From contig JAAOMT010000502.1 of the NCBI GenBank assembly GCA_016748015.1, positions 620,001-684,000 of the forward strand: a DNA stretch of 64,000 nt. The letters run 5' to 3'. The translations under genes were made by a program, and so were the position numbers. The DNA comes from Geosiphon pyriformis uo1. Lineage: Eukaryota > Fungi > Glomeromycota. Under the pieces are notes generated by a model that was not told the DNA's origin, made no database searches, and was given only the letters and a program-made list of their open reading frames with translations. Each line of letters opens with the position of its first letter. The first letter of the stretch is position 1. Shown piece after piece: positions 1 to 64,000 of the stretch.

Positions 1-1141
1 AAATGGTTTGTCTCATTTGGGGTCAAATTTTCCACTCTATTTTTTTTCTACTTTGATATAATATAAGAGTACTTTGTTTTTAATCCTGAATTCAACTGAT
101 TTATCTGATAACTGATTATTGTGTTGTTTTTTTTTGTTTTTTTTATGACTTTTAAATGTTATTAACTGTTCTTTATTTTTTGTTTTTTAAAGTTTCTATT
201 AAGTCATATGTTCTTCTTAGCAATGTTTCTCAAAAGTTGTCTTCTGTTATTAGTTCAGTTAGATATGTATTGACTTTTATCTCAACTGGTAATGTTGTTG
301 TTTTACTATAAACAAGTTCAAATGATGTTGCTTGTGTGATATCTTGCTTTATTGTTTAATAAGCAAATAGTACTGATGGTATAAACAAATTCCATTTATT
401 TTGGTTTTTTTGATTGATTTTGGCAATTGCTTTACACAATATTTTGTTGAACTATTTAATTAAACTATTTGTTTATGGATAATATAATAAGGATAATAGT
501 TTCTTAATTTCAAATCTTTGGCTTAATTCTGTTAATGTTCTGTTTACAAAGTGAGTTTTTTGATCTGATAACAATTTTTTTGGACATCCATGTTAGCAAA
601 TTAAATTTTGATGAACAAATTTGGCTATAGATTTTGCATCTGCTCTTTGAATTGCTTTTGCCTCTGGCCATTTTGTAAGATAGTCTATGGCTATTGCTAT
701 ATAATAATTGCCTTTACTGGTTATTGTTAATGGTCTGACTAAGTCAATTTTAATTTTATCAAATAGTTGTCTCATTTTAATGGGTTTTGTTCCTTCTCTT
801 TTTTGACAAGCATTACAATTTTGAATGTATTGAATAATGTCTGGATACATTAATGGCCAATAATATCTTCTTCTGGTTTTTTTCATGATTGCTTCTTTAT
901 AAAAATGTCTTGCTGTTAGATCCGAGTAAATATTATATAGTATTGTTTCTTTTTCTGGTTCTGTAATTACTCTGAGTAGTTAATTTGAATCTTTTCTGTT
1001 TTTCCGATATAGTATATTTTGGTGAGTGATAAAATATTTTAACTGTTGTTTTATATTGTTTTATTCCTTTTAAGATAATTTCTCCTTGAACTATTGGGTA
1101 TTAATATAATATTGAAATTGTAAATATTTTTGTGTATTTAT
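1..1141 (-). pseudogene. G1 integrase (HHCC zinc finger, rve core, GPF motif), many stops
   Basis: ORF 593-886 has YYWP..CNACQ and 'IDLVRPL..GNYYIAIAIDYLTKWPEA'; a decayed SGKFDPK-W-x-x-PF (GPF-type) motif lies at 1-40. Confidence 0.9.
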
Positions 1142-1171
1142 CTTTTGTTATATTTTTAAGTTAGAATGTTT

Positions 1172-2420
1172 TTAAATTTGTTTCATTTACAACAAACTAT
1201 TGCATTTCTATTTTTTTTCTTTTTATAATGTACTGTATATTTAAATAATAAAAGTTTTATTTTTTATTTGACATAGTGGTCATTTCCAAATTTTTGTTTC
1301 TGAATTAATGTCAATTTTTTGTGATTAGTATATACTTCAAACTTTTAGCTTAAATACTCTTTCTATTTGATAACTGCTTAATAGATCATTAAGTGTTCTA
1401 GTGCTGATGTTCCATGGTTTTTTTCTGCTGAATTCAAACTTTGGCTGGCATATACTATTAAATGTTTTTGTCCATCCAGTCTTTTCTAAAATAGTATGGC
1501 TTTCAATGTTTAACCAGATACATTGGTAGTAATAATAAATGGCTTACTGTAATCTGAATAGATCAGTACTGGGATTTAAATAAGTTTTCTTCTTAAAATA
1601 TTAAAAGCTTCTTGCTAAGTTTCAATCCATTTATATTTCACATTTTTGGCCTAAAGCTGATAGAATGGTTAAGCTAATTTGGAGAAGTTTTGGATAAAAT
1701 GACAATAGTATTCTGTAAATTCCAAGAATGCTTATAGTTCTGTTAAATTTGTTGGTATTAGAAAGTTCTTTATTATCTTGATTTTATCTGAATCTGTTTT
1801 GATGCCATTTTTACTTATAACATGTCCTAAGAATTTCAGTTCTGTTTTGCTAAAAAAGCATTTGGTAATATTTAACTTTAGTTCTGCTTGTCTTAGTCTT
1901 TCAAACATTTGCTGTAGATGATCATTAAATGTCTTTGAAAATACATTGGTGTTATCTAGATAAACAACTACTGATTTCTATAGTAGTTCCATATAAACAA
2001 TTTTCATAAGCCATTAGAAGGTGGCTGGTGTATTGATTAAACCAAATGGCATCACTTTAAATTCGAAATTCTCTTTTTTTATGGTAAATGTGGTTTTTTT
2101 TTTGTCTTCTGGTTTCATGGCTACTTGCCAGTAACTACTATTCAAATCTAATGTTGAGAACTATTTTTTTTTTAAAATCATCAAATAGTTTTTGCATCTG
2201 TAGAGTCAGATAGCTGTCTCTATAAGTAACACTATTGAGTTTTTTATAATCTACACAAAAGTGGATTTTTCTATTCTTTTTACAAACTAGTATCACTGGT
2301 AATAATCATGGACTCATTAATAATTGAATTAACTCATTATTCAACATTCTATTAATTTCTTGTCAGATTATCTCATGGCTGGCTGGTGGTACTTAGTATG
2401 TTTATTGTTTGATTGGCATA
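1172..2420 (-). pseudogene. G1 reverse transcriptase-RNase H, decayed
   Basis: Minus-strand FCVDY (~2245-2262), MPFGL..TPATF (~2015-2055), VVYLDNT (~1950-1970), KFLGHV (~1820-1836). Confidence 0.9.
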
Positions 2421-2989
2421 ATATCTTCAGTCTTGATTTGATGTTGAATAATATTAGTTCTGCCAAATTCATTTTCACTGACAAAGATATTAGTAAAATT
2501 GTTAAGCAATATCTTGAGCTATATTTGTTGAAGCAGATCTAAGTTTTCTAAGTTTATTTGTTCTAATTGTTTTGGTTAAAACAAATAACATTTCTCTTAT
2601 CTGTATATGATTTGTAATATAATATCTACATATTTGCATAATTGTGGAAAATCTGGAATGGTGTTTGGTGGTTGCTCTTCAATTTTAGTGTTTAAGTATT
2701 CAATAGTAGTTTTATTTAGTATTTTAATAATGTCTTCAGTTGTGTTATAGATAAAAATTTTGATGTGTTTATGGTTCTTGGCTGGTATGTAAAGATTGGT
2801 AATTCCAATCTTTTCTAATTTACAAATTGTAACTTCTATCTCAAAAATCTGAGTCTGATCCTTTACTTTTTTCTCTATATTTAGTATATACTAGTCATAT
2901 GGTAAAATGAAAATTGATTGACAGTTAGAGATAATTTCTTCTTTGTCAATAACTTTTTCCTCTGTCATATTGACTAATATATCTATTCT

Positions 2990-3400
2990 ACCTATTGATT
3001 TGAATCCATTTTTTTCTTTGGCTGTGATCTCTAATTTTTTTTTATTTCTTACTAATACTAACTAAGCTATTTTAATCAGATGTAGGAATATTGTTTGTGC
3101 TATTTTTTTATTTGGTTTAATGATATATGGTTTTTTTGAATTATTTTGTAGCATTGTAATAATATTTTCTACATATTCTGCATTAATTATTTCTCTTCTG
3201 ATGTTGATTTTCTTTTTTGCTAAACTAGATCTAAATGTTAATTGTATCATTGTTGTTGCCAAAATTTCTAATGCTACTTTCAAATCAATATAAGTGCATA
3301 TATTGGGCTCCAATGTTATGGCATATTTTTCTGGATATTTCAGATCAAATTCTGTATCAGTATCATGCATGCATTTTAGCATGATATTTTTATTATTATT
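2990..3400 (-). pseudogene. G1 dUTPase domain
   Basis: ORF 3062-3382: FDL (motif 1), RSSLAKK (motif 2), IINAEYVENI (decayed GIIDAGYxG, motif 3), KIAQ (motif 4); GFKS-like motif 5 near 3000. Confidence 0.88.
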
Positions 3401-4559
3401 ACTGAACCATTTAAGTTTCTGCTCCTTAGAAAAATCAAAAAGTACAATATATTGCTCTGAGTTTTTGAAGTTTAAATTGTTATTAGTTGAGTTGTTATAT
3501 TAAACAGAGTTGAAACCATTATTGTTATTATTGTTGAAGTTTGAATTAGGGTTGAACTTCAATTTCAATTCTGTTGCATACTTGCTAATTGGCTTTTTCT
3601 CTTTGGAAATTAAGTAGATCATTCATGATAGTAGATTGTAAATGAGATTACACTTATTACAATACTTGAAATCACATAATATTAAACAATAGTCACATAA
3701 TTAGGTGTTTAACTCTTTTAACCATTGCTCTTGCTCTTTTTTAGTGAGTGCTAATTCTTGGTAGTGCTCATAAAATTGTTCTGGATCCATCACATTAAGA
3801 ATAATATTGGGGTTTGAAATCCAAATAATCTTTTTAAATTCTGGTGGATTGTTTTTGATTGTTTTTATTTTTTCTGGTATTGTGTCTTCAATTTTTGCAA
3901 TTGCCATTTTCCAGATTTTATCATTGTTATGTGAACAACCATCCAAGTATTTTACAGCTTTTCTCCAGACAATATCTATTAGTGTTTCTTTCCTTATCTA
4001 ATTACTTATAAGAATTATGTACTGACACAATTTATTGTATATTTCTCCATAACCAGAAATGTTGTTCCATATTTCTTCATTTAAAAAAGTTTCTTCATAA
4101 GCAAAATATGATTTATTGTCCTATTTTCTTTGTTTTTTTGGTTGTTTAAAACATTTAAGGATGCATGGGCAACAGTAATATTTTGTTGCCATGAGCCATA
4201 CTTTATTATTACTATAATATGCACCTATTAATGACAATTTTTTGCCATAATTGACACATACTAGTTTAAGTTAACAGTAGTTTAAGTTAAAGCAATTAGT
4301 AGTATTTGGAGTATAAGTGAAGGTTGTTATTTGGAGTTTGTCTTTTTCTCTTTCTTTTTCTTTTTCTTTTTCTTTTTCTTTTTATGTAAGTACCAGTAGT
4401 AAGTTGTTATGATTATTGTCAGTTCAGAAGACTTAATAAGCTTCTCAAATAAGTTTTTTCTCTTCTTTTTCCTCAAATTTAATAAATAGTACTGGTATGG
4501 TGTTGGGTTTGAAATGACTGCAAGTGGCTGGTACTCAAATATGCTAACTATTTTGACTA

Positions 4560-4900
4560 AGTTGCAATTTTTAAATAATTTAGTCGAATATAGTGTTGGT
4601 CTTAAACAGCCAGTTGTTACCAACTAAAGCTTGGTATTGAATAGCTTTTATGATGAGAACTTTTATGAATACAATAATGCTATTAACTTCAAATGAAAAG
4701 TTATCAATATTGCCAATAGACATTTTTGTTATTCTATTGGCTGTAATAATTCTGGTACTGGCAGTACAATCAACTTAACAACTTAATTGGTTCATAAATT
4801 GTTATGTAATGATGCTGTTAATTGATTTACTGTTCAGAATCAGTTTGATGAACTGATTATTAACTGTGGCATTAGTATACATTGCTGTGATGAGTTTTGA
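4560..4900 (-). pseudogene. G1 aspartic protease (retropepsin)
   Basis: ITAMYTNATVNNQFIKLILNS (decayed LILDSG active site) in ORF 4802-4999. Confidence 0.82.
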
Positions 4901-6121
4901 TTTTAAGATGGCTCCATTAAATAAAGGTGTGAAGACTAGTTCTTTAATTTTGAAAGAAAATATTACAGTAAGCAATTTGTCTTTTATAATAACAGCCAAT
5001 AAGATGTTACAAGTAGATATAGTTTGGTTTTTGATAAATTAGGTGTAATTGTTTCTGGGGCTACCAAAAAACTTAAATAGTATTGAGAATTTGGGTTTTG
5101 GATGTAGTTAGTTCTGAAATTTTGTTGTTAAAATCCAGTTTGCTGGGCAGTTGAACTGGAGATTGGTTGGTGTATTACTATTGCCAATTACCAATTCTAA
5201 TGAATTTAAGTAGTTCTTGGTCTTTGGTTTCTAGATAACATTTGAGCTGAGTTTTGTGGTGATGTTAGGATAAATTGAAATTGAAAAATTGCTTGTGGCT
5301 GCAATTGATAAATAACTGGAACTGAAGTTTGATAGATTGGAGGTTGATAAATTGGCTGTGTCACTTGAGTATAATGTGTTTGATGTTGAAATTGTTTAAG
5401 TAATTGATTACTGACATAATTTTGGATTTAAATTGGTAATTGGAGTTTTAATATATATTTCCTAATTGTTAATTGCTTAACTATTTGTGACATTCAAATT
5501 GCAAATGTTTTTGTTTATCACAATAGTAACAATTATACATCTTTTGTTGCCACTGTTGATTGATTAATAATAATAGATGTAGTTGATTTTGAAGACTATT
5601 CAAGTTTTCTGGATTATTGCAGCATTGTGATGATTGATAAATTGCCTAATTGTTAATTAAGTATCCCTTTAATTTTTGATTAATAAAATCACTAAATTGT
5701 TTCAACTTGGAATCCAATTCAAATGATTCATTTATTACTAGATTAATAACTTGGACATGATTAGCTTCTAGCTTAGCTAATTCGAAATCTCAGGCATTGG
5801 TAACTGTGTCTTAAAGAGTTTGTGAGTGTATTAGACATATGTGCTAAAGGATATTACTGTGTAGTCTATAGATAAATTAGTTTAAAATCTGTGGTACTGT
5901 AAAGTAATTTGTGTTAATCACTTGTATTTGGCACAGATTTCTAAGAAAGTGTCCTAAGTATGTGGTAACTGTTTTAGTATCTTTTTGTTTAATAGTTGTA
6001 AATGTATTGGCTAAGCAATTAATGTTATTATTGTTACTGAAATAGCTTAAAAATTCTAGTTTAAATACATTAAAGTCTTGGGGTTTCTGAATTAGGCTTT
6101 GATACCATAAGTTGGTAGTAT

Positions 6122-6885
6122 TATTACAGTTGAAACTTATACTTCTTATTAATTATTAGATGTATTAGTCACTGATGTTATATAAATTAACCACCTTATT
6201 TTTAGAAAGTAATCATTGATCTGATCAATGACCTAATCATTGACCTAATTATTAACTTGATCATTAACCTGATCAATGATCTGATCATTGACCTGATCAT
6301 TGACCTGATTATTGATCTGATCATTGATCTGATTATTGACCTGATTATTAACCATTTTTGATAGCTATATAAGCAATAAATCTCTTAGCTGTAGAAAAAC
6401 ATGTAGAAATTAAGGAAATCAAATAAATAAAATAACAACTTTTATCTCAATTTTTCTCTTATTGCTAATTTTCCTTTCCCTACCTTCAAGTATCTGAACA
6501 TTTTGAGATAAAAAAATTACTTGTTGGTTATTTTTTACTCTTTTCCTGAAACATGTAATTGCAGCATTTGAAGACTATTGAATAAAATGTGACTAAAGAG
6601 TATATCTGATATTTGATATTGAATTTTAAGAGTGCTAACATGAGGCATAGAATTATACCAGTATGTGATCATTTGTTGACAGTATGGACTATCTCTCTAC
6701 CTTCAAATTCTTCAGTTATCTTTGAAAAGTATAGCAACTGAAATATTTTATAAGACTGATCTTACATATTGAATCCATACTCATTCAATTCGCTCTTGGA
6801 AGTTGAATTCTCTTTGATTATTTCCATTACCCTACAATTCTGTTCTCTCTTGCTATCCATTAGCTTGTTACTCCAACTCATAACA
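6122..6885 (+). repeat. G2 5' LTR with 12 x 12-bp array (6210-6353) and TATA box (~6366)
   Basis: Direct repeat of 13204-13941; TATTAC...TAACA ends. Confidence 0.95.
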
Positions 6886-6937
6886 TAAAAGTAGTGCTCC
6901 CTGTAAGGTTGTTAAATTCCACTTTGTTTTCTATTGT

Positions 6938-9900
6938 ATGAGTAATTATTCATACTTGCCACAACAATCAGAAGAACACTTTGAAGCACACAACAAAAAT
7001 GATCTAGACTTTATTGAACTCAATCCTTTGTCTTTTTGCTTGATTTGCTTTCTCATTGAAAAACAATCCAGCAGACAATTTCAAGACTTTTGGAACTGGT
7101 TCTTGAACAAGCATTTAGCTGAAACCTATACAGCTTATACAACTTATTACTTTGACCAAACTTATTCTGAAGACAACTTTGAAAAAAGAAACAACAGTAT
7201 TAATCAGCTTTTATATTCTACAACCTTTAAACAACAGCTCTTTGATTTCGAATATTTGAATCATCAAATCCACATTTGGATTGCTGCCCATCAATCAACT
7301 GAAACTCCTCTTGAAACAGAAGAAAAAAGCTATTAAACTGCTTCTGTTTTTGATTTTTTTTCAAGTGAATCAGAACACTCCATACAAACAGTTACACTTA
7401 AACCAATGGCTCAAGACTCTCTGCAACAAAACATTCTGATTACCCTCCAAGATATACAGACTGCTTTAGGGTAAAGAAACAACATCTCATTACTATTATT
7501 TAAAGGTAATGTCCAAGATTCAATTAAATAGCTGGACAATTTTAAGAGAGCTGTTACAGCAAACTAATATGATAATGAATACAAGTTCCAAATCATTGGT
7601 GGCTACCTCCAAAACTCTCTTGTTACTTGGTTTTCACAAAAAACCAATGCCAATGCTCAGCAAAAAATCATTAGATGAACACCAGCAAATGCTGGAGAAG
7701 ATAATACCTCTTTCACTATCTGATTTGAAACAAAATTTAGAACTCCTATCTTGATATCCAAATGGTGCATGGAGTTGGAAAGAAGAATCCAAAATCCAGA
7801 AAAAATAGTAACTGAATACGCTAAAGCCATTAGAAAACTAATTAAGCATGTAGACTTTGATAAAAATTAGACAGAAAAGCAAAAGATTCATTCCTTCACA
7901 AAAGGATTGAGAACTAATCTTTTATATGCTCTTTGGCCTCTCCTGGCCTTGAAAGATAATCCCACAATAGATATGGCCATTGAACTTGTCCAAAGAATAA
8001 AAGACAACCAAAGAATGCATCTAGAATCTACTTTTTCAGTTTTTGCTTCTGCTTCTGTTATGGCTCCAGCTTTACAAATGGCTGTTATCTCTTTTGCCAC
8101 TTACACTTAAGACTCCAATGAAAAATTAATAGACAGACTTACTGCTAACCTTGTTTGGCTATTAAAACTATTAGCCCAAGCAGTTAGAGACAACTAGCAA
8201 CCCCATAATCTAGATTTGAACTCTGCTTTAATTAGTCTCAACAACCACCATATCAAAGACAACAAAATTGTGGCCCACCTGTATGCTATCATTGTAGATT
8301 AACTGGACACTTTTCCAAAGACTGCAACAATCTTTCATTGCCCCCTCCAGCTCCTAGAAATAATGACATCCAGAATAACAGACTTAACAATAATAATGTT
8401 CTCAATCAAAGACCCAATCATGCCAACATCAATTTCTTTGGAGAGGATTCCCTAGTTAAAGCCACTGTTTATTAGCCTTTAAACTGGTAGACATACCTCC
8501 AAAGTGTAAGAGTGCAAGCCAACCAGAATAAAACTCCTTTTATGCTTTTAACCTAACTGATAATGATCATAATATAGATAAACTGGCAATCAACACCTCT
8601 GACTTAACAAGAAAGAAGAAGAAAGCCAAGATTAATTTCGTTCTAAATTCCAACAAAGCCTCAACTTCTACTGCTGACAACAATGAGCCATCAAAGACTA
8701 AAGTTTTTAAAATTTCTCCAAAATTAGAATTCCCAGAAATTGTACAAAAATCTGGACCCTATTCTGTTGTTAAAGATTTCATAGAAACTTCAGCACATAT
8801 TACATTTGACCAACTAATGACCCATCCACAGTTCAGAAAAGATCTTTGCAAATTCTTAATACCAAAGAAGAAGACATCAAAAACCAACAAACACTCTTGT
8901 TAAGCTGAACTTGCTGACAACAGCAATGTTACTCCTCTGATTTGTAAAGCCCAAGTGGCTGGCTACTTCATTAATTTAATTCTAGACAGTAAATTATTTG
9001 TTAGTGTAATTGCCAAACACTTTCTGGAAGCCATTGGAAAAAAGATTGATGAACCTTTCACCTGGTCTATGACTAATATATATGGTGACAAAAAAAAAGG
9101 TCTGGGTATAGCCAAAGCTGTTTCTGTTCACATCAATAATATCAGCATTGAAACAGACATGGAAGTATCTGAAGCAAAAGAGTATACTATTATTGTTGGT
9201 AATAAGTGGCTTAAGAAAGCCAAAGCACTACTTGACTATGAACTGTGTGAGCTAACTATCAGATGTGGTGAAAAACCCATTGTGGTTAAATGCTGTTATT
9301 GAACAACTTCTCCAGCAACTAAACAAAACCAAAAAGAAAAACAATCAGATAAATCAGATAATGATAAAAGCGATAATAAAGATTAAGAAGAACCAAAAAA
9401 AACTGTTGAACTTATCTATATTATTTTCACCAGCAATGGCAAGCCACTGGACAATATTAAAGCTGACAAAAAAAAATCATAGTAAATGGCAAGCTAATCT
9501 GCTGGTCCTACTATGATATCCCCAAAAAAACTTTTGACAAAAAACCTGGCAAGAAAGCCAAATACAGTTATTGGTGGCATGGTCTTTGTATATGGTGCTA
9601 GTATAATAAACCTTTGTATTTACCAAGTGATGAATACAAATCCTGCCTAATCTACTACAAAGATTGGGAACCAATTAGCTTGATACCTCGAGAAGAACTT
9701 AAAAAAGTACAAAAGTCCTTTAAGAATGAACCACCTAAAATTCAATTACTAGTTGTAGAACAATAAGAACATTTCCCTAAAGAAAAAAAAGTGGATATTG
9801 AAAATCTGTTGGCCAAAAATAGCCCAGTTATCTCAAAAGAAGGTGATACTCCTGGATGAATCCATGTAATACAATACACTATTACCACAAAAAAAACTCA

Positions 9901-11167
9901 TCTCATCCATTTGAAGCCTTATCAATCCAACTGATGTAATAATGAGTTTATCAAAAAAAAGATAAATAGGATGAAAAATCTTGAATTCATACAAGAAACC
10001 AAGAATGAATGGGCTTTTCCAGTTGTAGTAGTATCTAAGAAAAGTGGAACTCTACGCTTCTGTGTTGACTACTGCCAACTAAATACCATCACTATAAGAG
10101 ATATGTACCTACTTCCCAAAATTGATGCAATGCTAGATAAATTTAATGGTGCTGCTTTCTTCTTAACTATTGACTTAACTGCTGGATTTTGGCAAGTAGA
10201 GATGGATTCAAAAAGTAGAAAGAAAACTGCCTTCATTACCAAGTATGGCACTTATAAATTCACAATTATGCCTTTTGGTCTCATCAATGCTCCTTCCATC
10301 TTTCAATGTCTAATGGATAAAGTGTTTAAATCAGTGAAAGAAAACTTTGTTCTGGTTTACTTGGATGACATAATGGTATATTCAAAAACCTGGAATGAAC
10401 ATCTTGAACATTTACAGAAGGTTTTTGACCTGCTCAGAAACGCTGACCTTAAAATTAACTCAATTAAATCTTTTTTTGGATGCCAATCCACCTAGTTCTT
10501 TGGTTATTTTATTACAAAAGATAGAATCTTCCTTGACCCAGCTAAAATTGAAAAAGTTCAAAACATTAGACAACCAATAAATGTTTCTAAACTCCGCTTT
10601 TTCCTTGGTTTGGCCTCTTATTATTACAAATTTATCAAGAATTTTTCCAAAATTGCCTTTTCTCTCAATCAGCTACTCAAAAAAAATGTCAATTATTACT
10701 GAGGCACTCATCAACAAAAAGCTTTTGAAATTCTAAAGGAAAAACTTGTTATTAAACTAATTCTCAAACAACCTGATTTGAACCAATCTTTTATCCTTCA
10801 TACTGATACATCTGGCTATAGACTTGTTGCTGTTTTTTCACAGAAAAATAAAAATGGCAGAGAACATGCCATAGCATATGCCAATAAAATCCTTACACCA
10901 GCAGAAAAAAACTATTCAGTTACTGAACAAGAATGTTTAGCAGTAATTTAGACTACTAGTTACAGGAATCAATATCTCCTTGGTGCAAAATTTTTAGTGG
11001 TAACAGATCATCAAGTCTTGGTTTGGCTGCACAATAAAAAGAAGCTGGAACATAAATGAATAACTCACTGAATACTCCACTTGGATGAATTCGACTATAA
11101 TATTTAATACTACAAAAGAGCAAATCATCAAAACACCAATGCTCTCTTTAAACTTATTATTCAGTGA
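6938..11167 (+). pseudogene. G2 Gag-PR-RT-RNase H polyprotein, decayed
   Basis: CYHCRLTGHFSKDC knuckle (~8284-8325), LILDS protease (ORF 8955), RT LRFCVDY / MPFGLINAP / VYLDD (ORF 9971-10495), RNase H ending NTNALFKLIIQ then TGA TAG at 11165-11170. Confidence 0.93.
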
Positions 11168-11225
11168 TAGTACAATCTCTTAAACCAAACCAACTTAATT
11201 ATTAGTAACTCCTTTACAAACAAAC

Positions 11226-12540
11226 ATGATAATGGACTTGGACAACTATTCTGCCTTAATGAAATTTTTGGATAAAGAACAATATTCACTAGAATACATT
11301 TGACAGCAAAAAAAACATTTGTGCAAACAATCAAATTTCTATTTGATTCACCAGAACCAGCTATATAAAAGAAATAGAATAGATCCTGACTGCTCCCAAA
11401 AAGTCATCAGATTTGAAGAAAAAGAAATTGTAATATACAACATGCAAACTAACCCATTAGCTAGACACTTTGGAAAAACAAAAAAAATTCAGAAAACTTT
11501 AGCTCACTATTATTGGTCTACCTTGGGAAAAGACATTGCTAAATACATCAAAACCTGTAACATCTGTTAAAAAAGAGACAAACCCAATCGCAAAGAAGAT
11601 ATCCATCTAATTTTTGTTGGTCAACTATTTAACAAAATTGGTATAGATGTTGTTGGATCTTTAATAATAACTCCTGATGGCAACAGATATATTATCACAG
11701 CTACTGATTATTTTATAAAATGGGTAGAAACAAGAGCCATTTCTAACCAAACAGCAGTTTCAATAGCCAATTTTATTTATGAAGATATTATCTGCTGTTA
11801 TGGCTGCCTCAAAGAACTTTTATCTGATAGAAGAAGAGCTTTTCTCAGTACACTGATTAAAGAACTTTGCAGAAAAATGGGAATATGTCACAAACTTTTT
11901 TCTTCTTATCATCCTTAAACAAATGGTCTAGTAGAACATTTCAATAGAACATTATGTGAAACTCTAGCCAAAACCAGTGAAGAAACAAACTTATGAGACA
12001 AAGTACTGCCTTCAGCTTTGTTTGTTTATAGAACTGTGAATCATGACATAACAAGTTATAAACCTTTTTATCTGCTCTATGGATGCATGGCAACAGAAAC
12101 TGACATTAAAACAATACTTTTTAAAGAGATCACAATAGGAAATTACAAAAACATTTTGCAAAGAAAGCTTGGTACCATTCTTGACTCTTTGGTAGAAGCA
12201 CAAATAATTACTTTTGAAAAGATAAAACAGTTCCAAGAAAAGCTTAAAAGAAAAAAAACTTATAAAACACTTTTTTTAAGTATTGGTGACTTGGTATTGG
12301 AATACTGGTTAGACAGAGACAATGTTTATGATGATAAATTCTCTAGTCAGTGGAAAAAACCCTTTATAGTCAACAAAGTTTTGAACAATGATTCTTATAT
12401 TCTTTAAGATCAATCCAGAACAATCTTCAATGATCATTCTGTTCATAGTACACAACTCAAGAAATATCATAAACGACCTGATTGGTTGTCTGTTGTGGTA
12501 ATATTGACTCAAACAATCAGCAAAAATCAAGTATAAATAA
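11226..12540 (+). pseudogene. G2 integrase in its own ORF
   Basis: ATG 11226 (MIMDLDNY..), HHCC (ORF 11319-11570), IGIDVVG..ATDYFIKWVE core, NGLVE motif, W-x-x-PF tail; no chromodomain. Confidence 0.9.
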
Positions 12541-12577
12541 ATGCATCATTTCCAAAACAGAGGTATCTTTAATTGAC

Positions 12578-13234
12578 ATGAACAATTATTTTCTGAATCA
12601 AAACATTCAAAACATCTTCTATACTCTCCATGCATATTGGATCAAAAACTATCCAAATGCTACTCTGACTATTGGAAAACAAACCACCATAACTAATAAC
12701 AGTAGAACACATACTGTTATTAAACCAAAGAAAACTACTACCAGAAGAGAAAAAATTGATAGTAAAATAGATAAATATCTGTTGAAAAGTATAACAGCAG
12801 CTATACTCCTACCTTCCAACACAATTGGAAAAACACTCTAAGAAATCTTATTCATAGACAAAAACTTGTCATATGGAAGACAATTAGAACTCTATAATTG
12901 TCTTGGTAAAATCATAGAAGATATGAAACTTATAAAGAAAACAACTTCAGAGATACAAACAGAAATTTTGGGCATTATATGGTCAGATGTCCCAAGAGTT
13001 TTAACTATTGCTAGAAGAGCCAAAACTCTAATACGAAGATTTGGTCTTTTGAATACAAAACTCATTTCACCTTAAGTATTATATACCTTATCCACAAAAG
13101 ACTTCAACAAACTAATTAGCTTTAAGTTAGATAAAACCCTTCAAACAGATTACATCATAAATAGCTTGATTTCACCAGAGCTCAATTTCTTTGGAGAGGA
13201 TGATATTATAGTTGAAACTTATACTTCCTATTAA
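12578..13234 (+). pseudogene. G2 ORF-X, unknown protein (~218 aa) downstream of integrase
   Basis: A single frame joins ORFs 12482-12841 and 12866-13075 with two in-frame stops and ends inside the 3' LTR; homologous to G3 ORF-X. Confidence 0.75.
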
Positions 13235-13941
13235 TTATCATATATTAGTCATTAATGTCATATAAATTAGCCACTCTATTTTTAGAAAGTGATTATTGAC
13301 CTGATCAATAACCTGACCATTGACTTGATCATTGATCTGATTATTGACCTGATCAATAACCTAATCATTGACTTAATTATTGACCTAATCATTGACCTAA
13401 TCATTGACCACTTTTAATAGCTATATAAGCAATAAATCTTTTAGCTATAGAAAAACATGTAGAAATCAAGGAAATCAAATAAATAAAATAACAACTTTCA
13501 TCTTAATCTTTCTCTTATTGCTAATTTTTCTTTCCCTATCTTCAAGTATCTGAACATCTTGGGATAAAAAAATTACTTGTTGGTTATTCCTTACTCTTTT
13601 CCTGAAACGTGTAATTATAGCATTTGAAGACTATTGAATAAAATGTGACTGAAGAGTACATCTGATACTTGATATTGAATTCTAAGAGCACCAACGTGAA
13701 GCATAGAATTATACCAGTGTGTGATTATTTGTTAACAATATGGACTATCTTTCTACCTTTAAATTCCCCAGTTATCTTTGAAAAGTATAGCAACTGAAAT
13801 ATTTTATAAGACTGATCTCACATATTGAATCCATACTCATTCAATTCATTCTTTGAAATTGAATTCTCTTTGATTATTTCCATTACTCTACAATTCTGTT
13901 CTCTCTTTCTATCCATTAGCTTGTTATTCCAACCCATAACA
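13204..13941 (+). repeat. G2 3' LTR with 10 x 12-bp array (13290-13409)
   Basis: Direct repeat of 6122-6885. Confidence 0.95.
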
Positions 13942-15055
13942 GTATCTTAAAAAAAATATAAGATCATCTATAATGCTCTAATGTCATCCCATCTATTGGC
14001 TGCAATGGCTTTTTTCACATTATTAAACCAAACTTGGGCATCATCTTCTTTGCTGGTAAATTTTTTGAGTTTTGCAATTGAAGCATAGACTATTGGTGCT
14101 AGTGATAATTGTTATTATTGTGATTGCTGAAGTGGTGTTTACAACTATTGTTGTTGGTCAGTAATTGAAGCAACTGGTGGATTTATTATGATTACTGAAG
14201 GTAAGTTTTGAGAAACAATAGAAGTGGTATTTGAATTGTTCTGATTTTGCTGAATTAGAATAATTAGGATTTGTATTTTTGGGTTTTTCAAAGTCGGATT
14301 TTGATAATTAAATTTCTGATTTTTATCTTCCTTTTCTTCCAATTTCATTACTTCCCAAGGACTAGCAGTTCTGAAATCTGGTTGGAGTGAGAATAATCAA
14401 AATTTTAATGACATTGGTAATTGCAATTTAAATCTCTCAAAATAATGGCCATAAGTTTTTAATAACTCTGCTTTCTTCTGTTTACTTTAGAATGAGATTC
14501 TGTTTAATAGTATTGTCACATTTGCTGTGGATGCATTTGTTGATATTATATTGATAATACTTCTAAGTGTGTGATGATATAATAGATTAACTGGTAAATT
14601 AACTCTTTGTTTTTTTCAAGTAGATAATTGTATTTGCTTTGGGGTTTCTGCTAATGTTTATAGTTTTTCTTTGTCTTTTTTTGTGTATGTAATAGGAAAT
14701 TTTTATTAAGTATGATTTTCAATTTTCCTGTTGATTTCAGTGATAATCAATGCAAAGTTGTGGTTTAATGATAAGCTGATATATTGAATTAATTTATTAT
14801 AAAAATTTTTTCTTGTTAATTCTGTATTTATTGGTTCTCTTAAAAAATATTTAATTCTTTTATTGACATAAAAGTTGAAGACTAATTCTATTAATAATTG
14901 GTTGTTGATTAATTCCAAGTGTTTACAATAGTGTTGAAATAATAATTTGGTGAATCTTAGATGGTTTGTTTTTCTTATTTCTGATTCTGCCACTTTTAAA
15001 TAGTTGTTGTTAGTGCTGGTTCTTTGTAGGATTATACTTTACAAAAAGCACCAAA

Positions 15056-15913
15056 TATTACAAATAATTATTTAGGGTGTTGATACAAATAACAAATTTG
15101 TAGCTTGGTGCTTAATAACTGTTCTGATTGGTAATATTTAAAGATTTTGGTTAAGTTTTTTGTATAATAGACAGAGATTCAAGTGTTGTTTTAGTAGCCT
15201 TTTGAAATTGCAATTCTGTCTAATTTCTGTTTTTAGCATGGTGACCAGTTTATTTTAACAGTCATGTCCTTCTGGTAAGCTTATTCATAAATTTTTTTAA
15301 ACTTTATGCCTTTCCTTTGGGATCTTTTACCAGACTATCCTTAATATCACTTAATTAATGCTTAATCTCTTAAATCAATTAGTAAACAATAAACAACAAA
15401 AAAATAAAAGAAATAAATAAAAATAAAGAAATAAGCCAAAGCAAGAAAGAGTTAGTATTCTGTTAATAGCTGTGATTAAAAGCTATTAATCCAGTATAGT
15501 TTAAATATTAGTAACTATCAACATAAATTGTTGATAGTAAAAAGATGAATTGTAATATTTAATAAGTATTTTATTGATATTTTATGTTTCTATTTTAAGT
15601 TATAAAATACTATTATATAAAAAAATAGGTCTGAATTGGAATTGGAGATTCTAAACTAATAATTCTGTCTTTTTTGCTTCTAATGCTACTATTATATATA
15701 CATAAATTTTATTGTACGAGATTCCTTGAATTCCTTAATTCTCTAGCCAGGAATCTTGCAATTTTGGAATCCTGCAATTTTTCACATAGAATCCTGTAAT
15801 TCTGCAATTCTGCAATTCCTTTAAAAAAAATTTTGGAATTCCACTTTTACTATATTTTCTTCTGATTGGCTAATTATGTACTAATATATAATTCTTATAT
15901 TTTATGAGTAACA
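15056..15913 (-). repeat. G1 5' LTR
   Basis: Termini T(A/G)TTAC...GTAACA, adjacent PBS, TATA-like TATATATAA (~15692-15700, minus), and (GAATT/GCAATT)-type short repeats at 15720-15840. Confidence 0.75.
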
Positions 15914-16519
15914 ACATATAAATTACAATTAAAAAACAAAGTTTTAATCAAAACAATATATAATAATTAATTAAAACTATATTATATTAAGTTATTATTA
16001 ATTAGTATATTATAATTAAAAACACAAAAAATACCAATTAAATCAAATAAAGTTTTTATAAAATCTAAAGCCAATTATTATTATTATTTTTATTGCAAGT
16101 TTAGCAAGTACAGCCCAACTACTACCTAAATACATAAAATCAAACAAGATTCTAAATTAAATATGGCTTATGTCTTTTCTATATGTGACCGAACACTCAG
16201 CCCAATCAAGGCAGCACTACGCACATACAGGATCCATTAAAGGGATACTATTTAAGAAACCAAAGCCCAAACTAGTGAGACAAGGACACAAACCAAAACA
16301 CAAATAAATATTTAACCTGATACCAAAGCTGCAAATAACATCAGTAGTTTACAAGTCTAACAAACTATTAACCAATGGCACAGCAGATTCATTACATGAC
16401 AAAAGATTGTGTTTTTTGTAAAAGACTCTCAATTTAGCAGTAGGCAACCAAATATTAGATCTATGACTCTCAGCAAGACTACAGATCAACTTAACAATCA
16501 AGCTATCACCAGAAGCCAA

Positions 16520-17486
16520 TATTACTGGAAGTTTTTGGTCTCTTTTTTTAAATGTTGTTAATGTTGGTTTGCTGTTAATTCACATTCTTAAAAAGTAGTT
16601 GGACCTCCAGTAACTGAATTTTATCTTCAAATTATCTCCTATAATTTGAACTGCTGGGCTTATGAGTGGAATGGCCAATTCTGTGCCAGTTACTTTGTGT
16701 AGTTACATTGTAGTAAACATCAACTCTTTCCCAGGAATTGCTCATCTGGAAGCTCACTAAAAATGTGTAGTTACTTTGCTGTGAAAGTCAACTTTTCTAC
16801 AGGAATCTTGTCTGTAGGCTACCCTAATGATTATGATAAAAAAAAAAGAAAAATAAAGAAATGTAAAAGAAATAAGAATTTTATCAAGAGAAACGTTTTC
16901 TATCCAGGCCTGGAGTCACTAACAGATTACTGAAATTGGTAGCTAATCAATTTTAAAATGTTAGTTGTGTTGAGAGAATTTCAAGTATAATAATTTAAGA
17001 ATTTGGTTTTTCGAATATTTTTATTTTTATTTAATTTTGTAAAAGGTGATTTGTTTCAATTAAGATATTTGAAGTAAGTTACTATGATAAGATATGAGAA
17101 TATACATTTTTTTGAAGAGAGAAGCTCTTCTTTTATACAACTTGTTGTAGTACTAGTCTTTGAACTTGCACTTTTCTCTTTGCTCCAATTTTAGTGAACT
17201 AAAGATACATTTTGGTGAACTACAAGTTATTTCTATGAATTATTAATTATTTCGGCCAATTTTTCATTAATTTCGGCGAATTTTGACTATATTAAATGGT
17301 TCAGAGTATTGTGTAATTTGATTATCTTAATTTTTATAGTACAAATCGAGTTATTGATTGAGTAATGATATTTAATAATTTGGCTAATTAATAAGTGATA
17401 ATCGAAATGATAATAATATGCTACTTAATAATAGGAATTATGAAAATAATTTCGTACTAATTAATAGTTAAATTCTACTGGTAACA
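16520..17486 (-). repeat. G3 3' LTR
   Basis: Direct repeat of 25173-26139. Confidence 0.95.
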
Positions 17487-18174
17487 TAATTTCCTTCTTA
17501 AGACTGAGCTCCATCGAAGTTCAAGCACTATCTGTAATGTCAAGATAGTGGTCCAAAATAATTGAAGTGATTTGGTCTGAAAATTGTTAAAATTTCAGTT
17601 TTGTGAGCTTTCTAATATATTGAATCTTCATTGGATGAAGTATTGGATTTTGTAAGACATTTTCACATGTGTTGAATAAATCATAGAGTCTAAATGCTGC
17701 TCTAAGTTTGTAGCAAGTGTTTGTTGGTCCAGCTGCTGTCTTGAATTCTTTGTGAATTTGTTTTTGTATGGTTTCAGGAGTGATGTGTGTTGTTTCAAGT
17801 TCTAGTTTTTGTTTATAAAGTGTTCTTTCAATATGAAAGTATCTATATATAAGAGTATGTTCATTGTTCTGTTCATTAAGGAATAGTAGAAGTTTTTGTT
17901 AAATTGTGGCATTTGGTGGAATATCAATAAGGGCAGATAAAAGATTTTCTTTTAGTGCTTGCTTCAATAGTTCTGGTAACTGACTTCCAGAGTAACCTCT
18001 TGGTTTTCTTCTATAAGGGTAATAATTCTGTGAATTGTTTATTACTGAGGCTGTAGTTTCTTTCTAAATGTAATTAATTTAACTTCCATTAATTGTTATG
18101 GATAAATTAGGAAGTGTTTTCAAGACTAACATTAATTTTTGGAATATTTGTTGAATATTTCGGGGAATAATCAT
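17461..18174 (-). pseudogene. G3 ORF-X, unknown protein (~237 aa)
   Basis: ATG 18174 MIIPRNIQQIFQKLMLVLKTLPNLSITING...; one frame with 5 internal stops, ending at TAA inside the LTR. Confidence 0.75.
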
Positions 18175-18336
18175 GATAAAATTGACTAATTAATAAAGCA
18201 AAAAAAAAATAAAGAAAATAATTTTTGGGTATAGGATTTTTATTTGTTTTTGGGTTTTAGTGTTTCTTGTAATTATTTACTATTTTTTTGTTTTTATGTT
18301 TGTGTATTTTTAGAAGAGATTATTAAAAATGTTAAA

Positions 18337-19718
18337 TTAAGTATTCAAGTTTAATTGTTGTTCTATTATAACTATTGGTTCTAAATTTTGGGAAATATCT
18401 TTAGAATTAACTAAAGAGAAATGTGTACCAATTTGTAGAATTAATGATTCAGAATTGTTTCTGAAATAATAGTGTTTCAATCTATCTCTATGTGCAACTT
18501 TTGCTAGTACTTTGTCATCAAGTTTTAACTTGTATGATCTGTTGCCTAAAATTTTGTGAATATAAAATGGTCTATTCTATTTATATTCAAATTTTCTACT
18601 CCATTGTTTTTTAGCCTTAGTTCTGTATAAGAGAACTTTATTTTTAACTTTAAATTCATTGGTGACTGATAGCAGTTTGTTGTTATGTCTTTCTTTTTGT
18701 AAAACTTGGAAGTGTTTAATATGAGTAGCTGCTATGTGTCTTTTTCCTTCCAATGTATTAAGAAAAGTGTAGGCTCTTCTTTGGAGTGTTTCTTGAAAGT
18801 TTTCTTTATTGATTGGTTGCACTGAGTATGTTTCCATTGTGAAATTAATTGGTAATATTGCTGTTCTTCTATAAGTAAGATCAAATAGTATGTGTTTTAT
18901 AGTATCTTGTTTTAGTGTTCTATATGCTAGTAACACTGATAGAATAAAAATATCTCATTTCTGCTCAAAATTTGTTAAGACTTTGGCTAAAGATTTACAC
19001 AATGTTCTGTTGAAACATTCTACAAGTTCATTTGTTTGAGAGTAATAAGATGATAATAGGGGTCTTTTAATATTGAATTGTTCATAAATTTCTTGTATTA
19101 AGTTGTTTACAAAATGTGTTTCTTGATCTAATAAGAGTTCAATTGGACATCTATATCTACAAATAATGTCTTCATAAATGAAATTTGCTACTGATTTTGC
19201 ATTTGCTCTTTAGATGGCTCTAGCTTTAGGCCATTTGGTGAAATAATTTACTGCAACTGCAATATAACGATTTTCTTAAGTTGTAATAAGTAATGGTCTA
19301 ACTAAATTAATTTTAATTCTGTCAAAAAGTTGTTCAACTTTGATTGGATTTAAAGGTTCTGTGAGGCAAGTTCCTTCTCTTTTTTGACAACTATCACAAG
19401 ATTCTACATATTGTCGAATGTCTTTTTGTATGTGAGACCAAAAATAATGTTCAAAGGTTCTTTGGATTGTTTTATTTCTTCCCAAGTGTGCTGAAAATAA
19501 ATCTGTATGCATGTTGTATAGAATTGTTTCTTTTTCATTTTTCTGTATTAGTCTGAGTAGTTGGTTTGGGTTTCTATAATTCTTGTAATAAATTTTATTG
19601 TAGTGTATAAAATATTGTTTGGGTATTGTAATCAATGTTTTTCACTTGGAGACCAATTTTCTGAGATGGTAAGAGTCTCCAAATAATTTTTAAGATTGTT
19701 GTAATTTCTGAAATCCAT
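18337..19718 (-). pseudogene. G3 integrase in its own ORF
   Basis: ATG 19718 MDFRNYNNLKNYL; H..H..CDSC (ORF 19276-19635); core and C-terminal part (ORF 18577-18936). Confidence 0.9.
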
Positions 19719-19773
19719 TGTTGTTTTGTTGTTTTGTTGATAGTAATAAGTTGTAATGGAATTGTTAGTGGTG

Positions 19774-22700
19774 TTAATTTTGTCTTATTCTTGAGAGGCT
19801 ATTAATATTAGTGTGTAATTTTCTTGGTTTGTAGTGTAAAATATATATGTAGTCTGCTAGAAAATTATTTCATTGAGACTGTTTGGCACTTTGTTTAGTT
19901 TTCTTTTTATTGAACTATTTAAGGCCAATATTGTCAGTTATGATGTCAAATTCTTTTCCATTTTTCAGATATTGCTAAAAATGTTTAATAGCCCAAATGA
20001 CTGCAGCAGTTTCTAATTCAGTTGAGCCATATTTGAGTTCTGTTGGCTTGAGTGTTCTACTGGCATAGACAATGACTTTTTTCTGGCCATTTTCATCCAA
20101 TTGTAATAAAATAGCACCAAATGCTATGTGTAAGACATCAATGGCTAGTTGAAATCATTTGTTGAAATTTGGATAAGCAAAAACTGGAGCTGTTGTTAAT
20201 TTTGTTTTGAAGGTGTCAAAGGCTTTCTGTTGTTCTTCAGTCCATTGATATGACACGTTTTTGTTGGTAAGATAGTTGAGTGGTTTGGCAATCTCTGAGA
20301 ATCCTTTTATGAATTTTCTATAGTAAGAAATTAATCCTACAAATCCTCATAGTTCTGTGGTATTTTTGGGAGTTTGAAAGTTTTTGACAGCATTGATTGT
20401 TCCAGGGTTTGGTTTAACTCCATCTTTGCTAACAATGTGTCCAAGAAAGATTAAATTTGTTTTTCCAAAGTGACATTTTTTAATGTTCAACTTTAATTCT
20501 GCTTTCTGTAATCGTTGAAAGACTTTTTGCAGGTGAATAAGATGAGCTTCAAAGCTTGATGAGTACACATCAGTGTTATCAAGATAGACAACTACTGATT
20601 GCCACAAGAGTCCTTTATATACAACATCTATGAGTTGTTAAAATGTTGCTAATGCATTGAAAAGTCCAAAAGGCATAACATTGAACTCATAGTTTTCTCT
20701 TTGAGTGGTAAATGCTGTTTTGGGTCGATCTTTTGGGTCAATTTTGACTTGTTAGTATCTACTTTCCAAGTCTAAAATTGAGAAGAACTTGGCTTTTCCT
20801 AGAGCATCTAGCATGTTATCAATTCTTAGAAAAGGGTAGGCATCTCCAATTGTCATATTGTTTAGTTGGTGATAGTCAACACAAAATCTGATTTTTTTAT
20901 TTTTCTTTTTAACAAGGACTACTGGTAAGGTTCAAAGACTTCTTGATGGTTAAATTAATTCATTATTGAGCATTTTCTGAACTTCTTCCTTAATGAATTG
21001 GTGGCTGGCAGGTGGCACTTGATAAGCTTGTTGTCATTTTGGTGGAGCATCTCCTATGTGAATTTAATGTTAAACAATATCCATTTTTTCAAAATCATTA
21101 TTGTCTTTTGCAAATATGTTAGCAAATTTAGCTATTAGCTGTTTTAATTGTCTTTGTTGTTGAGGTTCTAAGAGATCCATGTTGATTTGAAAGAGTTTTT
21201 CTTCTAACAAGTAGTAGTTTTCAGTAGTAGAAATAATGTTTGGATTTGGAAATAGTGTATGTTTTATAATTTCGATAAAATTAGAAACAATTTGAGAATT
21301 TTCATCTTGGAAAATATTGCTGTGTATGATTCCAATCTCTAATTTATTCAATAAAACAATAGGGTAATTATTGGGATTGTAGAATATAACTCAAAATTTT
21401 TTCATTTCTTTGGGAATATAAACATTTGGAATTGAGATTTTATGTTTTAAACAGATTTGTTCATTGGATTCAAAGATTTGTTAGGTAGTGGTGGGTTTTG
21501 AGCAAGTGTAAATTTCGTGATGTTCTCCAAAAGGTGAAATAGTAATTGGTTAAAAAAGTTAAAGAATCTGGTAAGATTCATTTTGTGCATTAAGAGCTGT
21601 TTATTAATACTGTAAATTGTCCAGTTGAACCAAAATCTTGCATTCTTCTTTCACTTTTTCCCAATTGTTCTCTGTTGTTAACTGATTGTAAACCCAAAAT
21701 ATTGATTAAAGATAGGTAAATTGCTTGGCCAATTTTTTCAGCATGTTTAATTTTGAATGGTTTGTCAGTTTTATTTTGTAGCATAATAGTAATGTCTCCA
21801 GTATATCCTGCATCTATAACTCCTTCTCTAACATTGATTCCTTTGCTTGCCAATGATAATCTGGATGCAATTTGAATCATTGTTTTAGGTGGAATTTCAA
21901 GAGCAATTTTGAGATTGATTTTTGTTAAGGACTTTGGTTGGAGAACCAAAGTATCTTTCTGAATATCTTAGATCATATTCAGCATCAATCTTGTATGCTT
22001 TTTCTGGTCTGATTTCTTGGCCATGGTTGTCGAAATATTTAAGTTATAGAAGTGATTGATTTTTAAAAAAATAGATGGGAGTGATTGGTAGTTTTTTTAC
22101 CAGTTCAGATACTCCAAATTCGATTTCATTTTCATTATTTTTATCTGGCAGAAGAATACTAAGTCAAAAATCATTTTAGCATTATGAGAGTAGTGGTAGA
22201 GTTTATTGAGAGCACTGTTGTATGCTGCATTAAATAGTGTTCCTCTTCTGACTTTTTTCGAAATTAATAGAGCATATTGACAGGTTTGATCACATACTTC
22301 TCCTCTCATGCAACATCAATCCAGTTGTATTTTTCTAGTAGCATATCTTCACATGTAAGACAAGAAGTGTTGTCCCATTTTCCACTCTTTTTGGGATATC
22401 CAAATCGTTCTTTATGGCATGTTTTGCAAAAGTAACAGATGCAAGTTTCATATTCTTCTTCTGGAAAAATACATGCTCCTATTGATGAAAGCTTTTTCTT
22501 GCAATCTTTGCATCTTAATGAGATATATGATGGTTTTTTTTGTGGTTCTGGTGTAAAATACCTAACTTTCTTTCATTCTCTTAATTCTTCAAAAATCTTT
22601 TATTCTGTTTTCTCAGCCCAATTGGATGTTAATCCAAGTGCCATATAAGTTTCAGTGAGTGGCATTTTTTTTTCCTCCTCAAATTCAAACACTAGAGCTT

Positions 22701-25127
22701 TTTCTGATCATTTGTTAAAAATATCATAAGTAGCAGGTACTATGGTGTATTGTCTTTGGTATGAGATTTTGAGTTCCTAAGTTTTTTAATCTAACTTTGC
22801 ATTGGCCTTGAGAAGCCAATCATTTTCAATAAGAGCTTGGTATTGGGGTGCATCCATGACTAGAACTTTGACTGAAATAGTGATTCCATCAATGATAAAT
22901 GGGAAATTGTCAATTTTTCCTACTAGTGTCTTTTTCATATCATCTGCTATAACAATTACAGTTTGGGCTGATCTGTCAACAGTTTTTTGAAGCTGTTGCA
23001 TTAATTGGTAAGTAATAATACTTCCAGTAAATCTACTGTCTAAAATTAATTGGATGGGCTTTCCTTCTACTATAGCTTCAGTGTACATGGCAGTAATAGT
23101 TTTTTGCTCATTGATTGCTGCATTGCTAAGCAAGAATAATGATTCATTTGCTTCAAATTCGAATGAGAATATATCTAAAAAATTGGCATTTTGGGCAATT
23201 TGGGCTGGTGGAATAGTATTGTTAAAAGAGTTTGATCTTGGTGCTACAACTTCACCTTCAGAAAGTGCAGTTTGTTAAAAATCCGATTCTTCTTGCATTG
23301 TTAAATAACTAGGTTGAGTATAAAACTGAATGGGTTTTTGTTGAACAGAATTTCGAAGAACTAGTTGATTATTGGGGTTAAATTTGTTGTGGTTTGTTAA
23401 GAAACGGTTTTGTGGTGTAAATTGGTTTTGTTAGACCAATCTTCTGGCTGGTACTTAATATTGTTGAGTGAATGGTATTTGATATTGCTGAATTGGTAAA
23501 GGCTGCTAATATTGTTGTTGCATTGGTTGTGAAGCTGGTTGATAGTAATTGTTTTGATTTTGTGGTCTTGATGGATAATAAATTGGTGGTAAAGATTGGT
23601 AATAAGTTTGTTGTGATGGAGAATAACATTGATTATTTTTGTTTTGTTGGTCTCTTTGCAATTTTCTGCAATCTCATTTCCAGTGTCCTGAAATTTCACA
23701 ATAATGACAACTTTGAGGTTGGTTGTTAAATGGTGATCCAAAATTGTTTTGGTTGCATTGTTGTGGTGGTTGATATCTTTGTAGTTGCTGCAGTTGTTGT
23801 TTGTTGGTTTGTCAACCTTTTTTGTGAGTTGGTCTATTTTTTTTTCAGCTGCTGAGCTGGTTTCTCCAATAGCTAGGTTGACAAGCTTGGTGTGGTTTGC
23901 TTCTTCCATTGCCATTTCATAATTCTTTATATGTCTAATGGCAGTGGTTAAGTCTTCTGGAGCATGTGAACAAACTTTCTTAATGAGTTTGTCTTTTAAT
24001 TCTGCTATGAACTGATTTAAAATCTGGGCATTAGAATAGTAGTCATTGGTTTCTAATTGTCAAATTCATTGAAAAAGTTTGTTGAATTTTTCAAGATAGG
24101 TTATAACAGTTTCAGATGTTTTTTGTTTAATATTTCGAAAGCAATTGTGGAGAGTAATAGAGATGTTGTCAGTAAATTGTTGTAAAAAAGCATTTTTGAA
24201 TGCTTGCCAGTTTCCAAATGGTTCTTCTAAGTTTTCAAATCATTCTTCTGCAGTTCTTTGGAGAAAGTATGGGATTGCTTTGAGCATTCTTGCTGCATTC
24301 CAACCATTTGTATCTTCTGCTTTTTGAACTTTGTCAAGCCATTCTTGAGGGCTGATATCATTATTTTCACCAGTAAATTCTGGAATCTTTGCAATGTAAG
24401 CAGTTGCTATTTTTTCTTCATTTTCTGTAGTTTTTTTTTGTTCTGATTCAGTTTTCTTACTTTCCAAGTTCTCTGAATAATTACTTTTATTTTTTTGTAA
24501 GTAATCAATAATATTGGTGCTGGTTAATATTGTTTCCTGCTGTTGAATAGGATTTCTAGGTAACTAAAAGTCTTCTGGTCTGGAGAAATGGTTAAGTGGT
24601 GAATTTGGTGTTTGCAGTCAAGCAAATGAAATTAGAAATAGTGTAATAGAAAGTGGTAGTTTAATACTGGTTCCTTGTTCAAGTGTTTACAAGTGTTTGG
24701 TAGTTGTTTTTGGTGTCTTTGGAGTATTTGGAGTGGTATTTGAGTGTTGTTTCAGTTTTTGTTTGCTTTTGTTGTTTGTTTTTGTTTCTGATTCAAAGCC
24801 AATAGAGTATTTAGACTGTACTAGGTATGTTTTTTCACAATACTTGATAATGTTAAAATTGAGTTTTTGGAAATAGGTGGCAAGTGTTTTACTATTAAGG
24901 TTTTCAGTTCCCAACTGTAAATAGTGCACTAAATTATTGTAAAGATTGCTTCTAATTTCTGAAATGTTGTAATCTCCAAGAAAATAATTGTTAATATGGT
25001 TTTCAATGTATTGGTAAAGTGTCTTTTTAACAATTTTAATTCCGTCTGGAATGTTGAATCTCTGCTTGCAATGAGTGTAAATTGACTGATAATACTTTAG
25101 AGTTGTTGTATCTGGTATGATCACCAC
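19774..25127 (-). pseudogene. G3 Gag-PR-dUTPase-RT-RNase H polyprotein, decayed
   Basis: Gag IPEFTGE..PQEWLDKV (24240-24467), knuckle at ~23655-23710, LILDS protease (22786-23133), dUTPase (21590-21949), VVYLDNT RT (20347-20607), RNase H ending NSLSRIRQN* at 19774. Confidence 0.93.
21610..22010 (-). pseudogene. G3 dUTPase domain
   Basis: DAEYDL, ASRLSLASKG, GVIDAGYTGDI, EKIGQ, SERRMQDFGSTG: all five dUTPase motifs. Confidence 0.93.
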
Positions 25128-25172
25128 TTTGAAGTTGTTATTGCTGTATTATTTCTATGAGAGAGCCCTAAA

Positions 25173-26139
25173 TGTTACCAAAGGTTTTTGGTCTCTTTTT
25201 TTAAATGTTGTTAATGTTGATTTGCTGTTAATTCACGTTCTCAGAAAGTAGTTGGATCTCCAGTAACTGAATTTTATCTTTAAATTATCTCCTATAATTT
25301 GAACTATTGGGCTTATAAGTGGAATGGCCAATTCTGTACCAGTTACTTTGTGTAGTTACATTGTAGTAAACATCAACTCTTTCCCAGGAATTGCTCATTT
25401 AGAAGCTTACTAAAAATGTGTAGTTACTTTGCTGTGAAAGTCAACTTTTCTACAGGAATCTTGTCTGTAGGCTACCCTAATGATTATAATAAAAAAAAAA
25501 GAAAAATAAAGAAATGTAAAAGAAATAAGAATTTTATCAAGAGAAACGTTTTCTATCCAGGCCTGAAGTCACTAACAGATTACTGAAATTGGTAGCTAAT
25601 CAATTTTAAAATGTTAGTTGTGTTGAGAGAATTTCAAGTATAATAATTTAAGAATTTGGTTTTTCAAATATTTTAATTTTTATTTGATTTTGTAAAAGAT
25701 GATTTGTTTCAATTAAGATATTTGAAGTAAGTTACTATGGTAAGATATAAGAAAATACATTTTTTTGAAGAGAGAAGCTCTTCTTTTATACAACTTGTTA
25801 TAGTACTAGTCTTTGAACTTGCATTTTTCTCTTTGTTCCAATTTTAGTAAATTAAAGATACATTTTGGTAAATTACAAGTTATTTTTACGAATTATTAAT
25901 TATTTCGGCCAATTTTTCATTAATTTCGGCGAATTTTGACTATATTAAATGGTTCAAAGTATTGTGTAATTTGATCATCTCAATTTTTATAGTACAAATC
26001 GAGTTATTGATTGAGTAATAATATTTAATAATTTGGCTAATTAATAAGTGATAATTGAAATGATAATAATATGCTACTTAATAATAGGAATTATGAAAAT
26101 AATTTCGTACTAATTAATAGCTAAATTTCACTGGTAATA
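25173..26139 (-). repeat. G3 5' LTR
   Basis: TGTTAC...GTAATA; direct repeat of 16520-17486. Confidence 0.95.
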
Positions 26140-29100
26140 CCAAACCAAGGCACAAGACAGTATTGGACACCCAGCTTTTCAATACAAATCTCTTGGCTAA
26201 CAACATATACAGACTACCAAAAAATTCAGCTTTACTCAAGAATTGTACTACCTTACTTCTCACAGCAGAATCACCAGCCATCTTATACCACTTCACACCA
26301 ATATTCGACAATATATTCAGTCTGGCAATGTTATCATACATACACAAAAACAAGTAATCAGAGTCTTCAACCATTCCACACCTAATGTACACTATGCTAG
26401 GATATTTAGAATCATACAACCTCTTTTTCATGACAACTGGCAGTTGACAATGCAGAGACTTTATAAGGTAAGACCATAGAGAAGCAGAAGATAAACTGGT
26501 ATAACCAAAACAAATCTCACCATCAGGGTGCCAAACACTAAAGAACTTAAATGAGTTGATGTCACCAGCAAAACTAACATCAATAATATTGGTGCCAAAT
26601 CTGAACTCCCAACTGACAAAATTGATGGCTTCAAACAATTTTCTAACAAAATAATGTGCATTCTCAAAAACAGACCTGTTCTTAACACTAAGGAAGTAAC
26701 ATGGCACACTTAGAGGCAACACAGACTTAAACAAAGTTGCTGTATTTGCAAAAAAATCTGCTCACTTATTCTTGACAATGCCTGAATGTTCTTTGACTTT
26801 TTTCCACATGACTGACAAATTTTTTTTTTGAAATAGCTTGATGAATATGCTCTTTCTTGATCTAGCATTTAAGTCAAAAATCAGGACCAAAACCACCCAC
26901 ATCAAACTTGCATATATTCAATAACACCTGACTGTCTATAAACAAGATGACTGTGCTAGAGTTAGGAACACACTCCAATGCTAAAGCAATGGCTTGCAGC
27001 TCTACCAGTATAGAGGACAGTAATCTAAGAACTTTCACACAATACTTATATTAGCTTTTAGAAAATAAGCTGTAGCACCACCACAAGCACCAATAGACCC
27101 CAAACCTTTGACAAAACCATCCATGTAAACATTAATGGATCCATGCTTGGTGGCAAGCAACCACTCAGAAACAAAACCAGTATCACAAACAAAATTGGCA
27201 AGAGCAAAACTGGATGTCATAGCCACATCATTGTTCAAACCACTGTTTTTAATAAAATTGGCAACAGAAACAAACCAGGTAGGAATTGGACTTTTGAAGT
27301 TAAGTCTCTTCTATCTGCAAAAAGTGTTCTAAGTAAAACACATGCCATAACAATCCAACAGTTGGTTGGCAAAAATGAAGCCATATTTCCTGAGAGAATA
27401 TCTCACACCCAGATAACCACTCATGCCCAGCACATTTAGGATTGGCACACTAGTTTCAGCCCTAAAAACGTTAGCACCACTCAAGGAAGTGTTGTACAAA
27501 GTAAGAGTGTACATAACACCAGCTAAAAAACAATTCAAAAAACTAATAGGTAATATAACCAGAAAACAGAGAGGATGCTGGGGCATTCAGCTGGTTATCT
27601 GTAAGTCCATTATTCTGTGGTCAAAAAACATGCTGAGAATCCCACCAACATTGCTAAAATTGACCAGATTGGCCATCAAACTTTTAGTAAGCACTTGCTC
27701 AAAAGACTTCAGACCATACAACTCAGGATGATGCAATATCACATTAAAAAAGTCTTTAGGCAAATTTATCTTGAACTTAAGTCTCTTTCTCAATAACTTG
27801 TTCTATTTTTTACAAACACTCTTAGAAGTAAAGCTAAATTAAAGTCTGTAACAAACAATAGGCTGCAAGACAACAGAAACCAGATACAAAAATTGTTTCT
27901 TAATAATGGCTTTCCTCAGAACCACATTTGAAAAAAATTTGACATTGGCATAAGCCTTGGCTAGACTTAACTTGGACAAGCTCTTAGTAGACAAAAAAAT
28001 TCTCAAATAACAATGAGATTCATTCCTCTTAGCCACAGAAATTCTTGACTCATTAATGGATAGTTCTGCTTTTTGGACACCTTGATTAATAAGAATGGCA
28101 ACAGTTTTATTAATATTTATTAAAATGTCATTAATAGAAAAAAACTCACTAACTATGTTTAAAATGTTTTGTATCACCATTAAGCAGTTTTCAATCCAAA
28201 TTGTGTTATCAACAAAGGCACCTGTGACAAAGAATGAAGTATTGCCACTACTCAGGTCAGGCTTACCAGACTTAGTGTAGAACTTTGAGCACATTCTGTA
28301 GCCATACAAATGTTCATGTTTTTTGACTTCACAGAGCAATGGGTCATAAAAAATTTGTTACAGTAGTGGTAAAAACACCTCCTCTTGATCTAGACTATTA
28401 TGCACAATATAATCATCAAACAGACCAAAATTTATCATAACCCAATTGAATCTATCATTGTGTATACCACCAAAGAAGCTTATGAAACAAAGGCACATTT
28501 TGATGCTGACTAAACTATTATGCAAATGGGTCCAACCAACAGAGTTATATGCTTTGTACATATTTTGAAGAACTAATCATAACTCTTTGTTCTTCTTCAA
28601 AATGTCTTTAACAATTGAACCAACAGCAAAAATGGGGGATTGTATAAAAATGCTCTTCAATACTGAGAAGTTGTCACTATGCAAAACATCACATCTGCTG
28701 CAAGCCAAAGAGATTCTGTCTGAAAGAATCTTAAACAAAATCTTTTGTGCAGTCTCAACCAGTACTATTGGCCTAGTGTTGATGAGAGTATTCTCCCAAT
28801 TGTATAGTTTAAGAATCATAGAAACCCAAGATTTCTTTCACTGTGTAAGAACCCCACCAGATTTTAAACACCCATTGAAAATGCTCAGAAGACTATTAAA
28901 AACTAGAAAATCACTGTGCTTTCAGAGTTTGTTGGAAATTCTAGAAAGCCCAGCAGTCTTATCATCAGACAAGTCCTTGACAACCTCCAAAAGTTCATTT
29001 AAACTAATACCACACATGACTTCTGAGAATATATCATCATCAACATAATCTAAAGAAGCATATTGGTTAAGCCACCAACCTGAAAGAATACCAGAGACCA

Positions 29101-30510
29101 AGTGTTTTCTCATCCAATCTTTTATTATAGTATCAACCAAAGACTTGACAGTCTGAGACTCCAAGATAAGCTTATCATCAATGATTAAATAATCAAGAAC
29201 TACCTTTTTGAAGGGCTGATCCAGAATGTTTTTTATCATCCTCTCCTTATTTGAGCAGAAATTTTCTATACGCTTTGTCACAGCCACTTTAATAGACTCA
29301 TCTTTGATAACCTTAGATTCATGATATTTGGATCTGTAATATCTTTTTTTGACAACCAAAATATGACATACAATATTCTCAATCCTAGTACCTTTATTGA
29401 TCATAATTTGAATCTTGAATGCCCCTTCATTATCTATGCCTGCCCAAGTATTAACAAAACAGTCAGTTTCTAAACTCAGACTTGTCTTCATACTATTAAC
29501 AATCTTGGACATCAGCAACTCTAACCCATGAAATTTTGAAGAAATCTTGTTTTTCATACTATTGAATTCATTAAACCAGAGTTTAGAAAAGATTTTATCA
29601 GCAGAATCAATTGTCACTTTTTTAAGAACATTCCACATAGCATCCAAATTACCATTACATTCTGCATTATGAAACACAACTGATCTTTTCAAAAACTTGT
29701 TTGAAAAACACTCCATAAAACATCCCCAGCCATTGACATCCACATTTTTTAGCTTGAATTTCCAGCAATTTTTATTAGCATATCTACATATGCCATTCAA
29801 ATGCATGTTCAAAAGATCATCCAAGCCTATTGAGACTAAAACAGCTCTGTAATCAGTATTAAAAAACTCAGTCACAGATTCCACTTTGTAGCTGGCTACA
29901 GCTGAGATTAGACTCTCATTAACAAAGATGTGATCAATGACTTTTTCAATGCCTTTTGAGTTGCTCCATGTAGAAACTCCAGCCAAAGAATGTCCACCAA
30001 AAGAATTGACCAAACTTAGACCTGAACAGAATCCAAAACTTGCACTTTTCATAGACTTGCTTTCATTAAAATCACCATCCAAAACAATAAAATTACTGGA
30101 ATTGACCACTCAAGCTATGAAAGAATTAATACCAAATGCCTGTCCAAACCAGTCACCAGGAGAAGCACAAGTGTACAAACCAATAATTGTGACCAAAACC
30201 TTGCCTTTGAAAAGGAGATGCACCAAAATAACATGATTAGGAATTTTCTCCATCTTGGAAACATGTTGAGCCAGAGAATTGTTCATAACTATTACCATCC
30301 CAGTCCTAAGATACCCATTATCCAGACCAGATGTGAAAATGTGCACTTTATCAAATCTGTTCATAATCTATTAGACCTTAATTTTGTTTCTGTAACAATA
30401 AATACCATATTTCTGAACTCTTTGTGCCAATAAACAATGTCTTTCTGCTTAGTAGGGACATTGAGACCCTGAACATTACATGTAGCAAACTTTCACACTA
30501 GCTTTATCAT
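26140..30510 (-). pseudogene. LINE-A ORF2 (APE endonuclease, RT, RNase H, C-terminal Cys motif); last part continues at ~16215-16519
   Basis: GDFNE and IDHIFV (APE), TRPIVLVE, KAYNSV, LDQEEVFLPLL, AFVDNT (RT), VYMDG (RNase H). Confidence 0.9.
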
Positions 30511-32371
30511 TGAGAAAAGAGAGCAGCAGAAACCAAACAAGCATTGTCTATTTTGGCTGAAAAACCCATAACCATAATTGTAAGATTATTTAAAGTGTTT
30601 TTTATTTTTCCAATAACAGAAGAATCAAAAACCACTGCTCTCACAACAGTCTCACCACTAGTGGCCACACCCAAACTCTTATTCATTACTATATCCACCC
30701 CTTGATTCTGTGATAAAGAGGTTATCAATGGCTGACATCTAGGACTAAGCTGAGAAACCATTGACTCAGATGCATTCAACCTCTTAGCCAGCATATCAAC
30801 ACACTTTGTGAGACTGGTAAGACTGCATTCAAGAGTGGCAAACTTATTATTGATTTCCATTGCAACCAGTAGGAATGGCTTCATTTCCAAAGAAAAGCCA
30901 ATATTTAGCAAAACAATCCGGCCAGAGAGAAAGAGAAAAGAAGATCTACCAGCTACCTTAGCCCAAAAAAGACCACCAAAAGAAACAGAATGAGCAACCG
31001 GAGCAGATTGTTTGGCATATATTGCAGCCAGTCTGCTTTTATCTGCATCTGAAAGCATTCTACACAATGAGCTACCAGAAGAAATTTTCTCACTCTCAGT
31101 ACAGCTTAATGATATATGACCTGGCTTCCCATACTTGACACATCTGGCAGACATGAGACTAAACCAATGTAAATTAGTGTCCCTTAGCACCAGTGTGGTT
31201 CTCATGACAGCATTTAATGATTCAGCAGAATTGAAACAAACAACAGCACACCTAATCTAAGCATATGTAACTGGATGACAATTGATAATACAAGTTTTCT
31301 CACCCACAGATCTAATAAAGTTCCAGATATTATGAGCATTAGTTCCCATTGGCAGTGTATAGAGCAGCATCTTGTGATGATCTCTCACATTCCATGATTA
31401 TTTGTCTGAATCAGTCCTAACAACACACACAGCATCTTTCCCAATTAAGATAGACCACTTGGCTGTAACCAAATCAGCATAATTTGATTGCTCAAATTCT
31501 ACCACTGCTTTCTGTCACAGCCCTACCAATTGTATCTTGATTGACTTAATCATTCCAAACTCGGATAGTGCAGCATGCACAGCCTCAGCTAATATTCCAA
31601 CAGAAATTTTTTTTACCACCACAGCCCAATCTGAACGACTAGATGATCTCTTGAGATTAGTGTTTACCAAAATATTTGCTGCTCTTGCCTTTTCTATAGC
31701 CTGTACCAAACTGGATTTGAAAGTGAAGAATGCATAAATGATCTCTAAGAATTTTGAGGGAGTAGAGGTCCTCCCAAAACCATTGATTTTTGAAAATAAT
31801 TTTCTGACTATTACTAGCTTTTTCTAAGAAGATTTTCCAGCCACCTTATTCAGCCCAATATCTATGACAAAAGATTTCTGAACAGAAACATTGACCAAAT
31901 TCTTCAAAAAAGGAAAGAAAACCACAGGAGTATCTGAAAAAATATCATCATTATTAATATTATCCAAGAAGTTGATTTTTCCCAATGGCTTATTCAGGGC
32001 TTTTTTGGTAACCAATCTTGGACTCTTTGGTGTTTGATTAGAATTACCTTCTACAAACAAACTTTTTTCACCATAATTTATACTGGTTTCTTTTATCAAA
32101 CACTCCTCTTCCATATTAATACTATTAGATTTAGTAGTATCACCAGCTTCAGATCCTCAAGAACTACCAATAGCTTTTTCAGACAAGACCAGTTCATTAG
32201 TAGTACCATCCTTTAAAATACCACCTTTTTTTTTTTTTCTAGAAGCAATATTCTTTTTAATGTTCTCTTCACTATTAACAGAACAAAAGCCTTTAACAGA
32301 CTTTTTTATTACAGCAATACTACAGCCAACAGTAGCCTCATAATTAAGCAAAAAAGATTTGGATTTATCAT
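30507..32371 (-). pseudogene. LINE-A ORF1 (RRM-like domains, CCHC knuckle, coiled coil)
   Basis: Homologous to LINE-C ORF1; CVKYGKPGHISLSC knuckle. Confidence 0.85.
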
Positions 32372-32459
32372 ACTAAATTGTAAAAAACTTCTTTTAGAAA
32401 AAAACTTTTAACTCTTTTTTGGAAATTTTGGATAAAGAAGAAAAAGAAGTTTTTATTTA

Positions 32460-33650
32460 TTATTATTGAAGTTAAAATATTATAAAAGTAAAAAAAAACT
32501 AATTATTATACTAAAAAAATTAAATATTAAATGTTATCTATTATTATTATTTAAATCTTTATTTATTATATAAAAAGTTTAATAATTAAAATCTTTAAAT
32601 AATTAATATTATTATAATATTAAGTTATAGAATTAATTATAGTCAAAATTTATTTATAATACTAACAACAAAAAAATAAAAAATTAATAATTAGCTTAAT
32701 TATAATCATTAATAAAAATTGTTAATTAATATATATATTTGATAATAATAAATTTATTATGCTTTAAAATTCTTATATTTTTTTATTTAAACAATTTAAT
32801 ATTTTAAATTTGTAATTATTATTCAAAACTAATTATTAAAAAATATAATTAATTGATCTGTTTTTAATTATGTTAATAATAATTATAATTAATATTTTAG
32901 ATTAAGTTATCTAAATTTAATTATTTTAATTATTAGCTTTTAGAAAAATAATATATTAAATAAATTTAAACCAAATTAATATAATTAAATTAATATAATA
33001 TATAAATTTTATATAATTTAGCTATATATATAGTTTTTTTATAAGTTAAAAAAGTATTAGTTTTATATTAATTTAATTTTTTATTTTGTTTTATTATAAA
33101 CAATAGTTTTTTTTTGTTCTGAATTTTATTTTATTTTATATATTTATTTATTTTATTATAAACAAACTTTAATTATGTATCTTTTATTATATTATAAAAA
33201 AATATTTCTATTATAATTTATTTATTTAAAATAATATAATATAACAAAATATTTTATAAAAACATATTAATTAAACATATTATCTTAAATTTATGTTTAC
33301 TATTTTATAACTTTTTAATAATTTTTTTTATTTTTATTTTTTAAATTAAATATTTAAAAACCTTATTTTTTTAATAATTAATTAAAAAATTTTAATTCAA
33401 TTTTAATATAATAATTTTAGTTTTTTTTAATAATTTAATTTGTTTTTTGTGTCTTTAATAAGAATTGATTATTATTTTTTAAAAAACTTATCTAAACTAG
33501 TTTTTATTAAAAACAAATAATAATAAGTTTATTATTTTTTTGTTTTATAAACTTTTTTATAAATCTGTGTTTTTTTTGTAATTTAAAATAAATTCATATA
33601 ATTAAAATTACATTATAGTTAAAACAATAATAATATATAATATATATATA
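32460..33650. other. Extremely AT-rich low-complexity spacer
   Basis: Almost no G/C, no ORFs, short (TA)n at ~33635-33655. Confidence 0.7.
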
Positions 33651-33654
33651 TATA

Positions 33655-36120
33655 TTTTTTTTTTATGTTTAATGAATAAAGTCCAAATACTGCCTAGTAC
33701 CATACATTATACAAATGATCTAAACTAGGTGTGAATCATGTATTTTCTACACATGACCAGTCATTTAGACTAATTAGAACAACACTAAATATTTATATGA
33801 ACAGAGACTGTATTTCTTATACCTAAGAAAAACAAACAAGATTTACAAAACCCAAAACCCATATCTACTGCCTTAGCAATACTTAATAATTTAATTATAT
33901 TGTTATGAGTAAACTTGATGGGGTAGAAAAATGGTAACATTTGGTGCTCTCAATTATTACTAATGCATGTTTCATATAATTTTCTGGCTTAGTTTTGATT
34001 ATCAGTCTTTGAAGATCTTATTTACTGGTTGTGATTTTACCTGTTAAGTTCTTTAGTTATAAGGTGCAGAGATTTGGTTTTCGCTGATTGCAACTTTTTT
34101 AAAAATCTGAGCTATCTTTTCTGAGCTAACAAGCACAGTTATTAGGGTCTGGCATTGTCTTTTTGTCCTTCTAGTAAGCTAACAAGATAATATTAATATC
34201 CAAAACTTAGGAAGAGCCTTTCTCTTTTACCAGGCTATCACAAAGTCTATTCCTAGACAGTCAATTTTTCTATGTTGCTACTACACAAGAGAAAAATAAA
34301 AAAATAAAAAAAAATAAAATAAGAAATAAGTACCCTGTTAATAGCTATAATTAAGAGCTATTGTGCCAGCAGGTTAAGTAGTAGATAATAACATGAATTT
34401 GAAGAATTGAAAAGATATTTTATTGATATAATTCTATTTTGGTTGATAGCAACTATTCTTGAAAAGAGAAGTATTTAATAATTATAACCTGCGAATCTAA
34501 TTGACTTCTAAAAGTCTAATTTTCTTTTTGGATGTCTTTCTAACTTCTACAACTATTCATTTTTATACATTTTTTTTGTTTTACAAGATTGCTTTCTGAC
34601 TGTTCTATTATTGCTAACTATTGCTTTGCTATTTCTGTAATTACTTCATTTTTTATGTTATTATTAGTTATTCTATATTATAATATGTTATCTGGTATTA
34701 TTATATGTTATTCTGTGTTATCCCACATTATAATGCATTATCCTGTGTTATTCTAAGTTATAACGCATTATCCAATGTTATTGCATGCTATTCTGTATTA
34801 TGTCACATTTTGGTCATGTTTTTTCATAATTTAGATCAGTTTTTCTACTTAGGTAACAATGCCAGCCGAAAACATTGAAAAAAAACCTGAAACTGGAACA
34901 AAAATAGAACCATCATGTAGAATCAAAATTTTTCTCCATAAAAGCTCAGTGCTTGGTACAAATCAACCAGATATCTTCTCAGAATGTAAGACAAAATTTG
35001 TGCACAAAATTTACAACACATTGACTTGCAATCTTAGAATCTTTGAAAACCAAAACAGACTTATGATACTAATTATTAAAAACAAAACCCTTGAACAAAA
35101 CTGTGCTAACTGCAATATTGGAAACACAAGTAAACAACAACTGCAAAACACAAAAAGAAGAATGAAATAAACCAAAGTGCACACCCCAGGCTGATGCATG
35201 GATGTCTAACAACTAAGCACAACCAGCAACATCAAACAGGCAAAAAAGGCATGGTCTGAAACTTTGACATCACCATAGAACAAACAAACCATACTGAAGT
35301 ACTGCTTATTATATAGTCACTTATGCACAGCAACAGAAAGCCAATAATGAAGAGCTTTTATAAAATATGTTTGAAAACCAGCAGTCTATTTATTGATAAA
35401 ACCAGCCACTAAGTAAGAATCAGGATGCCACATCAAAAACAACCTGAACCAATCAATATTTACATGCATACTGTTTGTTACCACCCAAGAACCAGAACTA
35501 GTTTCCCAACACACACAATAAACAGACTGAAAAACCTTTCAAACAAAATATCTAAAATTACCAGAAACAGCAATACTACTGGCTCTAAGATAATATTTAC
35601 TGACTAAATAAGGTAGATGTTAATTGGAAACAGCAGCCACTTTGGTAAACATATTAGCACATTCATTGCTTAAAATGCCAGAGTAACTTTTAATCTTATG
35701 TCAACTAATATCTAAATTTTTATGATAAATAACACTTACAATATGGTAATATTCGATCCAAAACTGATTCTTGAAATCCAGACAAACCAACTTCAAATCT
35801 GATTTGCATATATCCAAAGCCACCTGGCTGTCCATGAACAAATCCACAGAATGAAAAAAGAGAACACACTTAAGAGCCAAAGCAATGATCTGTAGTTCTA
35901 CCATGATGAAAAACAACAGACCAGAAATCTGTACACCCAAACCCAAATTAATGTTCTTAAAAAAAACAGCTGTACTAGCTTTTACACTAAGAGTTCTCAA
36001 ACCACTCAAACAACCATCCATATAGACAGAAAAATAGCCAGTATTAGCATATAACAGTTTGTTTTCACTGACATTAAACTCATAAAACTGAAGAATATTT
36101 AAAGAATCATAACTACCCAT
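33655..36120 (-). mobile_element. LINE-B: 5'-truncated LINE (RNase H to 3' end), interrupted by a solo LTR
   Basis: 3' UTR at 33665-33790 matches LINE-C 36150-36270; RNase H VYMDG..ELQIIALAL..FMDSQ in ORF 35701-36120. Confidence 0.87.
33901..34858 (-). repeat. Solo LTR related to the G1 LTR, with a 15 x 10-bp phased array
   Basis: TGTTA...GTAACA ends; flanks ATAT / ATGC (possible decayed 4-bp TSD); 34330-34370 matches G1 LTR 15455-15495. Confidence 0.75.
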
Positions 36121-36264
36121 ATATATTTTTTTATTTTATTTTTTTATTTTAACAAATGAGGTCCACACACAATCTAGCACTATACATCAAAGAAATGATC
36201 TAAACTAGGCATGAATCATGCACTTTCTACACGTGACCAGCCACTCGGGCCAGTTAGAACAACA

Positions 36265-39200
36265 CTATGCAGCTATATAGACAGAAACCGAATTACCAAT
36301 ACTGGAAAAAAACATGCAAGACCTGCGAAAACCAAAATACACACCAAAAGCTTTATTGATACCAAGCAAATCAACCACACCAACAAAAAGACATGAAGTC
36401 AAACCAGAGACCAAAGTAGAAGATGAACCATCTAAAGGAATCAGTCCATGCTTTTCCATATAGACATGATGTTTGGCACGAACCAACCATATCTCATCTC
36501 TAAAAGTAAAGCCAAGAGAATGTGCAAAATTAATGACCTTCAAACATGCTGCCTTGGGACTATGAAAAATGGAGACAGCTTCACAAAACCAATTATCAAA
36601 AACAAAACTCTTATGAAGAGCCATGGACACTGAGGAACCTGAAACACAAGATGACAACAACTGCAACAAACATGAAGAAGAGACAGAAGAACCAAAAAGT
36701 GTCTTCCAAGTGTTCATGTGAGAATCCAACAACTGACGCTGAGCAGAATCATCGACCTCACAAGAAAAAACATAATCTGACACCTCCACGTTACTACAAT
36801 ATAGACACAACACACTGGGATAAAGTCTATTATAAAGCCATTTTCGCACAGCCACAGGCAACCAATGATACAAAGCCTTCATAAAATAAGAGCGTGCATT
36901 AGCCAAAATTCTGCTAGTGAAACTGGCAGCCATATGCAAATCAGGATGCCACACCAAAGAAGAGCAAGACCAATCAACATCAGTCTATAAGTTGTCAGGC
37001 AAAAATTTAGAACCAGACCTCACTTCCCAGCATGCATAACACATGGCATGAAAAGTGTCATGGACAAAGTGCCTTGAATTGCCAGAGACAACATTGCCAT
37101 CAGCCATCAAAAAGTGTTCATTCAGGCGATAAGAAAGAAACCAGTCAGAAACAAAATCAGCACCAGCAATTACATCAACATGCTTGTTTCCCAAAACCCC
37201 AAAATGACCTTTGACTTTGTACCAAGTAACATTTAGGACCTTACTGGAAATAATGTTGGCAATGTGTTGACACTCAATTCAACATTGATTCTGGAAATCA
37301 GGAGCCACCATACCCAATTCTGATTTGCAAACATCCAAAACAGACTGACTATCCGAAAACAAATGAACATTACTAAAAACAGGAACACACTCGAGAGCCA
37401 ATGCAATTGCCTGTAACTCAGCCATGGTAGATAACATCAAGCCAGACACACCAACACCCAAACCCATACCAATGTCCTCGAAAAAAGCTGCAGCACCTGC
37501 TTTACAGCCAACTGTACCCAAATTTCTTAATGACCCATCAGTATAGACAGACAACACCTTTGTATTAACCCGCAAAAGATGATCACAGATAGACACAAAG
37601 CCAGAAGAACCCAGAATGTCCAAAGGACCAACATTAGCAAGAACTGGAGTGTGAGCAGGAGAGGAATCCTCACTAACAAGAAACACAGCAGAAAGCCTGA
37701 ACCACTCAGGAGTAGGGCCATAGGGGTCCAGTTTCTTCTATCGCTTAAATGTGGACCAATCAAAGACTGTACCATGATGATCATGAAGTTGGTCTACAAA
37801 GGCCACACCATACCACTAAAGCAAGAGAAGACATCTGGAGAAAACTGATTCACCCAAAACAGTTGACATGAGCATTCCACTATTGACACAAAAAAAATTG
37901 GCAAAAGATCCACCCAGAGACAATTTGCAATTATAAAGCACACAAATCACACCCACCAGAAAATTATTAAAGGTGCTAACACAAATGCAAACAGAAGAAC
38001 TCAACGGATGAATAGGGTGCCAGCATAAAACCTGCAGATTATAAGACTTATGAAAGAACAAACGTCCCACAATCCCACCAGAGTTGGCAAAATTAATAAA
38101 AGAAGCAATCTTGCCTTCAGACTGAATCTGCAGAAAAGATTTCAAACCATAAAAGGAGGGGTGGTGAATTGAATCACTAGGAAAGTCGAGTGGAAGTCCA
38201 GATTTGAGCTTCAGGCCCTTATGAATCATAGCATTCCACTTGTTGCAAATGCTGATAGGAACAAAGCTAAATTGTGTCCTGTAGCTAATAATAGGCTAGA
38301 GAACTGCTGAAATCAAATATAAGAACTGCTTATCTGAGATAACTTTTTTTAGAACCAAATTTGTAAAGAGATGAATGTCCGAATACACTTTAGCTAAACT
38401 AGGTTTGGAAAGACCCTCAGTCAACAAAAATATGCCCAGATACTGATGGGATTCACCTTTTTTGGCAACAGAGATAGGTGAATCACTAATGAAAAGAACG
38501 GGATTTTCAACCCTACAATTGATGGGAATAGCTACAGTCTTGTCATTGTTTATTGAAATGTCATTAATCTGGAAAAACTTGCTAGTAACATCCAAAATGT
38601 GTTGAGTAGCACTCTGACTACTGCCAACCCAAATCGTATTATCAACAAAGGCGCCAGCAGTAAAACAGGAAGAAAGCCCAGCCTGTAACTTGACACGACC
38701 ACTCTTGGAAATGAAATAAGAAATCAGTCTGTACCCACACATACTCTTCTGATGCTTGACTTCACACAAAAGGGGATCATAAAAAATGCACTACAGAAGG
38801 GGGAAAAAGACCTCTCCTTGATCTAAACCATCATGGACCCAATAACTATCTGTCAAACCAAAATCTGTCATGACTCGATTAATACAACCTTTGTGAATGC
38901 CACCAAAAAACTGAATAAACCTGTTGCACATTTTAATTCTGACCAGACATTTTTCCAAATGCTCCCAGCCAACTGAATTATATGCTTTCCTCATATCCTG
39001 CAAGACAAGCCAAAGTTCTCGGGTCTTTTCTAGGGCATCCTCAACAACCGAACCAACTGCAAAAATGGGGGACTGTGTCGTCATACCTTTCAAAACCGAA
39101 AAATTGTCACCACGAAGAACATTATAAGTGCTGCATGCTAAAGAAATCCTGTCTGAGAGTATTTTGGAAAGAATCTTGCGAGCCATCTTAATCAGTGTAA

Positions 39201-40953
39201 TAGGACGAGTATTTGTAAGAACACCCTCCCATTCATATGGTTTGGGAATCATTGAAACCCAAGCTTCTCTTCAGGGGCCAGGAACAGATTCCTCAGATAA
39301 GCAAGAATTCAAAAGCACTAAGAGCATATTAAGAACCAAAATATCCCAATGTTTCCAAAACTCATTTGAGATACCTGAAAGGCCAGCAGCTTTGCCATTC
39401 AGCAGGTTAAAAACAACCCCAAACAGTTCATCAGAGTCGATCAAACCCATCACACCAGAAAAAGCTTTGTCAAAAACATAACCTAAAGAATGATACTGGC
39501 GAGACCACTCATCATTAACATCAAGCACCACCTTTTACTTTCTAGTCCAACCTTCCATAATCTCATCCACCTTGGACTTCACTGGAGCAGGATCCAACAC
39601 CAGCTCATCTCCCACCACCAAATAGTCCAAAACCACCTTGTGAAAGAGTTGCTCCAAAACACTACGTACAGTATGATCTTTGTTCAACTCAAAACTCTCT
39701 ATTCTTTTGTCAATTGCTGACTTGATCTGAGATTTTTTGGCATGGTTTGATTCTAACAACTTAGATAAACGGTAGAATTTCCTGATCTTGGCCAAAGCTA
39801 AACGAATGGTATCAAAATGAGAACCTAAAAGAAACAGAAAATTCACAACAGAAGCATTAGCAAGATTAATTTTTTTCCATGTATCAAGCAGAGAAACAAA
39901 CTTCTCATGAGAGACCAGACAAGAAGCTTTCACAATCTTTGACACCAAAAGTTCTAATTTGTGAAATCTGGATGATACTTTATTATAGACACTATCGAAA
40001 CCCTTAAATCACTTTTTTTTGAAAACATTCTCAGCTGACAAACATACCACTTGGCGAAGGTGATTTCATATTGTGTCCAGGTCCAAACACATTTTGGCAG
40101 CATAAAATTCATCATAGAACATGGCAGCATTCACCAACATATCATCTTTAAACTTGATCTATTCAGCATCACCAGCATCCACAAAATTGTACTTCCAATG
40201 ATCCTTATTCGCTTGTTTGCACAATAAGTTCAACTGCACATCCAGCAAACCACCAAGACCCACGGAAACAGAAACAGCTTTATGATCAGTATCAAAATAT
40301 TTTTCAACACCAGACACATTACAATCCAGAATTGCATTAACTAGACTCGATGACACAAACACATAATCAATAATTTTAGCCACTCCACGAGAATTGGCCC
40401 ATGTAGCTTCCTTTCCAGACAAGCTGCCACTTAAAGAGTTGACCAAACCCAAATCAAAACATTTTCTGAAGCTGGCACTCTTGTGAGAACCATCTTCATT
40501 GAAATTACCACCCAAGATGATGAAGAAAAATTCATTTACTGTCCTCGCAATCAAAGAATTGATATCATCCACTTAAGAGAAATGTATTGCCAAAGATAAT
40601 CCAGCATACAGCCCCAAAACTAACACAGACAGTTTATTTTTGAAGAGAAGCTTGATAGAAAAAAACCGGCCAGGAATGTCTGAAACCTTACACACATGCC
40701 GAGCCAAGAAATTGTTCATAATGATTGCAATCCCAAAATCCATGTGACCAGAATTCAAACCAGAAGTAAAAACCCGAATGCCAACAAACTTGTTCATGAT
40801 CCAAGGGTGAATCCCATCTTTCAACTTAGTCTCAGTAACAATTGAAATAATATTGTTCCTTTCTTTATGTCAACGAATAATATCTTTCTGTTTTGCAGAA
40901 TTGTTTATTCCCTTAATATTGCATGTGACAATTTTCCAGATATAACTGGTCAT
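36265..40953 (-). pseudogene. LINE-C ORF2 (~1560 codons, nonsense-interrupted)
   Basis: GGNFNE and IDYVFV (APE); TRPITLI, QDMRKAYNSV, GLDQGEVFFPLL, AFVDNT (RT); VYTDGS, AELQAI, FSDSQ, GN (RNase H); CLYC..E..C C-terminal motif. Confidence 0.93.
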
Positions 40954-42875
40954 TGAGATGAGAAGAGGACCAGAAGACCTGAACCAGCACACATCTGCTC
41001 TAACTTCACCAAAATCAAGCCAATGGAGGCATTGAGGGCAATCAACTTCGACTCTAAAATGCCAATTTTAGAAGTCAGCACCTTGAAACTGCTCAGACCC
41101 AATTGAAAATTGTCATTGCCAGAAGAGAAAGAAATAGGCTGAATCAAAGGAACATCTAACACCATGTTGGAACCCAAGTCAGAGTCAGTTACCATAAGAG
41201 AACCAGAGATGGATGGATGGGAAGTACTCACAAAAGGAATCACACTAGAAGGAGGAGCTAAAAGCACCAAACTGAGATTGTCAAGATGAAGAAGAATGTT
41301 CAAAATTTGATCAGATAAGAGCTTTACAGAGCATTCTAGACATGCCAAATGTGTACCCAAGGGGGAATCAACCACAGAAAGAGGGGGAGGAGTACTGCCA
41401 GAACTTAAAGCACCAAAGGGCAGAAAACCAGAACCAGAGCCATCACAAGAACTATGAGAGACTGAAGCAACTGAGGCCACTTGGGCCCAGGATTTGCCTC
41501 CAAAAGCAACAGGACGGGAGATCGGAATCTTTTTTTTAGCATATAATTTGGTTAACTGGAGACAAGTATTCAAGTTAGCAGACTTTTTAAACAACTTAGA
41601 TGACTGAGAAGCTAACGCAACCTCAGCATCACATTCCAAGGCAAAATGACCAAATTTCCCACACCATTTACAGCGAACTAAATCCAACCTAGTCCATGAG
41701 AGTTTCACACTACCAAAAATTGACTCTGTGCGAAAAGCTGATTCTATAGCTTTATCAGATTCAAAACAGACTACAGCACAGCGAGTTCTATTGCCAGTCT
41801 CCAATGAATGATTGATGACACAAGTTTTCCCACCGGCCCCTTTCAAAAGAGTTCCAAGATCATGAGCTGTCATTCCCACTGGCAATGTAAACAGAAGTGT
41901 CCTAAATTGATTCTTAAAAGCCCATGTCTCACAATCTCCCACAGCCTTGGCCACATGCACAGAATCCTTCCCAATTAGGAATAACCATTTTGATGCTAAC
42001 AGATCAGCCTGGCTAGATTCGGCAAACTCCACCACAGCCTTCTGCCACAGCCCAATTAACTGAACTTTAATAGACACAATCTGACCATACTCAGATACTG
42101 TGGTAATGATCATCTCTTTAGGCATGTCCATGGGAATCTTTTTTATTACCACAGCCTGATCTGAACGCACTCCTTGTCTCTTGAGATCAGTGTTTACGAT
42201 GATCCTATTTTCTCCAGCCAATGATGCAGCTTTTTTCATGCTTTTTTCTGATGTGAACGTAGATCTGATGATCTCTTCAAATTTTGAGGGGATAGTGGCC
42301 CTCCCAAAACCATTGATTTTTGAGAAAATTTTTCTTATGAGCTGAGTCTTCGCCATCACCGATTTGCCTTCCACATTTGATATATTAATATCCAAAGCAA
42401 ATGATTTCTTAACGGCTATTTCAACTTGAGTCTTAATAATTTTAGGGTCTAATCAAATTCTGTCCAGAGAGATACCAAGAAGAAAAGGGAGGGGACCACC
42501 ATCATCATTGTCCATGTTATAATCCAAGAAACCAAGAGGGAAACTGCAGTCCAAATTATTCTTAACCCTCTTTGCCTTAAGAGTCGTTGCAGCTGAGCCA
42601 AGAAGAGAACCACCACCACCACTAGCCAATATGTCACCAACAACACTATCACCAGAATCACTTTCCATTTTCGAGTATTGACTTTCTTTAGAATGAGGTT
42701 TGGCCAAAGCAGCTTTTTTCTTATCACCAGACTAATTCATATGACAAAGGGAAACCCTTTTCTTTTGAGAGGAAGAGCCACCAGTAGAACCAAAAAAAGC
42801 ACCAACAGGAGCTTTTTTATCCAACATACTACCACTGGGAGCAGCTTCCAGATCCACAATAAATGGATTATTCAT
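40950..42875 (-). pseudogene. LINE-C ORF1 (~641 codons)
   Basis: 481-aa ORF with RRM-like AVVEF/AVVCF motifs, CKWCGKFGHFALEC knuckle and coiled coil; upstream in-frame fragments extend to ATG 42875. Confidence 0.9.
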
Positions 42876-43257
42876 AAGAGAAATAGTGAAATATAGCAAG
42901 TAGAAAAAACAAAAAACAAAGAAACTACTTTCAAAAACGTGCTCTTTGGAGAATTTGGGATGTAGGAGAGAAAGAAGTTTTTGGTTTGTTTTAACAGTAT
43001 TTTTATATATATTATTGGTTAAAATTATTAACATTTAATAAAAAATGCTTAAATTTATAATTTCAGAATTATAATAATACTTAAAACTAAGTTTTTTATT
43101 TTTTTTAAATTTATTATATTATTACTATTATTAATAGTTTCAAAATTAAAAAAATTTAGAACAAAATATTTTTTTTGTATAACTTAAACTAATTTTAATA
43201 ATAAAAATTGAAAAGAAAAAGATAAAAATATATAAAAATAAAAATAATATAAAATAT

Positions 43258-43969
43258 TATTATGAATTGGAATAACAAATTAATAGATAGCAAAGAAGAA
43301 CAAAATTATAAGGTAATAAAAATAATTAAAGAGAGAATTACAATAAGGAAGTGAATTAAATGAATAAAGATTCAATATATGTAATCAGTCTTATAAAAAT
43401 CACAGTTGCAAATTTTTTTTGCAAATTTGAAGATAGAAGAATAATTTATAATTGTCAACAAGATAACATTACTGCTATTATTCTATGTTTCAACTCAGTG
43501 ATTCTTAGAATTAATAACAAGTATTATTGTGCTTTTCAATTATTTCTTTATTTAATAAATCATAAGAGCAAGCAATCATTTCTTAGACTAATTCTAACAA
43601 TACAAATCAAAAATAAAAAAAATAAGATATGTGAATGCCAATAAATAATTTTTTATTCCAAAATATTTAAATACTTAAAGATAGAAAAAAGAAAATAAGT
43701 GATATGAGAAGAAGTAATTGATAATGGGTTTTATTTTGTTACTTTGATCATGTTTTTTTATAGCTAAGAAACTCATCACTTATATAACTATTGAAAGTGA
43801 TTAATGACCAAGTCAACAACTAGGTCAATAATCAGATTATTGATCAGGTTAATGATTAGATTATTGATCAGATCAATAATTACTATCTAAAAATAGAGTG
43901 GCTAATTATATAACATCAATAACTAATACATGTGATAGCTAATAAAAAGTATGGGTTTTAATCATAATA
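43258..43969 (-). repeat. G4 3' LTR (7 x 12-bp units, 43799-43882)
   Basis: Reverse complement of the G2 LTR family. Confidence 0.9.
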
Positions 43970-46900
43970 TTATTCTTTCCAAAGAGATTGAGTTCTGGTG
44001 AAATCAAGCTATTTATGAAATAATCTATTTAAAAAGTTTTGTCTAATTTAAAATTAATTAGTTTATTAAAGTTTTTTGTAGATAAAGTATATAATATCTG
44101 AAACAAAATGAGTTTTGTATTCAAGAGACTAAATCTTTATATAAGAGTTTTGACTCTTTTAACAATAGTTAAAACTCTTAAGATATTTAATCATATAATA
44201 CCCAAAATTTTTATCTGTATCTTTTAAGTTGTTTTCTTCATAAGTTTTATATCTTTTATGATTTTACCAAAGTGACCATAGAGTTCTAATTGTCTTTTAT
44301 ATAATAAGTTTTTGTCTATAAACAAGATTTCTTAGATTGTTTTTTCAATTGTGCTAGAAGATACAAATATTTTTGCTGTTATACTTTTTAGCAGATATTT
44401 ATTCATTTTGCTATCAATTTTTTCTCTTTTGGTAATGGTTTTCTTTGGTTTAATAACAGTATGTGTTCTATTGTTATCAGTTATAGTGATCTGTTTTCCA
44501 ATAATCAAAGTAACATTTAGATGATTTTTGATCCAATACTTATAGAAAGTATAGAAAATGTTTTAAATATTTTGATTCAAAAAATAATTGTTTATGTTGA
44601 TTAAAAATACCTCTGTTTTGGAAATAATGTATTTATTTATACCTAATTTTTGCTAATTATTTGGGTCAGTATTATTACAACAGACAACTAATCAGATTAT
44701 TTATAATATTTTTTGAATTATGTACCATAAACAGAATAATCATTAAAAATTGTTTCATATTAATCTTGTAGAATATAAAAACTATTGTTTAAAACTTTGT
44801 TGACTAAAAAGAGTTCTTTCTATTGGCTAGAGAATTTATTATTATAGACATTGTTTTTGTTTGAATAGTATTCCAATACTAAATTACCAACATTTAAAAA
44901 AAGTGTTTTATAAGTTTTCTTTTTTTTAAGCTTTTCTTGGAACTGTTTTATCTTTTTAAAGACAATTATTTGTGCTTTTACCAATAAGTTAAGAATAATA
45001 CCAAGTCTTTTTTGTAAAATGTCTTTATAATTCTTTATTGTGATTTCTTCAAAAGATATTGTTTCAATGTTAATTTCTATTGGTAGTGTTGTCATGCATC
45101 CATAGAGTAGATAAAAATAATTATAACTTGTTATGTTATAATTCACAATTGTATAAGCAAACAAAGCTGAAAGCAGTACTTTGTTCCATAAGTTTGTTTT
45201 TTCACTGGTTTTGGTTAAGGTTTTACATAATGTTTTATTAAAACATTTTACTAGGCCATTTGTTTGAAGATGATAAGGGGAGGAAAGTTTATAATGTATT
45301 TCTATTTTTCTACAAAGTACTTTAACTAATGTACTAAGAAAAGCTTTTTTTCTATCAGATAAAAGTTTTTTGAGGCAGCCATAATAGCAGATAATATTTT
45401 TATAAATGAAATTGGCTATTAAAACTGCTGTTTGATTTAAAGTGGCTTTTGTTTCTATCCACTTTGTAAGATAGTCAATAGCTGTGATAATATATATATT
45501 ATCATCAAGAGTTATTGTTAGAGATTTAATAACATCTATGTCAATTCTGTTAAATAGTTGATTAATAAAGATTAGATGAATATTTTCTTTTCAATTGGAT
45601 TTGCTTTTTCTTTGGCAGATGTTATAGGTTTTGATGTATTCAGCAATGTCTTTTTCTAAGATAGATTAATAATAGTGAGCTAAAGTTTTCTGAATTGTTT
45701 TTGTTTTTTCAAAGTGTTTAGCTAATAGATTAGTGTATATATTATAAATCACAATTTCTCTTTCTTTAAATTTAATAACTTTCTGGAAGCAGTTAGGATC
45801 TTTTTTATTTCTTTTGTAAAATTGGTTTTGGTAAATTAAATAAAAATTTGGTTGTTTGTGCAAATATTCTCTTTGCTGTTAAGCATAATTTAGTGAATAT
45901 TGTCTTTTATCCAAAAATTTTATTAAGACAGAATAGTTGTTCAAGTCTATTATTATGTTTGTTTGTGAAGAAGTTACTAATAATTAAGTTGGTTTGGTTA
46001 AAAAATTGCACTATTATTAGATAGTAAGTCTGGAAAGAACATTAGTGTTTTGATGATTTGCTCTTTGGCAATATTGAATGTTATAATTTAATTCATCCAG
46101 ATGGAGTATTCAGCAAGTTATTTTTTTGTGTTTTAGCTTTTTTTGTTGTGTAACTAAACCAAGGCTTGATAATCTGTTACTACTAAAAATTTTACACCAA
46201 AAAAATATTAATTTTAATAACTAGTAGCTTAAACTACTGCTAAGCATTCTTGTTTAATATGTTTTCTGCTATCTTCATCTTTTTGTAAGAAGATAGTGCT
46301 AAGTTTATAGCTAAATACATCAGTGTACAAAATAAAAGGTTGGTTCAGATTAAGTTGTTTAAGAATTGGTTTAGTAACAAGTTTTTCTTTTAAAGTTTCA
46401 AAAGCTTTTTGTTAATGAGTGCTTCAATAATAATTGACATTTTTTCTGAGTAGCTGATTGAAAAGAAAAGTGATTTTAGAGAAATTTTTAATAAATTTGC
46501 AGTAGTAAAAAGCCAGACCAAGGAAAGAACATAGTTTAGAAATATTTATTAGTTGTCTAATGTTTTGGACTTTTTTAACTTTAGTTGCATCAGAAAAAAT
46601 TCCATCTTTTATAATAAAATAACCAAGAAACTGGGTGAATTGTTATTCAAAAAAAGATTTGATTGGGTTTATCTTAAGACCAGCCTTTCTAAGGAAGTCA
46701 AAAACTTTTTGCAAGTGTTCAAGATATTTATTCCAGATTTTTGAGTATATTATTATATCGTCCAAATAGACCAGAACAAAGTTTTCTTTTACTGATTCAA
46801 ATACTTTGTTTATTAGACATTGAAAAGTAGGAGGGGCATTGGTAAGACCAAAAAACATGACTGTAAATTCATAGGTATTATACTTGGTAATAAAAGCAGT

Positions 46901-49900
46901 TTTTTTTCTGCTTTTTGGATCTATTTTTACTTGCCAGAATTTAATAATTAAGTTAATAGCTGAGAAAAAAACAGCACTATTGAATCTGTTTAGTATTGCA
47001 TCAATTTTGGAGAGTGAGTACATGTTTCTTATAGTAATGGTATTTAATTAGTGATAATCAACACAAAAGCATAGAGTTCCATTTTTTTTAGATATTATTA
47101 CAACTGGGAAAGTCTATTCACTTTTGGTTTTTTGTATGAATCTAAGATTTTTTATTTAGTTTATCTTTCTCTTAATAAATTCATCATTGTATTAATTGAA
47201 TTGATAAAATTTCAAATAGATAGAGCAAGTTTCTTTGGTAGTAATAATGTGTTGTATCACATAAGTTTGTCCAGAAGTATCAGTTTTTTTTAAGATAATT
47301 GGGTTATTTCTAGTCAACAAATTTTCAATGTCTACTTTTTTTCTTCAAAAGAGAGTTTTTTTTGTTCTATTACAAATGATTGGATCTTAGGTGGTTTATT
47401 TTCAAAGAACTTCTGATTTTTTCTTTGGGTATTAGACTAATTGGCTCATAATTTTTGTAATAAATTAGATAAAACTTGTATTTATTACTAGAAAAATACA
47501 AAAGTTTATTGCACTAGTATTTGACACAAGAACCATACTACTAATAACTGTATTTGACTTTTTTGCTAGGTTTTTTGTTAAAAGTTCTTCTGAATATGTC
47601 ATAGTAGGACTAAAAATTGGCTTGTCATTTACAATAATTCTTTTTCTGTTAGTTTTGATATTATTTAGCAGCTTGTTATTGCTGGTAAAGATGATATAAG
47701 TAAGTTCAACAGTTTTTTTTTGTTCTTTTTGATTTTCTTCTTTATTACTCTCTTTATTATCTGATTCATCTAATTGCTCATCTTTTTAATTTTGCTTAGA
47801 TACTGGGAGAGTTGTTCAATAGCAACACTTAACCATAATGAGTTTCTTACTACATCTGATGGTTAGTTTACAAAGTTTATAATCAAGCCAAACTTTTGTC
47901 TTTTTGAGCCATTTATTGCCAACAATTATGATGTACTTTTTGGCTTCAGATACTTTCATATTAGTTTTAATGCTAATGCTATTAATGTAAACAGAAACAG
48001 CTTTGGCTATGTTCAAGCCTTTTTTTTTGTTACTATGTATATTGGTTATAGGCTAAATAGAAAGTTCATCAATCTTTTTTCTAATGGCTTTCAAAAAATG
48101 TTTGGCAATAACACTTACATATAATTTACTGTTTAAGATCAAGTCAATAAAATAACCAGCCACTTAAGCTTTGCAAATAAGAGGAGTAAAATTACTGTTG
48201 TCAACAAGTTTAACTTAACAAGAGTGCTTGTTGATTTTTGGTGTTTTTTTTTTGAAATCAGAAATTTACAAAGGGTTTTTCTAAATTGTGGATGGGTCAT
48301 TAATTGGTCAAAAGTAATATAAGCTGGAGTTTTCATGAGATTTTTGACAATAAAATAAGAACCAGATTTTTGTACTATTTCTGGAAATTCTAACTTTAGA
48401 GAATTCTTAAAAACTTTAGTCTTTAGTAGTTTATTGTTATTAGCAGTTAATGTAAATGCTTTGTTTGGGTCTAGAATGAAATTAATTTTGGCTTTTTTTT
48501 TTTTTGTTAATTCAAAGATGTTAATTGCTAGTTTATCCATGTTATGATTCTTATCAATTAGATTAAAAATATAAAAAAAGTTTTCTTTTGGTTGGCTTGT
48601 ATTCTTACTTTTTGAAGATATATCTACCAGTTTAAAGGCTAATAAACAATAGCTTTAACTAAGAGATTCTTTCCAAAAAAATTGATATTGGCATAATTAA
48701 GTCTTTAATTAAGAACATAGTTGTTGTTGGTTTTGTTGTTTTGGTTATTATTATTTCTAGAAGTTAAAAAAGGCAGAAGAAGATTGTTTTAATTTCTGGA
48801 AAAATGTCTAGTTAATCCACAATAATAACATACAGGTGGGCCATGATTTTGTTGTTCTTGATAAAGAAGTTGCTAAGACTGATTAAAACAGAATTTAAAT
48901 CTGAATCTTTGTAATTGCTAATTATCTCTAACTGTTTGGGCTAAGAGTTCTAATAACTAGACAAAATTAACTGTGAGTCTATTTATTAACTGTTTATTTG
49001 GGTCTTAAGTTTGGGCAGCAAAAGAAATAATAGCCATTTGGAGAACAGGAACCATAACAGAAGCAAAAGCAAAAGCAAAAACTGGAAATATAAATCCTAA
49101 GTGTATTTTTTGATTGTTTTCTATTTTCTAGACAAGTTTAATAGTCATATCTATTGTGAGATTATTATTTAGAGCCAAAAAGAACCAAAAAACATAAAAA
49201 AAATCAGTTCTTAATTTTTTTGTAAAAAAATAAATCTTTTGTTCTTCTGTTCAATTTCTTTCAAAGTTTATTCATTTAATTAGCTTTCTTATTGTTTTAG
49301 TATATTCAATTATTACTTCTTCTGGATCTTGGATTTTTCTTTCTAATTTCATATACTATTTGAATATTAATATTGGGATTCTGAATTTGTTTTCAAACCA
49401 GATAGTAAAAGAGGTGTTGTCTTTTCTAGCATTTGCTAGGCATTAGCATTGGTTTTTTGTAAGAACCAGATGACAAGAGAGCCTTGGAGGTATTCACCAA
49501 CAATTTGGAACTTGTATTTATTGTTATATTGGTTTGCTGTAATAGTTTTTTTAAAGTTATCCAACCATTCAATTGGATCTTGTATATTATCTCTGAATAA
49601 TAGTAATAAAATGTTGTTTTTTTATCCTAGAGCAGTTTGTATATCCTAAAGAGCAGCCAGAATGTTTGTTTGTATAGAGTCATTAGTCATTAGTTCAGAA
49701 ATAGCTGTTTGAGTAAAATGTTCTGATTTACTTGAAAAGAGATCAAAAACAGAAGCAGTTTAATAGCTTTCTTCTTTTGTTTCAAAGGGAGTTTTAGCTA
49801 ACTGGTAAACAGCAATTCAGATGTGAATTTGGTGTTTTAGGTATTTAAAATTAGAGAGCTGTTGTTTAAAGATTGTGGAATATAAAAGTTAATTGATTAT

Positions 49901-50210
49901 ATTGTTTCTTTCTTTAAAGTTGTCTTCAAAATAAGCTTGGTCAAAGTAATAAGTTGTATAGGCTGTATAGGTTTCAATTAAATGCTTATTTAGGAACCAG
50001 TTCTAAAAGTTTTGGAATTGTTTACTGAATTGTTCTTTAATAAAGAAGCAAATCAAGCAGGAAGGCAAAGAATTAAGTTTAATAAAATCTAAGTTGTTTT
50101 TGTTGTATGCTTTAAAGTGTTTTTCTAATTATTATAACAGATATAAATAATTACTTATACAATTGAAAACAAAATAGATTTTAACAATATTACAAAAAGC
50201 ACTATTTTTA

Positions 50211-50897
50211 TGTTATGAGTTGGAGTAACAAGCTAATAGATAGCAAAAAAAAACAGAATTATAAGGTGATAAAAATAATCAAAGAGAAAATTACAATAAT
50301 GAAGTAAATTGAATGAATAAGAATTCAATATACATGATTAGTCTTATAAAAATCACAATTGCAAATTTTTTTACAAATCTGAAAATAGAGAAATAGTCTG
50401 TGATTATTACAAAATAATACTACTACTATTATTTTATGTCTTAACTTGGTAATTTTTAGAATTAATAACAAATATTGTTGTGCTTTTTAATTGTTTCTTT
50501 ATTCAATAAATTACAAAAGCAAGTAATTGCTTTTTAAACTAATTTTAACAATACAAATCAAGAAAAAAATAAAATAAAATATATAAATACTAACAAGTAA
50601 TCTTTTATCCCAAGATGTTTAAATACTTAAAAGTAGAAAAAAAAAATAAGTGATATGAAAAAAAGTAATTGATAATGGGCTTTATTTTATTACTTTGATC
50701 ATGTTTTTCTATAGCTAAAAAACTTATTACTTATATAGCTATTAAAAGTGATCAATGATCAGATCAACAACTAAGTCAATAATCAAGTTATTAATTAGAT
50801 CAATGATTACTATCTAAAAATAAGGTGGCTAATTATATGACATTAGTGGCTAATACATGTAATAGCTAATAAAAAGTATGGATTTTTAACCATAACA
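50211..50897 (-). repeat. G4 5' LTR (5 x 12-bp units, 50750-50809)
   Basis: TGTTATGAGTTGG...CATAACA; direct repeat of 43258-43969. Confidence 0.9.
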
Positions 50898-50901
50898 ATA
50901 C

Positions 50902-51142
50902 AATAGAATTTAATAAACAATTACTTTTTTTTAATTTAATATTGTTTTAATTCTTTTTATTACTTATAACTTAATTTTTTACTAGTTAAGAAATTTATTG
51001 CTTATATAATTATTAAAAAAAATTAATAATTAAATTAATAACTAGCTCAATTATTAAGTTAATAATTTTATTTAAAAATTGAATGACTAATTATGTAATA
51101 TCAAGTAACCAATATTAATAAAAACTATAATTTAACCATAAT
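50902..51142 (-). repeat. Heavily decayed older LTR remnant of the G2/G4 family
   Basis: 'actagttaagaaatttattgcttatataat...ctaattatgtaatatc...tttaaccataata' parallels 50710-50897. Confidence 0.6.
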
Positions 51143-51680
51143 AATATTTATAATAAATATTACTGTAATAATAAATATTTTTTAAAAAATTTTGTTTATT
51201 AAGTTGTATTATTATAAATTTTGCAAAATGAAAAATTAAAACTAAAATAATCTTGTGACATCAAAATGAAAAAATTAGTTCAGAAAAAAGGTGTTCTTAT
51301 TTTTAACATAATAAGCATTTTTAGTATTTTTAATGATACGCATTATTACGCAAACCTTTTCATTCAATAGCCATTTTATTTTTCCCCTAATCCAATATTA
51401 TTCGATTTAAAAGAAAGTTAATTTTTTTTCAAGAACACAGAGTGAAATTATGATGGTAAACAATGCAGGGACTAGAAAAGCGATAAATTTTAGAATTTTT
51501 TTGATCAAATCTATTTATAACATATTTACAGCAAGAAAATATTTAATTGTGAAGCATTAAACCAACTGATAAGAATAATTTGAGACCCATATTCAAGAAT
51601 AAATTCCCAAAAGGTTTCAAACCTTTTATTAGTTGGCGAAGCTTCTTTTAGGACATGCTCCAGGCGTACAAAATAGTGAT

Positions 51681-53877
51681 TTAAGGTTGTGGTGATGGGG
51701 GACGGACTTCGCTGGTCCCAATTTCATTATGAATTTCTTCATCAGTGCCATTATTTTCCGCAGATGAACCATTAGTGACAACTTCTTCAGCAGGTCGATC
51801 ATTGTCAGTAGTGGGTCTTACTTCAACAGGATCTGTATCCATTGGAGACGAGAGAGCCTCCAAGACCGTAGCTATACTAGCTACGTGTTGCTTATCTTCG
51901 GATTTGATATCCATGTTTTCCGGCTCATTAACCGCCGGACGCTCTTTTGGTTCCTCATGTTTTATTTTGACGATTGAGCGATCTTCTGGTCCCTCATGCT
52001 TTATTATTTCCTCCATGTGCTCTTCAGACACATGTCTTATTTCAGGTAGTTCTTGCCCAGATCGAGGTAATTCCTCTATTTGACTGGTCTTTGGGGAAGT
52101 TGCTTCTGGTACTCCCGTCGCCAATAAAATTTTCCATTTTTTTATTAATTCACCGGCTCGATTTTTAATGGAAAAATGATCTTGCTCAATATCAAGTGCA
52201 AAGATCTTTTTCATAAGCTTCCCGATTTTGCTTCCCTTTTAATACATTTAATGAATAATCACAATATTAAAAAAGAATGAACAGTACAGAGAAATTATTT
52301 ATTGATGGTTCAATACCTTTAATAACTCGATAGTTATTTTAAATTCTTCAACCTCTTTAAAAAGGGAGTCAATTTTTACCATATCCTTTGAAATTTAAAG
52401 GAGTTAGAAATTAGGTATTAAAGAACAACAATTCTTATATCCAGAGTGAAACCTGTTTGTCAATTTGCTCTTTCAGCGTTAGCTTTTGAAGCTTATGTCT
52501 CAAGTAGAGCAATTTGTCGACAGGAGGATCTAAATTAAAAAATGAGTATTGTTAAACAAGCGCCATGCAATAACAAAGAATTTTTAAGTCATTTACATAC
52601 AGTCAGGTTTACGAGTCTTGCTTTTTTTAAGAGATTCATTATGGCGAGGTAATCTTTCTTCATCATTTTGTCCTTCGGTGTGGCGTTCATCGTCTCCATC
52701 ACCTGTAACGGAGCCCATCTCTGATTTACTTGGCGTGCCAGACCCTTCGCTTCTAGAGCCGGACTCTTTTGGAGGGCTTTCGACTTCCTCCTAATTGGAG
52801 ACCATCAAATTTTTATATTAACTGTTAGAGTAAAAATTTAGATGAGAAATCAAGAAAAACAATTTACTTCTTTCATTTCTGTAATATCGTCTTGAATGTG
52901 TGCGTCAGCGTCCATTGGATCCTCGTCCTCATCAGTATAATCAATTTTCCTTTGTTTACGCTTTGAAAATTTCTCAACAACCGACCTTTCATTGACCCTT
53001 CGTTTTTTACTTTTATCACCGCGTGTAGATCCAAGATCTCCTTGATCGTTATCCGACGCATTTGAATAAGAATTCTTTTTAGATTTTGCACTTGCTGATT
53101 TTCGACGAACGCTTGATTTTTCTTGCTTGGAAGGATTTTTTTCATTCTTACGGGAAGCTTTTGTACGAGAGTTTGACTTTTGGCTCACTGATTTGTCATG
53201 ATTCTCATGGGAGTCACTAGACTTTTTGCTTGCAATTTCCAATTCCTGATCAGAGTCGCTATCTTCTCTGTCACTTTGAATAGGCTCATCGAGAGAAGTA
53301 GGATCGAGGGCTTCTCTAATCGCTTTTTCAAGAGTCTTGTCGCGTTTCTTGCCTTTAGGTTTATCTAAACGCTCTTCGGCTTCCATTTTATCAAATAATT
53401 TTAGATCACTGGAACCGAACCAGCCACTATAAAATGGTATTAATTATATTAAAAATATGATCCATTTTCAAACTCATGGAATAATCTCTATAAATTAAAA
53501 TATTTATCCATGCAACATAGAAGAGAATTTTTTTTGTCTCTTTGATCTTGTGTGAAATCATACAAATAGCAATATCAAGTCATTAGGCAAGTAAAAATGA
53601 CGAAACATACTAATCTTTAGATCCAAAGAATCGAACTCCCCATATTGGCCTAGGAAGCTTGGGCTTTCTAGAAAGAACACTTTTTGGCAAGCTAGATTCA
53701 ACTTCAACCTGATTTTATATAAAAGTAAATTACGTGGTAGGCTTTGAAGACTCTGGAAGGTTGTCTAGTAAAGGACAAAACACCATAATTATGAAAACTT
53801 TGACTCACACGAGCAGGCCACCAAGGGTAACCCTTAAGCTTTGCGTATACAACAGTTCCGGGGTTATAGTCAGACAT
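51681..53877 (-). CDS. PWWP-domain chromatin protein with C-terminal TFIIS-N / LEDGF-IBD-like helical bundle (Pdp3/HDGF-related), 7 exons, 538 aa
   Basis: Exons 53877-53809, 53708-53611, 53426-52868, 52790-52601, 52529-52453, 52385-52317, 52235-51681; all introns GT..AG and phases consistent. VYAKLKGYPWWPAR..VRFFGSKDYGW marks the PWWP domain; LYLRHKLQK..ITIELLK.SKIGKLMKKI..RAGELIKKWK marks the helical bundle. Confidence 0.93.
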
Positions 53878-54240
53878 GACTACTCTCAAATTTCAGGTTA
53901 TCAGGTACTTGAAGTAAGAGTATTATATTAGATAACGCGCCCAGAATTCGATATGCTGCTAAAAGAGATCTGTGAAAGAAGGTTAAAAGTAACAGCAAGT
54001 ACTGAAATGTCTTTTTCGCGTAAAAGACGTTTGGCAAACAATTCCTTATAAAAAGGCATAAAATAAAAGCTTTGTGTTCCTTTGGTTTATAACTCCATCA
54101 GCAGCTTGAGAAGGGCTTGAATATCTAACCATAAGTTTTTACTGGTGGTATTTTATTCATGATGTCATATCTATGATTAGCTAACCATTGAAATCCAGAA
54201 CAGCACGTGATTGAATTTGACAAATTCATTCGAAATATAA
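53878..54240 (-). promoter_or_regulatory. Putative promoter/5' UTR of the PWWP gene with CGCG boxes and an E-box
   Basis: CpG retained; TAACGCGC (53933-53940), TTTTCGCGT (54013-54021), CACGTGA (54204-54210). Confidence 0.4.
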
Positions 54241-54631
54241 TTAATTTTCTAGTTATATTTATGGTTCAAAACAGAATGTAAAAATTAATATTAATACAAT
54301 ATTAATTATTCAATATGTCCAAATTTTTGTGTTAATATATATAATATTTACACAATATTTTGTAAACAGTTATATAATATGTGTTATTAAAACAATTATT
54401 AAATAAATAATCAGATTAATAATTACAAAAAATTTTATGTTTAATTTTTTTTAAATTTTAAAAATAAAATTACAACTAATATCTTATTAATTACAACTTT
54501 TTTTTTTATTAGAGTTTAACAAGCAAGGTCCAACCACTATTTAATACAATATAACCACATAGAGTCTTAAATTAGATATGATTTATGTATTTTTTATATG
54601 TAACCAGCTACTTGAGTCAGTTTAGGTTATA

Positions 54632-56758
54632 CTATATTAATACACTAGAAGAAAACTTATCCAAAAATAACATTTTTTGAATAATGAGAAACAAAGTTAC
54701 ACTGCAAGGAACCAATTCAACCAGCCATTCAGCTGTCTTCAAGGCATTAACTTTAATATTAATAGATTTATGTTCCCAAAAAGACATTAAGTTAGAAAAC
54801 ACTTCATCATCCAAACTAACTGAGTATTCTAAATCACCAAAAATATCAATATCCTCTATGCAGCACTCTTTTTTTAAAAAAACCACTTTTCTTCCCAACT
54901 TATCAACAATTTTACTAAAAGAACCCAAATGTACCATAATCTCATTGACTTTAAGGCCAAGTTTACTGTTTGAGACCAAATTCCTATTAATAAATTATTC
55001 AAACAATTTGATTAAAGAACCAACTGGTTTAACAATAAACTCAACAAAAGCAGAAAGCTTGACCAAATCAGACTCCAAAAAAGCCAACTAAGAAAACACC
55101 AAGAAATTATTAACAACCATAAAAGGAAAAGTAAGAGCTACCAGGGAAAAAAACTCAGAAGAATTCAAGAAAACAGAAGCTTTTGCATAAAAAACACTAC
55201 TTACAAAATGTGTTTTAAACATCTTAAGAGTCTTGGAAGGTAGAAGCAGAGAAACTTTGCAGTCTATAGCCAAATGGTCCACTTCTTAACACCTAAAGCA
55301 ACATTAACAATCAGAAATTTCTCACCAAATATGGTATTTTCTTAAGATACCAGTTTTGATAACTGCAGAATTCAAATCAACTTAGGAACCAAATATAACC
55401 AGAGCAAACTGGAAACAATAACCAAAATTAGACAAATAAAGAATGAAACAAGTCTTGTCATCAACCTGAAAGATTATATTACTAATCTTAAAGGCAGTAC
55501 AGCCAGAAGGAAGATTGACCAACTTGGTCTTAAACTGATCATGAAACAAAATTGTCTCATTTTGATTAATAAAGAAAAGAATATAAACATTATTTTTGCC
55601 TACCAAAATCAACCAGTAAGTAAGAATAGAAGCAGCAGCATCCAATTTTTTAAAGTAAACAACTACATATTGCCAAACACCAGCAGGTTTTAGCATAACA
55701 TGAGAAACTTTACCAAAAATACCAAGAACTGACTTAATATCAACAACAAACATACTTAAAAGCACATTATACAGTACAATAGCAACAGGAGAAGAACTAA
55801 ACTCAGAAACCACCAAAAACTTAGCAATTTTAAAAGAGACAAGGTGAACAGAGCTTGTAAGTTCAACCAGAAATACAGCATTTAGAGAACTTAGAAAAGC
55901 AAACTCCACACAGAAGAGTTTTACATTGTCTTTAGAAACAGATTTTACATCCAAAAAACTATGTATAGACTGAAAAACAGTTTTAATATGAGCCAATTTA
56001 ATCTTGAAAGTAGTACCAGACACCAAAGTAGAGATTACTCACTCAGCAAACCTTTGATGACTAACAATAGTTTTCCAAGCACCACTAGTAGCAACACCAG
56101 AAACCAAAGAAGGAGATGATTCAGTTTTCATTTAATCAGCCCAATTTTTAGAAACAGGTAACACCACAGAAGATAATTGCTTTACTTCTAAAACTGATAA
56201 TAATTTACCAAAAAACTCCACATTTGGCAACACAGCCAGTGGTTGATCTTGGCCCATCTTGGATGACATGTTGGATAATACTATAGAGATCTTATCTAAG
56301 ATCTTATTGGAAACCACAAAGATGTTTGGTGTAACAATAGCAAAGACAAACAACTGTTCCCATTTATCTGAACTTTTGGTCTTTTTGACTATTTTTTTTG
56401 AAAAGGAGATACTAGTAGTACCAGATATTGAAGTTATGGAGAGGAATATTAACTTGTTAACTGGTCTATTATTAAACACTTTTGGGCTCTTAGTAAGAGT
56501 AAAGACAACACTGAAACTAACCCAAATGTGTCTCTTTGAAGAAACTTTGACTGGTGAAAAACCAGCCAAAGATGAAAAAGTTGCTTTAGTAGCTATCAAA
56601 GGCAGCTTTTCACGATTACTAGGTAAAAGGAAGACTTCTAAAACATTCTGTTTAGTTGCTTCTACCACAGAGAGAGCTTTTCTGGTTAAAATTTTATTAG
56701 ATATCTTAAAAAAGATATCAGATACAGCTTTTTTACTCTTTGCTCTGGTTGTGATCAT
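54632..56758 (-). pseudogene. ORF1-like nucleic-acid-binding protein (~708 codons; RRM-like, CCHC, coiled coil)
   Basis: ORFs 56132-56758, 55382-56026, 55088-55282 and 54632-54979 share one frame; GVWQYVVVYF, KLVNLPSGCTAF and KTCFI match LINE ORF1 GLWQKAVVEF, LLFTLPVGMTAH and KTCVI. Confidence 0.85.
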
Positions 56759-56760
56759 AA

Positions 56761-57500
56761 TATTACAGATTGGAATAACAAGCTAATGGATAGCAAGGGA
56801 GAACAGGATTGTAAGGTGATGGAAATAATCAAAGAGAATTCAACTTCAAAGAGTGAATTGAATGAGTATGGATTCAATGTGTGAGATCAGTCTCATAAAA
56901 TATTTCAGTCACTATTCTTTTTAAAAATAACTGGAGAATCTAAAGGTAGAGGGATAGTCTGTACTGTCAACAATTGATCACCACTGGTATAATTCTATGT
57001 CTCACATTGGTGCTCTTAGAATTCAATATCAGGTATCAACTTGTGCTTTTTAGTCATGTTTATTCAAATAATCTTCAAATGCTACAATTATATATGTCAA
57101 GAAAAGACCAACAAGTAATCTTTTATCTTTTAAGATGTTCAGATACTTGAAGGTAAAGAAATGGAATTTTTAACAATCAAAGAAGGATTGAAATGAAAGT
57201 TGTTATTTTATTTATTCTTGATTAATCAGATGCTTGTTATTACATACTTTTCTACAGCTAAGAGACTCATTGCTTATATAGCTATTGAAAGTGGTCGACA
57301 ACCAAGTCAATAATCAGGTTAATGATCAAGTCAACAGTTAGGTCATTGATCAGGTCATTAATTAGATCAATGATCAGGTCAACAGTCAGGTCATTGATCA
57401 GGTCAATGATCACTATCTATAAATAGAGTGGCTAATTTATATGATATCAGTGGCTAATACATGTGATAACTAATAAAAACTATGAGTTTTAATCATAACA
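56761..57500 (-). repeat. Solo LTR (G2 family), 10 x 12-bp units
   Basis: TATTAC...TAACA ends; perfect TSD ATAA (56757-56760 / 57501-57504). Confidence 0.93.
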
Positions 57501-57609
57501 ATAAAATTAAGGAAACAAAAAGCTTTTTTTAAAAGTTTACAACTTATTAAAATATTTTATTGTTATAGCTATTTTATTTTTAAAATTAATTAGTAATATA
57601 ATTATTAAC

Positions 57610-60600
57610 TTTTTTTATTTTATTTTATTTTATTTAATGAATACAGTCCAATTACTATCTAGTATAAAAAATTAAATTAAGTAATCCCAATTAAATATAA
57701 TTTACATATAACCAGCTATTCGAGCCAATTTAAATAATATTATACATCTATATAAATTATTAGAGCATTATTAATACCAAAGAAAAAAATACAAGACAAT
57801 TATCTTCCAAAACTTACTGTTATAGACTCACTCTATTTAACAAATCTGTACACAATTTATCAGTTAACATAAGAATCTTACTGTTACAGGTTAAAGTAAC
57901 AAGCTAATAAATAGTAAGAGAAAACAGAATTGTAGGGTGATAGAAATAATTAAAAAGATTTCAACTTCAAGGAGTGAATTGAATGATTAAGGATTCAATA
58001 TGTGAGATCAGTCTCATTAAATATTTCAGTCACTGTACTTTTTAAAAGATAACTGGAGAATCTGAAGATAGAGAAATAGTCCATACTGTCAACAAATAAT
58101 CACATCTGGTATAATTTTATGTCTTATATTGGCACTCTTAGAATTCAATATTAGATATTAGATGTACTTTTTAATCACACTTTATTCAATAATTTTCAAA
58201 TGCTATAATTATACAAGTCAGGAAAAGGGTAAGTAAATGCCAACAAGTAATCTTTTATTCCAAGATGTTTAGATACTTAAAGATAAGGAAAGAGAAATTA
58301 GTAATAAGAAAAAAATTGAGATAAAGTTGTTATTTTATTTTATTTTATTTCTTTTTTTGATTTCTATATGCTTTTCTACAGCTAAGAAATTCATCACTTA
58401 TATAGCTATCAAAAGTGGTAAATGATCAGATCAATGACTAAGTCAATAATTAGGTTAATGATTAAGTCAATGATTAGGTTATTGATCAAGTCAATAATTA
58501 GGTCAATAATTAGGTTATTAATTAGGTCAATAATCAGATCAATGATCAGATCAACAGTCAGGTTATTGATCAGATTCATAATTATTTTCTAAAAATAAAG
58601 TGGTTAATTTATATAATATTAATGGCTAATACATGTAATAATTAACAAGAAGTATAAGTTTTAATCATAACATTACCAATATTACTTATTGAACCAGTTT
58701 TTTCTAATTTTAATCTATATTTTGTTTTAACACATTATATTTTATAATAATAAAAATTAACCAGTTAGTAAAAAAAGTTAACCAAAACAGAAACAGCTTT
58801 TTTTTTGTTATTGTATATTTTTAAAGTGTTTTTAAGCCAATCCTTAAAAACAAACTCTTTATAAAGCATTATATATAACCCAATATTTAAAAAGCAAAAA
58901 AACAAAGACTGTAAAATAAAAGAAAATACAAGTACTTTTTTATTAACCAGTAATAACCAAAACTCAACATAACCTAAAATCAACTTTTTTTGCCAATTCA
59001 CATTTTTTGAATACATAAATAAATAATCTGAAAATTTCACTTCTTTATAAAACAAACACAAAACTCTCAAATAAGATTTGTTATATAGCATTTTATATAC
59101 AGCAATAAATAATCTTTTATAGACAGTCTTTATTATATAAGTTTTGAGATTAATTGTAGATAAGCCAGTAATTTTAATAAGCATATGTAAATCAAAATAT
59201 TACATCTTAGCTATCTAAATTCAATCAATATCATAAACAAGAAACTCACTAATAATCCTAAAACTGAGATCCACTTTTACTATATACTAGCTATTGCTTT
59301 ATAAATATCCCAAACAAAATAACAAGTATTATCAAAAACTGCCAAATCATTAACTACCAAATACTATTCAAAAATATCAATAAAAAAAAATGTGAGCTTA
59401 TCAGCATAATTATTGCTAAACACACTTAAATACTCTTTAATTTTTGACTAAATCACTTTTAAATTTTTGTTTTTTATTAGATTGTTGATTAAATACTTTT
59501 CTATTCAATATCAGTTGTGAAAATCTGGCCAAACAAATTAAGTTCTAAATTGCAAGCATTAATAGCTGCTTAATTGTTTAAATTCAACATCATTATACTA
59601 GAAAAAAGCATGTATTCTAAGACTAAAGCAATAGGATACAGCTTAGTTATTATAAAGAATACCATGTCAAAAACACCAATATTAATATTTATATCAATAT
59701 TTGAAAAATAAACTGCTGTCTTACCAGCCACCTCCAGTATATTAAACATCTTAAGTGAGTTATCAATGTAAATATCAAAAGCATCTGCTCAAACCCTATG
59801 TAAAAATTTTTTAATTGATTCAAATTTATTTAAATTCAAAACATTATAAGAAACCAGAATCAAAACATTTCTATTATCCTTAATAACAGAGTCTACTTTA
59901 CCCAAAAAACTGGATGCAATGACAAACTAAAATAGAATAAAACTTCTTGAATTTAGTCTTTTCTAGTGGCAAAATGTCTTTTAAGTTATTAAGTTACTAT
60001 GTTTATCAAAAAGTCTGTTATCAAAAGCAATATTATAATATCTCAAAGAAACTACTGTTTTGTAATAGACTGCTCTCTACAAGATATTTAACATCAGAAA
60101 CTTTTTTTAACTACAAAAAACTTGCAGCAGATTGTTTATCAACAAAATTTTATTGTTCAAAAACACTTTTATCACTCTGACAAAGAAATTGTTTACAGAA
60201 CTAATCTTTAACTTAACTAAATGCCTCAAAGGATTAGCCAGAGCTTAGTCTAAAACCTGCAAATCCAAAACTGATAATTAAAGAATCTATCCAAAATTCT
60301 TTTAGAATTAACAAATAAAACCATTAAAGTTATCTTATTTTTAACTTGTAATTGTTCAAAAAACTTCAAATTGTATAATAATGAGTGATACAAAACTTTA
60401 TTGGAAAAATCTTTGGACAATTCTATTTTCAATTTCAAATCTTTTCTAATCAGAAAGTCTCATTTGCAACAAATATAAACTAAAATAAAACTAAACTACA
60501 TATGATAATAAACAATTGGATGTAAAACAACAGAAACCAGATAGCAGAACTTCTTATTTAAAATTGCCTTTTTTAAAACTATGTTTTTAAAAAACCTAAT

Positions 60601-63600
60601 ATCCAAATAAGCTTTGACTAAACTGAATTTAGATAGACTATTAGTGAAAAAATAAATTTCCAAGTAATAATATGGCTTACTTTTTCTTGTAATTAATATA
60701 AAACTTCCATTAATAGTCAAAAATACATCTTTAACTCTTTGATTAATAAAAATAACCACTGTTTTATTATTATTAATCGAAATATTATTGATATCAAAGA
60801 ATTTATTGACAATATTTAAAATATATTAAGTTAAAGCCTAATCATTTTTTACTCAAATAATTTTATTAACAAAAGCACCAGCTGCAAGAAATAAAGTCCT
60901 TTCTTTTGTATTTTTTAATCTGTTTATTTTGGTTACAAATCTCATATTAATATAATAACCACACAAATGTTCATGTCTTTTAACTTTATACAGAAAAAGA
61001 TTATAAAAAATTCTTTAAAAAAGAGATAAGAAGACCTTATTTTGGTCCAGTTCATTATAAACATAATAACCTTCCAAAAAACCAAAGTCAGTTATGATTC
61101 TGTTAATTCTATCCTGGTAAATACTGCCAAAAAAACTGATAAACTATTTATACATTTTAATGTATTTTAGGCTGTTTTTTAAATAATGCCAGTTAATTGA
61201 ATTGTATGCTTTATGTATGTCTTATAAAATTAATTATAGCTTTTTGCACTTTTTCAAAACATTTTTTACAATTGAATCAATTGCAAACACTAAATAATAA
61301 ATTAACATCTTCTTTAACACTTAAAAGTTATTACCACAAAAAGCACTAAATTCATTGTATACAAAAAAAATTCAGTTTAAAAGTATCTTTAATAATATCT
61401 TTCTGGCTGTTTTAATTAGCACTATTAGTCTAGTATTAGTCTAGTATTAGTCAGCATACTATTTCAATTATAGGGCTTTAGAATCATTAAAATTCAAGCT
61501 TTTTTCTATAAAATAAGAATTATGCCAACTTTCAAACAACAATTCAGCAAAATTAAAAAGCAATTCAAGACTTTTAAATCATAATGCTTCCACAATTTAT
61601 TTAAGATACTAAACAAGCCAGTAGTTTTACTATTAGGTAAATTTCTTACAACTAAGATCAACTTATTTAAACTGATTTGTTTTATAATTTCAAAAAAAAT
61701 TTTATTCTTAACATAATTCAAAAACATGAATTGCTAAGACCAAAAATTTGGCATTATTTTAGACACCAATTTTTTTCTGATCTAGTTTTTTATTATTTTA
61801 TTCATCTTGCCTCTAACTATCTTAGATTCCAAAATTAACTCTTCATTAACAACCAAATAATTCAAAACTACCTTTCTAAAAGACTTTTTTAAAACACTTT
61901 TTATCATACAACTTTTGTTTATACAAAAATTATCCATCTTCTTATCAATTGTATTCTTAATTGCAGCCATCTTTATAGTCTCAGATTTTTGGTATTTGGA
62001 TGTTTAATATTTTTTCTTGACTTTTAACAAAAACAAAAAAAATTTTTTACCTTTTTTTTTTCTTATTGACAAAAAATGACATCTTAAGAGAATTACAAAT
62101 ATCTAAGCTCAACCAAATCTTTTCAAAATAATTAAATTCAAAGACATTACTTAACAAAAAAGCTTTTATAATGTTTGAAACCAAAACTTCTAACTAATAG
62201 AATCTCAAAAATTGTTTGTTCTTGAAATTACCAGAATTTCTGAACCAAGTCTTGTAGAAAATTTTGTTTATTGATTCAATTATAATTAATCTTAAACCTT
62301 TTTACATAGTATTCAAATTATTTTGTTCTTTTATAATATGAAAATTGCCAAGTACACAAAATATTTATTTTATTAAATGTTTCTTAAACTGAGTTTATTT
62401 TGAATTATTAGCATTCTTAATACCAAAATTTTACCAATTTTTGTTAACTTGCTTATGAATTGCACTTAGGCATTTATTTAGAAGACCATTCAAGCCAATT
62501 GAAATTACAATGGCCAAGTAATTAGTATTAAAGAAATTGTAAACACTATTAACTTTACATTTGACTATTACTAATAAAAAATAATTGCTAACCAAAATGT
62601 AATTAATAGTCTTTTTTGAAACTCTTAAGTTATTTTATGTCAAAGGCTTGGCAACTAAATTATCTATTAGAGAATTGTACAAACTCAAATCAAAATATTT
62701 TCTAAAATTCACACTATGTTTTATACTATCTTTATTAAAATTCTCATCTATAACAACATAAGAGCTTAAATTAACTGCCTTGACAACAAAAAAATTAATC
62801 TCACAAGTTTGATTAAATTGTGCACTAGTTAAAAAATTAGCATATAAACCTAAAATTGTCATTGAAATTTTGTTGCTAAACAACAAACAAACTAAAATAA
62901 GATGATTAAAGATTTTAAAGACTTTGTATACATATTAAACCAGAATATTGTTTATTACTATTGCTATGTCAATATCTATATAATTAGTGTTCAAACCAGA
63001 AACAAAAACTTTTACACTCTAAAATTTATTCTTAATTCAAAACTTAGTCTGTTTTTTTAACTTAGTCTTAATAATAATAGAAATCCAATTGCCAGATTTA
63101 TTGTGCCACCTAATTATATTTTTCTGCTTAGTTATATTGTTTATTTCTTTAATATTATATATAGCTATTTTTCAAATAAAATCATTTATTGAAGAGAAAA
63201 ATCCACAAAAAAAGTCAAACCAGCATACAACTAATCTAATCTTATCAGAACTAAACCAACAAAAGCTTTAAAAACCACCAATTTTAATTTTAAATTACTT
63301 ACTTTGGTGGTTAAAACTTTTGAACTATTTGGATCCAAAATTGAAGCTTTAACAATGATTAAAGAAGAAAACAAAAATAGAATATTTAAATTATTCAATA
63401 TCATATCTGAATTTAAAACTAAATCAGAATCTATTAAGCTTGTTAAATCATAAAAAAGAGAATATGAAAGCAGAGACACTAAATCTACATTGCTAAGTTT
63501 GTACACAAAACTAGATATCTAATTAGTCAACAGTTCCAAAAAACATTCTAAAGAAGCCAAGCAAAAAACAATTAATGAGTTATTATTGAGGACCAAAAGA

Positions 63601-64000
63601 GTTTTGTTAACATATAAAAATCTTGAAATATATGACTCAGAACCAGAACCAGAACCAAGATAAAAGTTTTTAGCTAAGATAGCAAGTAAAACTATCTGAA
63701 TCCAAAATTTGCTACCAAAAGCAGCAGAACAAAAAATATGGACATTTTTCTTGGCATATAACTTGTCAAGCTAAAAATAATTCTTATCTAAAACAAACTT
63801 TTTAAATACTTTTACAAAAAAAGAAGCAAAGGCACCAGATATATTACATTCTAGAACAGAATGTTCAAAATAACCACATTTTTTATATTAAACCAAATTT
63901 ATCTTAGCTTATTAAAGTTTAACATTACCAAAAATTGGCTCTGTGCAAAAGACAGATTTTATTTTTTTATTTAATTTAAAACCAACCACAGTACAGCAAA
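57610..64000 (-). mobile_element. LINE-D: strongly decayed LINE, 5' end outside window
   Basis: T tail ~57610-57635, 3' UTR motif 57711-57729, ORF2 fragments homologous to LINE-A/C (58765-62886), ORF1 C-terminus at 63187-64000. Confidence 0.88.
57882..58672 (-). repeat. Solo LTR (G2 family), 14 x 12-bp units, nested in LINE-D
   Basis: TGTTAC...TAACA; perfect TSD TTAC (57878-57881 / 58673-58676). Confidence 0.94.

What the first reader, a model, noticed from the sequence alone, without database searches (positions are those of the whole stretch)
12578..18174. Conserved ORF-X after integrase, running through the PPT into the 3' LTR, shared by families with unrelated LTRs
Seen: G2 (12578-13234, +), G4 (~43940-44595, -) and G3 (17461-18174, -) each carry a ~220-237-codon frame with its own start that crosses the PPT and stops ~26-31 nt inside the LTR. 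G2 and G3 LTRs are not alignable, yet the proteins are: NIQNIFYTLHAYWIKNYPNATLTIG vs NIQQIFQKLMLVLKTLPNLSITING; a basic linker; ELYNCLGKII vs YRYFHIERTL; IARRAKTLIRRF vs AAFRLYDLF; LYTLSTKDF vs IRKLTKLKF; SPELNF vs SMELSL. It sits in the env position but has no signal peptide or TM helix. Inference: an undescribed soluble accessory protein (targeting factor replacing a chromodomain, transactivator or anti-silencing factor). From memory, the C-terminal pattern resembles a helical domain in many Glomeromycota hypothetical proteins (unverified).
Basis: partly seen in the sequence, partly recalled or inferred. Interest (0 to 1): 0.8.

Follow-up and report, generated by a model that had tools for sequence, protein, structure and literature searches.

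The report
Orphan third gene of fungal retrotransposons
Several families of jumping genes in a symbiotic fungus carry a real extra gene of no described family between their integrase gene and their end repeat; the three copies here are broken, and the protein likely acts in the nucleus to switch on or shield its own element.

Summary
The frames are real but dead: G2 has 2 internal stops, G3 5, G4 6 plus an ATA start. Open full-length copies exist as Geosiphon pyriformis gene models. The G3-type protein belongs to a family of 5 lineages at 18-37% identity. An intact member in a metagenomic Gypsy element sits in the same place, ending 32 nt inside the LTR. Between G3 subfamilies it shows protein-level constraint. 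Its helical core matches an unnamed Mucoromycota cluster (Atlas TM 0.66). There is no Pfam family, clear PDB match or membrane helix. G2/G3 homology is only suggestive (hhalign not significant; permutation p 0.016-0.035). One quoted motif pair is explained by a shared DNA element beside the PPT. A TATAAATA lies upstream in 3 of 4 lineages. Best reading: a separately transcribed nuclear accessory protein acting on its own element; the function is inferred. The scan has noted similar extra ORFs on other fungal DNA. No paper on this family was found.

The parts
6122..6885 (+). G2 5' LTR
   Evidence: 87% to the 3' LTR; 4-bp target duplication
6886..12530 (+). G2 gag-pol, degraded: RT, integrase core; zinc knuckle, protease and RNase H read by eye; no dUTPase seen
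   Evidence: RVT_1 E 1e-32 at 9935-10492, rve at 11571-11915; translation printed
12532..12539 (+). TATAAATA, the only one in the 6.3-kb G2 interior, 46 nt before the ORF-X ATG; candidate internal promoter
   Evidence: function inferred
12578..13234 (+). G2 ORF-X, 218 codons, 2 internal stops (codons 88, 166)
   Evidence: 19 of 120 listed homologues are open 218-aa copies with the same start
13178..13203 (+). Shared pre-PPT DNA motif (13178-13188) and polypurine tract, inside ORF-X
13204..13941 (+). G2 3' LTR with a 12-bp tandem array (13290-13409); holds the last 31 nt of ORF-X
16518..17486 (-). G3 3' LTR; holds the last 26 nt of ORF-X
   Evidence: 95.5% to the 5' LTR
17461..18174 (-). G3 ORF-X, 237 codons, 5 internal stops
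   Evidence: 166 homologues at E<=0.001
17487..17511 (-). G3 PPT and shared pre-PPT motif (17501-17511)
18297..25170 (-). G3 gag-pol, degraded: protease, dUTPase, RT, integrase
   Evidence: Asp_protease_2, dUTPase E 9e-15, Integrase_H2C2; RT 46% to G2 RT
25171..26139 (-). G3 5' LTR
43939..44595 (-). G4 ORF-X (G2 family), ATA start, 6 internal stops
   Evidence: G2-type profile 344 bits
44634..44641 (-). G4 TATAAATA, same place as in G2
43250..50898 (-). G4 element, LTRs about 43250-43969 and 50210-50898

Best explanation
ORF-X is a real third gene of these fungal Gypsy retrotransposons, placed between integrase and the 3' LTR; it is likely transcribed from its own internal TATA promoter, and its soluble product likely acts in the nucleus on the element's own LTR DNA or chromatin to keep the element transcribed. 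Shown: the frame, its position, its open natural copies, its constraint in the G3 type, and its lack of membrane helices. Inferred: a short mRNA from the spacer that ends at the 3' LTR poly(A) site; a three-part protein (N-terminal helix plus beta-hairpin, basic low-confidence linker, C-terminal helical domain of about 110 residues); nuclear entry and nucleic-acid binding; family-specific action, because ORF-X diverges much faster than integrase and adjoins the U3 region, so gene and LTR would be inherited as one block. The copies in this window can make no protein. My odds by step: real gene 0.95; own promoter 0.6; G2 type homologous to G3 type 0.65; LTR/chromatin regulator 0.4.
For: Open full-length copies: 19 of 120 listed G2-type proteins are 218 aa with the same start; among 120 listed G3-type proteins 3 are 235 aa, 20 are 239 aa, and 35 are 221/225 aa, mostly starting at the second Met. 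Five G3-type lineages at 18-37% identity align end to end. Metagenomic L002 has RT-RNase H-integrase, a 316-nt spacer and an intact 230-aa ORF-X ending 32 nt inside a putative LTR; L001 also has it downstream of an integrase-like end read by eye. Between the two G3 subfamilies 47 fixed differences are more conservative than 267 rare ones (BLOSUM 0.32 vs -0.50, p 7e-4), and the core differs at 12 of 97 columns against 22 of 57 in the middle (p 2e-4). TATAAATA lies in the spacer of G2/G4, L002 and L001 (3 of 4 lineages; window frequency 1.1e-4 per base). Net charge +4 to +6 in a 15-residue stretch of the N-terminal half in 7 of 7 copies. Invariant columns are hydrophobic or Asn, with no catalytic-type set. 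Integrase C-terminal identity is 58-73% between lineages whose ORF-X is 19-21% identical. Precedent: maize Grande gene23 is nuclear and has its own promoter (PMC7264820).
Against: Nothing here tests binding, localisation or expression. G3 has no TATAAATA in its spacer. Motifs shared between spacer and LTR are not above control windows in G2, G4 or G3, and only borderline in L002 (3-8% of controls), so no cognate site was found. Selection on the G2-type frame is not significant, whereas RT in the same pair is (p<0.001). The one DNA-binding lead, DUF1016_N, faded with a deeper profile (block-shuffle p 0.15). Own AlphaFold models are poor (pLDDT 48.5 and 41.0). The open copies are gene models, chosen for being open.
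Confidence: 0.4

Rival explanations
1. ORF-X acts on RNA: it suppresses small-RNA silencing, or helps export, package or chaperone the element's RNA.
Against: No RNA-binding family hit in Pfam, NCBIfam or PHROGs. A general silencing suppressor need not differ this much between families in one genome (inference).
Confidence: 0.2
2. ORF-X is an integration cofactor that tethers integrase to chromatin in place of a chromodomain.
For: The integrase C-termini show only an SH3-like domain and no chromodomain in Pfam. G2-family insertions share similar 4-bp target duplications.
Against: ORF-X is a separate frame behind a likely promoter, not part of Pol. It is 19-21% identical between lineages whose integrase ends are 58-73% identical, which is unexpected for an obligate partner (inference).
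Confidence: 0.15
3. The G2-type and G3-type frames are two unrelated accessory genes that share only the position and the DNA signal beside the PPT.
For: hhalign probability 0.2-1.2%. The C-terminal cores alone score z 0.2-0.4. The G3-family HMM does not find the G2 or G4 frame in the window. None of three database searches seeded with G3-type sequences listed a G2-type protein.
Against: Full-length colinear alignment with the PPT columns removed: 109 of 6869 column shuffles and 247 of 6981 block shuffles reach the score. Two separate low-confidence models give the same order of elements, with 65% agreement vs at most 61% for shifted controls. Same length, position and stop offset.
Confidence: 0.3
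4. ORF-X is a passively carried host gene piece, or an env-like protein.
For: The core resembles unnamed Mucoromycota proteins, which may be host genes. It sits in the env position.
Against: Kept open and constrained across lineages at 18-37% identity. No hydrophobic segment.
Confidence: 0.05

Closest known systems
Sense additional ORFs between pol and the 3' LTR (aORF-3S) of LTR retrotransposons (PMC7264820; main text read, parts 1-2 of 3)
   Same: Same position and orientation; present in many copies of a family; function unknown.
   Different: The review's sense aORFs are env-like, some with membrane helices and a spliced mRNA. ORF-X is soluble, overlaps the PPT and LTR start, and likely has its own TATA box.
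Maize Grande gene23 (as described in PMC7264820)
   Same: Accessory gene in the 3' internal region with its own promoter and a nuclear product.
   Different: gene23 is antisense and from a plant; no sequence comparison was made here.
Non-envelope ORF3s of bdelloid LTR retrotransposons (PMC5408684; abstract and section 3.3 read)
   Same: ORF3 in the env position; lineages with dUTPase; ORF3 types shared between families.
   Different: Those are enzymes (GDSL esterase, DEDDy exonuclease) with catalytic residues. ORF-X has no such set and no Pfam hit.
Retroviral 3' accessory genes that overlap the PPT/U3, such as nef and foamy virus tas/bel (recalled; not read here)
   Same: Frame overlapping the PPT and U3; tas uses an internal promoter and activates its own LTR.
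   Different: No sequence or structure likeness was shown; ORF-X enters only 26-32 nt of the LTR; no cognate site was found.
Unnamed Mucoromycota protein clusters in the ESM Atlas (127 aa, 63 members; 190 aa, 98 members)
   Same: G3-type core matches by features (0.93, 0.92) and, for the 127-aa cluster, by predicted structure (TM 0.66/0.63, 99 residues).
   Different: No Pfam family or function; genomic context not available; the G2 type could not be queried.
DUF1016_N (PF17761), N-terminal domain of bacterial YhcG
   Same: Colinear helices with similar aromatic/Gly motifs: hhalign E 0.0011 with 10 sequences; its HMM scores 46 of 120 G3-type copies at 8 bits or more vs 0 of 2400 shuffles.
   Different: With 53 sequences E 0.016 and block-shuffle p 0.15; Pfam's own model gives no hit; the G2 type does not match. 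The lead was recalled, so it is post hoc.

Membership tests
Ty3/Gypsy LTR retrotransposon (G2, G3, G4) | Two LTRs with target duplication, PPT, and pol order PR-RT-RH-IN | tested here: met
   RNase H of the window copies read by eye
aORF-3S (sense additional ORF) | Between pol and 3' LTR, same strand as gag-pol | tested here: met
aORF-3S (sense additional ORF) | Present in many copies of the family | tested here: met
   166 and 129 homologues at E<=0.001; fraction of all elements not measurable without the genome
aORF-3S (sense additional ORF) | Under purifying selection | tested here: inconclusive
   G3 type yes at protein level; G2 type not significant
env / env-like | Signal peptide and transmembrane anchor | tested here: not met
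   maximum 19-residue hydropathy 0.44-1.44 in 8 of 8 copies
Chromovirus-type targeting | Chromodomain at the integrase C-terminus or in ORF-X | tested here: not met
   no Chromo hit in the Pfam scans
Enzymatic ORF3 (GDSL, DEDDy, dioxygenase) | Family hit and invariant catalytic residues | tested here: not met
   no Pfam hit; invariant columns L, I, L, N, F, L
Tas-like transactivator with internal promoter | Promoter upstream of the ORF | tested here: inconclusive
   TATAAATA in 3 of 4 lineages; no transcript data
Tas-like transactivator with internal promoter | Cognate site shared by LTR and internal promoter | tested here: inconclusive
   shared k-mers not above controls in G2, G3, G4; borderline in L002
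Tas-like transactivator with internal promoter | Binds DNA and activates the LTR | not testable with these tools
   needs a reporter or binding assay
DUF1016_N (PF17761) | Significant profile match | tested here: inconclusive
   no hit with Pfam's model
One ORF-X family covering G2 and G3 types | Significant profile or structure alignment | tested here: inconclusive

The most novel reading that the evidence does not exclude
A whole clade of Glomeromycota Gypsy elements, including families with unrelated LTRs, carries a retrovirus-style accessory gene with its own promoter. It encodes a new helical nucleic-acid-binding fold shared with an expanded, unnamed Mucoromycota protein family, co-evolves with the adjoining U3, and lets each family switch on or de-silence its own copies in a heavily CpG-depleted genome.
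Probability: 0.25. Interest if true: 0.8.

Novelty: new variant of a known kind. Interest (0 to 1): 0.55.

Why it matters
Extra ORFs in LTR retrotransposons are a known class whose functions are mostly open (PMC7264820). This one is a defined, testable case: a soluble orphan protein with intact natural copies, conserved in position across lineages at 18-37% identity. If it is an element-encoded activator or anti-silencing factor, it would help explain how Gypsy elements multiplied in these fungi. It also shows that well over 200 'hypothetical proteins' of the G. pyriformis annotation are transposon genes (240 listed, some chimeric), and gives a first handle on an unnamed Mucoromycota domain.

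Full report
Setting. The window is AT-rich and CpG-depleted (CpG o/e 0.16). All listed close homologues of both frames are gene models of the fungus Geosiphon pyriformis, so the window comes from it or a close relative. Self-comparison gives three complete LTR elements: G2 (6122-13941, +, LTRs 87% alike), G3 (16518-26139, -, 95.5%) and G4 (about 43250-50898, -, about 80%). Pfam finds RT and integrase in G2 and G4, and protease, dUTPase and integrase in G3. G2 and G3 RT are 46% identical; their LTRs do not align. G2 is inserted in the gag of G1, whose 3' end is outside the window.

Observation. The frames exist at the stated places and end 31, 26 and 31 nt inside the 3' LTR. All are broken: 2, 5 and 6 internal stops, and G4 begins with ATA. 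They are still far more open than shuffles. G4 is a second copy of the G2 family, so the window holds two types, not three.

A real gene. Of 120 listed G2-type proteins (129 found), 19 are open 218-aa copies with the same start. Of 120 listed G3-type proteins (166 found), 23 are 235 or 239 aa and 35 are 221 or 225 aa, mostly from the second Met. A profile search of 1.84 billion proteins found 35 hits, among them two further Geosiphon lineages and two metagenomic proteins. Five lineages at 18-37% identity align end to end. Locus L002 shows RT-RNase H-integrase, a 316-nt spacer and an intact 230-aa ORF-X that crosses the PPT and ends 32 nt inside a putative LTR. L001 shows the same gene downstream of an integrase-like end. 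18 of 39 gene models matching the motifs of a further lineage also carry integrase C-terminal motifs, consistent with the same position.

Selection. Between the 235-aa and 239-aa subfamilies, fixed differences are more conservative than rare copy-specific ones (p 7e-4) and avoid the C-terminal core (12 of 97 vs 22 of 57 columns, p 2e-4). For the G2 type the same kind of test gives p 0.09, and the G2/G4 DNA comparison p 0.07 or 0.28, while RT gives p<0.001. So constraint is shown for the G3 type only.

Are G2 and G3 types homologous? Standard tools say not significantly. A profile-profile alignment of the G2 type with the five-lineage profile is colinear over 202 columns. With the last 18 columns removed, 109 of 6869 column shuffles and 247 of 6981 block shuffles reach its score. 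The cores alone do not score. Two separate low-confidence models have the same order of elements: helix, strands, linker, then a run of helices. One lineage ends in a peptide that fits this motif read in another frame (inference from proteins; no DNA seen). I put homology at about 0.65.

What the protein is. No membrane helix, no catalytic-type invariant set, a basic stretch in the N-terminal half. No named family and no clear solved fold. The Atlas model of a natural G3-type member (pTM 0.59) matches, over its core, an unnamed 127-aa cluster whose members are eukaryotic and most often Mucoromycota (features 0.93; TM 0.66/0.63 over 99 residues; other rows 0.36-0.49 by query). Both sides are predicted models and the two scores count as one source. 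A recalled likeness to DUF1016_N looked promising with 10 sequences (E 0.0011, z 6.4) and in an HMM test, but fell to E 0.016 and block-shuffle p 0.15 with 53 sequences; it remains a weak lead.

Expression. A TATAAATA lies 46 nt before the start in G2 (the only one in its interior) and G4, 126 nt before it in L002, and in the spacer of L001, but not in the G3 spacer. I looked for it after reading an earlier scan note (e1-9969525). An internal promoter is the simplest way to translate a third frame (inference).

Mechanism. Integrase C-termini are 58-73% identical between lineages whose ORF-X is 19-21% identical. The gene abuts and overlaps U3, and the LTRs of the two window families are unrelated. 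That pattern fits a family-specific factor inherited with the LTR better than a fixed partner of integrase. I therefore commit to a nuclear accessory protein that acts on its own LTR or chromatin (0.4), ahead of an RNA-level factor (0.2) and an integration tether (0.15). No binding site shared by spacer and LTR was found, and no step of this mechanism was tested.

Comparison with what is known. It is a sense additional ORF as reviewed in PMC7264820 (main text read), but not env-like. Bdelloid ORF3s are enzymes (PMC5408684, abstract and section 3.3). Fungal Gypsy elements with dUTPase and unnamed additional ORFs are mentioned in PMC2864245 (passages; supplements not read). PMC11952901 on transposons of these fungi has no whole-word occurrence of 'ORF' or 'env' in its main text. 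DUF1016 passages were seen in PMC1913061, PMC3424549 and PMC4316617. Seven searches found no description of this family. The scan's own notes report similar orphan genes in other fungal genomes, with no look-alike by sequence; they were used as leads only.

Verdict. A real, apparently undescribed accessory gene family of fungal Gypsy elements, dead in this window; the link between its two types is probable but unproven, and its function is inferred. New variant of a known kind; interest 0.55.

Noticed in passing
window 8431-8448 and 13184-13201 (G2); 48666-48683 and 43972-43989 (G4): The 18-nt stretch that holds the PPT is repeated exactly near the end of gag in G2, and with mismatches at both places in G4 (4 matches, 0.18 expected). 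It could be a second plus-strand primer or part of a frameshift signal.
   Followed up: partly
L001 425-811: A second, 128-codon open frame with no Pfam hit lies between the integrase end and ORF-X, 111 nt after a TATAAATA.
   Followed up: partly
window 21593-21967 (G3) and 3065-3499 (G1): G1 and G3 carry a dUTPase between protease and RT; none was seen in G2 or G4.
   Followed up: partly
window 6118-6121/13942-13945; G3 ends; solo LTRs 56754-57503 and 57875-58675: Target duplications are 4 bp for G2, G3 and both solo LTRs of the G2 family, not the 5 bp I recall as usual for chromoviruses.
   Followed up: partly
window 1-6121 and 13942-about 15912: G2 is nested in the gag of G1; G1's gag continues across the insertion and a likely 5' LTR start lies near 15912.
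   Followed up: partly
window 16518-17486 and 25171-26139: G3 LTRs keep more CpG (o/e 0.45-0.52) than the G3 body (0.11), as a less methylated promoter would.
   Followed up: no
window 13290-13409 and 6212-6353: 10-12 copies of a 12-bp unit in the G2 LTR; a candidate binding array for any LTR-acting factor.
   Followed up: no
window 51684-53443 (-): Frames with weak Med26/TFIIS-N (E 3.5e-4) and PWWP (E 6.5e-4) hits, probably a host chromatin gene.
   Followed up: no
window about 27800-31800, 35700-42450, 60480-64000: Three related non-LTR-like repeats; the frame 40953-42452 (-) has an RRM hit (E 5e-8).
   Followed up: no
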